Assembly (NCBI GenBank): GCA_964016885.1
Contig: OZ024743.1
Location: 158,410,001 to 158,474,000, forward strand
From: Eledone cirrhosa
Taxonomy: Eukaryota
Direction of reading: 5' to 3'
Length of the DNA stretch: 64,000 nucleotides
The position numbers and the translations under genes are program-made. This document shows, one piece after another, positions 1 to 64,000 of this stretch (its first letter is position 1; every line of letters begins with the position of its first letter). A model generated the notes under the pieces. The model was not told the DNA's origin and did not search any database. It saw only the letters and a list, made by a program, of their open reading frames with translations.

Positions 1-1312
1 GCAAGCCATGTACAGAGGTTCTGTCAGTAAAGTGAGAGAATGAATGGAGTTTAGGGAAAAATTCCAGATACATGTAGAAGTTCATCAGGTTCTGTCCTCA
101 GCCCACTCTTATTCATTATAGTTCTCCAAGCCTTAACAGGGGATTTTAAGACTGGCTGCCCATGGGAACTTATGTATACTAATAGCAGAATCAGTAGAGG
201 AACTAGAGAAGAAATTCTGGCTGTGGAAACATCAGTTGGAATCAAGGGGACTGAGAGTGAATCTAGCAAAGACTAAAGAATTGATAAGTAGGAAAGTGGA
301 CAAGACTCTGATTCCATCAGGGAAATGACCATGCTCGATATATAGAAAAGGAGTTGGCATAAACTCTATAGAATGTACACAATGTAGATCTTGGGTACAC
401 AAGAGTTGTAGTGGGATAGCAGGCAAACCTAACAGGAAAAGAAAACTTCCTATGTAGTAGATGTTCAGGGAAAATTGATAGTAGAGGTGTCAGTGATAGC
501 TTCTGATATCTAGGTGATCAAGGTGATCAAGGTAGCAAGGGAGGAGGATGCTCCGAGGCCATATTATTTAGAATAATTGTTTCTACTTTAGGCACAAGGC
601 CAGCAATTACCCAGTGCATTACTGGTACTTTATTTTATCGACCCCGTAAGGATGAAAGGCAAAGTCAACCTCGGCGGGATTTGAACTCAGATCGTAAAGG
701 GACGTAACTATGCTGGAAAGCATGGCGTCCGACCCTCTACCGATACTGCCAATCCACCGCCCTTTATTTAGAATAATGACAGAATGGAAGAAGTTTAGGG
801 AGCTGCTTCGTCTGTTGACAATGACAGATTTCTCCCTATGAACAAAAGGTCGGTTGTATGATGCGTGTGAGATGTACAATGCTGCATGGTAGTGAGACAT
901 GGGCAGTAACTGCAGATGATATGCAATGGCTGGAGAGAAATGAAGCAAGTATGCTATGATGGATGTGCAGTGTCAATGTGTGGGAATGACCAAGCATGGA
1001 CCAGTTGAGAGTGAAACTGTGTATAAGAGGAATAAATTGTAGCGTGCAGGAGAGAAGACTGCATTGGTATGGCCAAGTGATGTGCATAGAAGATGCCCAC
1101 TGGGTGACGAAGTGTCAAGAAATCCCGGTGGAATTAAGACACAGTAGAGGAAGACCACAAAAAACATGGGTGGAGGGGGTGAGAGCAGGCCTCCAATTGC
1201 TGAAGTTCACAGAGGAGATGACAAAGGGCTGTGACGAATGGAGAGATGCTGTGCTGAAGCGGATTTGTCCCACCCTAGCAAACAAGGAAAAGCAGACATA
1301 AAATGATGATGA
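1..1312 (+). mobile_element. Decayed RTE-clade LINE (3' part of RT ORF and 3' end), interrupted by a SINE at 578-763
   Basis: Frameshifted RT motifs (VHQGSVLSPLLFII, GCPWELMY), C-terminal 'ERRLHWYGQVM...RGRPQKTW' (ORF 996-1301), and a 3' end GCAGACATAAAA followed by (TGA)n. Homologous to 1850-3260. Confidence 0.8.
578..763 (-). mobile_element. tRNA-derived SINE with Deu/Nin-like core, full length, 14-bp TSD
   Basis: Minus strand reads GGCGGTGGATTGGCAGTATCGG (A box)...GAGTTCAAATCC (B box)...GCCTTTCATCCTTACGGGGTCGATAAAATAAAGTACCAG. Flanked by TTATTTAGAATAAT at 564-577 and 764-777. Confidence 0.9.
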
Positions 1313-1563
1313 TATATATATATTATGTGTGTGTGTGTGTATATATATTATATATATATATATATATATACACATATGTATGTATTATGTATGTATGTAT
1401 GTATATATGTATATATGCATGTATGTATGAAATGTATGTAGGTATGTATGAATGTATGTATAAATGTGTGTGTACATGTGTGTATATATATATATACATA
1501 TATGTATCGTTCTTTCACGAGATGCTAGCTGATGCTGCAACTTCGATTTTACTCCCATTATTG

Positions 1564-1621
<58 letters not shown>

Positions 1622-1849
1622 GTGAAGTTTTTTACAAAATGAAAAAAAAACGAGGTGTCCTACACAAGTGAAAGTATAAGGAAAAAAGATGAAATCGAAA
1701 ATTCAACTGGAGTCTTTTTTTTTTTAAATATATATTTATTTGGTTCCTTTACCAGTTTCGCAGTTCTGCTTTTCAAAAGTAGAATTGAGATGGGGGGTTT
1801 GTGGATTTTCTCACATCTGTGTCATACACAAGCATTGTCAACTGCTACA

Positions 1850-3260
1850 AAGGCAAAGGAAATGCTCTAGACATAGAAAACTATAGAGGGATCAAGTTGG
1901 TTGACCAGGTCATGAAGTTCGCAGAAAGGGCTATCACACAGCAGATTAGGGACTGAGTTAACCTAGATGAAATATAGTTAAGATTTGTGCCAAGTAAAAG
2001 TACCATGGTAGCTCTCTTCTTTGTGAGACAACTGCAGGAGAAATACCTAGCTAAAAGTAAACCCCTCTACTTAGCTTTTGCTGACATGGAGAAAGCCTTT
2101 GATCTATGATCCCCTGATCTATAGTCCTCTGATCTATGATCTGGTGGGTTCTTAGAAAGTTAGGAGTAGATGAGTGGCTTGTGAAGGCAAGCCATGTATA
2201 GAGGAAGAGTCAGCAAGGTTAGAATTAACAATGACTATAGTGAAGAATTTAGCGTGCAGGTAGGTGTCCATCAGGACTCTGTCCTTAGTCCTCTCCTGTT
2301 TATTATCCCCCTACAGGCTATAAGAGAAGAGTTTATGACTGGCTGCCCATGGAAACTTCTGTATGCAGATGATCCACCCCCTTATAGCTGAATCTATGGC
2401 AGAATTAGAAAAGAAATTCCACACCTGGAAACATGGCCTAGAATCAATAGGTCTTAAAGTTAACTTGTCAAAGATTAAAGTCCTAGTATCTAGAAAGGAA
2501 AACAGGGCCCAGATTCCCCCAGGAAAATAGCCTTGTACAGTGTGCAGAAAGAGAGTAGGTAGAAATTCCATTCTATGTTCCAAATGCAAGCTATGGGTGC
2601 ACAAAAGAAGTAGTGGGATCACAAGCAGGCTATCAAAGAACATAGGTTTTATATGCAGCCAATGCACAGGTGCATTAAATAACAAGAGCCCACAGGATAC
2701 TAGCTCCTTCAAATGCCCAGAGGTCTCCGTAGAAATAGTCGACAGTTTCTGTTACCAAGGTGACAAAATTAGCAATGGAGGAGGGTATTCCAAAAGTACA
2801 ATAATCAGAGTAAAAACAGGATGGAGAAACTTCAGGGAGCTACTATTGCTGTTAGCTACAAAAGGTTTTCCCCTCAAAATGTAGGAATGCATGTATACGA
2901 ACAGCAATGTTGCGTGGTAGTTAGACCTGGGCAGTATGCAGAGGACCTGCAAAGATTGGAAAGAAATTAAACCTGCATACTCTGATGGATGTGTAATAAT
3001 AATATACACGAATGGCAAAACATAAATGAACTGAGAGAGAAACTAGGCATAAGAGAGATCAGATGCAGTGTGCAGGAGAGGAGATTGCATTGGTATGGCC
3101 ATGTGATAAAATGATACAGGGTGATCAAATTTGATGGAAGCTATGGAGTAGGAAGACTCAGGAAGACTTGAATAAGATGATAAAAGCTGACCTTGCATAA
3201 TTGCACCTCTCAAAGGTAATGACACAGGACCAAGATCTCTGGTGTAATACAGTAATACAG
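1850..3260 (+). mobile_element. Decayed RTE-clade LINE RT region
   Basis: NYRGIKL, AFADMEKAFD, VGVHQDSVLSPLLF, KLLYADD, a Cys-rich insert (CRKRVGRNSILCSKCKLWVHKRSSGI...FICSQC) and ERRLHWYGHV, with many stops and frameshifts. Confidence 0.85.
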
Positions 3261-3409
3261 AAGCCCCGCCTTCCTATGAGCACAGGCTGAAGCACACATC
3301 TAGTTTGCACCCCACCCCCCTTCAATACACCTCCCATGTCCTAACACTCTGATCCCTCATACACAACCTATACATAACTCCCAATCCCCACACACCTCCC
3401 CCACCAATG

Positions 3410-3726
3410 ACCTCAGTCCACACTGTAAAGTGGTCATTTTGGTACCATGACAAATGGCACCCAGCTCACACTGCAATGTGGTCGTGTAGGTGTCACAACA
3501 AAAAGCACCCAGCCCACATTGCAATGTGGTCGTGTAGGTGTCATGACAAAAAGCACCCAACACACACTGTAAATGTGGTTGGCATTAGAAAGGGCATCCA
3601 GCTGTATAAATCAAGCCAGAAACAGTTCTGTATGAACAAGATATGGTCATCTGACCTAATGTGCCTCAAATGAGACAACCCGTCTAACCCATGCTAGTGT
3701 AGAAAATAGACTTTAAACGATGATGA
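3410..3726 (+). mobile_element. 3' part of the RTE-tailed SINE family, with internal ~54-bp tandem repeats
   Basis: Three copies of CACACTG(C/T)AA..GTGGTC..GGT(G/A)(T/C)CA(T/C)(G/A)ACAAAAAGCACCCA, then GGCATTAGAAAGGGCATCCAGCTGTA, and a tail AACCCATGCTAGTGTAGAAAATAGACTTTAAACGATGATGAT. Same family as 33632-34020. Confidence 0.75.
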
Positions 3727-5259
3727 TATATATATATACAATCATGACTGTTAATTTCCCTGATATAAGTGCAAACAAAGTGACTCCAAGCTAACGCTAC
3801 CCATGAACTCAAGTAAATATTATCCATATACCTAAATTCAGCCCGAGCCACCAGATATATACAATGCTAGATATAAAATAAAAGCAATCATGCCCTTTTG
3901 AGCTATACCCCAAACACCACTAATTACTGGTATGGGGGTGTTGAATGGTATTAGGTGCAGTTGTCATAACACCTAGTTTCTATATAACTCTGTAGCAACA
4001 ACTACATCATTACATAATTGTCATTGCACTCACACAAAATCAGAATAATCACCAAAAAATAAACTATGACCATATACCATCAACAAATGAGAACTGAATG
4101 TAAACTATATTATGCCCCCTTGACCCTTTTAATAAGAAAATACATTACTAACCAAGCTACAGACACAGTTACTGAAATAAACTATGTGTGTATATTTGTA
4201 TGTATATATCTGTGTGTGTATGACATGGTTGTAGTTCCCAGACATAAATTTGGATTTATGTACACATATGTATCAGCTTATGTATTTCTATCTAATATAG
4301 TTTAAAATATCAGGGTATCCAACATGCCATTACTTTTATCTGATAAATGTAATATAAATGTATAAACAAATCAGTAAATCAACACATATAACAAACTAAC
4401 AAAATAACATTTTGTTAAATATCTCCCTTTTCCTGCCTGCTTGTCCCACTATCTCCGCTCAACATACTGTGGCTGATTGGGTAGAAGGAACTTGCTGTGA
4501 GATTAAGTAAAGGGAAACTGATAAAGAAAAAAGTTAAGATATTATAATCTACTAAAAAACCCTTAGGTTTGTTCCACAGCATGGTTATTAACTAAAAACA
4601 GTGCAATCAGTAGGAGAGTAAAGCAAAAGAATTTGATGAAATATATATATAAAAGTAAAATACCACATAAATGCCAAATAAGTAAAAGAATGTTAACGGG
4701 AGAGGGGGGAATATAAAAAAGTTTCTTGATCTTCCATTACAGTCAGTTAATCGGTAATCTCAATTCTTATGTGTTGCTGTTGTTGTACAACCCTAGGCCA
4801 GCCCTGCATAAGCATAACACTAATCAAACATTTTTCTAGCTCTAACCATAGTCATTTTTTCTGACTCAGTATATAAAAAAACTACATTATTCAATTTGTC
4901 TTTTATATTTTCAAAAAGCTAAGATTTGATTTGAGGGAGATTTGGATGTTATAATTGGTAAGAAGGATACTCAATAAGGGATACATATGGGGTTCATGTC
5001 AATGAACATGTTTCCCTCTTTTCTCTCACATTGTTACTTATGTCTAATATATTGTTGTTACTGCTGCTGTTGTTGCTGCTGTTGTTGGTGGTGGTGTTTA
5101 TCAACAGACTGCTCAGGTAAATTAGACATTTAAGCAAAGGCATTCCAGCAACTATTTTCTGGGCCCAGGGGGAAGCTTGGTTTTTGAAATATAAAAAAAG
5201 GTAGAGGCTTGCAACTGTAATATAATGAGCTGAATAACTTTAATGAACTGAAATTGTCC

Positions 5260-5500
5260 AATAAATTAGTAGATACACCATCATCATCATCGTTTAACAT
5301 CCATCTTCCACACTATCATGGGTTGGACAGTTTTGCCCCACTTAAGGTGAGATTGGTCGGGAGTCCATGTCTCACTCATACAGAACATTTTCTGGCAGGT
5401 TTTCTGTGGCTGAATGCCCTTCCTAACACCAACCACATTTACAGTGTGGACTGGGAGCTTTTTTACCGTGTCTCCTACATGACCACTTTACAGTGGACGG
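5260..5500 (-). mobile_element. RTE-tailed SINE fragment
   Basis: (CAT)n then reverse complement of the tail and of the GGTGTTAGGAAGGGCATTCAGCC core. Confidence 0.7.
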
Positions 5501-7827
5501 AAGTGAGAGGATGGATTATGGGGTGTGGGTGGGGTGTATATTGGGTTAAGAGGTGCCTACTGACTGTAGGTTTAAGTTTGTATGCAAGGGAAGGTGGGTC
5601 TTCTGTATAACTGTATAGCGCCAAAGATTTCGATCAAGTGACATTGTCTTAGAGAGGTGTAAGTGAGCAAGGTCAGTTGTTATACAATTCATAAAAAACA
5701 ATAGTCAAGAGAGATAACTCCAATAAGATCAGTTGGGGGAATTGCTTGGAAAGTACAAACAATGTAGGTAGGAGTGGATATAATATTTAAAGCTAGTTAT
5801 TGAATCCTGGTCATCATGGAAAGATTATCAAAATTATGAGCATTTACTAAAGTTTAGTGAAGTTTATGAATGTTTAGGTATATGCTCTTCATGAGTCTTC
5901 ATTGTTGATATTGTTTAGCTCAAGTCAAACCTGGTTGAATAGACTACCTATGATTATAGGTATTCTAGCTATGTCTATCCTTTATGGGTCTTCTGTATTA
6001 CTGCGTGACGCCAGAAGTCTCAGTCCTGTGTCATCGCCTTTGAGAGGTCCAGTTGGGTAAGGTCAGCTTTTATCACCTCATCCCAGGTTCTTGGATCTCC
6101 CCACGCCATGGCTTCTGTATTTCTCTCGGTTTTTTTTAACACTACCATTTCCATATTTCAAAATTGATAACATGTGTGTCAGAAAGACCCCCTCAGCACA
6201 TCATACTAGGCAAGTTTGGTCTGACAAAGAAACCTCCATGCCACCAGGTGATAAATGTGTGAAGTCAATATGTGGGCAGCTTTATAGTTGTTGTTGTAGT
6301 TTTAACTCTAGATCAACTCTATTCAATCAAGATGTATGATCAAAACCATTCCAGCAGTGACTATTCATTTTTAGGGTGATGTAGAACTATATTGTTTTAT
6401 GTGTCCTTTGCTTATTTAAAACAGTAGTGTGTGTGATTTGAAGGAGATTTGACTGCTATTTTCAGTAACTCAGACAATCATGTAGAACTCATTCATTTGC
6501 TCATCAAAAGCGTTGTTGTTGTCAAGAGTAACATAACTTTTGTTGAGTTCCCAAAAAACTGCTCATGTTTGACACATAAAAATAAATCTCTGATAAATTT
6601 GGTTCTGTGCAAGCCCTTGTCCCTTAAATTGAAAAGGGGCTGAAGATGATTAAGGAAGTGGTCAGTCATTCCCAGCAGCTATTCCATTGTGTTTGAGGTT
6701 TTGGAAGAGAGGGCAATAGATCATTAGCTAGCAAGGTCACTTGATAGGATAGCAGTCAAATAATCAACAAGCTAGAAACACATATCCTATCAGGAGCTGT
6801 AAAACCCTTGCAAAAAAAATAACATTGTATACACAAAAACAGACTTCTTTGTTTCTGATGATGAAAGACAATGGTATGTAGTGAGACTCTGTGAGATCTA
6901 ATCAACGCATGCCAATATGAGAAAATGTACATGGAATAATGTTGTTTTTTTATCAAACATCTGGAACACTCATCATTGAAAGCAATGGAGTTTCATTTCA
7001 TTGATAAGGTGTCAAACTCCTGGATGAAGAGTTGATAATTTGTATTCCATATTTGTATTCTATACTGTGTTCATAGTAAAAAAAAATGGACTCTCAGGGA
7101 ATCATTCTGCATTACATTCTTTAAAAGAGAGACCTGAAATTGGCAAAATGATTAGGAATTCAATCATTCAGCAGCCCTTTAATTGCATAAAGTAGTATGA
7201 AGCAACAACAATATTCATTATCATGCACAAGATATAATTTTAGCTTATATATTACTAAATATACGACGGGAGCCAGGCAACATAAAGGAGCTGTATGTGG
7301 TCATTCAACTTGCTAAAAATAGCATCCAAATTCCTTCAAATTACACCTTAAAAAAAGAATGACATGTTAGACAATGTTAGTACTAGATCTATAAAAAGAT
7401 AAGATTGTCATAGCTGAAATGTCTTTGATCTAAGTTTGCCCAATCAAGGCTAACCAATAATAAACACTTAACACCATGATTAAACATATAGATTTCAAAA
7501 GAGCAGTTCTTCTCCAATGAAAACAATTCATTAAAGAGAGTGACAGGCATGGTCATGTACTTACAAAGCTGGCTTTGCAATCATATGTTTCTAGGTTCAA
7601 CTCCATTATTCAGCACCTTGGACAAGTCTCTATTCTAGGGCTGTGAGTGAAATTCTATAGGTGGAAATCAAGCAGAACTCTATCAGATCTACTTTTCTTC
7701 CATAGGTCTCAGGTATCTTGCAAAATAATCTGAGATGATGGCCCTCCTCATTTGATTTAGCTATAAAAATACTAAGAATTTAGTATTTGATAGGAGTTGT
7801 CATAGCAACCTATCATTGCTCTACTAT

Positions 7828-7830
<3 letters not shown>

Positions 7831-7905
<75 letters not shown>

Positions 7906-7986
7906 TTATTTATCTATCTATCTATCAACCTAATTATCTATCCATCCATCCATCCATCTATCTATTTATCTATTTATCTATCTATC
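7831..7986. repeat. (CT)n followed by (ATCT/ATCC)n microsatellite; left boundary of the Tx1 array
   Basis: Direct read of the sequence. Confidence 0.95.
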
Positions 7987-8809
7987 TAATCTCTTTTACC
8001 ATAGCCACTATACAGAGGAAAACTACCTCTCTTTCGTTTTTGAAAGAAGTTGGCGGTTTGATCATTACTATGGACTCGGCAGTCAACTGGATTTGTCCCA
8101 TATGTGACAGCAGTTGTTCTGCATAGTTCCACAGGCTGGTTACGCCTGGGCAGTGTACAATTGTGTGCAAGACGGTTTCAATGTCCTGCTCGCATCTTGG
8201 ACATGTCCTCTTGGAAAGATCCCTGTTGGGGAATCCGTGCAGAACAACTGCTCTCACGTATGAGACAAATCCAGTTGACTGCCGAGTCCATAGTAAAGGT
8301 CAAACCGCCAACTTCTTTCAAAAACGAAAGAGAGGCGGTTTTCCTCTGTATAGTGGCTATAGTAAAAGAGATTATATGGTGGACAAGATTGAGAGGACTG
8401 AGGACAGATGCCTTTCTCTCCGGACAACAACTCATTCCCTTCTTTAGGTACCACTTTAGAAGAAGAATCAGAGTGGGGAGAGAGGCACTGCACCCCAGTA
8501 AATTTACTGAAAGGTGGGTGAATGTAGCAAAAATGGTCCAAGTGATTGGGCCTTCTCTGTATATAAACCTGTAGGTTGAAGATGAGAGCAAAAGGAGGAA
8601 TGGAGCACTTGCACAACACGCTCCTGGAGTTGAGGGTTGTTCTATCTGCGGGGTATTAAACAACCCATTTGTAACGCCTCCCCCTATTGGGGATTTCGAT
8701 TGTTGAATTTGTTTGTCTAAAAATTTTTTTAGACGATTGTATGTAAAATCCCGGCATATGTCCTTGTATTGTTCCCTTTTCTTGTGCGCCCTTGTGGCAA
8801 ATAAAGAAA
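7987..8809 (+). mobile_element. Tx1-clade LINE copy 1: 3' fragment (8238-8809) with an inverted 5' segment (7987-8237)
   Basis: ORF 8104-8574 ends like ORF2 of the other copies (WWTRLRGLR...GPSLYINL). Minus ORF 7982-8257 encodes the CPRC..ETVLH..HC region. 3' end CCCTTGTGGCAAATAAAGAAA then (ATCT)n. Confidence 0.9.
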
Positions 8810-8832
8810 TCTATCTATCTATCCATCCATCC

Positions 8833-8879
<47 letters not shown>

Positions 8880-8883
8880 CATC

Positions 8884-11561
8884 GTCCGAAGCAAAATACG
8901 TGCTCTGGGAAACGAGGGGACCAAAGCTGTTAGCTGGGCCCGCGTGACAGAAGCCAAAAGAGGGAGCAGATCCACTATCCGGTCTTTGCGAGACCAGGAT
9001 GGACGGGTGATCCTTGAACCTAAGCAGATGTGCGAGGCTTTTCAAAAGCACTTTGCCGGATTGTTCGGAAGGGGCGGGGGGCCGGTTGGGGACGTGGACT
9101 TCGGTCCATACCTCGACGGCCTGCCGCGTCTCTCGGACAGGGAGGCGAAGTCCTACGAGGAGCCGATTTCAGCCGCTGAGATAGAGGACGTGCTGAGCCA
9201 ATGCGGCAAACGCAAATCCCCGGGTCTCGATGGTCTTCCATACGAACTATATCTAGCTATGCCGGACTTGTTCCCCGATCTCCTCGAGGCGGTCTACTGC
9301 AACTGGCAACAGAACGGGAGAATTCCCTGTGCTGTGACCAAGAGCGTAGTCACGCTAGTGAGGAAGGACGAGAACAAGGGGGACGATATAAATAATTTCA
9401 GGCCCATAACTCTGCTAAATACAGAGTTACAGATTTTGGCCAAGGTGCTAGCAAAGAGGTTGGCGCTTGTCGTGGGCAACCTGGTGGGAGATGCGCAGAC
9501 ATGTGCTATCCACGATAGGTCCATCCACGATAACCTCCACCTCATGCGATACATCATAGAGAGGGTTGGGAACGAACCCGGCTTTGGTGGGGCCCTGATC
9601 AACTTGGATCAATCTAAGGCATTCGATAGGGTCGACCATGGTTACCTGGATGCGGTGCTAGCGGCGGCAGGCTTCGGACCCGTTTTCAGGGGCTGGATCA
9701 ATGCCATGCACAGCAGCCGCATCTGCTCTAGGGTCAAGGTGAACGGCTACCTCTCGGAGCCGTTCGAAATCGCGCGGTCCATCTGACAGGGGTGCCCTCT
9801 CTCCTCCCTTCTGTATGTAATGACTCTAGAGCCACTGCTGCGGAAGTTGGAGTTGTTGCAGGGCATCCCGTTGGAACCGGGATTGCGGAAAGCGGTGTCA
9901 GCCTACGCTGATGACGTAACAGTAATGGTGTCGACGGCCTCGGAAATCGGGGCGATCGGCACCTTACTGGAGGAGTACGAAAGGTTTACAGGGGCTAAGC
10001 TGAACCGGGACAAGTCGATCGGTCTGCAACTCGGCACATGGAGGGGCAGATCGATGCCTTCCGATGGCGTCGTCGGGCGCTGGACGGAGGGCCCGGTGAA
10101 GTTGCTCGGGGTCTGGTTCGGACCAGACCTCCAGGTGGAGAAGAACTGGGGTGAGGTGACGAACAGGGTGTTTGCACTGACCCAGAAGTGGGCTGAGTGC
10201 AAACTGTCCCTGAAAGGTCGGGCGGAGGTGGCGAACACTTATATAGCGTCCGTCATCTACTACCGCCTGACCGTTGTGCCTTGCCCAAGGGAAACGCTCG
10301 CCAAAATGGAGCGCGCACTCTTCCAATTCCTTTGGAAGAAGCGGGCTCCTATGGTGAGGAGATCCATCTGCTGTCAACACCCTTCGAAAGGAGGGCTGGG
10401 GATGCCGTGGCTAATGATACGTAAACACGCATTAAGGCTACGGCACCTTCAGGTATTCCTCTCCGGTCAACCGGTGTGGGCCCCGTTTGTGAGGCGAGCC
10501 TTTCCCAGACTCGTCTCACTCACCGAGCTGCAATCCTGGGTCAAGCAAAGACCGAGAAAACTGGGCGCCTGGTACACCGAGTGTGCCCAGGCGCTCACGG
10601 CTCTCTGGCAGGCGGACCTGGCTGTCAGTGGAGAATCCACCTCGTCATTCTATAGAGGGCTGCTGGTTAGCAGGTGCGACAACGCCCTCGGAGAAGCCCT
10701 AGGCATGGAGGAAGACGAACTGGCCAACCTGTTCGGTAGGACATTCAGCCCGGGACCCATGGACAACTTCCAGAGATCCCTGGCCTGGCTATGCTACAGA
10801 AGGGCTCTGCCCGTTCGAGAAAGGCTCTACAGACACGGGCGCCCGGGTAGGGACCCATCGAAAAAGATCTGTCCCAGATGCGTGTGCGACGAGGAAACCG
10901 TTGCACACGCATTGGTACACTGCTCGGGCATTGCCGATCTGTGGGGCTATGTTGAACAACTGCTGTCAAGGGTGGGACCGATCCGGTTGACCACCGAGTT
11001 TATTGTAACGATCAAGCCGCCTCCCCTCTTCAAAAACGAAGGAGAGGCGGTGTTTCTGTGCGTAATAGCCATGGCGAAAGAGGTTGTATGGTGGACGCGT
11101 CTGAAAGGACTAAGGTCAGACACCTTTCTCTCTGGCCAACAACTGGTCCGTTTCTTCCGATATCATTTCGGAAGAAGGATCAGGATGGAGAGAGAGGTGC
11201 TGCACCCCAGCCGTTTCTATGAAAGATGGGTGAAAGTGGCGAGAATGGCCCGTGTGAATGGGCCTTCACTCTACATCAGACTATAGGTGAGGAAGATGAA
11301 AGACCAAGGGAGCACCCCTTCTCTGTGCTCCTGAGGAGAAGGGTTGCACACTTTTTTCGGGGGTGTGTGCGACCCCCCCCCCCCCCCCCCCCCAAGGCGC
11401 CTCCTCTCTATTGAGGACTTTGTTATAAATTTTATTTTTGTTATATTTTATTTTATTTTTATATATTGTTATTGCCTCCTCCTTATTGAGGACGCCTTGT
11501 TTTGTAAACTCCCCCATTGTACTTGTCCCACTTTTGATGCCCTGGTGGCAAATAAAAGAAA
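8884..11561 (+). mobile_element. Tx1-clade LINE copy 2, 5'-truncated, RT plus C-terminal Zn-finger, single in-frame stop at 9784
   Basis: KSPGLDGL, NFRPITLLN, LDQSKAFDRV, SI*QGCPLS, AYADD, GGLG, CPRC..ETVAHALVHC. Bounded on both sides by (ATCT/ATCC)n. Confidence 0.95.
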
Positions 11562-11921
11562 CATATCTATCTATCCATCCATCCATCTATCTATCTATCT
11601 ATCTATCCATCCATCCATCTATCTATCTATCTATCTATATATCTATCCATCCATCCATCCATCTATCTATCTATCTATCTATCTATCCATCCATCCATCT
11701 ATCTACCTATCTATCTATCTTAATAGAGTGAGACACGCTTCACATCGGCTCCGCTATTCTATCGGAATTTACCCTTACTATAGTAAGTACCAGTGAATTT
11801 TTTCAGTGCAACACATTTGGAACACTTACCCCTGTTATTTAGGGAAACATTTTTACATTTACCCCCTTTTTAGGGGGTAAAATAAATAACTATTTTTCTG
11901 TAAAACTTCTTTCTTGGCAGC

Positions 11922-13755
11922 ATGGCGGAAAAGATGGCAGACATGTCTGCCATTAGCTCTGCCACGCCCCCCCCCCCCCCCCCCCCAAGTCTGAAGAACA
12001 AAAAATGGATACAACAAAACTAGACAACGAAACAAACAAGGAAAATGAAAAAACGAATGTTACGGAAAATGAGCAAACGGAAAACAAACAAACAGAAAAT
12101 AAGAATACAAAAAACAACAAGGCAACTTTCGCCCAGACAACAAAAAATCTATAATATATACACCTATAGACTTAACTGCCGCCAGAGAGAAACTGGCAGA
12201 AGCAAAAAAACACATAGTCTTGGGGGAGAACGGAATGTTTTCCATTAATTCCCCCCCAGAATTCAAGAAAACGAGAATAGAAAACACTGTTCTGTTTAGA
12301 ACAATCTTAAACCAAACGAGAAAGCCAGCACAGCCCAGCCAAATGGAGATAGAGTTGGTCCTAAAAGACTATATGAAGAATATTCTCTTCATACGAAAGG
12401 ACCGACTCTATGGCAGCATTTCGGTCTTAACAAAAGACAAGGAAACAGCGCAGAGGCTTTCCCTAAGCCCACTCTCATCAACAGCATACAGCTTCTATCC
12501 CTCCTACATGGGTAGAAGAACACAGAGAGTCAAAATACAGACAATGCTGCCCACAATGGACTTCTGGTGGGCTATTGCTGGCTTCATAGACATGGGCGAG
12601 GACACAGTGCTGTCAATGGGGAAGGCATCTGGAGATGCGTTCCTGGGAATGGGCCTCGACCTACTAGTCCAAATGAGGCCCGAAAGAATAGCACAAATCC
12701 CGGATCGCATCTGGCTGGATGACCTCACCCCAATATATATAATTGTAGAGGGGAGAAGACCAGCATGCTATTCATGCACGGAAAGGGGACACGTTAAGGC
12801 TAACTGCCCGAATCGTATCCCCCAAAAAGGACTATTGCCCACACCCACCACAAACAGTACACCAACACCACCCACCTCCAAAAATACACTAATACCACAC
12901 ACAGCAAACAAAATACAGACACCACCAACCACAAGCACAACACAAACATCACCACCACCAGCACCAAACACAAGCACGACACAAAAATCACCACCACCAT
13001 CACCAACCACAAGCACGACACAAACATCACCACCACCACCACAAAACGCATTCCAAACAAATAATAAAAAAAAACAGCAACAAATCTACCCCACCCGTAA
13101 AAAAAACAACCAGACACCACGTCCTTCCCACCTAGCGCTGAAGAGTTTCCCCCAACTTCTGAAGAAGAAGGAGGAGAAGCCTTCAGACAAGTTAAAAGAA
13201 AAAAACGAAAGCACACACCCAGCACACCACAAATAACCCACACACAAACACCAACTCCAATCAAAAACACCCCACCCTCGACAAACAAAAATAAATCTGC
13301 GCCTCCCCTCTCCGAAACATTGACAGTATCACAAAAAAAGACTTTGCAATACACATATATAAATAAAGAAAATAAAAAACTGTTTAAATTAATAAACAAT
13401 AGCCCTTTGGTGCAGACCGAAGGGCCAAACTTTATCTCAACAGAGAACTTCACCCATTTAAAAATGATAAAGGTCCCTCTGGACCTTTATCGTTCCTTAA
13501 AAGAACAATTTAAACAGGACGTGAGCCCCCCCCCCCCCCCCCCCCTGTTTAAAACCGTTAAATCGCGTCCTCTTGAAAGATTTCCCCATAACCTCCCCTC
13601 TCCCTGACACAACTCCAAATACCCCAACCCCACCACACTCGGATACCCCCACACCACCACAAAACATCCCTCCACCCAACACACCCGACGCCATGGAAAT
13701 TACACAACCCAGAGAGGTAGGTGCTTTTCTTTCTTCACTTTCAACACCAAAATAG
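11922..13755 (+). pseudogene. Tx1 ORF1 (gag-like, zinc knuckle, Pro/Thr-rich), frameshifted
   Basis: ATGGCG start at 11922. 'VEGRRPACYSCTERGHVKANCP' (CX2CX4HX4C) lies in ORF 12220-13236. Some of the frameshifts coincide with poly-C/poly-A runs and could be assembly errors. Confidence 0.8.
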
Positions 13756-13760
13756 ATCAA

Positions 13761-16700
13761 TTGAGAGTTGGCTATTTGAATGCGCGTGGCCTGGGCTCAG
13801 CTTGGAAGCAAGCAAAGCTTCTAAGTGACCTCAGGTCACGAAGTATAGATGTGATGGTTGTTTGCGAGAATCGGATCAGCAGCGTGCGACAGCTGGCTCC
13901 CGCCTTCGATGACTTTGAGATGCACGCATCTCTCTGTCAACCCGGAGGCGGGGGTGGGGTTGCCGTACTGCTGGATAAACGTCTGGCTCTCGACGTACAG
14001 ATTGTTCACTCGGACCCGGAGAGGGGGGGTCGATTACTGGTGCTGGACGTCGGAGGCGATGAAGGCGGGGCTTTCAGACTGGTCGGTCTTTATGCCCCCT
14101 TCGGGGCTGAAAGAGCCGACTTCTTCCAGCGTCTGGAGACTTTTCTAGGAACGTCGCGTTCCCTGCTTTTAGTGGGGGACTGGAATGGAATCCTAGATGC
14201 ACGTTGGGACTATGCAGGGGCATGTCCCGATAGAGGGGGGTGTAGCAGCCTCAAGGGGTTACTCGATCGATTCGACCTGGTCGATAGATTTCGACTAGAT
14301 TTTCCAACTGTGCCAACCTGGACCTGGGAAAACTGCAGTGGTCAATCTAGATCGTACCTAGTTGTCCAGAATTGCTCATGGTTGGCTATTCAGATCACAA
14401 ATTAGTGACCTGCGTGGTCAACCTTGATAGAACGCATAGACAGGGTCCCGGTTACTGGAAGATGAACTTGTCCTTGCCGGCAAAGGAAGCTTACAGGAAC
14501 CGGATTAGTAGCTTAGTTAACATGCGGTTGACGGGAGCGATCGTCAACAGCAGGTGGTGGGTATCTCTAAAGAGAGAGATTAGAGTAAGTTCGATAGGTT
14601 ACAGTAAGGAACTAGCGGCGAATAGAAATAGGAGGGAAAGGGAGTTAACAGATAAACTAGAAGAGGCGATTAGGAGCGGAGACGTGGCCAGAGTGTTAGC
14701 GTCGAGAACGGCGTTGAGCCAGTTCTTTGACGCGAAGCAGGAAGGCTGCGTTGTCCGAAGTAAAATACGTGCTTTAGGAAACGAGGGGACCAAAGCTGTT
14801 AGCTGGGCCCGCGTGACAGAAGCCAAGAGTGGGATTAAATCCACCATTCGGTCTTTGCGAGACCAGGATGGACGGGTGATCCTTGAACCTGAGCGGATGT
14901 GCGAGGCTTTTCAAAGGAACTTTGCTCGACTGTTCGGAGGGGGCGGGGGGCCGGACGGGGATGTAGACTTCGGTCCATACCTCGACGGTCTACCGCGTCT
15001 TTCGAGCGGCGAAACGGAGTGCTGCGAAGGGCCAATCACAGCCACTGAAATCGGGGAAGCGCTCAGCCAATGCAGCAGACGCAAATCTCCGGGTCTCGAT
15101 GGTCTACCATACGAACTTTATTTAGCTATGCCGGTCTTGTTCTCCAAACTCCTCGAGGCTGTCTATTGCAACTGGCAACAGAACGGGAGAATTCCCTGTT
15201 CTGTGACCAAGGGCGTAGTCACGCTAGTGAGGAAGGACGAGAGCAAGGGGGACGACTTAAGTAACTTTAGGCCCATAACTCTGCTGAATGCAGAGTTACA
15301 GATTTTGGCCAAGGTGTTGGCGAAGAGGTTGGCGCTTGTGGTGGGTGGTTTGGTGGGAGACGCGCAGACATGCGCTATCCCGTCCAGGTCCATTCACGAC
15401 AACCTCCACCTCATGCGATACATCGTAGAGAGGGTTGGGAACGAACCCGGCTTTGGTGGGGCCCTGATCAACTTGGATCAATCTAAGGCGTTCGATAGGG
15501 TCGACCATGGTTACCTGGATGCGGTGCTAGCGGCGGCGGGCTTCGGACCCATTTTCAGGGGCTGGATTTCTGCCATGCACAGTGGCAACGTCTGCTCTAG
15601 GATTAAAGTAAACGGCTACCTCTCGGAGCTGTTTCAAATCACCCAGTCCATCAGGCAGGGGTTCCCCCTCTCCTCCCTTCTGTACGTATTGACTCTCGAG
15701 CCACTGCTGCGGAAGTTGGAGTTGCTGCGGGGCATACCCCTGGAACCGGGATTGCACAAAGCGGTCTCGGCCTATGCCGACGACGTAACAGTAATGGTGG
15801 CGGACGCCTCGGAAATCGGGGCGATCGCCACCCTACTGGAGGAATACGGAAGGCTGACGGGGGCTAGGCTGAACCGGGACAAGTCAGTCGGCTTGCAACT
15901 CGGAACGTGGAGGGGCAAACCGATGCCGTTAGACGGTGTCGTCGGGCGGTGGACGGAGGGCCCGGTTAAGCTGCTCGGGGTCTGGTTCGGACCGGACCTC
16001 CAGGTGGAGAAGAATTGGGGCGAGGTGACGAGCAGGGTGTTTGCGCTGACCCAGAAGTGAGCCAAGTGCAAACTATCACTGAAAAGTCGGGCGGAGGTGA
16101 TGAACGCTTACATAGCATCCGTCATCTACTACCGCCTAACCGTCGTGCCTTGCCCCAAGGAAACGCTCACCATCAAGGAGCGCATGCTCTTCCAGTTCTT
16201 CTGGAAGAAGCGGCCTCCCATGGTGAGGAGATCCATCTGCTGCCAGCACCCTTCGAAACGAGGGCTGGGTATGCCGTGGCTGTTGATGCGTAGGCACGCA
16301 TTGAGGCTACGGCATCTACAGGTATTCCTCACCGGTCAGCCGGTGTGGGCCCTGTTTGTGAGGCGAGCCTTCCCACAGCTCGTCTCGCTCACTGAGCTGC
16401 AATCCTGGGTGAAGCAAAGACCGAGAAAACTGGGCAACTGGCACACCGAGTGTGCCCAGGCGCTCACGGCTCTCTGGCAAGTGGACCCGACTGTCAGTGG
16501 AGAATCCACCTCGACATTCTATTGAGGGCTGGTGGCTAGCAGGAGCGACGACACCCTTGGAGAGTCGCTAGGCATGGAGGAGGACGAACTGGCCAGCCTG
16601 TTCGGTAGGACTTTCGGCTCGGGACCCATGGACAACTTCCAGAGGTCCCTAGCCTGGCAGTGCTACCGGGGGGCTACCCGTCGAGAAAAGCTCTACAGAC

Positions 16701-17152
16701 ACGGGCGCCCGGGCAGGGATCCCGCGAAAAAGATCTGTCCCAGATGCATGCGCGACGAGGAAACCGTTGCGCATGCACTGGTACACTGCCCGGGCGTTGC
16801 CGATCTGTAGGGCTACGTCGAACGACTGCTGTCGCGTGTGGCGCCGATTCGATTGACCGCCGAGTCTGTGGTGAACATCAAGCCGCCTCCTCCCTTCAGA
16901 AATGAAGCAGAGGCGGTCTTTCTGTGCGTAATAGCCATGATGAAAGAGGTTGTGTGGTGGACGCGCCTGAAAGGTCTGAGGTCGGGTGACTTTCTCTCCG
17001 GCCAACACCTGGTTTACTTCTTCCGATACCACTTCGGAAGAAGGATCAGGATGGAGAGAGAAGTGCTTGGCCCCAGACAGTTTTATGAAAGGTGAGTGAA
17101 AGAAGCGAGAATGGCTCGTGTAAATGGGCCTTCTCTCTACATTGTTCTGTAG
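13761..17152 (+). pseudogene. Tx1 ORF2 (APE endonuclease, reverse transcriptase, C-terminal CCHC), disrupted
   Basis: LNARGL, VCE, GGGVAVLL, GLYAP, VGDWNG and SDHK (APE); IRQGFPLS and AYADD (RT). A short deletion/frameshift near 14360 removes the RLD-region residues present in copy 5. Stops at 16058, 16808 and 17093. Confidence 0.9.
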
Positions 17153-17439
17153 GTGAAGAAGTGAAGAGGAAAGGGGGAGCACCTCCTCTCTGGGCTTCCT
17201 CTGCGAAAAGGGTTGCACACTTTTCGGGGGTATGTGCAATCCCCAACACACCCCCTCCCTTTTGAGGACTTTTTATTATTATATTATTCTTATTGTTATG
17301 CCTTTTTCTTTACTCGCATTTATGTAAACTCCCCCCTGTGTATTTGTCCCTTTCTCTTGTGCCCTAGTGGCAAATAAAGAAATATATCTATCTATCTATC
17401 CCTCCATCCATCCATCTATCTATCTATCCAGCCATCCAA

Positions 17440-18969
17440 GATGGTCTACCCTATGAGTTTTACATAGGTATGCAAGACTTGTTCTCTGGCATCCTCGAAG
17501 TGGTCAACTGCAACTGGCAGCAGAACGGGAGGATTCCCAGTTCTGTAGGCAGAGGCATAGTAACGCTGATCAGGAAAGATGAGAACAAGGGGGATGCACA
17601 AACGTGTGCAATCCCAACCAGGTCTATACGCAACAACCTCCACCTCATGCGATACATCATAGAGAGGGTAGGGTGTAAACCTGGCCTCGTTGGGGCTCTG
17701 ATCAATTTAGATCAGTCTAAGGCATTTGATAGGATCGACCATCAATACTTAGAAGCAGTTCTCAAGGCAGCTGGCTTCGGTCCCATCTTCAGAGGCTGGA
17801 TCGCTGCCATGCACACCAGCATCTGCTCGGCAGTCAAGGTGAATGGCTACCTATCGGAGCCATTCCAAATCATGCGTTCCATCCGTCAGGGGTGCCCTCT
17901 CTCTTCCATTCTGTATGTACTGACTCTCGAACCATTACTGCGGAAGTTGGAGCTGTTGCAGGGTATCCTGATGGAACCAGGACTGCGGAAAGCAGCGTCG
18001 ACCTATGCCGACGACATAACCATAATGGTGTCGAAAACCTCGGACATCGGGGTGATCGGCAACCTATTACAGGAATACAAAACATTGACAGGAGCAAGAT
18101 TAAACCCAAACAAGTCTGTCAGTTTACAGCTCGGCACATGGAGAAGCAAACCCATGTCTTCTGACAGTGTCGTTGGACACTGGACGGAAGGACCAGTGAA
18201 ATTGCTCAGGGTCTGGTTTGGTCCAGACCTCCAGGTGGACAAGAACTGGAATGAGGTCACGGCGAAGGTGTTTGCACTCAGCCAGAAGTGGGCTGAGTGC
18301 AAACTCTCCTTGAAAGGTTGAGTGGAGGTGGCGAACACTTACATAGCATCCGTCATCTACTACCGCTTGACAGTTATGCCTTGTCCCCGCGAATACCTCA
18401 CCAAAATGGAACGCCTACTCTTCAAGTTCCTCTGGAAGAAACAGGCTCCATTGGTGAGGAGATCCATATGCTGTCAAAACCCTTCTAGCGGAGAGCTGGG
18501 CATGCCTTGATGATGCACAAACACACACTGAGGCTACGCCATCTCCAGATATTCCTGACCGGCGAACCGGTGTGGCTGTCGTTTGTGAGACGAGCTCTTC
18601 CACAACTCATCTTACTAACAGTCCTCTTACTGCAGTCCTGGGTCAAGCAAAGACCGAATATGGGCACCTGGCACCTCAAATGCCTTCAGGCACTCATAGC
18701 CCTCTACTAAGCGGAAACAGCAATCAGCGGAGACTCCACTTCGACATTCTATAGGGGATTAGTGGAGGATAAGTGTGACAATGTTCTCGGGGAAACTCTA
18801 GGCATCGAGGAAGATGAACTGACCAGTCTGTTCGTGAGGACTTTCCGTCTAGGGCCTATGGATAACTTCCAGAGGTCTCTGGCCTGGCAGTGCTACCGAG
18901 GAGCTCTACCAGTTCGAGACAAAATCTACAGGCACGGACGCCTTGGCAGAGATCCTGCTAAAAGGACCT
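17440..18969 (+). mobile_element. Tx1-clade LINE copy 4 (second subfamily), 5'-truncated, internally deleted, 3' end missing
   Basis: RT motifs in ORF 17470-18321 (IRQGCPLS, TYADD). Starts after an (ATCC)n tract and stops at GRDPAKRT, where it is fused to copy 5. Confidence 0.9.
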
Positions 18970-21900
18970 TTTCGCCAACTCTTCTCCACCAACATTGTAA
19001 ATCTACGAGTTGGAAGTGTGAATGTGTGTGGCATAGGGATGCCCTGGAAACAGGGATAACTTTTAAAGAACATTAGATCACACAGTATGGATGTGATAGC
19101 CATCAGTGAGTCCAGGATCCACAATAGGCAGCAACTAACCCCCATCTTCAATGACTTTGAGATCTACGCATCTCTCTGTCAGCCAGGAGGTTGAGGGGGA
19201 GTGACTGTTATGTTTCGAAAAAACCTGGACCTCGAAATACAGCAAATACACTTGGACTCGGAGGGTAGATTGGTGGTCCTAGACATGAACAGTGTTGGAG
19301 GTGGAGCCTTCAGACTGGTGGCCGTTTATACCCTGACTGGGACATCGCGGCCAGACTTCTTTAAACGACTAGAGTCTTTTCTGGGAATGTCTCGCTCCTT
19401 GCTTTTAATAGGGGACTAGTATGGTATCCTAGACGCACGTTAGGACTATGTAGGAACATATCTCAGTAGAGGGGAATGCAACAGCCTCAAAAATTAGGTA
19501 TTGACTAGATTTCCCGACTGCACCACAGTGGACATGGAAAAATTGCAGTGGGACATCTAGATTGTATTTAGATAGATTCTTAATTAAAGAGAGAGAGACA
19601 GGAAAATGTTAAGCTGTCCACAAATGTATATGGTTGCCTATTCAGACCACAAACTAGTCACCTGCATAGTCAACCATGATAGAATGCATAAACAAGGACC
19701 CGGATACTGGAAGCTGAACAAATCGTTACCGACGCATAAAGCCAAGGTAGAGGAGGTGCTTAGGAGTGGCAATGCAGCTAGGGTGCTAGCAACGAGAATG
19801 GCACTAGACCAGTTCTTCGATGCGAAACACGAAGGCTGCATGGTCAGGAGTAGATCACGTGCTATAGGAAACGAGGGAGCAAAAGCTGTTAGCTGGGCCT
19901 GAGTGACAGAAGCGAAAAGTGGCAACAAGTCCATGATTCAGTCTTTGAAAAACGGACACGTGCTACCTGATTCCAGGCAGATGTGCACTGCCTTTCGGTA
20001 TGGACTCCAAGTTCTGCGAAAGACCGATCACAGTCACTGAGATACGGGACGCTCTGGGCCGCTGCAGGAAATGCAAATCACCCAGTCTAAATGGTCTACC
20101 CTATGAATTTTACATAGGCATGCCGGACTTGTTCTCTGGCATCCTCGAAACCGTCTACTGCAACTGGCAGCAAAACGGGAGATTTCCCAGTTCTGTAGGC
20201 AGGGGCGTAGTAACACTGATCAGGAAAGACGAGAACAAGGGGGATGAGATAAGTAACTTCCGGCCCATAACTCTCCTAAACACAGAGTTAAAGATTTTGG
20301 CCAAGGTGTTAGCAACGAGGCTGGCGTTTGTCGTCGAGAACCTGGTGGGAAAAGCTCAAACATGTGCAATTTTGACCAGGTTCATACACGACAACCTTCA
20401 CCTCATGCGATACATCATAGAGAGGGTGGGGTGTAAACCTGGCTTCGGTGGGACTCTGATCAATTTAGATCAGTCTAAGGCATTTGATAGGGTCAACCAT
20501 CGATACTTGGAAGTAGTTCTCAAGGCGGCCAGTTTCAGACCCGTCTTTAGAGGCTGGATCACAGCCATGCATACCAACATCTGCTCAACAGTCAAGGTGA
20601 ACGGCTACCTATCGGAGCCATTCCCAATCATGCATTCTATCCGACGGGAATGCCCTTTCTCCTCCATCCTATACGTATTGACTCTGGAGCCACTACTGGG
20701 GAAATTGGAGCTGTTGCAGTGCATCCCGTTGGAACCGGGACTGTGAAAAGTGACGTCGGCTTATGCCGATGACGTGACAGTAATGGTGTCGAAAACCTCG
20801 GAAATTGGGGTAATTGGCAACTTACTGCAGGAATACGAAAGGATTACAAGAGCAAAACTCAACCCGGAAAAATCTGTCAGTTTGCAACTCAGAACGTGAA
20901 GAGGCAAACCGATGGCATACGACAGCATCGTCGGACTCTGGACGGAAGGACCGGTGAAATTGCTCAGGGTCTGGTTCGGTCTGGACCTCGAGGTGGAGAA
21001 AAAATTGGGACGAGGTCACGGCGAAGGTATTTGCGCTCAACCAGAAGTGGGCAGAGTGCAAACTATTCTTGAAAGGTTGAGTGGAGGTGGCGAACACTTT
21101 CATAGCGTCCGTCATCTACTACCGCTTGACTGTCATGCCTTGTCCCCGTGAATACGTCACCAAGATGGAACGCATGCTCTTCCAATTCCTTTGGAAGAAG
21201 CAGGCTCCATTGGTGAGGAGATCCGTCTGCTGCCAGCACCCTTCCAACGGAGGGCTGGGAATGCCGTGGTTGATGATGCGCAAACACGCTCTGCGGCTAC
21301 GGCATCTCCAGGTATTCCTCACCGGATAACCGGTGTGGGCCTCATTTGTGAGACAAGCCTTCCCACAACTTGTCTCGCTGACGGAGCTGCAGTCCTGGGT
21401 CAAGCGGATACCAAAGAAATGGGCGCCTGGCACATTGAATGCACTCAGGCGCTCACAGTCCTCTGTCAAGCGGGCACAGAAATTAGTGGAAACTCCACTT
21501 TACATTCTATAGTGGGATAGTACGACACAAGTGCAATGACGTGCTCGGAGAAACTCTGGGTGTTGAAGACGACAAGCTCATCAGTCTGTTCCGTAGGACT
21601 TTCCACCCGGGACCTATGGACAACTTCCAAAGGTCCCTGGCATGGCAGTGCTACCGAGGAGCTCTACCATGCGATAAGATCTACAGGCACGGGCGCCCCA
21701 GCAGAGATCCTTCTAAGAGGATGTGTCCAAGATGCGAGCGGGACATTAAAACCATCCTCCACGCATTTGTACACTGCCCGGGTGTAACAGACCAGTGGAA
21801 CTACGCAGAACAACTGCTGACGCGTGTGGGACAAATCCAGTTGACTGCCGAGTACATAGTAAGGATCAAACCGCCACCTTCATTTAAAAATGAAAGAGAG

Positions 21901-22377
21901 CCGGTTTTCCTCTGTATAGTGACTATGGTGAAAGAGGTTATATGGTGGACAAGGTTGAGAGGACTGAGGGCAGATGCCTTTATCTCCCTTCTTTAGGTAC
22001 CACTTTAGAAGGAGAATCAGAGTGGAGAGAGAGGTACTGCACCCCAGTAAATTTACTGAAAGGTGATTGGCCCTTCTCTGTATATGAACCTGTAAGTTGA
22101 AGAAGAGAGCAAAAGGAAGAAAGGAGCACTTGCATAACATGTTCCTGGAGTTGAGGGTTGTTCTATCTATGGGGTATAAAACAACCCATTTGTAACGCCT
22201 CCCCGCTATTGGGGATTTCGATTGTTGAATTTGTATGTTAACATTTTTTTACACGTCCCACCCTTGCAAGCAGGGAAGAGCAGACATAAAATGATGATGA
22301 TGATGATGTATGTAAAATCCCCGGCATGTCTTTGTATTGTCCCCTTTTCTTGTGCGCCTTTGTGGCAAATAAAGAAA
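18970..22377 (+). mobile_element. Tx1-clade LINE copy 5 (second subfamily), ORF2 and 3'UTR, decayed
   Basis: LRVGSVNVCG APE start near 19003, LLIGD, YSDHK, RT ORF 20000-20746, Zn-finger ORF 21541-21996. Its 3'UTR matches copy 1 and is followed by (ATCT)n at 22378-22445. Confidence 0.9.
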
Positions 22378-22762
22378 TATATCTATCAATTTATCTATCT
22401 ATCTATCCATCAATCCATCTATCCATCTATCTATCTATCAATCTTTCTTTCTTTTTTATTTCTTTCTTTCTTTCTTTCCCCTTCACTCTGTGTATGATAA
22501 TAAAACAGAAATAGCTGTAAAGATGGCAACTTAGATATTTTGTAATCATCAAAGAATCCTAGTTAAGCTTTGTTCCATTTGTTTTTGCCTTAGAATGTTT
22601 TTTATTTCTATTTTAAAGTCATAGTGTCTACTAAAAATATTTTTCATTTCTTTTTCTTCTTAAGTCTGAAATTGGACACAAGGATGAATCATGGACTGAA
22701 TTGAGAGGAAAATGCCACCATTTAGATCAGGTACATTTATGGCTTTTATTTGTTTTTTCATA

Positions 22763-22824
<62 letters not shown>

Positions 22825-22859
22825 TGTGTATATATATATATGTATATACATATATATAT

Positions 22860-23165
22860 AATCATCATCATCATCATTTAACGTCCAGCTTCCACACTAG
22901 CATGGTTTGGACGGGTTTGTCCCACTTGAGGCAAGATCGGTAGGGTGACCATGTCTCGCGTGTATAGAACTGTTTCTGGCAGGTTTTCTATGGCTGGATG
23001 ACCTTCCTGGTACGAACCACATTTACAGTGTGGACTGGGGGCCTTTTTACAGTATCTCTTATACAACAACTTTACAGTGTGGACTGGGTGCATTTTGTTG
23101 TGTCACCTACACAACCACTTTACGGTGTGGGTTAGATGTTCTGTGGTACCAACATAACTTTACAG
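22860..23165 (-). mobile_element. RTE-tailed SINE fragment with internal tandem units
   Basis: (CAT)n-TTAACGTCCAGCTTCCACACTAGCATGG and repeated ACTTTACAGTGTGGACTGGG units. Confidence 0.7.
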
Positions 23166-23269
23166 AGAAAGGGTGGTGTGGACGGAAGTGGGAGGATGGA
23201 GTAGGGGATGTTGCTGTTGTTGTTGTTAACTTGACTGTTACTTTATTTTATTGACTACAAAAGGATGAA

Positions 23270-23388
23270 ATTCCAAAATCAACATTGCCTTTCATCTCTC
23301 CAGGTTTGATAAAATAATGTGCTGGGGTCAATTTAATTGACTTCCCTCTCTCCTTCAAATTGCTGGCCTTGTGCCTATATAAGAAACA
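23270..23388 (+). mobile_element. 3' half of Deu/Nin-like SINE ending in (ATT)n
   Basis: GCCTTTCATC...TGATAAAATAA...GCTGGCCTTGTGCCTATATAAGAAACA then (ATT)n at 23389-23430. Confidence 0.75.
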
Positions 23389-23429
<41 letters not shown>

Positions 23430-23430
<1 letters not shown>

Positions 23431-23831
23431 TCAAGTTTCACTTGAAGAGGAAAATCAGGGTGGAGAGGCAAGTGCTGCCTTCTAGCAAGTTTGTTGAAAG
23501 GTGGGTGAATGTAGCGAGAATGGTCCGAGTGAACGGGACCGCTCTGTAGTTTGAGAGATGGAAAAATTGAGAGAGGGTGCTTGCCCTAGTGGTCAGGGTG
23601 GCCGTGGTCTTTTGTGTGGTTTTCGCCATGAGTAACCCTATTGGGGAATTTTTCATTGTTTCAGTTTTCATTTTTATTGTTTATATATATATGTTTCTAT
23701 GTCTTTTTTTCTTTTCTTATATAAATAATAAAAATATTTACACGCACAAAACCCACATCATACCGTCCTGTACCGTCCTGTGCCGTCTGTAATGTTTTTC
23801 TTGATGTCAGCCCTTGTGGCCAATAAAGAAA

Positions 23832-23833
<2 letters not shown>
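23430..23833 (+). mobile_element. Tx1 family B 3' fragment, flanked on both sides by (ATT)n
   Basis: FKFHLKRKIRVERQVLPSSKFVERWVNVARMVRVNGTAL* is homologous to the array ORF2 C-terminus. Ends CCCTTGTGGCCAATAAAGAAATC then (ATT)n. Confidence 0.9.
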
Positions 23834-23878
<45 letters not shown>

Positions 23879-23879
<1 letters not shown>

Positions 23880-26060
23880 TTTGAGTCTCAGTCATTGATG
23901 TTATTTAACTGGAAAGTCTGTTGAAATGAATATCAAGCCACTACCTGCAGCCTCAGATATTCAGGACGTATCGGAGGGTTCTTGCTGTTCCCAGCAAGCA
24001 TGCCTTTTGAAGTGTTCCAAAAAGCGGGGCGGGACCAATTTTCTTTAACCATCCTTGGAAACTTTTTGAGATAGTACCTAGTGCGCCTATGACAATCGGG
24101 ACCACTTTGACCTCATGGCAGTTCCAAATCCTTTTTACCTCCCACTTTAAGTCCTGGTATCGGTTAATTTTCTCTTGCACTCTTGTGTCGAATGGACAGG
24201 CTACATCCACAATCAGGCACAATCTTTTTCCCTTGTCCAAAACCACCAGGTCAGGTCTATTGTGTTCCAGTTTCTTGTCCGTCTGTATCCTAAAATCCCA
24301 CAGCACCTTCACCTGATCGTTTTCCATCACCAACTCTGGCTTATGCTCATACCACTTCTCAGAATGTGGTAAATTGTTTACTTTGCATAGGTGCCAGTGG
24401 ATCACCCTGCCCATCACATCATGTCTCCAGCCTTTACAGTGAGTCTGGGCTAGGTGTTTACACTTGGATACAATGTGAGCCACAGTCTCCTCTCTCTCTC
24501 CACAGATCCTACACAGTGAGCTAGCCTCATCCTTATAAATATGGTGTTTCAGCCACTTCGTTTTGAGGGCCTGCTCTTGTGCAGCCATTAGCATTCCTTC
24601 TGTAGCCTTTTTAAGGTCTCCTCTTTTCAACCAGTTCCATGTCTGTGGATCTCTAAATTCAGTTTTCTCAAAGAAGGCACTATGAAGGGATTTTTCATGA
24701 AGGTTGCTCTTTCTCCTTGTTGTTATTTCCTCCTTGGACATACCCTGGTCTATTGTCCTCTCCTTCGGTACAATTCTGAGCATTGGCTCCCTACTATCAG
24801 TCACGTATTTGTGCAGGTTGTTTTTCTTCATCTGAACACAGTCCTCTATGCTGATAAGACGTCTTCCACCTTCAGATCTCCTTAAGTAGAGTCTATCGAC
24901 ATCACTCCTTTTGTGGAACATGTTGTAGATAGTTAATAGCTTCCTAGTCTTCCTATCCATTTCTTTTTGTTCAGCAACATTCCATCTCAGAATTCCCATA
25001 CTGTACCTAATAATAGACACAGCTCGGGAATTTACTGCACTTATGGCATTCCTACTGTTCAGTTGTGACTTTAATACGCTCCTTACTCTCCTAATGTATT
25101 CAGATCTTATCAATTCCTACATTTGTTTGTTCTTGATGTCATCAGCCTCCAGAACACCTAAATATTTGTATCCCTCTTCAGTATAAATTTCCTTTATCAT
25201 CTCACCTGTTGGTACCTGGATTCCGTTGCTTCTGCTCAATTTACCCCTCTTCATCACAAGGACTCCACACTTACTAATACCAAATTGCATACATATATCA
25301 TTGCTGAAAATACGGAGTGTCAACAAGCACATCCAACTCCTTCTCACTCTTCCCGAAGAGCTTAAGATCGTCCATGAAGAGGAGGTGATTGATGGTAAGC
25401 TCTCCCTTTCCCAACTTGTATCCTGCTCTCACTTTTTGCAGTATAATGGTCAGGGGGATCAGGGCAAGGACAAACAACAGAGGGGATAAACTATCTCCCT
25501 GGAAGATACCTCTCTTGATCTTCACGCCTCCCAAGGATTCTCCACCCGATGTTAACTCTGTTTTCCAGAACTTCATACTTTTACTCAACAACTGTCTGAT
25601 GTTATCTGCTACCCTGAAGATCTCTAGGCTTTTGGTTATCCAAGAATGAGGTACCATGTCGAATGCCTTTTTGTAGTCTACCCATCCCATGGCAAGACCA
25701 GTGTGTCTCCTCCTGCAATTACTCATCACCATTTTATCAATAAGTAACTGGTCCTTTGTACCACGGGACTTCTTTTGGCATCCTTTCTGTTCGTCCGATA
25801 ACAAGTTGTTTATGTGGAGGTGATGGTAGATTTCCTCAGACACAATGCTTGTTAACAGTTCCCACATTACGGACAGACATGTGATAGGTCTATAGTTGGT
25901 AACATCATTACCCTTGGTTCGGTCTTTCATTACCAGAACTGTGTTACCTTTTGTCAACCACTCTGGTACCTCACCTGTCATCAAGCAGTCATTGAACATG
26001 GTTGTCAGTTTCGGGTGGAGGGATGTTATATTTTTAATCCAATACCCCTGCACACCATCC
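23879..26060 (-). mobile_element. R4/Dong-type non-LTR retrotransposon (RT plus restriction-like endonuclease), 5'-truncated, frameshifted
   Basis: NYRPITCL, DYKKAFDMVPH, GIFQGDSLSPLLF, HLLFMDDLKLF; CRIC...ETVAHIVSKC, WRHD, RPDLVV, DVACPFD, EKINRYQDL. Its 3' end abuts (TAA)n on its own strand. Confidence 0.9.
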
Positions 26061-26426
26061 GAAAAGGAAAATCAGGGTAGAGAGGGAAGTGCTCTCTTCC
26101 CAGCATTTTGTTGAAAGATGGGTGAGAGAAGCAAGTATGGCCCGAATGAATGGGCCTACTCTGAGTATGTGTCTGTAAATTAAAGATGGAAAACTAGGAG
26201 AGGGCACTTGCCCTGGTGGTCAGGGTCACTGTGGCCTTTTAATGGGCTTTCTCCACAAATGTCCCTCGGAAGTCTCCCCCCTATTGGGGAATTTTTCATT
26301 GTTATTTTTTTTATTACATTCTCTGTTTTTTTTTACACACAGAAATGTCCATTTGTACCATCCTGTATTGTCCTGTACTGTCCTTAATGTCTACTTTATG
26401 TAAACCCTTGTGGTTAATAAAGAAAG

Positions 26427-26427
<1 letters not shown>
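26061..26427 (+). mobile_element. Tx1 family B 3' fragment with (ATT)n tail
   Basis: KRKIRVEREVLSSQHFVERWVREASMARMNGPTLSMCL*. Ends CCCTTGTGGTTAATAAAGAAAGC then (ATT)n at 26428-26492. Confidence 0.85.
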
Positions 26428-26492
<65 letters not shown>

Positions 26493-26494
26493 GA

Positions 26495-26720
26495 GGGCGG
26501 TGGATTGGTAATATCGGTGGAGAGTCAGACACCATGCTTTGCAGCATTGAGTTACAGTCCTTTACAGTCTGATTTCAAATCCCACCGAGGTTAACTTTGC
26601 CTTTCATCCTTACGGGGTCGATAAAATAAAGCACCAGTAACGTACTGGGGTTGATTTAATCGACTTCCCCTCCCCCCAAATTACTGGCCTTATGCCTATA
26701 CTAGAAATCATTATTATTAT
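26495..26720 (+). mobile_element. Deu/Nin-like tRNA SINE, full length, (ATT)n tail
   Basis: GGGCGGTGGATTGGTAATATCGG...TTCAAATCCCACCGAGG...GCCTTTCATCCTTACGGGGTCGATAAAATAAAGCACCAG...TAGAAATCATTATTATT. Confidence 0.85.
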
Positions 26721-27169
26721 ATTTATTGATCAAAAATAAAGAAATTACATTTTCTACACTTTACTTAACATTTTGTTGTTCCTTGTTGTATTTGGATTAC
26801 TAGATATCAATCTGTTTCCTGCATCTTTCATATAATTCTTGTTGTGCCAAACAAACAAACCTACAGAATTAAGAAATTCATCTCTATACCCAATATTTTC
26901 AACCAACCATTCACTAAAGTTCCTATTACAATTGGGATGATAACTTTGCAGTGATTTCAGAGTCTGCATTCCGTATTTCAGGTCTTGGTATACATAAAAT
27001 ACCAGTTATGTACTGAGGTCAATATAATTGACTTTTCCATCCACAAAATTGCTGGCCTTGAGCCTAAATTAGAAACTATTAAATTGTCTGAACACAAAAC
27101 TGAACGAAGATTTTGGCAAAAGTACTTTCTAAATAGTTGGTGTCTGTCATTGTTAGTGTAGTTAGAGAT

Positions 27170-27620
27170 GTTCAGACTTGTGCAATCCCTGGTAGATCTA
27201 TTCATGGGATACATTGCATAGCAGGTTGTGAGTAGCCATGATTTGGGCAGGACACTTGTCAACCTATATCAATCCAAAGCTTTTGACAATGTTGACCATC
27301 GCTACCTGAAATACATAGAGTATAGTTTTGACCAGACTTCCCTGTAAATTAAGAACTGGGAGGAATCATGAACAAGGTAGCCAGTCTCACTCAGAAATGG
27401 GTGGACAGAAACCTACCTTTGAAAGGTCAAGCTGAAGTGTCCAACACTTACATTGCCTCAGTGGTATACTACTACTTGACCATCATACTATACCCCCACC
27501 CCACCACACCACACAAAAAATAAAAAGAAACTTTCTGATAAGACTGGAACACATGTTCTTTCACTTTTTGTGGAAGAGATAAGTCCTGCTAGTCAAAAAA
27601 ATCTCTCAATTACCAACACT
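27170..27620 (+). mobile_element. Old, heavily deleted Tx1 ORF2 remnant
   Basis: LVNLYQSKAFDNVDHRYL and LTQKWVDRNLPLKGQAEVSNTYIASVVYYYLT, matching the array ORF2. Confidence 0.75.
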
Positions 27621-29217
27621 CATTCCATGTTGGATGTTGAAAATTGGATAATGAAGTCCTAGATTCATGGGGGCTAAACTTAATTCAGTACCTGGTTTAT
27701 CATCACCCGCTTTCCCTTGGGTATTGTGTAACTTTAACAAAGTTCTCTCTGTTTTAAGCAATCAGGCAAGGTATCCTATTGGAGGGTACCCTCCTCTTTC
27801 TCTCCCACCAGTCTCTGAGGCTCTGAAAAGGGTCATGGACACTGCACTTCTCTTCCTGACTGAACAGTAAAAAAAAAGCGATGCTTTATGTCTGAAAAGA
27901 TTATAATCACGTGATAATCATAACTGTAACACATTTGATCACATGCCAACTCAATAAGAGCTGACTTGCATCTGAACAACATCAATAACAACAAACATCA
28001 ATTACAACAACAATAACAATAACAAAAACAACAGCAACAATAACAACCAATTGTTCCAACAATATAGCAAATGTTCAATTTTACATAAACATATATTTTC
28101 TTTATCTTTCTTAAGCAAACTATTTATCATTGAATAAACTTCTTTTCTCTCTTAATTCCTGCTTTGTCTAGTCTATTATAGAAAATGACATAATCCATTT
28201 AGATTAAGATTTCTTATAATAACTTGATCTGCTCATTTCCCCTCCAATTATATCAGAATTATCTTATTACTCACTCTATGTCTTCACACATCTGTCATGA
28301 ATTCAATTGCTGCATTATGTTTGTTCAAGCTTTTAGCATAGCAGTCTGGTAATTCTGTGTGTTCAACTTGAAAATATTTATGAGTAAGTTTTTACATAAG
28401 TTCTCTTAATGTCCGTGAAACATATACATACACACAAGGTCTGAACGCAAAAGAACCAAACTCCCACTGTCACTGCCTCCATCTCTCCAGCTCTCCCCAT
28501 CTCTCACTATTATGAGCAAATGAGGGCCCATGTGCTGGCTGCCTTGCGGCCCCACCAGACAGAATAGAGAAGGTGTTTCCCCGGAGGATGGTGAGGAAGA
28601 TGCGCTAGTTATTAGGCTTGCATTATGACCAAGGGCTTCCAGGTTTGATTCCATTGCATGACACTTTGGATAAGCATTTTCTACCATAACTTTGAATTGA
28701 CCAATGAAACTCTTTGGCAATTTGCTAGTGAGTTAGGCAGAATTTACCTCAGAATGCAATGTCGGAACAGATACCACAAGGCATCTTGTCCAACACTCTA
28801 ACAATTCTACCAATCTACCACCCTGGACATATTTTATTTATTGACCTTGGAAGCATGAAAGGTGAAGTTGATATCAGCTCACCTGGGACTAATTGACAAC
28901 TACAGCACCTCTGTCAAGGAGACTACAAATATTTCTAATCTAATTCCTCCTATTTATCTTTAATCAATCCATTTATATTTTTTCAGGTAATTTCTATATG
29001 AACTTTCAGACAAATAATTTTGTTTTTACTATGTTAATTAGAGTTACATATGTGACAGTCATTATAAGAGCATCTGATACAATGCCTTGCAGTATTTGAT
29101 CTGGTTCTCTTCACATTGAGTTCAATTCCTTCCAAAGTCAACTTTGCTTTACATCCATTTGGTACCTAACAGAGCAGTGGATTGATGGAATTGCTGTATA
29201 TGATACTTTGCTGAATA

Positions 29218-30423
29218 TGAGGTTTGTCCTAAAACTATGGGTACTGATTTTCTAATGTACAACATGGTAACGCAGCACCTCATTGATGTATATAGGTGTG
29301 TTGGTTATGACCTTGGTTGTATGAACATTCTTGCTTCAACATGATCGATTGAGTCAGTCATGAGTTATTGCTGTTTATGTACAGACATGCAGGAAAATAT
29401 CGAACAACGGTACATGATCAAATTTTGTGTGAAAATCAACAAATCTGCCACTGAAATATTTAATTCTTCAACACAAGCTTATGGAAATGCCACTCTATCA
29501 AGAAGTAAGGTTTCAAAGAGGGCCAAGAAAATACTGAAGATGAACTTCATTCTGGAATGTCAATTTCAACAACAAATGAACAAAATGTGGTGTGAGCAAT
29601 GATGGAAAAAGATCACCAATTAAGTGTTGGGATGATTGCAGAAAAAACAGGCTTGGATAGAAATGCAGTCCATAGAATTTTAACTGACCATTTGTATATG
29701 CCAAAAAATTATGTAAAACTAGTGCCTGTAGAGCAAAAAGCAAACAGGTCAGAAATTTATCAGAATTTATCAGAATTTACTAGAAAGACTCAACATTTCT
29801 TGGATAGAATAATAACAGGGGATGGATCATGGGTGTTCGAGTTTGAGCCAGAGACAAAATGGCAAAGTGAGGAGTGACATACGAAAAATTCTCCTTGTCC
29901 TAAGAAAGCATTTTTTTTAGCAACCGTGGTATTGTTCACAAAGAATTTTTCCTTCCAGGACAGACAGTTAATTGTACCTTCTACAAAAATGTCTTGGAAC
30001 AACTTTGAAAACGAATCTAGTGAGTCCAAAAGGTCATTGCAGGAGATTGGGTACTGCACCACAGTAATGCGCTTTCTCACACAGAACTTTCAATTGGAGA
30101 ATTTCTAGTGAAGAATATTCCCACTTTTCCACATCCCCCCTACACCCCAGATATAGCTCAATATGATATCAACCTCTTCCCTAAGTTGAAGTTGAAGGGA
30201 GTGTAGAAAACATACATTGTGGGACTGTAGAAAACATACAAAACATTGTAACCAATGAGGTCGAACTCTCACAGAAAAGCACTTCCGGTACTGCTACAAT
30301 CAATGAAAAAAACGTTGGAACCACTGTGTGACTTCCCAAGGGTCATATTTTGAAGGAGACAACTTGTAATTTCATGTACATCTAATAAAACATAAATACC
30401 CTTTACTTTTGGGACAAACCTCA
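29218..30423 (+). mobile_element. Decayed mariner (Tc1/mariner) DNA transposon with both TIRs and TA TSD
   Basis: TA-TGAGGTTTGTCCTAAAACTATGGGTA ... TACCCTTTACTTTTGGGACAAACCTCA-TA. Transposase fragments EQRYMIKFCVK, FLDRIITGDGSWVFEFEPETKWQS and HPPYTPDIAQYD. Confidence 0.92.
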
Positions 30424-31189
30424 TATGCTCCAGCTCTTTGTGTTCCAAGTTTAAATTCCACCCTCTATAACTGGCACCCTCTATAACTGGCAAAATGGAA
30501 CCTTCTAAATCCAGCTAACAAACTCATCAAATGGAACATTGAATTGGTGAGAGCAACATCTTGACTGAATTGATTAAAAAAAAAAGCAGAGCTAACACTG
30601 AAATGGGATAAATGGCATGACAGAAAGAGGTGCTTTACATATCTGGTAGATGTTACTGAAGGTTGATGAACCCGCAAAGGCTCCTTTACATGGTCACTTA
30701 AAATGCTAGAAATAGTATCTAAATCTCCCTTAAACAACACTCGGACTTTATTTTTTTTAAATTACACCATATATAATACAGTCTTGGGTACACTATTCCT
30801 GTAAAAAATAGTTAGTCATTCCTTTAATCATAAGTCTGTTTAATCATGGGTTGGGAGCTAAACAACAACAGCAACAGAATAATAATGATTATATAAACAG
30901 AAGAGATTAAACTGAAAGACAACAAATTTTTTTTAAAGATTTTAAAACTTAGTTACTTCACTATTTCGGTTTTATTAACCATGTAATGAAACGAAAAGAA
31001 TTTGAATGAAATGTTTAATATAAAACCATTAAAAGTCACAAAAATGTACATTAAAATTATTTTTGCATTCAAGGATACATTTATTTTCTTCAGTTTTCAT
31101 TCATTTCATTCATTCTTTTTCAAATTTCAATAATAATGCTTCAAGTAAACTGCAATATTTTATTTTTAGCATGAGCAAAACATTCCTAT

Positions 31190-31290
31190 AATTATTTCTA
31201 CTTTTGGCACAAGGCCAGCAATTATCCAGAGTATTACTGGTACTTTATTTTATTGACCCCGTAAGGATGAAAGGCAAAGTTAACCTCGGA
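31190..31290 (-). mobile_element. 5'-truncated Deu/Nin-like SINE
   Basis: Matches the 3' half of the 578-763 SINE. Further decayed copies near 28730-28880, 31480-31710, 35625-35790, 43955-44130, 44620-44760 and 50460-50625. Confidence 0.75.
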
Positions 31291-32781
31291 TATATCTTGT
31301 ATGTTTTTTTCTTTTTACTGTTTAGTTAAGAAGTGCCTTTATAACTAGTGGAATGGAGGAAAATAAGAAAGAAGGAGTCCAGCTTGGTCCAAATGCTTGT
31401 AATAGAGTAGACTCAACTAAAGGCCACCAAGGGTTAGGTGACAGCTTGGTTTTAAATGGATTAAATCTATGACTCAAGTAGGCCACACAGAGATTTGAAC
31501 TCAAAGTACAAAGAGCCAAAATAAATACCACAAGGCATCACATCTGTTGCTCTAACAATTCCAATATGCCAACACCCTAGACTAGTACCTTATTTTATCA
31601 ACTTCAGAAGGATGAAAGGCTTAGTTGACCTTGGTGGGATTTGAATTTAGAGAACAGAGAGCCAAAACAAATATTGCAAATCATTTTGTTTCATACTCTG
31701 ATAACTCTGTACTGAAATTATATGTATCATGGATGTCTTTTTCTATCTTAGAGATCTCATTGTATTTCAGAAGATGTTTCAAGGAATGTTAGATGTGTTC
31801 TCAACATATATTTTCATTCTGAGTCGAGAACATCATCATTACTACTGCCACCATCAAGCTGTACTACTATCACTCCTAGCCAAACAATTATAAATTCAGT
31901 TTCTCAAATATATAGACAGATTTCAAATGTTTTTATTTGTAGTATCTTCCAAATTACAAAGAAATATTTTAATAGACTGTTTATCACAGTTAAGTCCAAC
32001 ACGAAATAAGGATAAACAACATGACATTTGAAAAAAATACATACACATATGTATGTCATCATCATACATACATACATACATACATACATACATACATAAC
32101 ATATTCCAGAGAAAGTTTAAAGTTAATAATATTAAATTACCCCATTGAAAGTTATTACAGTATATTTTTAAAATCATAATCATAAATAAACAAAAACAAA
32201 AGAAAGAAACTACGTTCTTCAGTAAGTTATGTGATATATTGCCTTCCAAAGTGAAGAAATAATTTAATGAAATGGAGTGAGATGACTTTGTTCAAGTTGA
32301 AATGGAGAATCATGCTAATAGAGTGGTGAAATTGTTGAATGCTTTACTAAAAGTTTACTGATTCAAATTCTACCTCATGTAATTCCTTGTCCTAGGAAAG
32401 ATCAACTACTTTTTCTTATTTTGACAAATCATTGAATATCAGAATTTCTTAATTTTGCATCTGTATTTCCCTCCTTTACCTGTTCACCATCCTGATTTCC
32501 AGCTCCACATACAAATGATAAGATAAAAAGTAGTCTTATGAGTGGTGTAGATAGAGTTTGTGCTGCTGGGGCAACCCTTGATTTTGACCCTGCACCACTC
32601 CCCAAAAAAGAAATTATAACACAATACACATAAAAAAATAAGGTATTACCTAAGGCAGATTGGCTTCCCTTTCCTTAACTATGGTAGTGAATTATATAGA
32701 GTACAATTTATTGCTTAATATAAACACCTTTATATTGATTTAAAATTTATAATCAGGAACTGTCCTCTCTCACCAGGTTAA

Positions 32782-32986
32782 CCCTTTAGCATTTACATTA
32801 CTCTATATTTACTATTATATTTTCACGGTAAAGGTTTTGCCTCACATAATATCAAATCTATGAGATTTTGATATTATTTATTTTGAGAATACCTTAACAT
32901 CAGTATGAGTGGCTAGTTACAGCCAGTTTGAACAGAAAGAGGTGAGAGAATTCTGGCCGGATACAGCCGCTTTAAATGCTAAAGGG
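32782..32986. mobile_element. piggyBac-type MITE
   Basis: TTAA-CCCTTTAGCATTTA ... TAAATGCTAAAGGG-TTAA. Second copy at 38016-38225. Confidence 0.9.
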
Positions 32987-33631
32987 TTAAATACAATGAA
33001 TTGCTATCTTGGTCTGTCTTGTACTGTCCTTACACATTCTCTATATTTCAATACTATCCAATTCTTGATATTATACATCCACATAATTCTTGATTTTCCC
33101 CTTCCTCTTTTCCGATTTATTTTGCCTTCTATAAACAGTCTCAGTTCCCGTAAAATAATTTTATTATTAAGCATCCAAAATATTTTATTGTTATACCAAA
33201 GCTGGTCATGCTACCAATAAAGACGCTCACACAATAGAGTTTCACTACAATATTTATTATTAAAAAAAGAGAAAAGAACAAATGATAGAGTAACTGGAGT
33301 AAAATAACATTCAGTCTGCCAATTTTCCAGGCTTTGTATATTGGTCAACTGACTTCTATAGTATTCTCATCTTCTCCAAGGCATTTGAAGAATGTCTCCC
33401 AGGACCATGAAACATATGCATAAAAAGGTGCTTTTAATATAAAAGAAAAATAAACAACAAATTAGCTATGCCTAGAGATAAATCTATTAACAATGAAAAT
33501 AATTTTGAAAGTTTAAGTGGGAGCCTAATGTAATCAGAGACTGTAATCAGACTGAAATCTTACGAAGTCTATTAGTTCTGTATCAGGATGACTGTGGTTA
33601 TTTTAAGTTTGGATTTTTAATTATATATATG

Positions 33632-34020
33632 AAGGCTCATGGCTTAGTGGTTAGAGCATTGGGCTTACAATCGAAAGGTTGTGAGTTCAATTCTTGGACT
33701 GGGTGATGTGTTGTTTCCTGGAGTAAGACACTTTATTTCACATTGCTCCAGTTTACTCAGCTGTAGAAATGACATGATAGGACTGAGGTCCCTATCATTC
33801 CACTGCAAAGTGGTCGTGGAGGTGCCATGGCAAAAAAAGCACCCAGCACTCACTGTAAATGGGGTTGGTGTTAGGAAGGGCATCCAGCTGTAGAAATCAA
33901 GCCAGAATTAGTTCCCGTATGAGCAAGACATGGTCAGCCGACTGGACACTGCCCACAACAGGACAACCCATCTAACCCATGCTAGCGTGGAAGAACGGAC
34001 GTAAAACGGTGATGATGATG
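33632..34020 (+). mobile_element. Full-length tRNA-derived SINE with RTE-like (TGA)n tail
   Basis: A box TGGCTTAGTGG, B box GAGTTCAATTC, core GAGTAAGACACTT and GGAAGGGCATCCAGCTGTAGAAA, tail AACCCATGCTAGCGTGGAAGAACGGACGTAAAACGGTGATGATGATG. Confidence 0.85.
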
Positions 34021-34246
34021 ATATATATATATATTATTTTTATATAAGTAAAATGTTAAAAACTTTAATAGAAATGTTTGTTTGTGGTGCATGTTGCATT
34101 TCTATGTAGGTGATGTGTTTTGTGATTGGTGCTGTTTTGTGAGATATTTGGTGTGCCTCTGGTAGTTTATTGTATTTTGATATAGTTTTGTAGGGTGTAT
34201 GAGATACATGTTTACATGATTCTTATATAATCTTATTTTATTGCAG

Positions 34247-34408
34247 GAGTTGATAAAGACCAAAGAACAACTGTCACATTCAGTAACCAGCCAAAAAGAA
34301 GAACTCTTCAGTTGGAAGAATACTTGTGAACGACTTACCGGAGCCTTGAATCGAAAAGAAGATGAAATTCAAACTTTGACGGACCGATGCAGAGAGCTGG
34401 ATGAAAAG
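34247..34408 (+). CDS. Internal exon of a host coiled-coil protein gene (162 nt, phase 0-0)
   Basis: Acceptor tcttattttattgcAG and donor AAG|GTAAAC enclose 54 open codons, ELIKTKEQLSHSVTSQKEELFSWKNTCERLTGALNRKEDEIQTLTDRCRELDEK, with heptad-like composition. Confidence 0.8.
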
Positions 34409-34505
34409 GTAAACTCATATAATAATATTCTACAACCTTATAAACTGGTATTGTATTCTTTATTAAAGTTTCTAATTTTTTTGTCCTTACACAGAAATAC
34501 ATTCT

Positions 34506-34570
<65 letters not shown>

Positions 34571-36251
34571 GTATGAACCCGACTCCACTATCAATCTGCT
34601 TTTCAGACTGGCGATGTGACAAAAAAATATATATATATGTATACATATATGTGTGTGTACATATATAAATATATATGTATTGGAGGTGTATGTATATCCT
34701 TTTCATCCTCATCATTTTACATGCTGGCATGAGTTGGTTGGGTTGTCATAATCTGAGACGAGATGGCTCGTAGCAAACTCATCTTGCTCATATGTTTCAT
34801 ATTTGGCATAGTTTCTATATGCCAAGATATACATATATTCAATGACCCCTTCAGTTCTGGCTGATCATGGGTTTTATTTATATATATATATAATTTTTGG
34901 GGTCTTGTCAAAGCTGTAATGAAATTGTTCAAATCACAGTAGCTGGTAGCTGTTCATGAGTTCTTATGTTAACAAAATAACAGAACTGGGAAACAGAACA
35001 ATTTCTTCAGAATGGGACATCCCATCATCCACTCATGCTGTTCGTCCCACTTTGGTTTTGATTTTCAGTTCAAGCTTTAGCTTCTATCTTCCGAGAATGA
35101 TAACATTCTTCTTCTTTTCAAAGCTTCTTGTTGCATAGTGTCATGAAAGTAAAGAGAAAACTGAGCTAACTGACACTTTTGCCATCATGTGGGTGAATAA
35201 AAACATGAAAAATGTTACTGGGTTATAATTTTTTTTAATGAATCAAAGCTTTATTCAAACAAAAAATTTAGGTTTACTAAAGTTTACTTTTTAAATGTAA
35301 CTTTTGAAAAATAATTCAAAAAATTTCATATTAAATTTTAAAGCATTGGAATGAATAAATGGATGAAACTTTACATTTTTAATCACAAAAAATAAACTTT
35401 GATGGTGGCTCCATTTCGCTCCAAGTGTGAACTGGTCAAGAAGAAAATTCTGGGTAGTGGTCACATGAGTGAATCCGGGTCTTGAGTATCAAATAATCTT
35501 ACAAAATAAACCAGAATCATCAATAAAACAAACGTGCAAATTGATAAATACCCATTTTTTGTCTAAATTTGTCCGAAAGCTTTAAGTCCTTTGAATATGC
35601 AAGTCTTTAATATTATATATGTTGGGGGATTGACAGTATCGGTAGAGCATCAGACAACATGCTTTGCAGCACATAGTTACAACCCTTTATATTCTGAGTT
35701 CAACTACTGCTGAGCTCAACTTTGCCTTTCATCATTACAAGGATCAATTAAATAAAGTACCAGTCAAGTATTGGGGACAATATAATCAACTTTGAGAACA
35801 CAGAGTAGCGCCTTGTGTTTTCTATTACTTGCACAACCGAAACACTTAGGGGCGTCCCACTTAGGGGCGTCCCATTGGATGACTGACATACATATATACA
35901 TTTGATCTCAACCACACAGGGAATTAAAACAGCAGCGCTTCAGGAGAGACTATGTTGAGAGTGTGCCTGCTGGCTTAATACAGTTGGAAAGCATCCAACA
36001 AAAAGGTTGCTTTTGTTTTCTCTTTTTTTTCATGTTCTCTTCTCCAGAGAGAAAAAAGTAACACCAGTACTTACTACAACAGGAAGGGAAGCAGAGACAA
36101 TTTTGCTTTGCTCCCTTTAACTTCACTCCCACTCATTTGTTTTCTTCTTTCACATTCCCTGCTCAAGGGGAATAGAAAATGAAAGCAATTTATTCGCTGC
36201 TTTTTATTCTTTTCTCACTAAGCAAAAAGGAGCTTTCTCTACTTAAATAAT

Positions 36252-36340
36252 TTCTACTTTATCTCTGTGCATTACTGGTACTTTATTTTATCAACTTCGT
36301 AAGGATGAAAGGCAAAGTTAACCTCGGCGGGATTTGAACT
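36252..36340 (-). mobile_element. Truncated Deu/Nin-like SINE with 15-bp TSD
   Basis: Core ACTGGTACTTTATTTTATC...GGATTTGAACT flanked by CTCTACTTAAATAAT / ACTCTACTTAAATAAT. Confidence 0.8.
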
Positions 36341-36609
36341 CTACTTAAATAATATCACTTGTTTACAATTTATCCTAAGAAATTAAGGAATTAAAAATCT
36401 CATTGAAGCATAGCTTGAATGAGATTTGTATGTAGTCCCCCCTTCCTGAAGTCAACTTTTACTTGTTTTTAAGTAAGGTACTTATTTTTTACTGATCATG
36501 GGATGCTGAACAGCCAGGCTGTAGCATATATTGTTTCTGTAGAACAGAAATAAACATCACCAGCTGCTCAGTGTCAATATGAAGATACACACAGAAACAA
36601 AGGCATACG

Positions 36610-36688
<79 letters not shown>

Positions 36689-37689
36689 GATGGACTTTTA
36701 CAGTTTTAGTCTACAAAATTTCATTCACAAGGCATTGCTACATTTTAATCTATGCTGCTGGAAAGAAAATAGAGTATCTCATATCTATATTGATTTATTT
36801 TATTAGAGTCAAAAGATTTGGGAGTGAGTGAGGAGGGAGCTGGGTGTGGCAGGTGTGATAGTGGTTATTGGTGAGGGAGGTGAAGGAGCTTTTTCACATG
36901 TGATGATATAATTGAGTGAATCATTACAAATATATTATTATGTATTCATTGACACCATGACACAAAGAAAGAGTAGGCATAGATGACTTTGGTTGGGATT
37001 TGAACTTGGAACTGGGAGAGACCAAAGCGAACTATCTCTTTTGAATGGTGACATAAGTTGTGCTTTACTTATTTTGGTTATTTGTTATCTCATTCTTGAG
37101 ACCCAATATTCTGTGGTCTTACTCTACCTCTTCTTGCGAGGACTTCGAAGCTCGGCTTTTTCCACATACATACTCCTCAAGACAACAAGGGAGTCTGTGT
37201 GGTTCCTCGACCTACCAGAAATAGCAGCTGAATTTCTTTTAAATCTCATCCTACTGATAAAAAATGGAGACGTATATGAAAAAGAGAGGGTGGTTACTGC
37301 AGGAATACTTTTGATCATAGGCCTAACAAGAACCAATAGCAGTTATTGTCCACTTACACATATCCTTAGCATGTAGTATTCTCCCAAATACCTCCTTATT
37401 ACCCAGCTTCTCTCTTTCTGTTTACCTCTATGCTACCTTTTGTGTTGGTTAATATTACACATCCAACAGTTGACACTTGATTTATTTCTCTCCAGCATTC
37501 ACAAACCTTCCACAATTAGTGTAATAATACTTTTTACACATATTGCATACTGAGAGAAAAAGCTTTTGTTACTAACAGAGGCAACAGTTCTTTTAATGTT
37601 TTTCTACCCTTTCTTTACTATGGCAAACATGCTTTTGCTACAATCTGGTTCACATAGCTATCAGCTACATCTTCTGCATAATCGGATGA

Positions 37690-37870
37690 GCCAACAAAGG
37701 AGTCTGCACAACTGCTTGATTTAATAGAAATAGCAGCCAATTTTGCCACAAACCACTACCCACCATCTTAGAAAAGAATGCATTGGATAATATTGGTCCT
37801 ACGCTCCATGTAATTAGGAAAAAAGACAGGATGTCTTTGATCATATGTCTATTTGATCAGAACTGAATCA
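37690..37870 (+). repeat. Old dispersed repeat family (SINE-like, TAGAAATAGCAGCCAAAT motif)
   Basis: Related degenerate copies near 4780-4960, 6290-6490, 7290-7460, 30680-30875, 37190-37335, 38660-38800 and 50090-50285. Several end in CAA-rich tails. Confidence 0.55.
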
Positions 37871-38015
37871 TCAGAGAAATTAATAAAGGAACTCTCTACA
37901 TATTCATTTACTCTGATAGAAATAATAATGTTCGGAGAGTTTGAACAATCATTTGAATCATCCACAAAGACCATGACTTCAGCAGTGCTTCAATAAATTA
38001 ACAGGCTACAATTAA

Positions 38016-38225
38016 CCCTTTAGCATTCACATTATTATATATATACTATTATATTTTCATGGTAAAGGCTTTACCTCACATAATTATCTCACATAATATC
38101 GAATCTATGAGATTTTGAAAGTATTTATTTTGAGAACAATACCTTAACATCAGTTTGAGCGACCAGTTTCAACAGAAAGAGGTAAAGAATTCTGGCCGGT
38201 TTTGGCCAGTTTGAACACTAAAGGG
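38016..38225. mobile_element. piggyBac-type MITE, second copy
   Basis: TTAA-CCCTTTAGCATTCA ... TGAACACTAAAGGG-TTAA. Interior matches 32782-32986. Confidence 0.88.
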
Positions 38226-40412
38226 TTAATTTAAGACTAACAAGAACCCTAGTGTCGTAATGAGATAGTGCAGATGTTACAATAAAATACATCTAGCCCA
38301 CTCTGTAAGGTGGTAGTACTGGTGCCATGACAAAATCCACTCAGTCCACCCTGTAAGGTGGTAGCACTGGAGTCACGATAAACTGATTCCAATACATGCC
38401 ATATAAACCAAACTAAAAACACGACACATAAGTAAAACATGGTCACTTGACCATTCTAGCCTTAATATATGATATTCTATCTAACCCATGCAAGCATGAA
38501 AAATAGATATTAAATGGTGATGAAAGCCTAGTTTCTCTAGTGTTAAACATGTTCACATAGGTGGTATCATAGCCAATGAGGGTTATCCGAGGCATGGTTA
38601 TTGCTAGTTGAAAACTAAACTATATAGATAAATTTTCTCCCATACAGGATGTTGGTCCATTGAAGTTTACTTTACTAGACATTTTGCTAACTATTTTCAA
38701 CAGATATTGTATCCCAGAATACATTAACCATTGTGTACTTCCTTTTTTGAAGATGGTAGGGTATGATTTCAAGAAAAGTTTCTGCTCAAAAAGATTTGCT
38801 AGAGGATATCAGCAGTCAATATCTATCATTGTGTATGTATTATAAGTACATTATAAAGACCTGATATATCACTGGCTAGAGAGGAGAACCGTACTATTTT
38901 TTAAAATGGCAGTTTCAGGCCCATGTCTCTTCCACCAACTCTTTTGTTTTTATGTTAATTTTGAAAATTTTATTTGTTTGTTAGTTTATTTTCGCAGAAA
39001 CGTATTCCCCTATGTTTCAAATATAGGAATCCGAAAAATATATATTTTTTAAAATTAATATGGAAACAAAAAATGGATGTAGCGGTTTGAAAAATATGTG
39101 CTTTTTTTGTGAAATCATAATGTCCTCTTTCTGTGCGCGCGCGCTATACAGTTGTAAATTGTCTAATATACATATCAATGAAAACAGCTGTCCATATCCA
39201 GTGTATTTTGGGATGCTAAATATTACTGTAATATTTTTACGTATATAACAAGAGAACGCAGAGCATGTATTGATTTTAAAGTAATGACTCATGCATTGAT
39301 AATTCACCACCTTTAGGGCACTCGACCATTTCAACTGCTTTTATAATGTCACGAAACGAATATTGAAAATAAGAATGTACAAAAATAATAATACATTTTA
39401 AAAAGTGGAATTAACTAGCTTTTTTGTCAGTCACCCAATCAGTCATCACTAAAAGTTCAAATAGCTTCTGCCTCCTTTTCGTTATTTATTTGTTGTCTGC
39501 TCCGTCCAAGCATGGCGTTGACAAGGGAAGGGGTTAGTATGATAATTACTATCCTACAACAACGACAAGAGAAGGAGTTTATATGACCTACAAGAAAACT
39601 TACTGTCATAAAAAGGAAGAACAGACTGAAGACGATAACACATTTCGTTTATCTTTTATCTGTTGTCCGCTCTATACAAACCTGGCGAAGGAATGTATCA
39701 GTACAGAAGGATAATGGCTATCACAACACCCAAGAGACATTTCAGTTAATGCTGTCCCATGACCTTCTAGCAATGAGTTCATGCGGATAAATCTAAACCA
39801 CAAATTGCCGTATTTCTTTTAAAACGTATGTCAGTCACAACCCGGCAACCAAGTAAGATTAAAAGATGATATTGTGAATGCCGTACAAAAATAATCTTTT
39901 AAATTGAAATTAATGAAAATTTTAATTAAATAAGATTATTCTTTTTCTTTTTTCTGTACATCATCTCTTGATTAGAAAATAATTGCTTCCGGCTTTCAGT
40001 ACATCACTCCTTAACCTCCAAATTCATGCCATAGGCACATTATTTCCCCTAACCTTTTTTTTGAAACTAAAGATTATTCGCAATTTTGCATCTGCTGGGG
40101 GAATTTATGATCCCTTATGTGAGTAAAAGACTATGGAATAAAATCACAATTTTGACTATAAAATGAAACTAAAAGGTATTTTCTCTGAAACCGAAAGTTT
40201 ATGGAGATGACCATAGAGTTCTAGGAATGGTGGAGTGCTTCCACTCTATTGTGGATGTTCAGTGCGGCCCTCTGAACAAGATAAGAATTATGCTCTTATC
40301 CAGCAGATTACACGTAGGCAGCAACTGCATGACAGGACTTTTTGCTACATTTCAAATATTTGTGCCAATTTTTATATAAATTTAAACTACTTTACAAAAT
40401 AGTAGTAGTAGT

Positions 40413-40466
<54 letters not shown>

Positions 40467-41767
40467 TTATATTATAAAAGGAAACATGTTTCTGTCTCTC
40501 TGCCTGTCCGTCGCACTTCCTATGTATATATGTGTTTGGATTCTGTATGTGTAGAAAAAATTCAACATATAGTCTATGCAACTTCGTAAAAGGACAAAGA
40601 AACGTGCGTGTATGTTTCTCTATGTCCTTCAACATATAAATAACGTAACAGACTTCAAAAGACTTTCTCGGAAAAAAACTTGTGTCTAATGAATTTTGAT
40701 TGAAAACGCAGCAATGTCAAGTCCAAGTCTGTCATCATAAAAGCGTCAACTGTCTTCGATAGTATGAATAATTCTAATATATGCCCCTCATCTAAATTTA
40801 GAATGTTAATGTGGCGCTTTCATACAAAGCTTTAGACTATTAACGGACATAATTTAATTTTACATTCATTAATATCGATAATAATATATTTGTTTTCATA
40901 TTTTACAAATAAATCATTCGGACTTTACATATACAGATATACCAGGTACCATCATTCAGTTTCAGTTTCATTTTGTTGCCGGTTATATTCATATTCTTCT
41001 GTTAAAATGAGTGATTACTAAAATACCTATGGGGGTAGGGAGGCATCAGCGACCGTCGTAGCAATTTATTTGTGCCTTCTGCTAGGCTTTCTAGTTTTAT
41101 CCCTTCGATAACGAAAATTATATTTTTAACAAAAAGTATTCATCTTGCTGTGGCAAAGTTCATCAAATTTTCTCAACTTTAGAGACATCAGGTTCTCATG
41201 AGAACGGTATTTAATGTCGCTGTGTAAAAACAATGTACTCAGTAAAAATGGTTGTTAGGAAGAGCATCCAGCAATAGAAACCGTGCTAAATATGTAAATT
41301 AAGAAAAGGTCGCTCCAATACATACCAGTATGGAAAGTGGATGTAAAATGAGGGTGGTTAGAATTAAATACCTGTATGTATAACTTTTCAATTCCAATTA
41401 CTTGAGCCAGCCTACTTTGATATGCAACATTTGGGGTTTGGTGTATATTATAAATTTTTTTGTGTATGAGAGGCCCCACAAATCTGAAGTGCCCCGGAGT
41501 CCCGAAGATCTAAATCCGGACCTGCCTATGATCCAAGGGCAAACATTTTCGATCACCACTGGCGTAACAGACTTGTTTGTTGCGATGGTTTACAAGATTT
41601 TTCGGCTAGTCGAAAAATTCCAGTGTTTTTAATGTACCGGCATATGTATTTTTTTTTGCAGTAAAGTGAATTGCGCATATCCATCCTGATATATTGGATA
41701 TACTATGCTTGAAAGCAAGAGGGAAAGGTCATAGGTGAAATGATGTACCTTATTTGATGTACCTTAT

Positions 41768-42493
<726 letters not shown>

Positions 42494-42570
42494 TACACGG
42501 CTCAGAAATAATCTTTCTTCGAGCTATTTCATTGTAAATGATCACCTGAGATTTGAACTCATTATTATTG

Positions 42571-42649
<79 letters not shown>

Positions 42650-42681
42650 TTGGTGCTCTGAAATAGCGATATATATATATA

Positions 42682-43086
42682 AATGTATATATAGTGTATT
42701 TTGCAATACACTGTATGCTTAATTAAAAGCATTTCGAAGACCTTACGCTATTGTTTTAGAGTAGTGACAGTCTCACTTACTTTAAATTTTCAGCAAACAG
42801 GGGAGATAAAGCTGACAGAGCTCTGTTTCGTACTGATTGGTACTTATCAAAGCCAAGTACTCCACCTGTTTGCTGAAAATCATGAATGTTTGATTCTTAT
42901 AGAATTCTACTAATAATCAGGAACTGATTAAGTACCAATCAGTACGAAACAGAGCTCTGACAGCTTTATCTCCCCTGTTTGCTGAAAATTTAAAGTAAGT
43001 GAGACTGTCACTACTCTAAAACAATAGCGTAAGGTCTTCAAAATGTTTTTAATTAAGTGTATTGCAAAATACACTATATATACATT
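42682..43086. mobile_element. Foldback element: ~165-bp inverted arms (42682-42849 / 42925-43086) between (TA)n tracts, each arm carrying a hammerhead-like motif
   Basis: The arms are reverse complements. The left arm on the minus strand reads GGCT-TTGATAA-GTAC-caatca-GTAC-GAAA-CAGAGCTCTG-TC-AGCT. Confidence 0.85.
42810..42854 (-). ncRNA. Type I minimal hammerhead ribozyme-like motif (core variant UUGAUAA, GUC site)
   Basis: Stem I GGCT/AGCT, stem II GTAC/GTAC, GAAA, self-complementary stem III CAGAGCTCTG, GUC triplet. Confidence 0.65.
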
Positions 43087-43105
43087 CATATATATATATA
43101 TATAT

Positions 43106-43163
<58 letters not shown>

Positions 43164-43244
43164 GATAAACAGAAATAAAAACACAATCGGTACAGTATAT
43201 GGAAGGGATATATTAGGTTAACGCTTGATATAGCAGGAAGAGGG

Positions 43245-43280
43245 TCTTAACGTTTCGGACGCTAGTCCTTCATCAGAAGA
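43245..43280 (-). ncRNA. Minimal hammerhead ribozyme motif in a PLE pLTR-like fragment (43160-43330)
   Basis: Reverse complement TCTT-CTGATGA-AGGACTAGCGTCC-GAAAC-GTT-AAGA. Confidence 0.8.
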
Positions 43281-45394
43281 AAGAATGAGAAATAAGATAG
43301 ATTGAGGGGCCGGGCGGGTTGACAGAAAGATAGGATAGAAGAGATAGATATAATACGTGTGTCTGTTAGAAAAAAACATGACGAAACACAATTATTAAAC
43401 AGAAAATAGAATTTAGAAGATAAAAAAACCTCAAAATGTACAAAATTAATTAATATAAATCGAGAATTCTTTCTAGTTTCCACGACATATTTGCAAATAT
43501 TTTTTCTTAATCTTTGCAAGTTTTATTCGGCTTCCTAACAACAACTAATACAGTAAATATAAAAGCAACATGTGCAGCAACGGAACCCCCCACCCCCACC
43601 CCCACCCCCACCCCCACCCACGTAGTTGCTACCTCATCATTGCCATTTTCGGAGACAATGGGAATGGCAATCATCTCGTTCATCCGTCTTAAAGAAATAA
43701 GGGATACTGTGCTTCAAATAAAAATGGTTTGGTCACAAGTGGATCATAGAGTTGCTTAATTAAAGTTGACTTGGGGCTAAACATACAGCCAAGACAATAC
43801 AAAAATACAATAAAACATGAAATGTTTTGTTCTGTGACTAGGCATGGGGGACAAGAGATGTAATTTAGGTCTACATAATTGATTCAAATATTTTGTTCGT
43901 AGTGTTGGTGTGGAATGGTGAACATATCAATGTTCTGATTATGGTTACAGAATTGGTAAAGTGTTACAGTATTTGTTCTGACTTTTTACATTCTGAGTTC
44001 AAATCCCGCCCAAGTCAACTTTGCTTTTCGTCCTTCCGGTAGTCGATTAAATAAAGTACTGTCAAGTTGATTTACTCAAATTTGCCCTTTCTCTAAATTT
44101 GCTGGCTTTCTGCTTAAATTAGAAATCAATATTTTATCTATATTTCAATTGATGATTGGGGATTTGTAGTCAACAGAGCGTCGGACAAAATGCTCCTTGT
44201 TCCATTAATTTTTTGAAAGACCCCATCACCTTGACAAACGATCGCCACTATGATTTGGCTTAGAGCAGTTCTCAAAAGGTGTTGTGAATCAACAGATTTC
44301 CCATGCATTGTTTTATCCCACTAGCCCACTGTTATGACACGGGCTTCTACGTTAACGTTTTCCCGGTATAGTATTGAACATGGCGGTTCGCTCAAGACAA
44401 TCGAATGGTTGGTGGCAAATATGGTTGATGTCATCGTACTGTTGTTACAAAGCAGTATTTTATCAATATTTATTTTATCGAAATTGGTGAGATTATATGC
44501 AAGTTTATATCTGATAACTCTCTCTCAAATTACACTCTATCTTAAATAAATTAGTTCCTGTTATACCTAACGGTGAGATGGTCACGACTGGAATGGTTTT
44601 CATCAAAGGTCTAAGGAGGCGGTTTCTAGAGCTTCGAAGAGAAAGCTTGGCGATATTTGTTCCGGTTCTCTGTGCTCTAGGTTTAAATCCAGCTGACTTC
44701 AATTTTGTCTTTCATCATTTAGGGGTCGATAAATGAAGTACCAGTTAAGTACTAGGGTGAACTAGCTGAATTGCTGGAACATCGCATGAGATGCTCTACC
44801 GTATTTGTTTGGGTTCTTTACCTTCTACGTTCAATATTTGCCTCCTATCACCGACCTCTTCGTGACGAGAAACCTACCCTTCGGGACCTGGTTAACGGTG
44901 ATAGTCTTTCTTGTAATGTCATATAGAGTGATGCATTGGTGGAAGCAATGGAGAAGTTTCACTTTAGGTATATACAATGGTAATCAATAAAATGAAAGTG
45001 AAATTAAGTGAAAGAGAAAACTCCGAGAATAAAATGAAATAGGCAAGTTGTAACGGAGCTTCGGAAAAGATTATATCTTTTTTATTTTTTGGCGGGGGAT
45101 GGAAATGTCCCACTACCCCCCCCCCCCCCTCCCACCCTTGTTTCCATGTTGAGTTAATGTATTATTGAGTAGTAATTGACTGCAAACATTCTGTTGTGAG
45201 GGACAGGTGGGTATCGAAAAACAAAAATTTTGAAATAAATCTATCGGTAATAAGTTTAACAAATAATTTTTTCAGTTTATCGATCTGAAAAACAAAAATT
45301 GAAATGTAAAGAATTGCAACGAAATGACAGGTACCGTTCAGTCTCATTCGTTTTCATTGTATATATTACATACCCACACGCACGCACACACACA

Positions 45395-45528
<134 letters not shown>

Positions 45529-45974
45529 GAGAGAGGGGTGGTGGATTATGTGGAATCAAAGTCAGTGTTGCAGCGTATGTACACAGATTATTGGCATATT
45601 ACACTTGTTTCGATATCGATCAACTCAGGGTACAATCAAATGGCGGGGCCCGACTCTTTTTCGACATTTCACCAGACATGCGAGTATATATGTGCATAGA
45701 CACTATTCTCACTACATCCGCCTTAACTCTGGAGTACAACCCACATGAGTCGGACCTCGTAACAGCATTGAGTGCTTCAAACGACGCGCCGCCTGTAACT
45801 GTAGTTACACATCCAACTAACACACATACACAATGCATACATACATACATATATGTATATATATATATGTGTGAGTGAGATGGCAACATGAATGGATCTG
45901 TTATTTTTCTCTAAAAACATTTTTTTCCGATTCTGCCCTGCCCGTCACTTCAATCTTTCTAATTTCTCATTCTT

Positions 45975-46010
45975 TCTTCTGATGAAGGACTAGCGTCCGA
46001 AACGTTAAGA
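45975..46010 (+). ncRNA. Minimal hammerhead ribozyme motif in a PLE pLTR-like fragment (45930-46100)
   Basis: TCTT-CTGATGA-A-GGAC-tagc-GTCC-GAAAC-GTT-AAGA: canonical core, stem II GGAC/GTCC, palindromic AACGTT stem III. Confidence 0.85.
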
Positions 46011-46123
46011 TCCTCTTCCTGCTATTTCAAGCGTTAACCTAATATATTCCTTCCATATACTGTGCCGATTAATTTGTTATTTCCATTTATCTTTTACACA
46101 CACACACACACACATACACACAC

Positions 46124-46174
<51 letters not shown>

Positions 46175-46849
46175 CCGGGTTTAATCGGGGGTAACTACAG
46201 TAAGGTACTCAATACATAGCAGAGTCTAAATATGATTTCCTTCGAATGAAATAGTTCTTGTCCTGTAGAAGCCATTTCTATATTAAATATTATATTTATT
46301 GATAGTTTGGCGAAATCACAATACTACGAGGTACTTCACACAATATATGGTACTTCAACATCGTGCCACTCATAGTCCTACTCAATGCTAGCTCGGGTTA
46401 ATCAGTCGCAGAGTATATCTCTACGTAATTCGGTAGTGAGGTGGCAAAAATTGAACAAATTCATCAGGCAATTAACAGTGTTTCAAAATGATCAGCGATT
46501 TAACGATCATCAAATTATCCAATAAAGACATCAATATATCCCACAATTTAATTATGGTCATCGCCAAAAATTAATACAGCTAACATAAAACAATTGATAA
46601 TCGGATCAGTCAGTAATCCCCCCCCCCCCACACACCTAAAAAAAATAAAGGTTTATAATTACCCAAACTAATGCCAGCTTCACCAAAAGCCAGACTGTTA
46701 GTCGTAATTACATAAATACGTGTACATTCCTACAGTCAATTGTAACACCCAGAACCGGCAGTGGGTTTTATCCAGAACAATATAAAGAAAAAATATAAGA
46801 CATTTTTCCCGGTATACACCATGCTGGAATCCACTAGCTCTTCTTAGAA

Positions 46850-47086
46850 TTGCGAGGACAAAACAACCATTCTACTGATTGCTACTTTTGCATTACTAAT
46901 GTTGAGGGGTTCAATAAGAAAACTGCAAAGTATATCAAGTATTCTAATTTGCCATCTGCCATAAGACCACAACCATATGAAGTTGAAATTCCTCCTGTGC
47001 CAAACAATCAGCCATTGAGTGGGTCATATGATGTTTCCGATGACGATAATGGATGTGAAGACCAAATGGATGACAAGAATTTTTAA
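46850..47086 (+). mobile_element. DNA transposase remnant, Chapaev3-like
   Basis: RGQNNHSTDCYFCITNVEGFNKKTAKYIKYSNLPSAIRPQP matches the recalled motif WREQxNHxxDCYFC...YPNLPSAIRPVPH. The superfamily assignment is from memory. Confidence 0.6.
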
Positions 47087-48510
47087 ATTCCTTATTCATG
47101 CCTTAAAATAAGTTGAGAACTGGATCATTTTGTTCGAAAGTTGAAACTTTCCAAGAATGTTTTTTTTTTACTTATCATTTATTTCATTAGCCGTGTATAA
47201 AATAAAGCTATAAAAAAATGAGCATAAAAAGTATGATACACTATTTAAAAGAGAACAAGAAGTTCATAGGAATGGAATGAAATGGATCACTATTGAGAAT
47301 GTGCTAATTAGGCCAGTGGGTTGAACAATGCTCCGAGAATTTGGTATCTTAGCCCAAAGAACCAAGGATATCTTGTAGATCAAAATGTTGATGTGATGGA
47401 GCAAAACGGATTTCATATTCATAAAGAACACCCCAAAATAAATTGTCACCTAAATTAGTGTTTGCTAAAAATTAGTGACGTGAAGTGTAATCACACAAGA
47501 AACCCTGTGACATATGGATCGACGAACCTTGTATCAGTGTCGTCGATGAATATGCAGTTGTTCGATTAAGTGAACTGCCTACTCATTGAGTTATAGTGTA
47601 AGAAACTGGGTATTACATTTAATTTGAATAAAATGGTGCCGCTCTTCCATTGATGCTCTAAGCACATGCTTATTATGCTTAATGGTTAATCTAGCCCTGT
47701 GTATGGTCGATCTTCAAATGACAACTTGAGTTGAAAGTAGAAGACACTTGATCAAGCGATCGCGTAGTGAGATCGAGCCCGGGATCAAATGGTTGTGAAG
47801 TGATCTTCTTATTTAGCCATAGCTTCAGTCCATATATACATTATCACAAACTTTGTGCATGCACAATCCTCGCCACACTTATACAAATGACCTCACACAG
47901 TATAAAGAATAAAGTAAACAACAACGCTCCTACATCCATACATTAACTATAATATCACACTTAAATGCTGACGGCACTCTTCAAGTATAAAGGGGCGACA
48001 GTTGCAAGCCCATTCATGAAAGAACAATAAAACCAAAAAGGCGTATTGTAAAAGCATGTGTATGCGTTAAAATATATCTGTATGTTTTGAGAAAAGGAGT
48101 GGGTACTTCATTCATATAATAGAGCCCATTCATAGTATTTTTCTTTGTTAAGCAATTGCACACAGAAACTTACACAGGCACATATAAGCACAGAGAGAGA
48201 GAGACACACACACACGGGACAAAACCGAGTGAGCCAACTATATTAGACCCCTTCTAGATTGTTGAAAATGTAGTAATCGATAAGATCAATATGAAACAAC
48301 AGGCAGCAAAAGCCGAAGGATTATACAAATATACTTCCAGGAAAGAATGATACAAACCGTGAGTCGGCGAGAGATGCAAATGGATGTCTGCATGCCCACA
48401 AGTTTGTATGATAAATGCACAAGATACTAGTGATTTTACATGTGTGCGCAAGCTGTAACTGGTGCTTGCGCGAATGCGCAGATGCAAGTGACGCCTGCAA
48501 TGAACATAAT

Positions 48511-48694
48511 TGTTTCTACTTTTGGCACAAGGCCATCAATTATCCAGTGCATTACTGGTACTTTATTTTATCGACCCCGTAAGGATGAAAGGCAAAGTCA
48601 ACCTCGGCGGGATTTGAACTCAGATCGTAAAGGGACGTAACTATGCTGGAAAGCATGGTGTCTGACCCTCTACCGATACTGCCAATCCACCGCC
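48511..48694 (-). mobile_element. Deu/Nin-like tRNA SINE, full length, 15-bp TSD
   Basis: Nearly identical to 578-763. TSD TGCAATGAACATAAT at 48496-48510 and 48695-48709. Confidence 0.92.
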
Positions 48695-48811
48695 TGCAAT
48701 GAACATAATGTAAGTGGACTTGCAAAATATGTGCATCTGTAGGAAATAAACACGTGCTTTCGTAGAAGTTGCTCAGCGGAAAAGTGAAATGAACAATGGC
48801 ATTAGTATTTA

Positions 48812-48907
<96 letters not shown>

Positions 48908-49449
48908 TTTACTTCTGTACTTTACTTGACGTACTCTAAATGAATACTGAGTATATGTGCGTGGTGTGAGTAAAAACGAAAATTGTAGACTGCAAAAAGC
49001 CTTTTACTGTTCATCTGCATAACCAAGTTGTTACGTTCATTGTGTCTATATTGGTGTCAGTGTACTCGTGTAAGCGCAAAATAAATCAGAATTGAATACA
49101 TGAATAAACCCAACCAAGAGAAAGGAAATAATTGTTGTTGTTGGGTGGTAGACTAGAAAATAGATGTTTAAAACGCAGTTAAAAACCTGAACTGAGTAGA
49201 AATAATTAATTTAAAAGAAAACCAAAAACAATAAATGTTCTATTGCTTAAACTGTCCAAAAACATCCTGTTTGAATAGGAAGCTAGTAATTAAAGTGGTA
49301 ATTTTCTTTATTGTTCTATAGAGGGATGGTAATTCCACATTTATCATAGTTTCAGTCACTGTTGAGATGTCTTGTGTAAGGGATGGAGGTACTGCTGTGT
49401 GATCATTGAGCTAGTCAATGTTCTGCAAGATTAACAGTTGCAGTATCGT

Positions 49450-49805
49450 GCAGGTCGGTTTCTTCGTCACGCAGCCTTCAACGACATCATCTGAAGGAGC
49501 CTTGACCCAGCCGGTTTCCCATCACAACTGGAACTTGCCAGCCTTGATCGTAATGATGGAGAGCGTCCAGACGGAATAGTACTTTTACCGTACGAGAGTG
49601 AGGTATAAATCTCTAATATTGGACACCGTGTACTGTGACACGTTCTCCGCCACCAACCCGTACACTGCTGCCTGTAATGTAGAGAAGCAGTAAATAACCC
49701 AATACTGGGACTTGACTGACCGGTCCCTTTTCAAGGCAGTCGCCGTGGAGACCTCTGGTGCCCTTGGTCCTCAAACTGCCGTTTTCTTCCGCAAAACTCG
49801 GATGA
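49450..49805 (+). mobile_element. Restriction-like endonuclease remnant of a CRE-type non-LTR retrotransposon
   Basis: [46 protein letters not shown] ... DLTDRSLFKAVAVETSGALG (RH..ND, RPDG and ETxG motifs). Confidence 0.75.
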
Positions 49806-51011
49806 GTGGATTCACACCGTTTCCACACTACAAACACCATCTCACACTACCCTTCCGCCATTCCCATATCTACCACTCAGCATTACTTCACTACTTTCAT
49901 TTTCTCCTCGGCAATTTTGTGACTTAGGAATAAGATTTATTGTTCTTTCGTCTGAATGCTCTTCTCCCTCACAGCATAAAACATAACGCTGTTTCAACTA
50001 TTCCTATTACTTTTCACCTTTTTACTAATAAGATGGGATTTGTTCGATAACATTTGGCCTAGGGATAATCAGAAACAAAAGAACTACAGCCCTAAGAGGT
50101 TGCTAACCCTCCTAGAAATAGCAGCAGAAACTCCCATAAATTATGCATCTTAAAATCATAAAAAACGACACATAGCATAATGTAATCCTTGATGCCACGC
50201 GAAACGATGGGATGCTCATGATTGTATCTTCTTTGGTCATATGCCTACTCAGTATTGACTAGAAGATAAAACAACAAGACTAACAATAGAGCATTTTCGA
50301 TTTTATTCTGTCCAAACACTAGGAGACTTCGAAGAATCAAATGAATTGGACCAGAATGTATTAATGATACATTTTATTGTTATTGTACCGGTATAGAATA
50401 ATTAATCCTGGGGAATTACAAAATCTTATCAGTTCAAATCCAATAAGAATCGACAATCATAGTGTTCTGCATTCAAATCCCGCTGAGGTTAGCTTTGCCT
50501 GTCATCCTTACAAGATCGATAAAATAAAATACCAGTCACGCACCGGGGTCGGTTTAATCCCCCCCACCCCCCACCCACCCACCCAAAAAAAAATTGCTGG
50601 CCTTGTGCCTATATCAAAAACATTTATTATACTAAATATTAATATACATTCATATTGCAAGTTAGATTTGCAAAAAAATCATTTGGATTTTGACGAAGGA
50701 TTAGATACCTAAAACCGAAAAACAATTATTCTTTTATATTCATCCACGATTATTTTAATTGCCGAAAATCATGATTACCTTTATTGAATCTGACCATATT
50801 GCAGTTTTTGTAGTTTTGTTCGCGCCAGTCACTAAGTTTGTCATTTTCTCAGACCCATGAAGACAGCTTTTTTAAAAGCGGCATTTACTTACACCCATTA
50901 CTCCATCTTCCCTCGTGGCTTACCTCTGTTTGGTCCGGGCTGCTTATTCGTCCAGCAGGAGCCGATATATATCGCAGCTGACCATCATAGGAGGAGAGGA
51001 AGGGGGAGATG

Positions 51012-51086
51012 AGAAGAAGAAAAAGAAGAAGAAGAAGAAGAAGAAGAAGAAGAAGAAGAAGAAGAAGAAGAAGAAGAAGAAGAAGA
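51012..51086. repeat. (GAA)n microsatellite
   Basis: Direct read. Confidence 0.95.
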
Positions 51087-51728
51087 ATTTTCTTTCAGTT
51101 TCGTTTTATTGTCGACCATTTTAATATACCTAATACGGAAACACCCATATTGTACTACACTAACACGAAATAGTAAGGATATGATTTGGAGGGAGGTTTG
51201 ACACCTACTTACTTCTTTTGCATGCTAAACGACCAGATCACATAGAGGTTTTCTTCCTTCTTCCGATGCTGAGTTCATTGAATTTATTAAACAGCATCCA
51301 GCAATAATATGTAGAAGGAAAGAGGAAAGCAAGTATCTCTTTATCAAGGGTGGTCCGTAACACAGTAGCGGAAGTTTCGGGATGGGGAGGTGCAGTATGT
51401 GTATTTAGTTGAAGGCTTAACTATTATCTTCGTCATCATTATCATTATTACCAGCAGCCCGACCACTAGTAACAGCGAAGAACAAGTAGGTTACGACTAA
51501 TCTTAGTCATCAACAATATATTGTAGAATAATATGCATTCTATTTTAGAAATATATAACAGTATATAACATACTTTTTTGTCGCGGCTAATGCACACAAA
51601 CACACGAGTATTTATGTGTATTTGTGGGTTGGGTGTATATGTATGTTGCGTACATTTGGTAATACGCATACTCACGCACACAGACATTTTATACGTGTCC
51701 GTGTTTGTATATGTATGTGTGAATATGT

Positions 51729-52138
<410 letters not shown>

Positions 52139-52214
52139 CATACTCTGCTCTGTGAGAGCATCGAGTGCTCATACGGCCTACCGCATACGGACGCTTTAAG
52201 CATCCAACACCAAT

Positions 52215-52253
<39 letters not shown>

Positions 52254-52426
52254 ATACATATATATAAATATATATCAGGGACGGTATAACTGGAGGGGGA
52301 GGGGAGCCATGATCCCCCCACCCCAATAGTTATATGTTTTTCCCCAAACTACCAGAACATATCTATTTGTATATTTTCTTACCATTTTAGAGTACAAAGA
52401 ACTAAACTAATAAAAAAAAAACACAA

Positions 52427-52980
52427 TCATAAAATGTCCTTATTAGGCTGGGTGAGTAAACTGCCGATTGAATGGTAGCATCGGCCTTGGATTTTAAATG
52501 TGAAATAACCATAGTCAGTATGATCTTTTTCAACTCCAAAGGACGTCATCTGAAACACAGCAATATGCCGCATAACATTGCTTCTGAAGTGTTTAGCTTC
52601 GTTAGTATGGTCAGTAAGCAGTATATGGATAAAAGCTGGAGGGTCTTCTATCAGTGGAAGTCTGACCTTTCCTCCTAGGCAACACATGCTACCAATCGCG
52701 AATTTAGGATCTTTTCTATAATTCTTCGATGGATCATATGAAAACGCAGCTCTTAGCCAATTTATTCTGCCTTGAAGAGTCGTTTGTGCTGGTCGAGTTT
52801 GCATCGCAACTCTCATTGCCTCTCGGTGATTTTCATATTGAACCTCTGTTTATTGCGATAGTCTTTCTTCTTGCCTTAATCTTTTTGTTTCCTGTCTCAG
52901 ATTCTTTACACTTTCGGAAAGTTGCGATCGTCTTTCTTGTTGTCTTAACCTTTGTTTCCTATCTCATATTCTGAATTAGG
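52427..52980 (-). mobile_element. Helitron RepHel N-terminal remnant
   Basis: AAFSYDP, MCCLGGKVRLP..DPP, HFRSN...FQMTSFG, TFKIQGRCYHSIGSLL. Confidence 0.85.
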
Positions 52981-53603
52981 TCAATAATAACATGACACTA
53001 TCCTCAAAAAGCTAAATTAATATGCACCGTAGATTAATTTCAAATAGTATCAATTTTTTCTGTTCTGTAAAATCAAAGACTGGTGTAAAACAACTTTATA
53101 AAAGCTAACGCAATATTGTTAAACATTCAACTGATACTTTGATCTACAGTTTAAGCCGATTATAGACTTTTGTGGGACCCCCCCCCCTTCTCTCTTTCTC
53201 TCTCTTGCTTCTTCATAAAATCTAATTGATTATATATATAATATTATAACTCATAATTTAGCTAAATATTTTTTTAATCCTGGAATCATATTCCACCATT
53301 CCTACAAACTGTTAATTCTCAACTTTTAAATCCTTTTAAAGTCACGTAAATACAAGCTTTTCTTTCTTTCTCTTTCTTCTTCCTACACATATATCCTAAT
53401 AATTATTTAAATCTACCTAGCGTCTAAAAATAACGTTGTTTTTTTTTCCGCCCTATAACTCAACCTCATTTGCATATTTATCTTAATAATTTGAAATATT
53501 TGATTTTTCCTCTCTTTCCCCCTTTTCCTTTTACTATCCAGGAAAAACTTGAACCGTTAAGATCTCGTTCCTGGATATGTCAATATTTATAAACCAAACT
53601 TGG

Positions 53604-53665
53604 TATTTTATCTGATGAGAGCGTACCAAAGTTTTGGTACCCTTGAAATATATATAATAGAATAA
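53604..53665 (+). ncRNA. Minimal hammerhead motif in the pLTR of a related PLE subfamily
   Basis: TATTTTAT-CTGATGA-GAGCGTACCAAA-gt-TTTGGTACCCTT-GAAA-TATATATA-ATAGAATA. Downstream sequence is shared with the PLE end at 59311-59370. Confidence 0.8.
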
Positions 53666-53949
53666 ATATGGTTTTATAAATATAGTTTCCATTTATTAAT
53701 ATCATTAATAGCACCACTGACGATGTTGCAGTTGTGCAACGATAGAACTTTGTTAGACTATTTATATGTGTTTGTGTCTATATTATATCTGTATTTTTGA
53801 CCGTTAGTCAGTCAATGGTAACATTGAGGACCGAATAAATTAAATTAACCGATATAAAAGACACAGAAGCGAAAACCAACCAAACAGTGAGTGTGTTATG
53901 TTATTAATTCTGGCAATATTATTACACAAATATGACCCTCCCCAAATAT

Positions 53950-53993
<44 letters not shown>

Positions 53994-54033
53994 GATATTA
54001 AATAAATGGAAACTATATTTATAAAACCATATT

Positions 54034-54099
54034 TATTTCATTATATATATTTCAGGGATATCATATTAACAATATGCTATGCCTTCCTCAGACAAAATA
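54034..54099 (-). ncRNA. Minimal hammerhead motif, left PLE pLTR
   Basis: Reverse complement of 59265-59330. Confidence 0.8.
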
Positions 54100-54939
54100 C
54101 AATATAGACAGTTTTATAGATAAATAGATTTGACATACCGTTCAACATCGACTTGTATTTGAAAAGTTTATTTGGCAGGGAAAAAAATTGTAAACAGAAA
54201 GAAAGAAAGAGAGAAAAAAAGGAAAGAAAGAAAAGAAAGAAAGAAAACGAAGAAAAAGAAGAAAAAGAAGAAATGCATGGAACAAAATAGAGAGATGGAA
54301 AGATAGATAAAGAGAACTTCATGTAAAGAAACAGAGAGAGATATATATAGAGAGAGGAGATAGAGATAGATATATAGAGAAAAGTAGGTGGTTGGACATC
54401 CGTTGAATAAACGTATCAATGATACATTTATTTATTTATTTATTTATTTAGCTCTAGTATTAATGTAAGGGAGATATATGTGGTTAGGAGAGAAACCAGC
54501 TGTTATATAGAGAGAAAAATGAAAAGTAACCAGACATAGGCGAGGCATAAAAAACCTATGTTTTAATGTAGAAGTATTAGTATGTATAAAAACCAGGCAC
54601 TATAATGTAAATATCAGTATTCCTGAATGAGACACGTATCCATAATGTGTGAAAAGTAATGATCTTATGTTTAGTTTTAAAAATTCATATGTTTATATGA
54701 TAACTACAAACATCGATGTGAATTTACGTGATCAACTCTGCAAACCCCAATTTTCCACAGAGAACATTCTCATTGTGCTATAAAAATTTAAGTATACATA
54801 TATGTGTATATATATACACATATATATAGAGTCTATATTACTACTAATCTTGTCTTTACTCTACGTGATTATCTATCAAGCAGAAATAGAGAACAGATTT
54901 CAATATATTAATAAAAAATATCAGAAACAAAAACCAAAA

Positions 54940-55015
<76 letters not shown>

Positions 55016-55471
55016 TAATAAAATAGAAAACTAAAAAATATTACGAAAAAATATTACATATTAAAAATATTACATATTAAAAATAAAAATATTAGAAAAT
55101 ACTACAATAATAAAAACAAACCACAAAGATCAACCCTTCAAAATTAATTGACAATATATTGCCAAGTTCATTATAAGCATCAGAGTCGAAAACAGATAAA
55201 GCTAAAAATTATTTATCAAATCGCGTGTAGCAAAAATCATTTCAAAAAGTTTAGGATGCCCATTTGGTCTACATGTGTTCTTATATTTAATATAGAAGTT
55301 TATCTAGTGTAACGTTTATTCGAAATATTTGGAGCATCAACTTTTAAGGTAGTTTAATTTTCCACGAAGAATGTTTAAATAAAAATAAAAATAAAAAAGA
55401 AGAATAAAAAGAAGAAATCGAAAGATTTATCGGCTAGTTTCCCAAATAATTATAAATCAAACTAAATATAC

Positions 55472-56847
55472 TACATTTTAAATTTAAATTTATATTTAAA
55501 AGGTTGAGTTTAATCTATGTTTGCAGCAACTGAATAAATTTGTCCGTAGATTAAGGGAATTTTTAGATTTTAGTATAAAGAATATCTCCTCTGCGCAGAG
55601 GTCACATGTCTCAGAGGATGAATTAAAAGGAATCCCTTTTGAGACTATATTCCAAGCCGTCGAATATCTAACGTTATCTAGCTTAAATTGCCAGAGTACG
55701 CCTGGTAGTGCTGTTGAAGATTTTTTGCTTGGATCTGTGAAAGAATTCTTGTGGTTATTATAGCGAAGTTTAAATTCCGTCGATGTGGAACCGACGTAGT
55801 TAAAAGAATTAGAGTCAGTTTTAACATTACAATTGTATATTATATTTTTAACTAAGCAGTTGTTATTTAACGGACATTTAGATCTATCTCTACAGTTACA
55901 TTTGTTAACTTGTATATTATTTATGCTATTATCACTAGGTTTTAAGTTCCTATTATTTATTCTATTAATATTTTGTGCTAAATTTTTGGTGGATGAGTAG
56001 GTTAATTTTATAGTATGTCTATTGAAAATTGAGTGATACCTATGTGTTCTAGGGAAGCGATTATCAAGAGCTTTAAAAAATAGTTTAGCGATGTGGGTTT
56101 TAATGTTTAGTGAGAAAGGGGGGGGGGGGGGGGGCAAACCAAATTATGTTCCTAGTTCTATTTCTTTTTTGGCTTTTGGAATTATTGTAATGCTTTCTAT
56201 TATAGTTGTTAAGGTTGTTGCCGTAATTAAAATAGTTGTTATTTTGTTTAGTTTGTCTATCATTATCTATGTACATAATCTTATCACTATATCCTGCTCT
56301 AGCTAACGCTTCATTGTAGTACTGGGCTTTTTCGTCGAAAATTTTTCTATTGGATGAGATTCTAGAGATACGTTTTTGAACAGAGTTTACTATAGTGTTT
56401 TTGACAGATCTGGGGTGGTTAGAGTTAAAGCTGACATAGTTTAAGTTTTCATTCAACTTGTGAAAAGGATAGTGAAGACATGTGTTGAGATTTAATGTTA
56501 TATCTAGGAAATTGACTATTCTATGGTTGTTCTCAATTTCTATTTTAAGATTAAAGTAATTAAAAAATTGTGTAATTTGTTTACATTTTCTATTTAGTTC
56601 AGAGTTATTATTATCAATAAGTAAAAGCATGTCATCTCTATATAAACCTCCGGTAGTACCAGGTATTTTCCTATGTAGCGAATTGATTAAAAATAAGCCC
56701 ACAAGGTCAGTTACCTGAGCTGAGTCGGATGATCCCATAGTAATGTCAAAATTGCTATCTCTATCTGCTCTGGTCCATAGTTGGTCATTAAATTCTATCA
56801 ATGTTTTTCTAGCCGATAATATAATATGTATTTCATTGCTAGTTAGG
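55472..56847 (-). pseudogene. PLE ORF fragment: RT core, thumb and GIY-YIG endonuclease (frameshift in poly-G run at ~56120)
   Basis: FDITMGSSDSAQVTDLVGL, GGLYRDDML, VNFLDITL, SNHP, CNCR..CPL..C, IIY..YVGST..FKLRYNNH, CDLC.EE, LN.R. Confidence 0.9.
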
Positions 56848-56848
56848 T

Positions 56849-57925
56849 CTTAAAATAGAAATTGAGAACAACCATAGAATAGTCAATTTCCTAGATATAA
56901 CATTAAATCTCAACACATGTCTTCACTATCCTTTTCACAAGTTGAATGAAAACTTAAACTATGTCAGCTTTAACTCTAACCACCCCAGATCTGTCAAAAA
57001 CACTATAGTAAACTCTGTTCAAAAACGTATCTCTAGAATCTCATCCAATAGAAAAATTTTCGACGAAAAAGCCCAGTACTACAATGAAGCGTTAGCTAGA
57101 GCAGGATATAGTGATAAGATTATGTACATAGATAATGATAGACAAACTAAACAAAATAACAACTATTTTAATTACGGCAACAACCTTAACAACTATAATA
57201 GAAAGCATTACAATAATTCCAAAAGCCAAAAAAGAAATAGAACTAGGAACATAATTTGGTTTGCCCCCCCCCCCCCCCCTTTCTCACTAAACATTAAAAC
57301 CCACATCGCTAAACTATTTTTTAAAGCTCTTGATAATCGCTTCCCTAGAACACATAGGTATCACTCAATTTTCAATAGACATACTATAAAATTAACCTAC
57401 TCATCCACCAAAAATTTAGCACAAAATATTAATAGAATAAATAATAGGAACTTAAAACCTAGTGATAATAGCATAAATAATATACAAGTTAACAAATGTA
57501 ACTGTAGAGATAGATCTAAATGTCCGTTAAATAACAACTGCTTAGTTAAAAATATAATATACAATTGTAATGTTAAAACTGACTCTAATTCTTTTAACTA
57601 CGTCGGTTCCACATCGACGGAATTTAAACTTCGCTATAATAACCACAAGAATTCTTTCACAGATCCAAACAAAAAATCTTCAACAGCACTATCAGGCGTA
57701 CTCTGGCAACTTAAGCTAGATAACGTTAGATATTCGACGGCTTGGAATATAGTCTCAAAAGGGATTCCTTTTAATTCATCCTCTGAGACATGTGACCTCT
57801 GCGCAGAGGAGATATTCTTTATACTAAAATCTAAAAATTCCCTTAATCTACGGACAAATTTATTCAGTTGCTGCAAACATAGATTAAACTCAACTTTTAA
57901 ATATAAATTTAAATTTAAAATGTAG
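56849..57925 (+). pseudogene. PLE ORF fragment: RT thumb plus GIY-YIG endonuclease, open but 5'-truncated
   Basis: ORF 56942-57925 and the upstream in-frame LKIEIENNHRIVNFLDITL. Confidence 0.9.
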
Positions 57926-58380
57926 TATATTTAGTTTGATTTATAATTATTTGGGAAACTAGCCGATAAATCTTTCGATTTCTTCTTTTTATTCTTCTTT
58001 TTTATTTTTATTTTTATTTAAACATTCTTCATGGAAAATTAAACTACCTTAAAAGTTGATGCTCCAAATATTTCGAATAAACGTTACACTAGATAAACTT
58101 CTATATTAAATATAAGAACACATGTAGACCAAATGGGCATCCTAAACTTTTTGAAATGATTTTTGCTAGACGCGATTTGATAAATAATTTTTAGCTTTAT
58201 CTGTTTTCGACTCTGATGCTTATAATGAACTTGGCAATATATTGTCAATTAATTTTGAAGGGTTGATCTTTGTGGTTTGTTTTTATTATTGTAGTATTTT
58301 CTAATATTTTTATTTTTAATATGTAATATTTTTAATATGTAATATTTTTTCGTAATATTTTTTAGTTTTCTATTTTATTA

Positions 58381-58444
<64 letters not shown>

Positions 58445-59264
58445 TTTTGGTTTTTGTTTCTGATATTTTTTATTAATATATTGAAATCTGTTCTCTATTT
58501 CTGCTTGATAGATAATCACGTAGAGTAAAGACAAGATTAGTAGTAATATAGACTCTATATATATGTGTATATATATACACATATATGTATACTTAAATTT
58601 TTATAGCACAATGAGAATGTTCTCCGTGGAAAATTGGGGTTTGCAGAGTTGATCACGTAAATTCACATCGATGTTTGTAGTTATCATATAAACATATGAA
58701 TTTTTAAAACTAAACATAAAATCATTACTTTTCACACATTATGGATACGTGTCTCATTCAGGAATACTGATATTTACATTATAGTGCCTGGTTTTTATAC
58801 ATACTAATACTTCTACATTAAAACATAGGTTTTTTATGCCTCGCCTATGTCTGGTTACTTTTCATTTTTCTCTCTATATAACAGCTGGTTTCTCTCCTAA
58901 CCACATATATCTCCCTTACATTAATACTAGAGCTAAATAAATAAATAAATAAATGTATCATTGATACGTTTATTCAACGGATGTCCAACCACCTACTTTT
59001 CTCTATATATCTATCTCTATCTCTCTCTGTTTCTTTACATGAAGTTCTTCTCTTTATCTATCTTTCCATCTCTCTATTTTGTTCCATGCATTTCTTCTTT
59101 TTCTTCTTTTTCTTCGTTTTCTTTCTTTCTTTTCTTTCTTTCCTTTTTTTCTCTCTTTCTTTCTTTCTGTTTACAATTTTTTTCACTGCCAAATCAACTT
59201 TTCAAATACAAGTCGATGTTGAACGGTATGTCAAATCTATTTATCTATAAAACTGTCTATATTG

Positions 59265-59330
59265 TATTTTGTCTGAGGAAGGCATAGCATATTGTTAATA
59301 TGATATCCCTGAAATATATATAATGAAATA
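59265..59330 (+). ncRNA. Minimal hammerhead motif, right PLE pLTR
   Basis: TATTTTGT-CTGAGGA-AGGCATAGCATATT-gtt-AATATGATATCCCT-GAAA-TATATATA-ATGAAATA. Confidence 0.8.
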
Positions 59331-59532
59331 AATATGGTTTTATAAATATAGTTTCCATTTATTTAATATCGTAAATATACTCCAAATACTTGTCGAGTGC
59401 TTTTATATCAGTTATAAATATTTACTAGTTGTAACCCAACAATTTAAATATAACTTTCCATGTATATATATATATATATATATATTAATGAAAAAGAACA
59501 AAGGAACTATTATGACATTATAACAAGTTTAT

Positions 59533-59579
59533 TGCCGACAGCCGTTTCGTCCGACCATATGGTGGGACTTTTCAAGGCA
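59533..59579 (-). ncRNA. Hammerhead-like motif with variant core (UUGAAAA)
   Basis: Reverse complement TGCC-TTGAAAA-GTCCCACCA-ta-TGGTCGGAC-GAAA-CGGCTG-TC-GGCA-ATAAA. Stems I and II pair well; GUC triplet present. Confidence 0.6.
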
Positions 59580-59632
59580 TATAACATGTGATTGTAAGTT
59601 CATTATTTACATCAACGTATCACTTAAAACTA

Positions 59633-59727
59633 GCACTCAATTTAAAAATACATGCAACCTCCATCATTTCGTCAGAGACAGTCTCTGACGAAATGATGGA
59701 GGTTACATGTATTTTTAAATTGAGTGC
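59633..59727. repeat. Near-perfect 47-bp-arm hairpin with 1-nt loop
   Basis: GCACTCAATTTAAAAATACATGCAACCTCCATCATTTCGTCAGAGAC-A-GTCTCTGACGAAATGATGGAGGTTACATGTATTTTTAAATTGAGTGC, one mismatch. Confidence 0.95.
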
Positions 59728-60002
59728 CACTGCCTTCAGTGTCTAGCAATTTCTAGACATCTCTATCATAGAAACAATTGTTAGACTGTAAATAAATTTT
59801 CTTGTTTGTACTGTTGACCATGTTATTCTTCACTTTTTCGATTTTATCACTCCAAGATATACTTACATAGGAATACAAGTGAAGTCATTAACTCGCCATC
59901 CACGTTAACCTCTTGTTGAGTCACACAACGCCGTACGCTTAAACTATCCATGATAAGTAGTTTTCACAACCTCTTATCGGATTACCTTTAACGATATCTT
60001 GT

Positions 60003-60070
<68 letters not shown>

Positions 60071-60229
60071 GTGTATATATACATATACATACATGTGTAT
60101 ATATATGCTGAGGCTGCGAGCTTATAAGAGAAAATATATTATAACAAATACGCGTGCAAATACATAAATATACACATGGCATAGACACAAGCGTATAAAC
60201 ACAAATACATACATGCCCAAATACATACA

Positions 60230-60300
<71 letters not shown>

Positions 60301-60302
<2 letters not shown>

Positions 60303-61581
60303 GTTATTCCAGGTTGAATCGGAGGTAACCACAGTAAGTAAGGTACTCAATACATTGCAGAGTATAAAAGTTTTAATATAGATGAGATTCTACAGGACTA
60401 GAACTGTTTCATTGTTTAGAAATCATCAGGAATCTGGGTATCAAAAAATAAATAAGGTATTTATAGGTCTCTTAAATGGAAAATACTCCAGAAAGCGCGC
60501 TCTTACAACGGAGGACACAAGGGCTGCGACCTTTGTATCTCAGAGAGCTATGAAATTTTATTCGCCAAGGGCCCGCTACTGAACAAACTCTCTGAACACT
60601 GCCCGAACTGCACGCACAAGAACTTTGCAACTTTCAAATACCTTAAGCCAGTGTTAAAGCCCGATGGCTAAAAACGACTTCCTCCTTTTAGCCCCTCTAC
60701 CTCCTTCCCACCCCACCCAACCCTCCTCAACCTGAAATACGGCCACTATGGTTATGTGAGTACCTCTTACCTATCTGCATTTTCTGCCTGTAGAGGTGTT
60801 TTTATGTGCCTGTGTATATGCGTATATTTATTGAGTACTTATTTGTATATATATATATATATATAAACATTAGAAGAAAGGTGAATACTGCGTGGTTTGA
60901 CATGGGTTACATATGATAAAAATAGTCCTTCGTCAGTGATTTGCCAACCATCATTGATATTTCATCGCATTAAAAATCATATACCTCAGGTTGGTGCGAG
61001 CAATAACTAAAAAAAGCTATTGGGACAAGTAAATCGCGTAAAGCGAGTGAGACAAGTAAACAACATAGAAGGATGAAAGCAACGCAAATATGGGAATAAA
61101 CAAGCAACATGGTTATCCGGTCAGCATAAGCTGGGTGGATTTCATGAGCGATCAAGATACAGACCGTCCGACGTGAGTGAGATGTGAGCAAGAAGAGAAC
61201 CCACTACTAGCCAAACGGGAGGAAGTGAGAAGGGGAGAAACAGAGAGTGAGTGAGTGGAAGTGCGAGGAAGAGGTCAGTCGAGAGAAAGTGTAACTGACA
61301 GAGGGGGAGAAAGAAGATGAGAGCAACAGAGAGAACGAGGAAGCAGTAAGAGAGAAACAGACAAACGCAGCCGAGGTAAATATATATAAAAAACATGAGA
61401 AGAAAGAAGAATACTGCGTTGTTGCACATGGGTTACATATGATAAAATAGTCCTTCGTCAGCGATTTGCCAACCATCATTGATATTTCATCGCATTAAAA
61501 ATCATGTACCTCAGGCTGGTGCGAGCAATAACTAAAAAAAGCTATTGGGACAAGTAAATCGCGTAAAGGATGAAAGCAACG

Positions 61582-61677
<96 letters not shown>

Positions 61678-61873
61678 TTAATATAGATGAGATTCTACAG
61701 GACTAGAACTGTTTCATTCATTAGAAATCATCAGGAATCCCATTCCTGATGATTTCTAATGAATGAAACAGTTCTAGTCCTGTAGAATCTCATCTATATT
61801 AAAACTTTTATACTCTGCTATGTATTGAGTACCTTACTTACTGTGGTTACCTCCGATTCAACCCGGAATAACG

Positions 61874-61874
<1 letters not shown>
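60301..61874. mobile_element. Inverted pair of ~134-bp pLTR-like arms (60301-60434 / 61742-61874) abutting (TA)n, plus a nested perfect hairpin 61674-61806
   Basis: ACGTTATTCC..GGAGGTAACCACAG...AAATCATCAGGAAT and its reverse complement. The arms contain CTGATGA..GAAAC. A related remnant lies at 46172-46290. Confidence 0.8.
60862..61585 (-). repeat. Partial tandem duplication, ~525-bp period, with a degenerate hammerhead-like motif in each unit
   Basis: 60862-61085 is repeated at 61385-61585. The minus strand has CTGACGA-AGGAC at 60930-60936 and 61455-61461. Confidence 0.75.
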
Positions 61875-61899
<25 letters not shown>

Positions 61900-61909
<10 letters not shown>

Positions 61910-62420
61910 TCCTCATTTGCTTGGGCTCTCAATTTAATAAGTTCAATTTCGGTTTCATGTTATCAAGTTCCATTCTTTCCCTGGGACGTCTTTGTATCTC
62001 GAGTTCGTTTGGGATGGATTTAATTTGTAGTTTGCTGGGAAGGATTAATGAGGATTAGTTAATCCATTTTTCATAGATCTCCGCTTTGTTATTATTTTGT
62101 ATCATCTTCCAAAAGGGGAATTTCCTGTTTTTAAGCGATGTGTACTCTTGTGGTATTAATTTGTTTTTTATTTGGTAAGTTGTAAGTGTATTGGTGTCGT
62201 GTGGTTTCTCGTTTGCTTGAATGGGATTTGTATTGTTATTAAACTGTGTTTTGATTGTTTCACATAAGTTGTTGATATTGTCGTTGATTTCATAGGATGT
62301 GTATTTGGGGATTGTTTCTTCATTTGTTGGCGAGTATTGACAAATCAGTGTTTATTTTCTGCAGTTCTTGGAGTATCTCTTGATTGATGTTAATGAGAGT
62401 GGAGTCTGTTTTTGTTTGAG
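61900..62420 (-). mobile_element. Possible decayed N-terminal ORF region of a retroelement (PLE-like)
   Basis: Minus strand translates SLKNRKFPFWKMIQNNNKAEIYEKWIN*SSLILPSKLQIKSIPNE in Asn/Thr/Lys-rich sequence. No catalytic motif was seen. Confidence 0.35.
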
Positions 62421-62860
62421 TTGGCATTTTCAGTATTTCGTGTGGGAGTAAGTAATAATAAAATGTGGAGAAGAAACACACGATTTGGAATATATATATA
62501 GAGAAAAAAACGATTATTAGGAAGAAAAATATTTTTTTTTCCGTTATTTTTTCCCGGGGTTAGAAAATGTTTAAAACAAATTATTTTACTTTCTATGAAG
62601 TGACAAAACATTAATTAATTTATTTATTAATTAACAATAACATTAATTTATTTATTTATCTATTTATTTATTAATTAACAATTACCAGTTTCAGCATTTT
62701 ATGCATTTTCAAATTGTGTGAGTGGGAGAGAAAAAAAAGGAATTTATGTTTGTACAAAATGTAGAACAGAAATAAAGTTGATGTTAAACATGCTAGAGGA
62801 AGTAATGGAGGTAATGGGAAGAGGAAATAATATTATATAATATTATATATACACATATAT

Positions 62861-62913
<53 letters not shown>

Positions 62914-63170
62914 CTTGTGTGTTAGGTAATTCCGAAGAAAAAGCAAAGGAAAAACGAGTGCTCTTTGTATAAACAGAGCTAAAAATATTTTAATGTTGAA
63001 AGTATGTGATAAAGGCCCAGGGTGGTTAAAATAAGAGAGAATGTTCAGGAAAAGATGAAGTCAATAAGTGAATAATATAAGTGTAAAATAAAATAAAGTA
63101 AAATAAAATAAAATAAGTGTTGAATATGTAAAAAAAGTTCAGGATGTTTATGTGTATGTGTGTATGTATA

Positions 63171-63251
<81 letters not shown>

Positions 63252-63292
63252 AATACTGTTGGCTTCTTGCTACAATAACTTCTATACTTTTC

Positions 63293-63323
<31 letters not shown>

Positions 63324-64000
63324 TTTCGTTTCTGAATTTGTTTAGCAAGATTCTTTATCTGAAATCGTGTGTTGAAACCGATATTGTTATACTTTGGGAG
63401 GGTCATGTTGCCAATAAGAAACACACGCACCAGTTGCTTTCACTTCAATTTATTATAATAAATTTATAATAAATTTATAAATTTATAAATTTCTGGTTGG
63501 TTGGTTGGTTCCACAACCAGATAGTTGTTTATATATAGGCATAGTTCTTTCGTCACACACTCTGTGACCTCTTCAGTGACTGGGGATTCCTTTCTTTGTT
63601 TCTGTGCCTCTCCCTTGTTCTGTCCTACGTCATTTTGTTTCTGTGTGTGTGTTGTGTGCTCAGTCTGCGCATGCGCCACATCCGGGTGTCTGTGTGTGTT
63701 TATGTTCATTTATTTATTTGTTTATTTACATGTTACTGGTTGGTTGTTTGTTCTATGTGTGTTTTCATTTTGTCCTTAATTGTAAGTTGTGATGTTGCTG
63801 TTCCACTCATATTTTCTATTTAATTTTGGTTGTAATTCTTTTATGTTTATTGCCTCTGTAATTTGTCTAAACATTGCGTCTTTTCTGTGTGTAGATTCTA
63901 TTTTTATTTCTATGTTCTCTAATTTACTCTTGCGTTCTATTTTAGCATGTTGGTAGAGTACAGATGATTCTTTATTATCTTGAAGGTCTCGCCAGTGTTC

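Follow-up and report, generated by a model that had tools for sequence, protein, structure and literature searches.

Which retrotransposon copies the abundant SINE of this octopod genome? The question is raised by a short locus in which an old SINE copy and a 5'-truncated Tx1-like LINE lie next to each other, each followed by an array of ATT repeats. We analyzed this locus within the whole 64-kb stretch of DNA around it (the window), which is repeat-rich animal DNA with a GC content of 38%. The nearest named relatives of the L1-type reverse transcriptase in the window are Argonauta hians proteins (62-66% identity). The names Tx1, R4/Dong, RTE, Penelope and CORE, which we take to fit the window elements, were assigned from architecture and not from the database names of the matches. 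The original prediction held that the SINE shares its 3' terminus and its (ATT)n tail with one LINE family, called Tx1-B here, and is mobilized by it. Our own reading is that the SINE, which carries a predicted hairpin and an A-rich signal at its end, probably depends on an ATT-associated Tx1 family, whose ORF2 protein would copy it (probability about 0.6). The locus and its neighbors are arranged as follows.

23281-23388 (+): old SINE copy, 3' part; terminal 26-mer 23363-23388, predicted hairpin 23365-23375
23389-23430 (+): (ATT)14 array, tail of the SINE and likely target of the next insertion
23431-23833 (+): Tx1-B copy 1, 5'-truncated; last ~39 ORF2 codons and 3' UTR
23808-23833 (+): terminal 26-mer of Tx1-B copy 1; predicted hairpin 23810-23820
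23834-23878 (+): (ATT)15 array 3' of Tx1-B copy 1, tail and target inseparable
23879-26062 (-): R4/Dong-like element, 5'-truncated; end unlike the SINE end
26061-26427 (+): Tx1-B copy 2, 5'-truncated; in its predicted hairpin (26403-26415), A-U takes the place of a G-C pair
26428-26492 (+): (ATT)21 array
26495-26709 (+): full-length long-form SINE, inserted where the ATT array ends; (ATT)3 behind it

The element at 23879-26062 is presumably R4/Dong-like, as its C-terminal endonuclease motif indicates. Its truncated 5' end abuts the 5' end of Tx1-B copy 2 directly, on opposite strands. Both Tx1-B pieces (from 23431 and from 26061) start within ~15 bases of the same ORF2 position. This coincidence could be fortuitous, mark a hotspot of truncation or reflect a short form that is non-autonomous. 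The arrays, which both LINE types, Tx1-B and the Dong-like element, would later target, may have been seeded by SINE tails.

The SINE family and the Tx1-like elements

The SINE is about 190-215 bp long and non-coding, with a simple-repeat tail, and 10 copies from the window were aligned. It exists in a long form and in a younger short form without ~27 internal bases. Besides the two copies above, the following ones matter for the argument.

578-763 (-): young short-form SINE within an RTE-like element; 14-bp duplication 564-577/764-777
26994-27077 (+): old SINE fragment, end intact
31193-31289 (-): 5'-truncated short-form SINE, end intact; no duplication detected
36252-36338 (-): 5'-truncated SINE without the hairpin; 15-bp duplication 36237-36251/36339-36353
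43964-44127 (+): old SINE; end left out of training and recovered by the profiles
48511-48694 (-): young short-form SINE; 15-bp duplication 48496-48510/48695-48709
50466-50622 (+): old long-form SINE, end intact

The copy at 36252-36338 lacks ~19-22 bases at its end, which stops at a short TAA repeat. In two reduced-representation runs, 183,769 of 12,467,656 reads and 170,773 of 12,785,554 reads were assigned to one SINE copy, and this share of 1.3-1.5% should not be read as a copy number. Of the loose read ends in run X4, 14,913 correspond to the short form with the same 3' end as the long form. Among the 24 loose-end rows and 40 variant rows listed, there was no alternative, longer Tx1-like SINE tail. 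A pile of read ends at 26679-26682 coincides with an AATT site, so it is likely a library cut site.

An A-box-like motif is present in all three SINE heads (3 of 3) and a B-box-like motif is visible by eye in the SINE alignment, while neither ARAGORN nor Rfam found a tRNA at the head. The original prediction had called the SINE Deu/Nin-like. Among the bivalve Meta+Deu consensus rows covered, no match to the SINE was found by eye, and two SINE core words were absent from two supplements searched. A 30-base pattern of the core matches two unrelated metagenome contigs (L001 75-104 and L002 701-730) with different flanks; the core is therefore a conserved domain in repeats of other organisms, for which the name Deu/Nin was not confirmed. 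The two contigs from the metagenome scan have the core only in common with the SINE, and pattern scans of viral contigs gave no match to the SINE core or to the Tx1 end.

On the LINE side, TATC/CATC arrays at 7831-22450, upstream of the locus, enclose a cluster of nested Tx1-like copies. There are at least five of them, with 75-85% identity to one another, and one is nearly complete; the related elements span 7991-22379. They form a (TATC)n-associated Tx1 family, called Tx1-A here.

8784-8811 (+): Tx1-A 3' terminus 1, then TATC/CATC array
11535-11563 (+): Tx1-A 3' terminus 2, then TATC/CATC array
11721-17384 (+): near full-length, broken Tx1-A copy with ORF1 and ORF2; terminus 3 at 17357-17384
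22352-22379 (+): Tx1-A 3' terminus 4, then TATC array

All four Tx1-A ends (4 of 4) have TATC/CATC arrays directly 3' of them. An ORF1 with a CCHC knuckle is a feature of the Tx1 clade, and the Tx1-A ORF1 (12103-13236) has one such knuckle (CX2CX4HX4C). ORF2 comprises an apurinic-type endonuclease and a reverse transcriptase, and a C-terminal zinc domain is present in another Tx1-A copy (Pfam PF03372, PF00078 and PF13966). The best match of ORF2 among solved structures is human L1 ORF2p (E 3e-29), and R2 ranks behind. Tx1-A thus shows the ORF2 architecture of the L1 superfamily, the ORF1 knuckle and the microsatellite target preference expected of the Tx1 clade. None of the database matches obtained for the window reverse transcriptase is named Tx1, and the label comes from architecture. 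Among prokaryote genome contigs, none of 61 candidate stretches was confirmed as a Tx1 locus.

Of ORF2, the Tx1-B pieces retain no more than the final 35-39 codons, next to the UTR. The pieces share 67-72% identity with Tx1-A over 108 coding columns (copy 1: 68-72%), and these columns, with the UTR, are all that ties Tx1-B to the Tx1 clade. Between the two pieces, the coding sequence is just 75% identical, compared with 96% identity for two short-form SINE copies. Because of this divergence, Tx1-B comprises at least two ATT-associated lineages. There is no young Tx1-B copy in the window.

Several other elements are found in the window. The stretch 33636-34020 has a tRNA-like head (Rfam, 29.4 bits), a body, a 229-column match (80%) to the 3' UTR of an RTE-like element and an (ATG)n end; it represents another SINE-like element, whose partner is of the conventional kind. 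A U4 snRNA match at 38547-38678 (Rfam, 59.3 bits, E 1e-10) is probably a retrocopy. Beside (TA)n arrays, a perfect 165-bp inverted repeat (41866-42030 and 42324-42488) is either MITE-like or an assembly feature. A large inverted repeat at 53985-59379 (~98% identity), which flanks Penelope-like open reading frames, looks young. A 140-aa frame at 52427-52849 (-) has no Pfam match and presumably resembles a fragment of a Helitron protein.

The 3' terminus and its predicted hairpin

The terminal 26-mers are as the original prediction gave them (SINE 23363-23388 and 26684-26709, Tx1-B 23808-23833), and each of the two SINE ends has 17 of 26 ungapped identities with the Tx1-B end, as it had also proposed. 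Shuffles of the Tx1-B 26-mer reached 17 against the SINE majority string in 6 of 200,000 cases. Among the 26-mers of the window, 6 of 126,828 score at least 17, which are an eighth SINE end, two Tx1 ends and three background positions. Overall, SINE and Tx1 ends share 13-19 of 26 bases (50-73%). Similarity ceases 5' of the 26-mer (6-16 of 40 bases, ungapped, in 24 pairs). Plain BLASTN of SINE against Tx1 found nothing (best E 1.5), whereas the SINE-like/RTE-like pair of the same window, used as a control, shares its 229 columns. The terminus is also where the LINEs resemble each other most: Tx1-A and Tx1-B have 65-88% identity in the last 30 alignment columns versus 46-52% over the remaining UTR.

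The SINE-Tx1 pairing was chosen post hoc. To reduce circularity, each profile was trained on one side only. With a profile trained on the 6 Tx1 ends, the SINE ends rank 7, 8, 9, 10, 24, 29 and 32 of 127,944, and the eighth SINE end ranks 13. With a profile from 7 SINE ends, the Tx1 ends rank 9, 11, 12, 14, 32 and 143, and when stem pairing was required they rank 9-13 and 16 of 6,855. Since the SINE copies are one family, these tests amount to about one test per direction. A count of the motif, in which 13 of 15 matches are element ends, is circular and was not counted as support. A covariance model trained on all 13 ends is circular too, yet it recovers an untrained SINE end at 44100. A shared 3'-terminal sequence, as expected for a stringent SINE/LINE pair, was thus found over 26 nt and above chance.

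Of the other LINE ends in the window, none comes near this level: the Dong-like and RTE-like elements have 8-13 of 26 identities with the SINE 26-mer near the end. The Dong-like element was rejected as a partner, as it lies on the opposite strand with 8 of 26 at its end, and so were the RTE-like elements of the window, which have (ATG)n tails and 9-13 of 26. CR1 was not recognized among the LINEs in the window. A better match in another LINE clade, which the original prediction regarded as decisive against it, does not exist among the LINE types in the 64 kb.

Within Tx1, the mean identity to the SINE is 15.6 of 26 for Tx1-A (28 pairs) and 15.4 of 26 for Tx1-B (14 pairs), and the top single value (19 of 26) is with a Tx1-A end. 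A profile from Tx1-A only puts SINE ends at ranks 7, 8, 10 and 11, and one from the two Tx1-B ends puts them at ranks 14, 15, 16 and 20. Because Tx1-A and Tx1-B fit the SINE end alike, a match specific to Tx1-B was rejected and the sequence indicates the Tx1 lineage. Of the proposed partnership, the link to the Tx1 lineage has held up in the reciprocal profiles and the predicted hairpin, and the choice of Tx1-B has not; that Tx1-B is the specific partner is doubtful. In sequence and predicted fold, a link of the SINE terminus to a Tx1-like lineage is supported, and the likeness appears to be real, short and backed by structure.

The predicted hairpin, in which a stem of 3 bp closes a loop of 5 nt (mostly CUUGU), is found in all 13 ends (7 SINE and 6 Tx1) and is followed by an A-rich spacer of ~13 bases in both SINE and Tx1 ends. 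CUUGU is also the majority loop in the reads of run X4, of which 723 of 801 and 1943 of 2155 have a G at position 26692. All 39 cells of the three inner stem positions are paired. At the middle position, 7 of 7 SINE ends have G-C and 6 of 6 Tx1 ends have C-G, and the next pair is of the GC type in 12 ends and A-U in one, Tx1-B copy 2. RNAalifold gives the same three pairs unprompted. The covariation score is 0.372 versus 0.136 +/- 0.048 in shuffles, none of which (0 of 500) reaches it, and slid controls give at most 0.093. Only 5 of the 13 ends form a fourth pair.

In a 42-nt context, the hairpin is part of the minimum-energy fold of all 13 ends, with weak folds of -2.3 to -7.1 kcal/mol. In a 75-nt context, 3 of the 13 ends, two of them from young SINE copies, no longer have the stem in their best fold. 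As the 13 ends stem from about three lineages, the covariation represents about two independent events. In simulations, the stem survived 9 random substitutions with one double change in 4.9% of cases, and 11 substitutions with two double changes in 0.7%. None of the 6 Tx1 ends in the window has the SINE's own stem orientation. A 3' stem-loop with compensatory changes, also expected for a stringent pair, was thus found with two double-change positions, which reflect few independent events. A paired hairpin with stem-preserving swaps suggests that a Tx1 protein recognizes the 3' end.

Target duplications, probable partner and alternatives

Clear target-site duplications were found in 3 of the 10 SINE copies examined. 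They measure 14, 15 and 15 bp and start with ATTAT on the SINE strand, in agreement with the original prediction. For the copy with the duplication at 48496, the exact repeat reaches 19 with 4 bases of 5' microhomology. Among the other copies, one has an uninformative match within ATT repeats and six have at most 6 bases. The duplications of Tx1-B are unreadable within the ATT arrays. The three duplicated SINE copies lie in unique sequence, whereas the Tx1-B pieces adjoin long ATT arrays. The SINE is thus less tied to such arrays than the two Tx1-B pieces. This points to a Tx1 family of lower target specificity as its main driver.

The claim of a shared (ATT)n tail stands in part. The ATT repeat favors Tx1-B and is the only feature that favors it over Tx1-A as a partner. 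The tail and the target of Tx1-B are inseparable, because copy 1 lies inside an ATT run which starts at the SINE end; the "tail" at 23834 may be its target, i.e. the expanded SINE tail at 23389. The partner may be Tx1-B itself, but as O. vulgaris has 80 L1-Tx1 families, it may also be a related family from beyond the window.

As the SINE end resembles Tx1 ends, including the predicted hairpin, the SINE likely borrows a Tx1 enzyme, a type of partnership for which few cases are documented. In the proposed mechanism, the ORF2 protein encoded by an ATT-associated Tx1 family would bind the SINE RNA by its hairpin and spacer. This protein would nick beside ATTAT, the AUU tail of the SINE RNA would pair with the freed end and prime reverse transcription, and a second cut ~15 bp away would create the target duplication. 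We infer ORF2 binding, trans-mobilization and the identity of the partner family from the resemblance, the pairing and the duplications.

The ATTAT start does not identify the partner by itself, because duplications which begin with the repeat letter of the tail have also been reported for RTE partners. It is therefore one argument for a different partner, a LINE of another clade which is absent from the window (CR1, L2, Nimb/I or another RTE) and has a closer end, the Tx1 likeness being due to convergence or to a swapped 3' module. Of 58 cataloged pairs, most partners are CR1 or RTE elements, these being the commonest types according to a portion of PMC3747384; 13 CR1 and 13 RTE families have been recently active in O. 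vulgaris, and the LINE comparison covered the types within 64 kb. However, the RTE-like and Dong-like ends of the window mismatch, and the RTE-like elements end in (ATG)n. The reciprocal ranking and the paired swaps favor Tx1 ends, and the 24 loose-end rows listed contain no alternative SINE tail. We consider a partner from another clade unlikely.

The duplicated copy without the hairpin (36252-36338) bears on another explanation, in which the terminus came from Tx1 long ago and the hairpin is no longer needed, as Tx1 or a different LINE would now mobilize the SINE mostly by way of the AUU tail. The clean duplication of this copy, the competing folds of the young short-form copies and the modest identity of the SINE to Tx1 ends (50-73%) would fit such a relic. 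But this copy may have lost its hairpin during or after insertion, the stem is retained in 7 of 7 aligned SINE ends, both young and old, and the young subfamily dropped ~27 internal bases while its terminus was kept. A relic is thus quite improbable. A chance likeness between two short, A-rich termini picked after the fact is the least probable explanation: the match is short and post hoc, three background 26-mers also score 17 of 26 and the SINE copies count as one observation, but the alignment is gapless and anchored at both true 3' ends, it is reached by 6 of 200,000 shuffles, four SINE ends rank 7-10 of 127,944, and the mismatches include a pair-preserving swap. Copying by an ATT-associated Tx1 enzyme therefore remains our preferred reading.

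If it is true, an animal SINE-Tx1 pair would be defined by a common 3' structure, and BLAST-type surveys would overlook its signal, which is very short and has covaried too much. The likely engine behind a major octopod SINE would then have a name as well. For partners which are invisible to similarity search, an anchored, structure-aware comparison of the last 30 bases offers an approach.

Comparison with known systems

SINEs make up 11.6% of the O. vulgaris genome. The octopus OR1/OR2 elements and the "tRNA-Deu" class of O. vulgaris are abundant octopod SINEs too, and the family described here, compared with them by description in the sources covered in part, may well be one of these annotated classes. 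No partner LINE of OR1/OR2 or "tRNA-Deu" is named in the portions of literature covered. Our literature searches yielded no cephalopod SINE described as ending like a Tx1 element; Repbase Reports, Dfam, SINEBase or subscription papers such as the 1994 octopus SINE paper may hold one. In the literature found, a SINE-Tx1 pairing is based on a common target (crocodilian SINEU), while tails of the L1 type that are shared with SINEs come exclusively from green plants. Tx1 is mentioned 5 times in the covered portion of the 2013 review (PMC3747384), each time outside its table of pairs, and the covered portion of Kojima 2018 (PMC5786205) contains no mention of Tx1 or octopus.

The closest case by clade is the crocodilian SINEU/Tx1-Mar (Kojima 2015, PMC4494074, as far as its covered portion goes), in which a SINE is likewise inferred to be mobilized by the Tx1 clade; the same portion describes Tx1 families which prefer microsatellites. 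However, SINEU has snRNA heads and poly(A) tails and its link is based on targets and ages, whereas here it is based on terminal sequence and predicted structure. No LINE sharing the 3' end of SINEU-1 was found there.

By mechanism, ZfL2-1, ZfL2-2 and UnaL2/UnaSINE are similar, in which the ORF2 protein reads a 3' stem-loop followed by a short-repeat tail (PMC4176376, covered portion). According to the same portion, the L2-clade ORF2 protein tolerates stem swaps and not loop changes. The recognition in the L2 clade is experimental, whereas the SINE-Tx1 recognition is predicted from sequence.

By structure, the nearest relatives are in plants. Ohshima 2012 (PMC3472496) lists L1-clade tails in 3 of 58 SINE/LINE pairs, all from green plants, describes a monocot L1-clade hairpin with compensatory changes common to LINE and SINEs, and proposes that the ancestral L1 recognized its own RNA stringently. 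In LINE1-1_ZM with ZmSINE2/ZmSINE3 and L1-1_CR with SINEX-3_CR, as here, the 3' end of an L1-superfamily element is more conserved than the remainder and is shared with a SINE; it is predicted to fold into a hairpin whose stem shows compensatory changes and whose loop is conserved. In contrast, these monocot and Chlamydomonas pairs involve green-plant L1 and ~50-80 nt of shared sequence, while the pair proposed here would involve an animal Tx1-like element and ~26 nt, with a stem of 3-4 bp and microsatellite ends (ATT, TATC). An animal Tx1 example would test the idea of a stringent ancestor beyond plants by means of an easily mutated 11-base hairpin. Whether octopod Tx1 is a stringent member of the L1 superfamily, with a minimal 3-bp stem, a CUUGU loop and a fixed distance to the tail as a signal which an abundant SINE exploits, is evenly balanced in our view. 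If so, the SINE-Tx1 link would be a stringent SINE/LINE pairing of the known kind, marked by the common Tx1 terminal hairpin.
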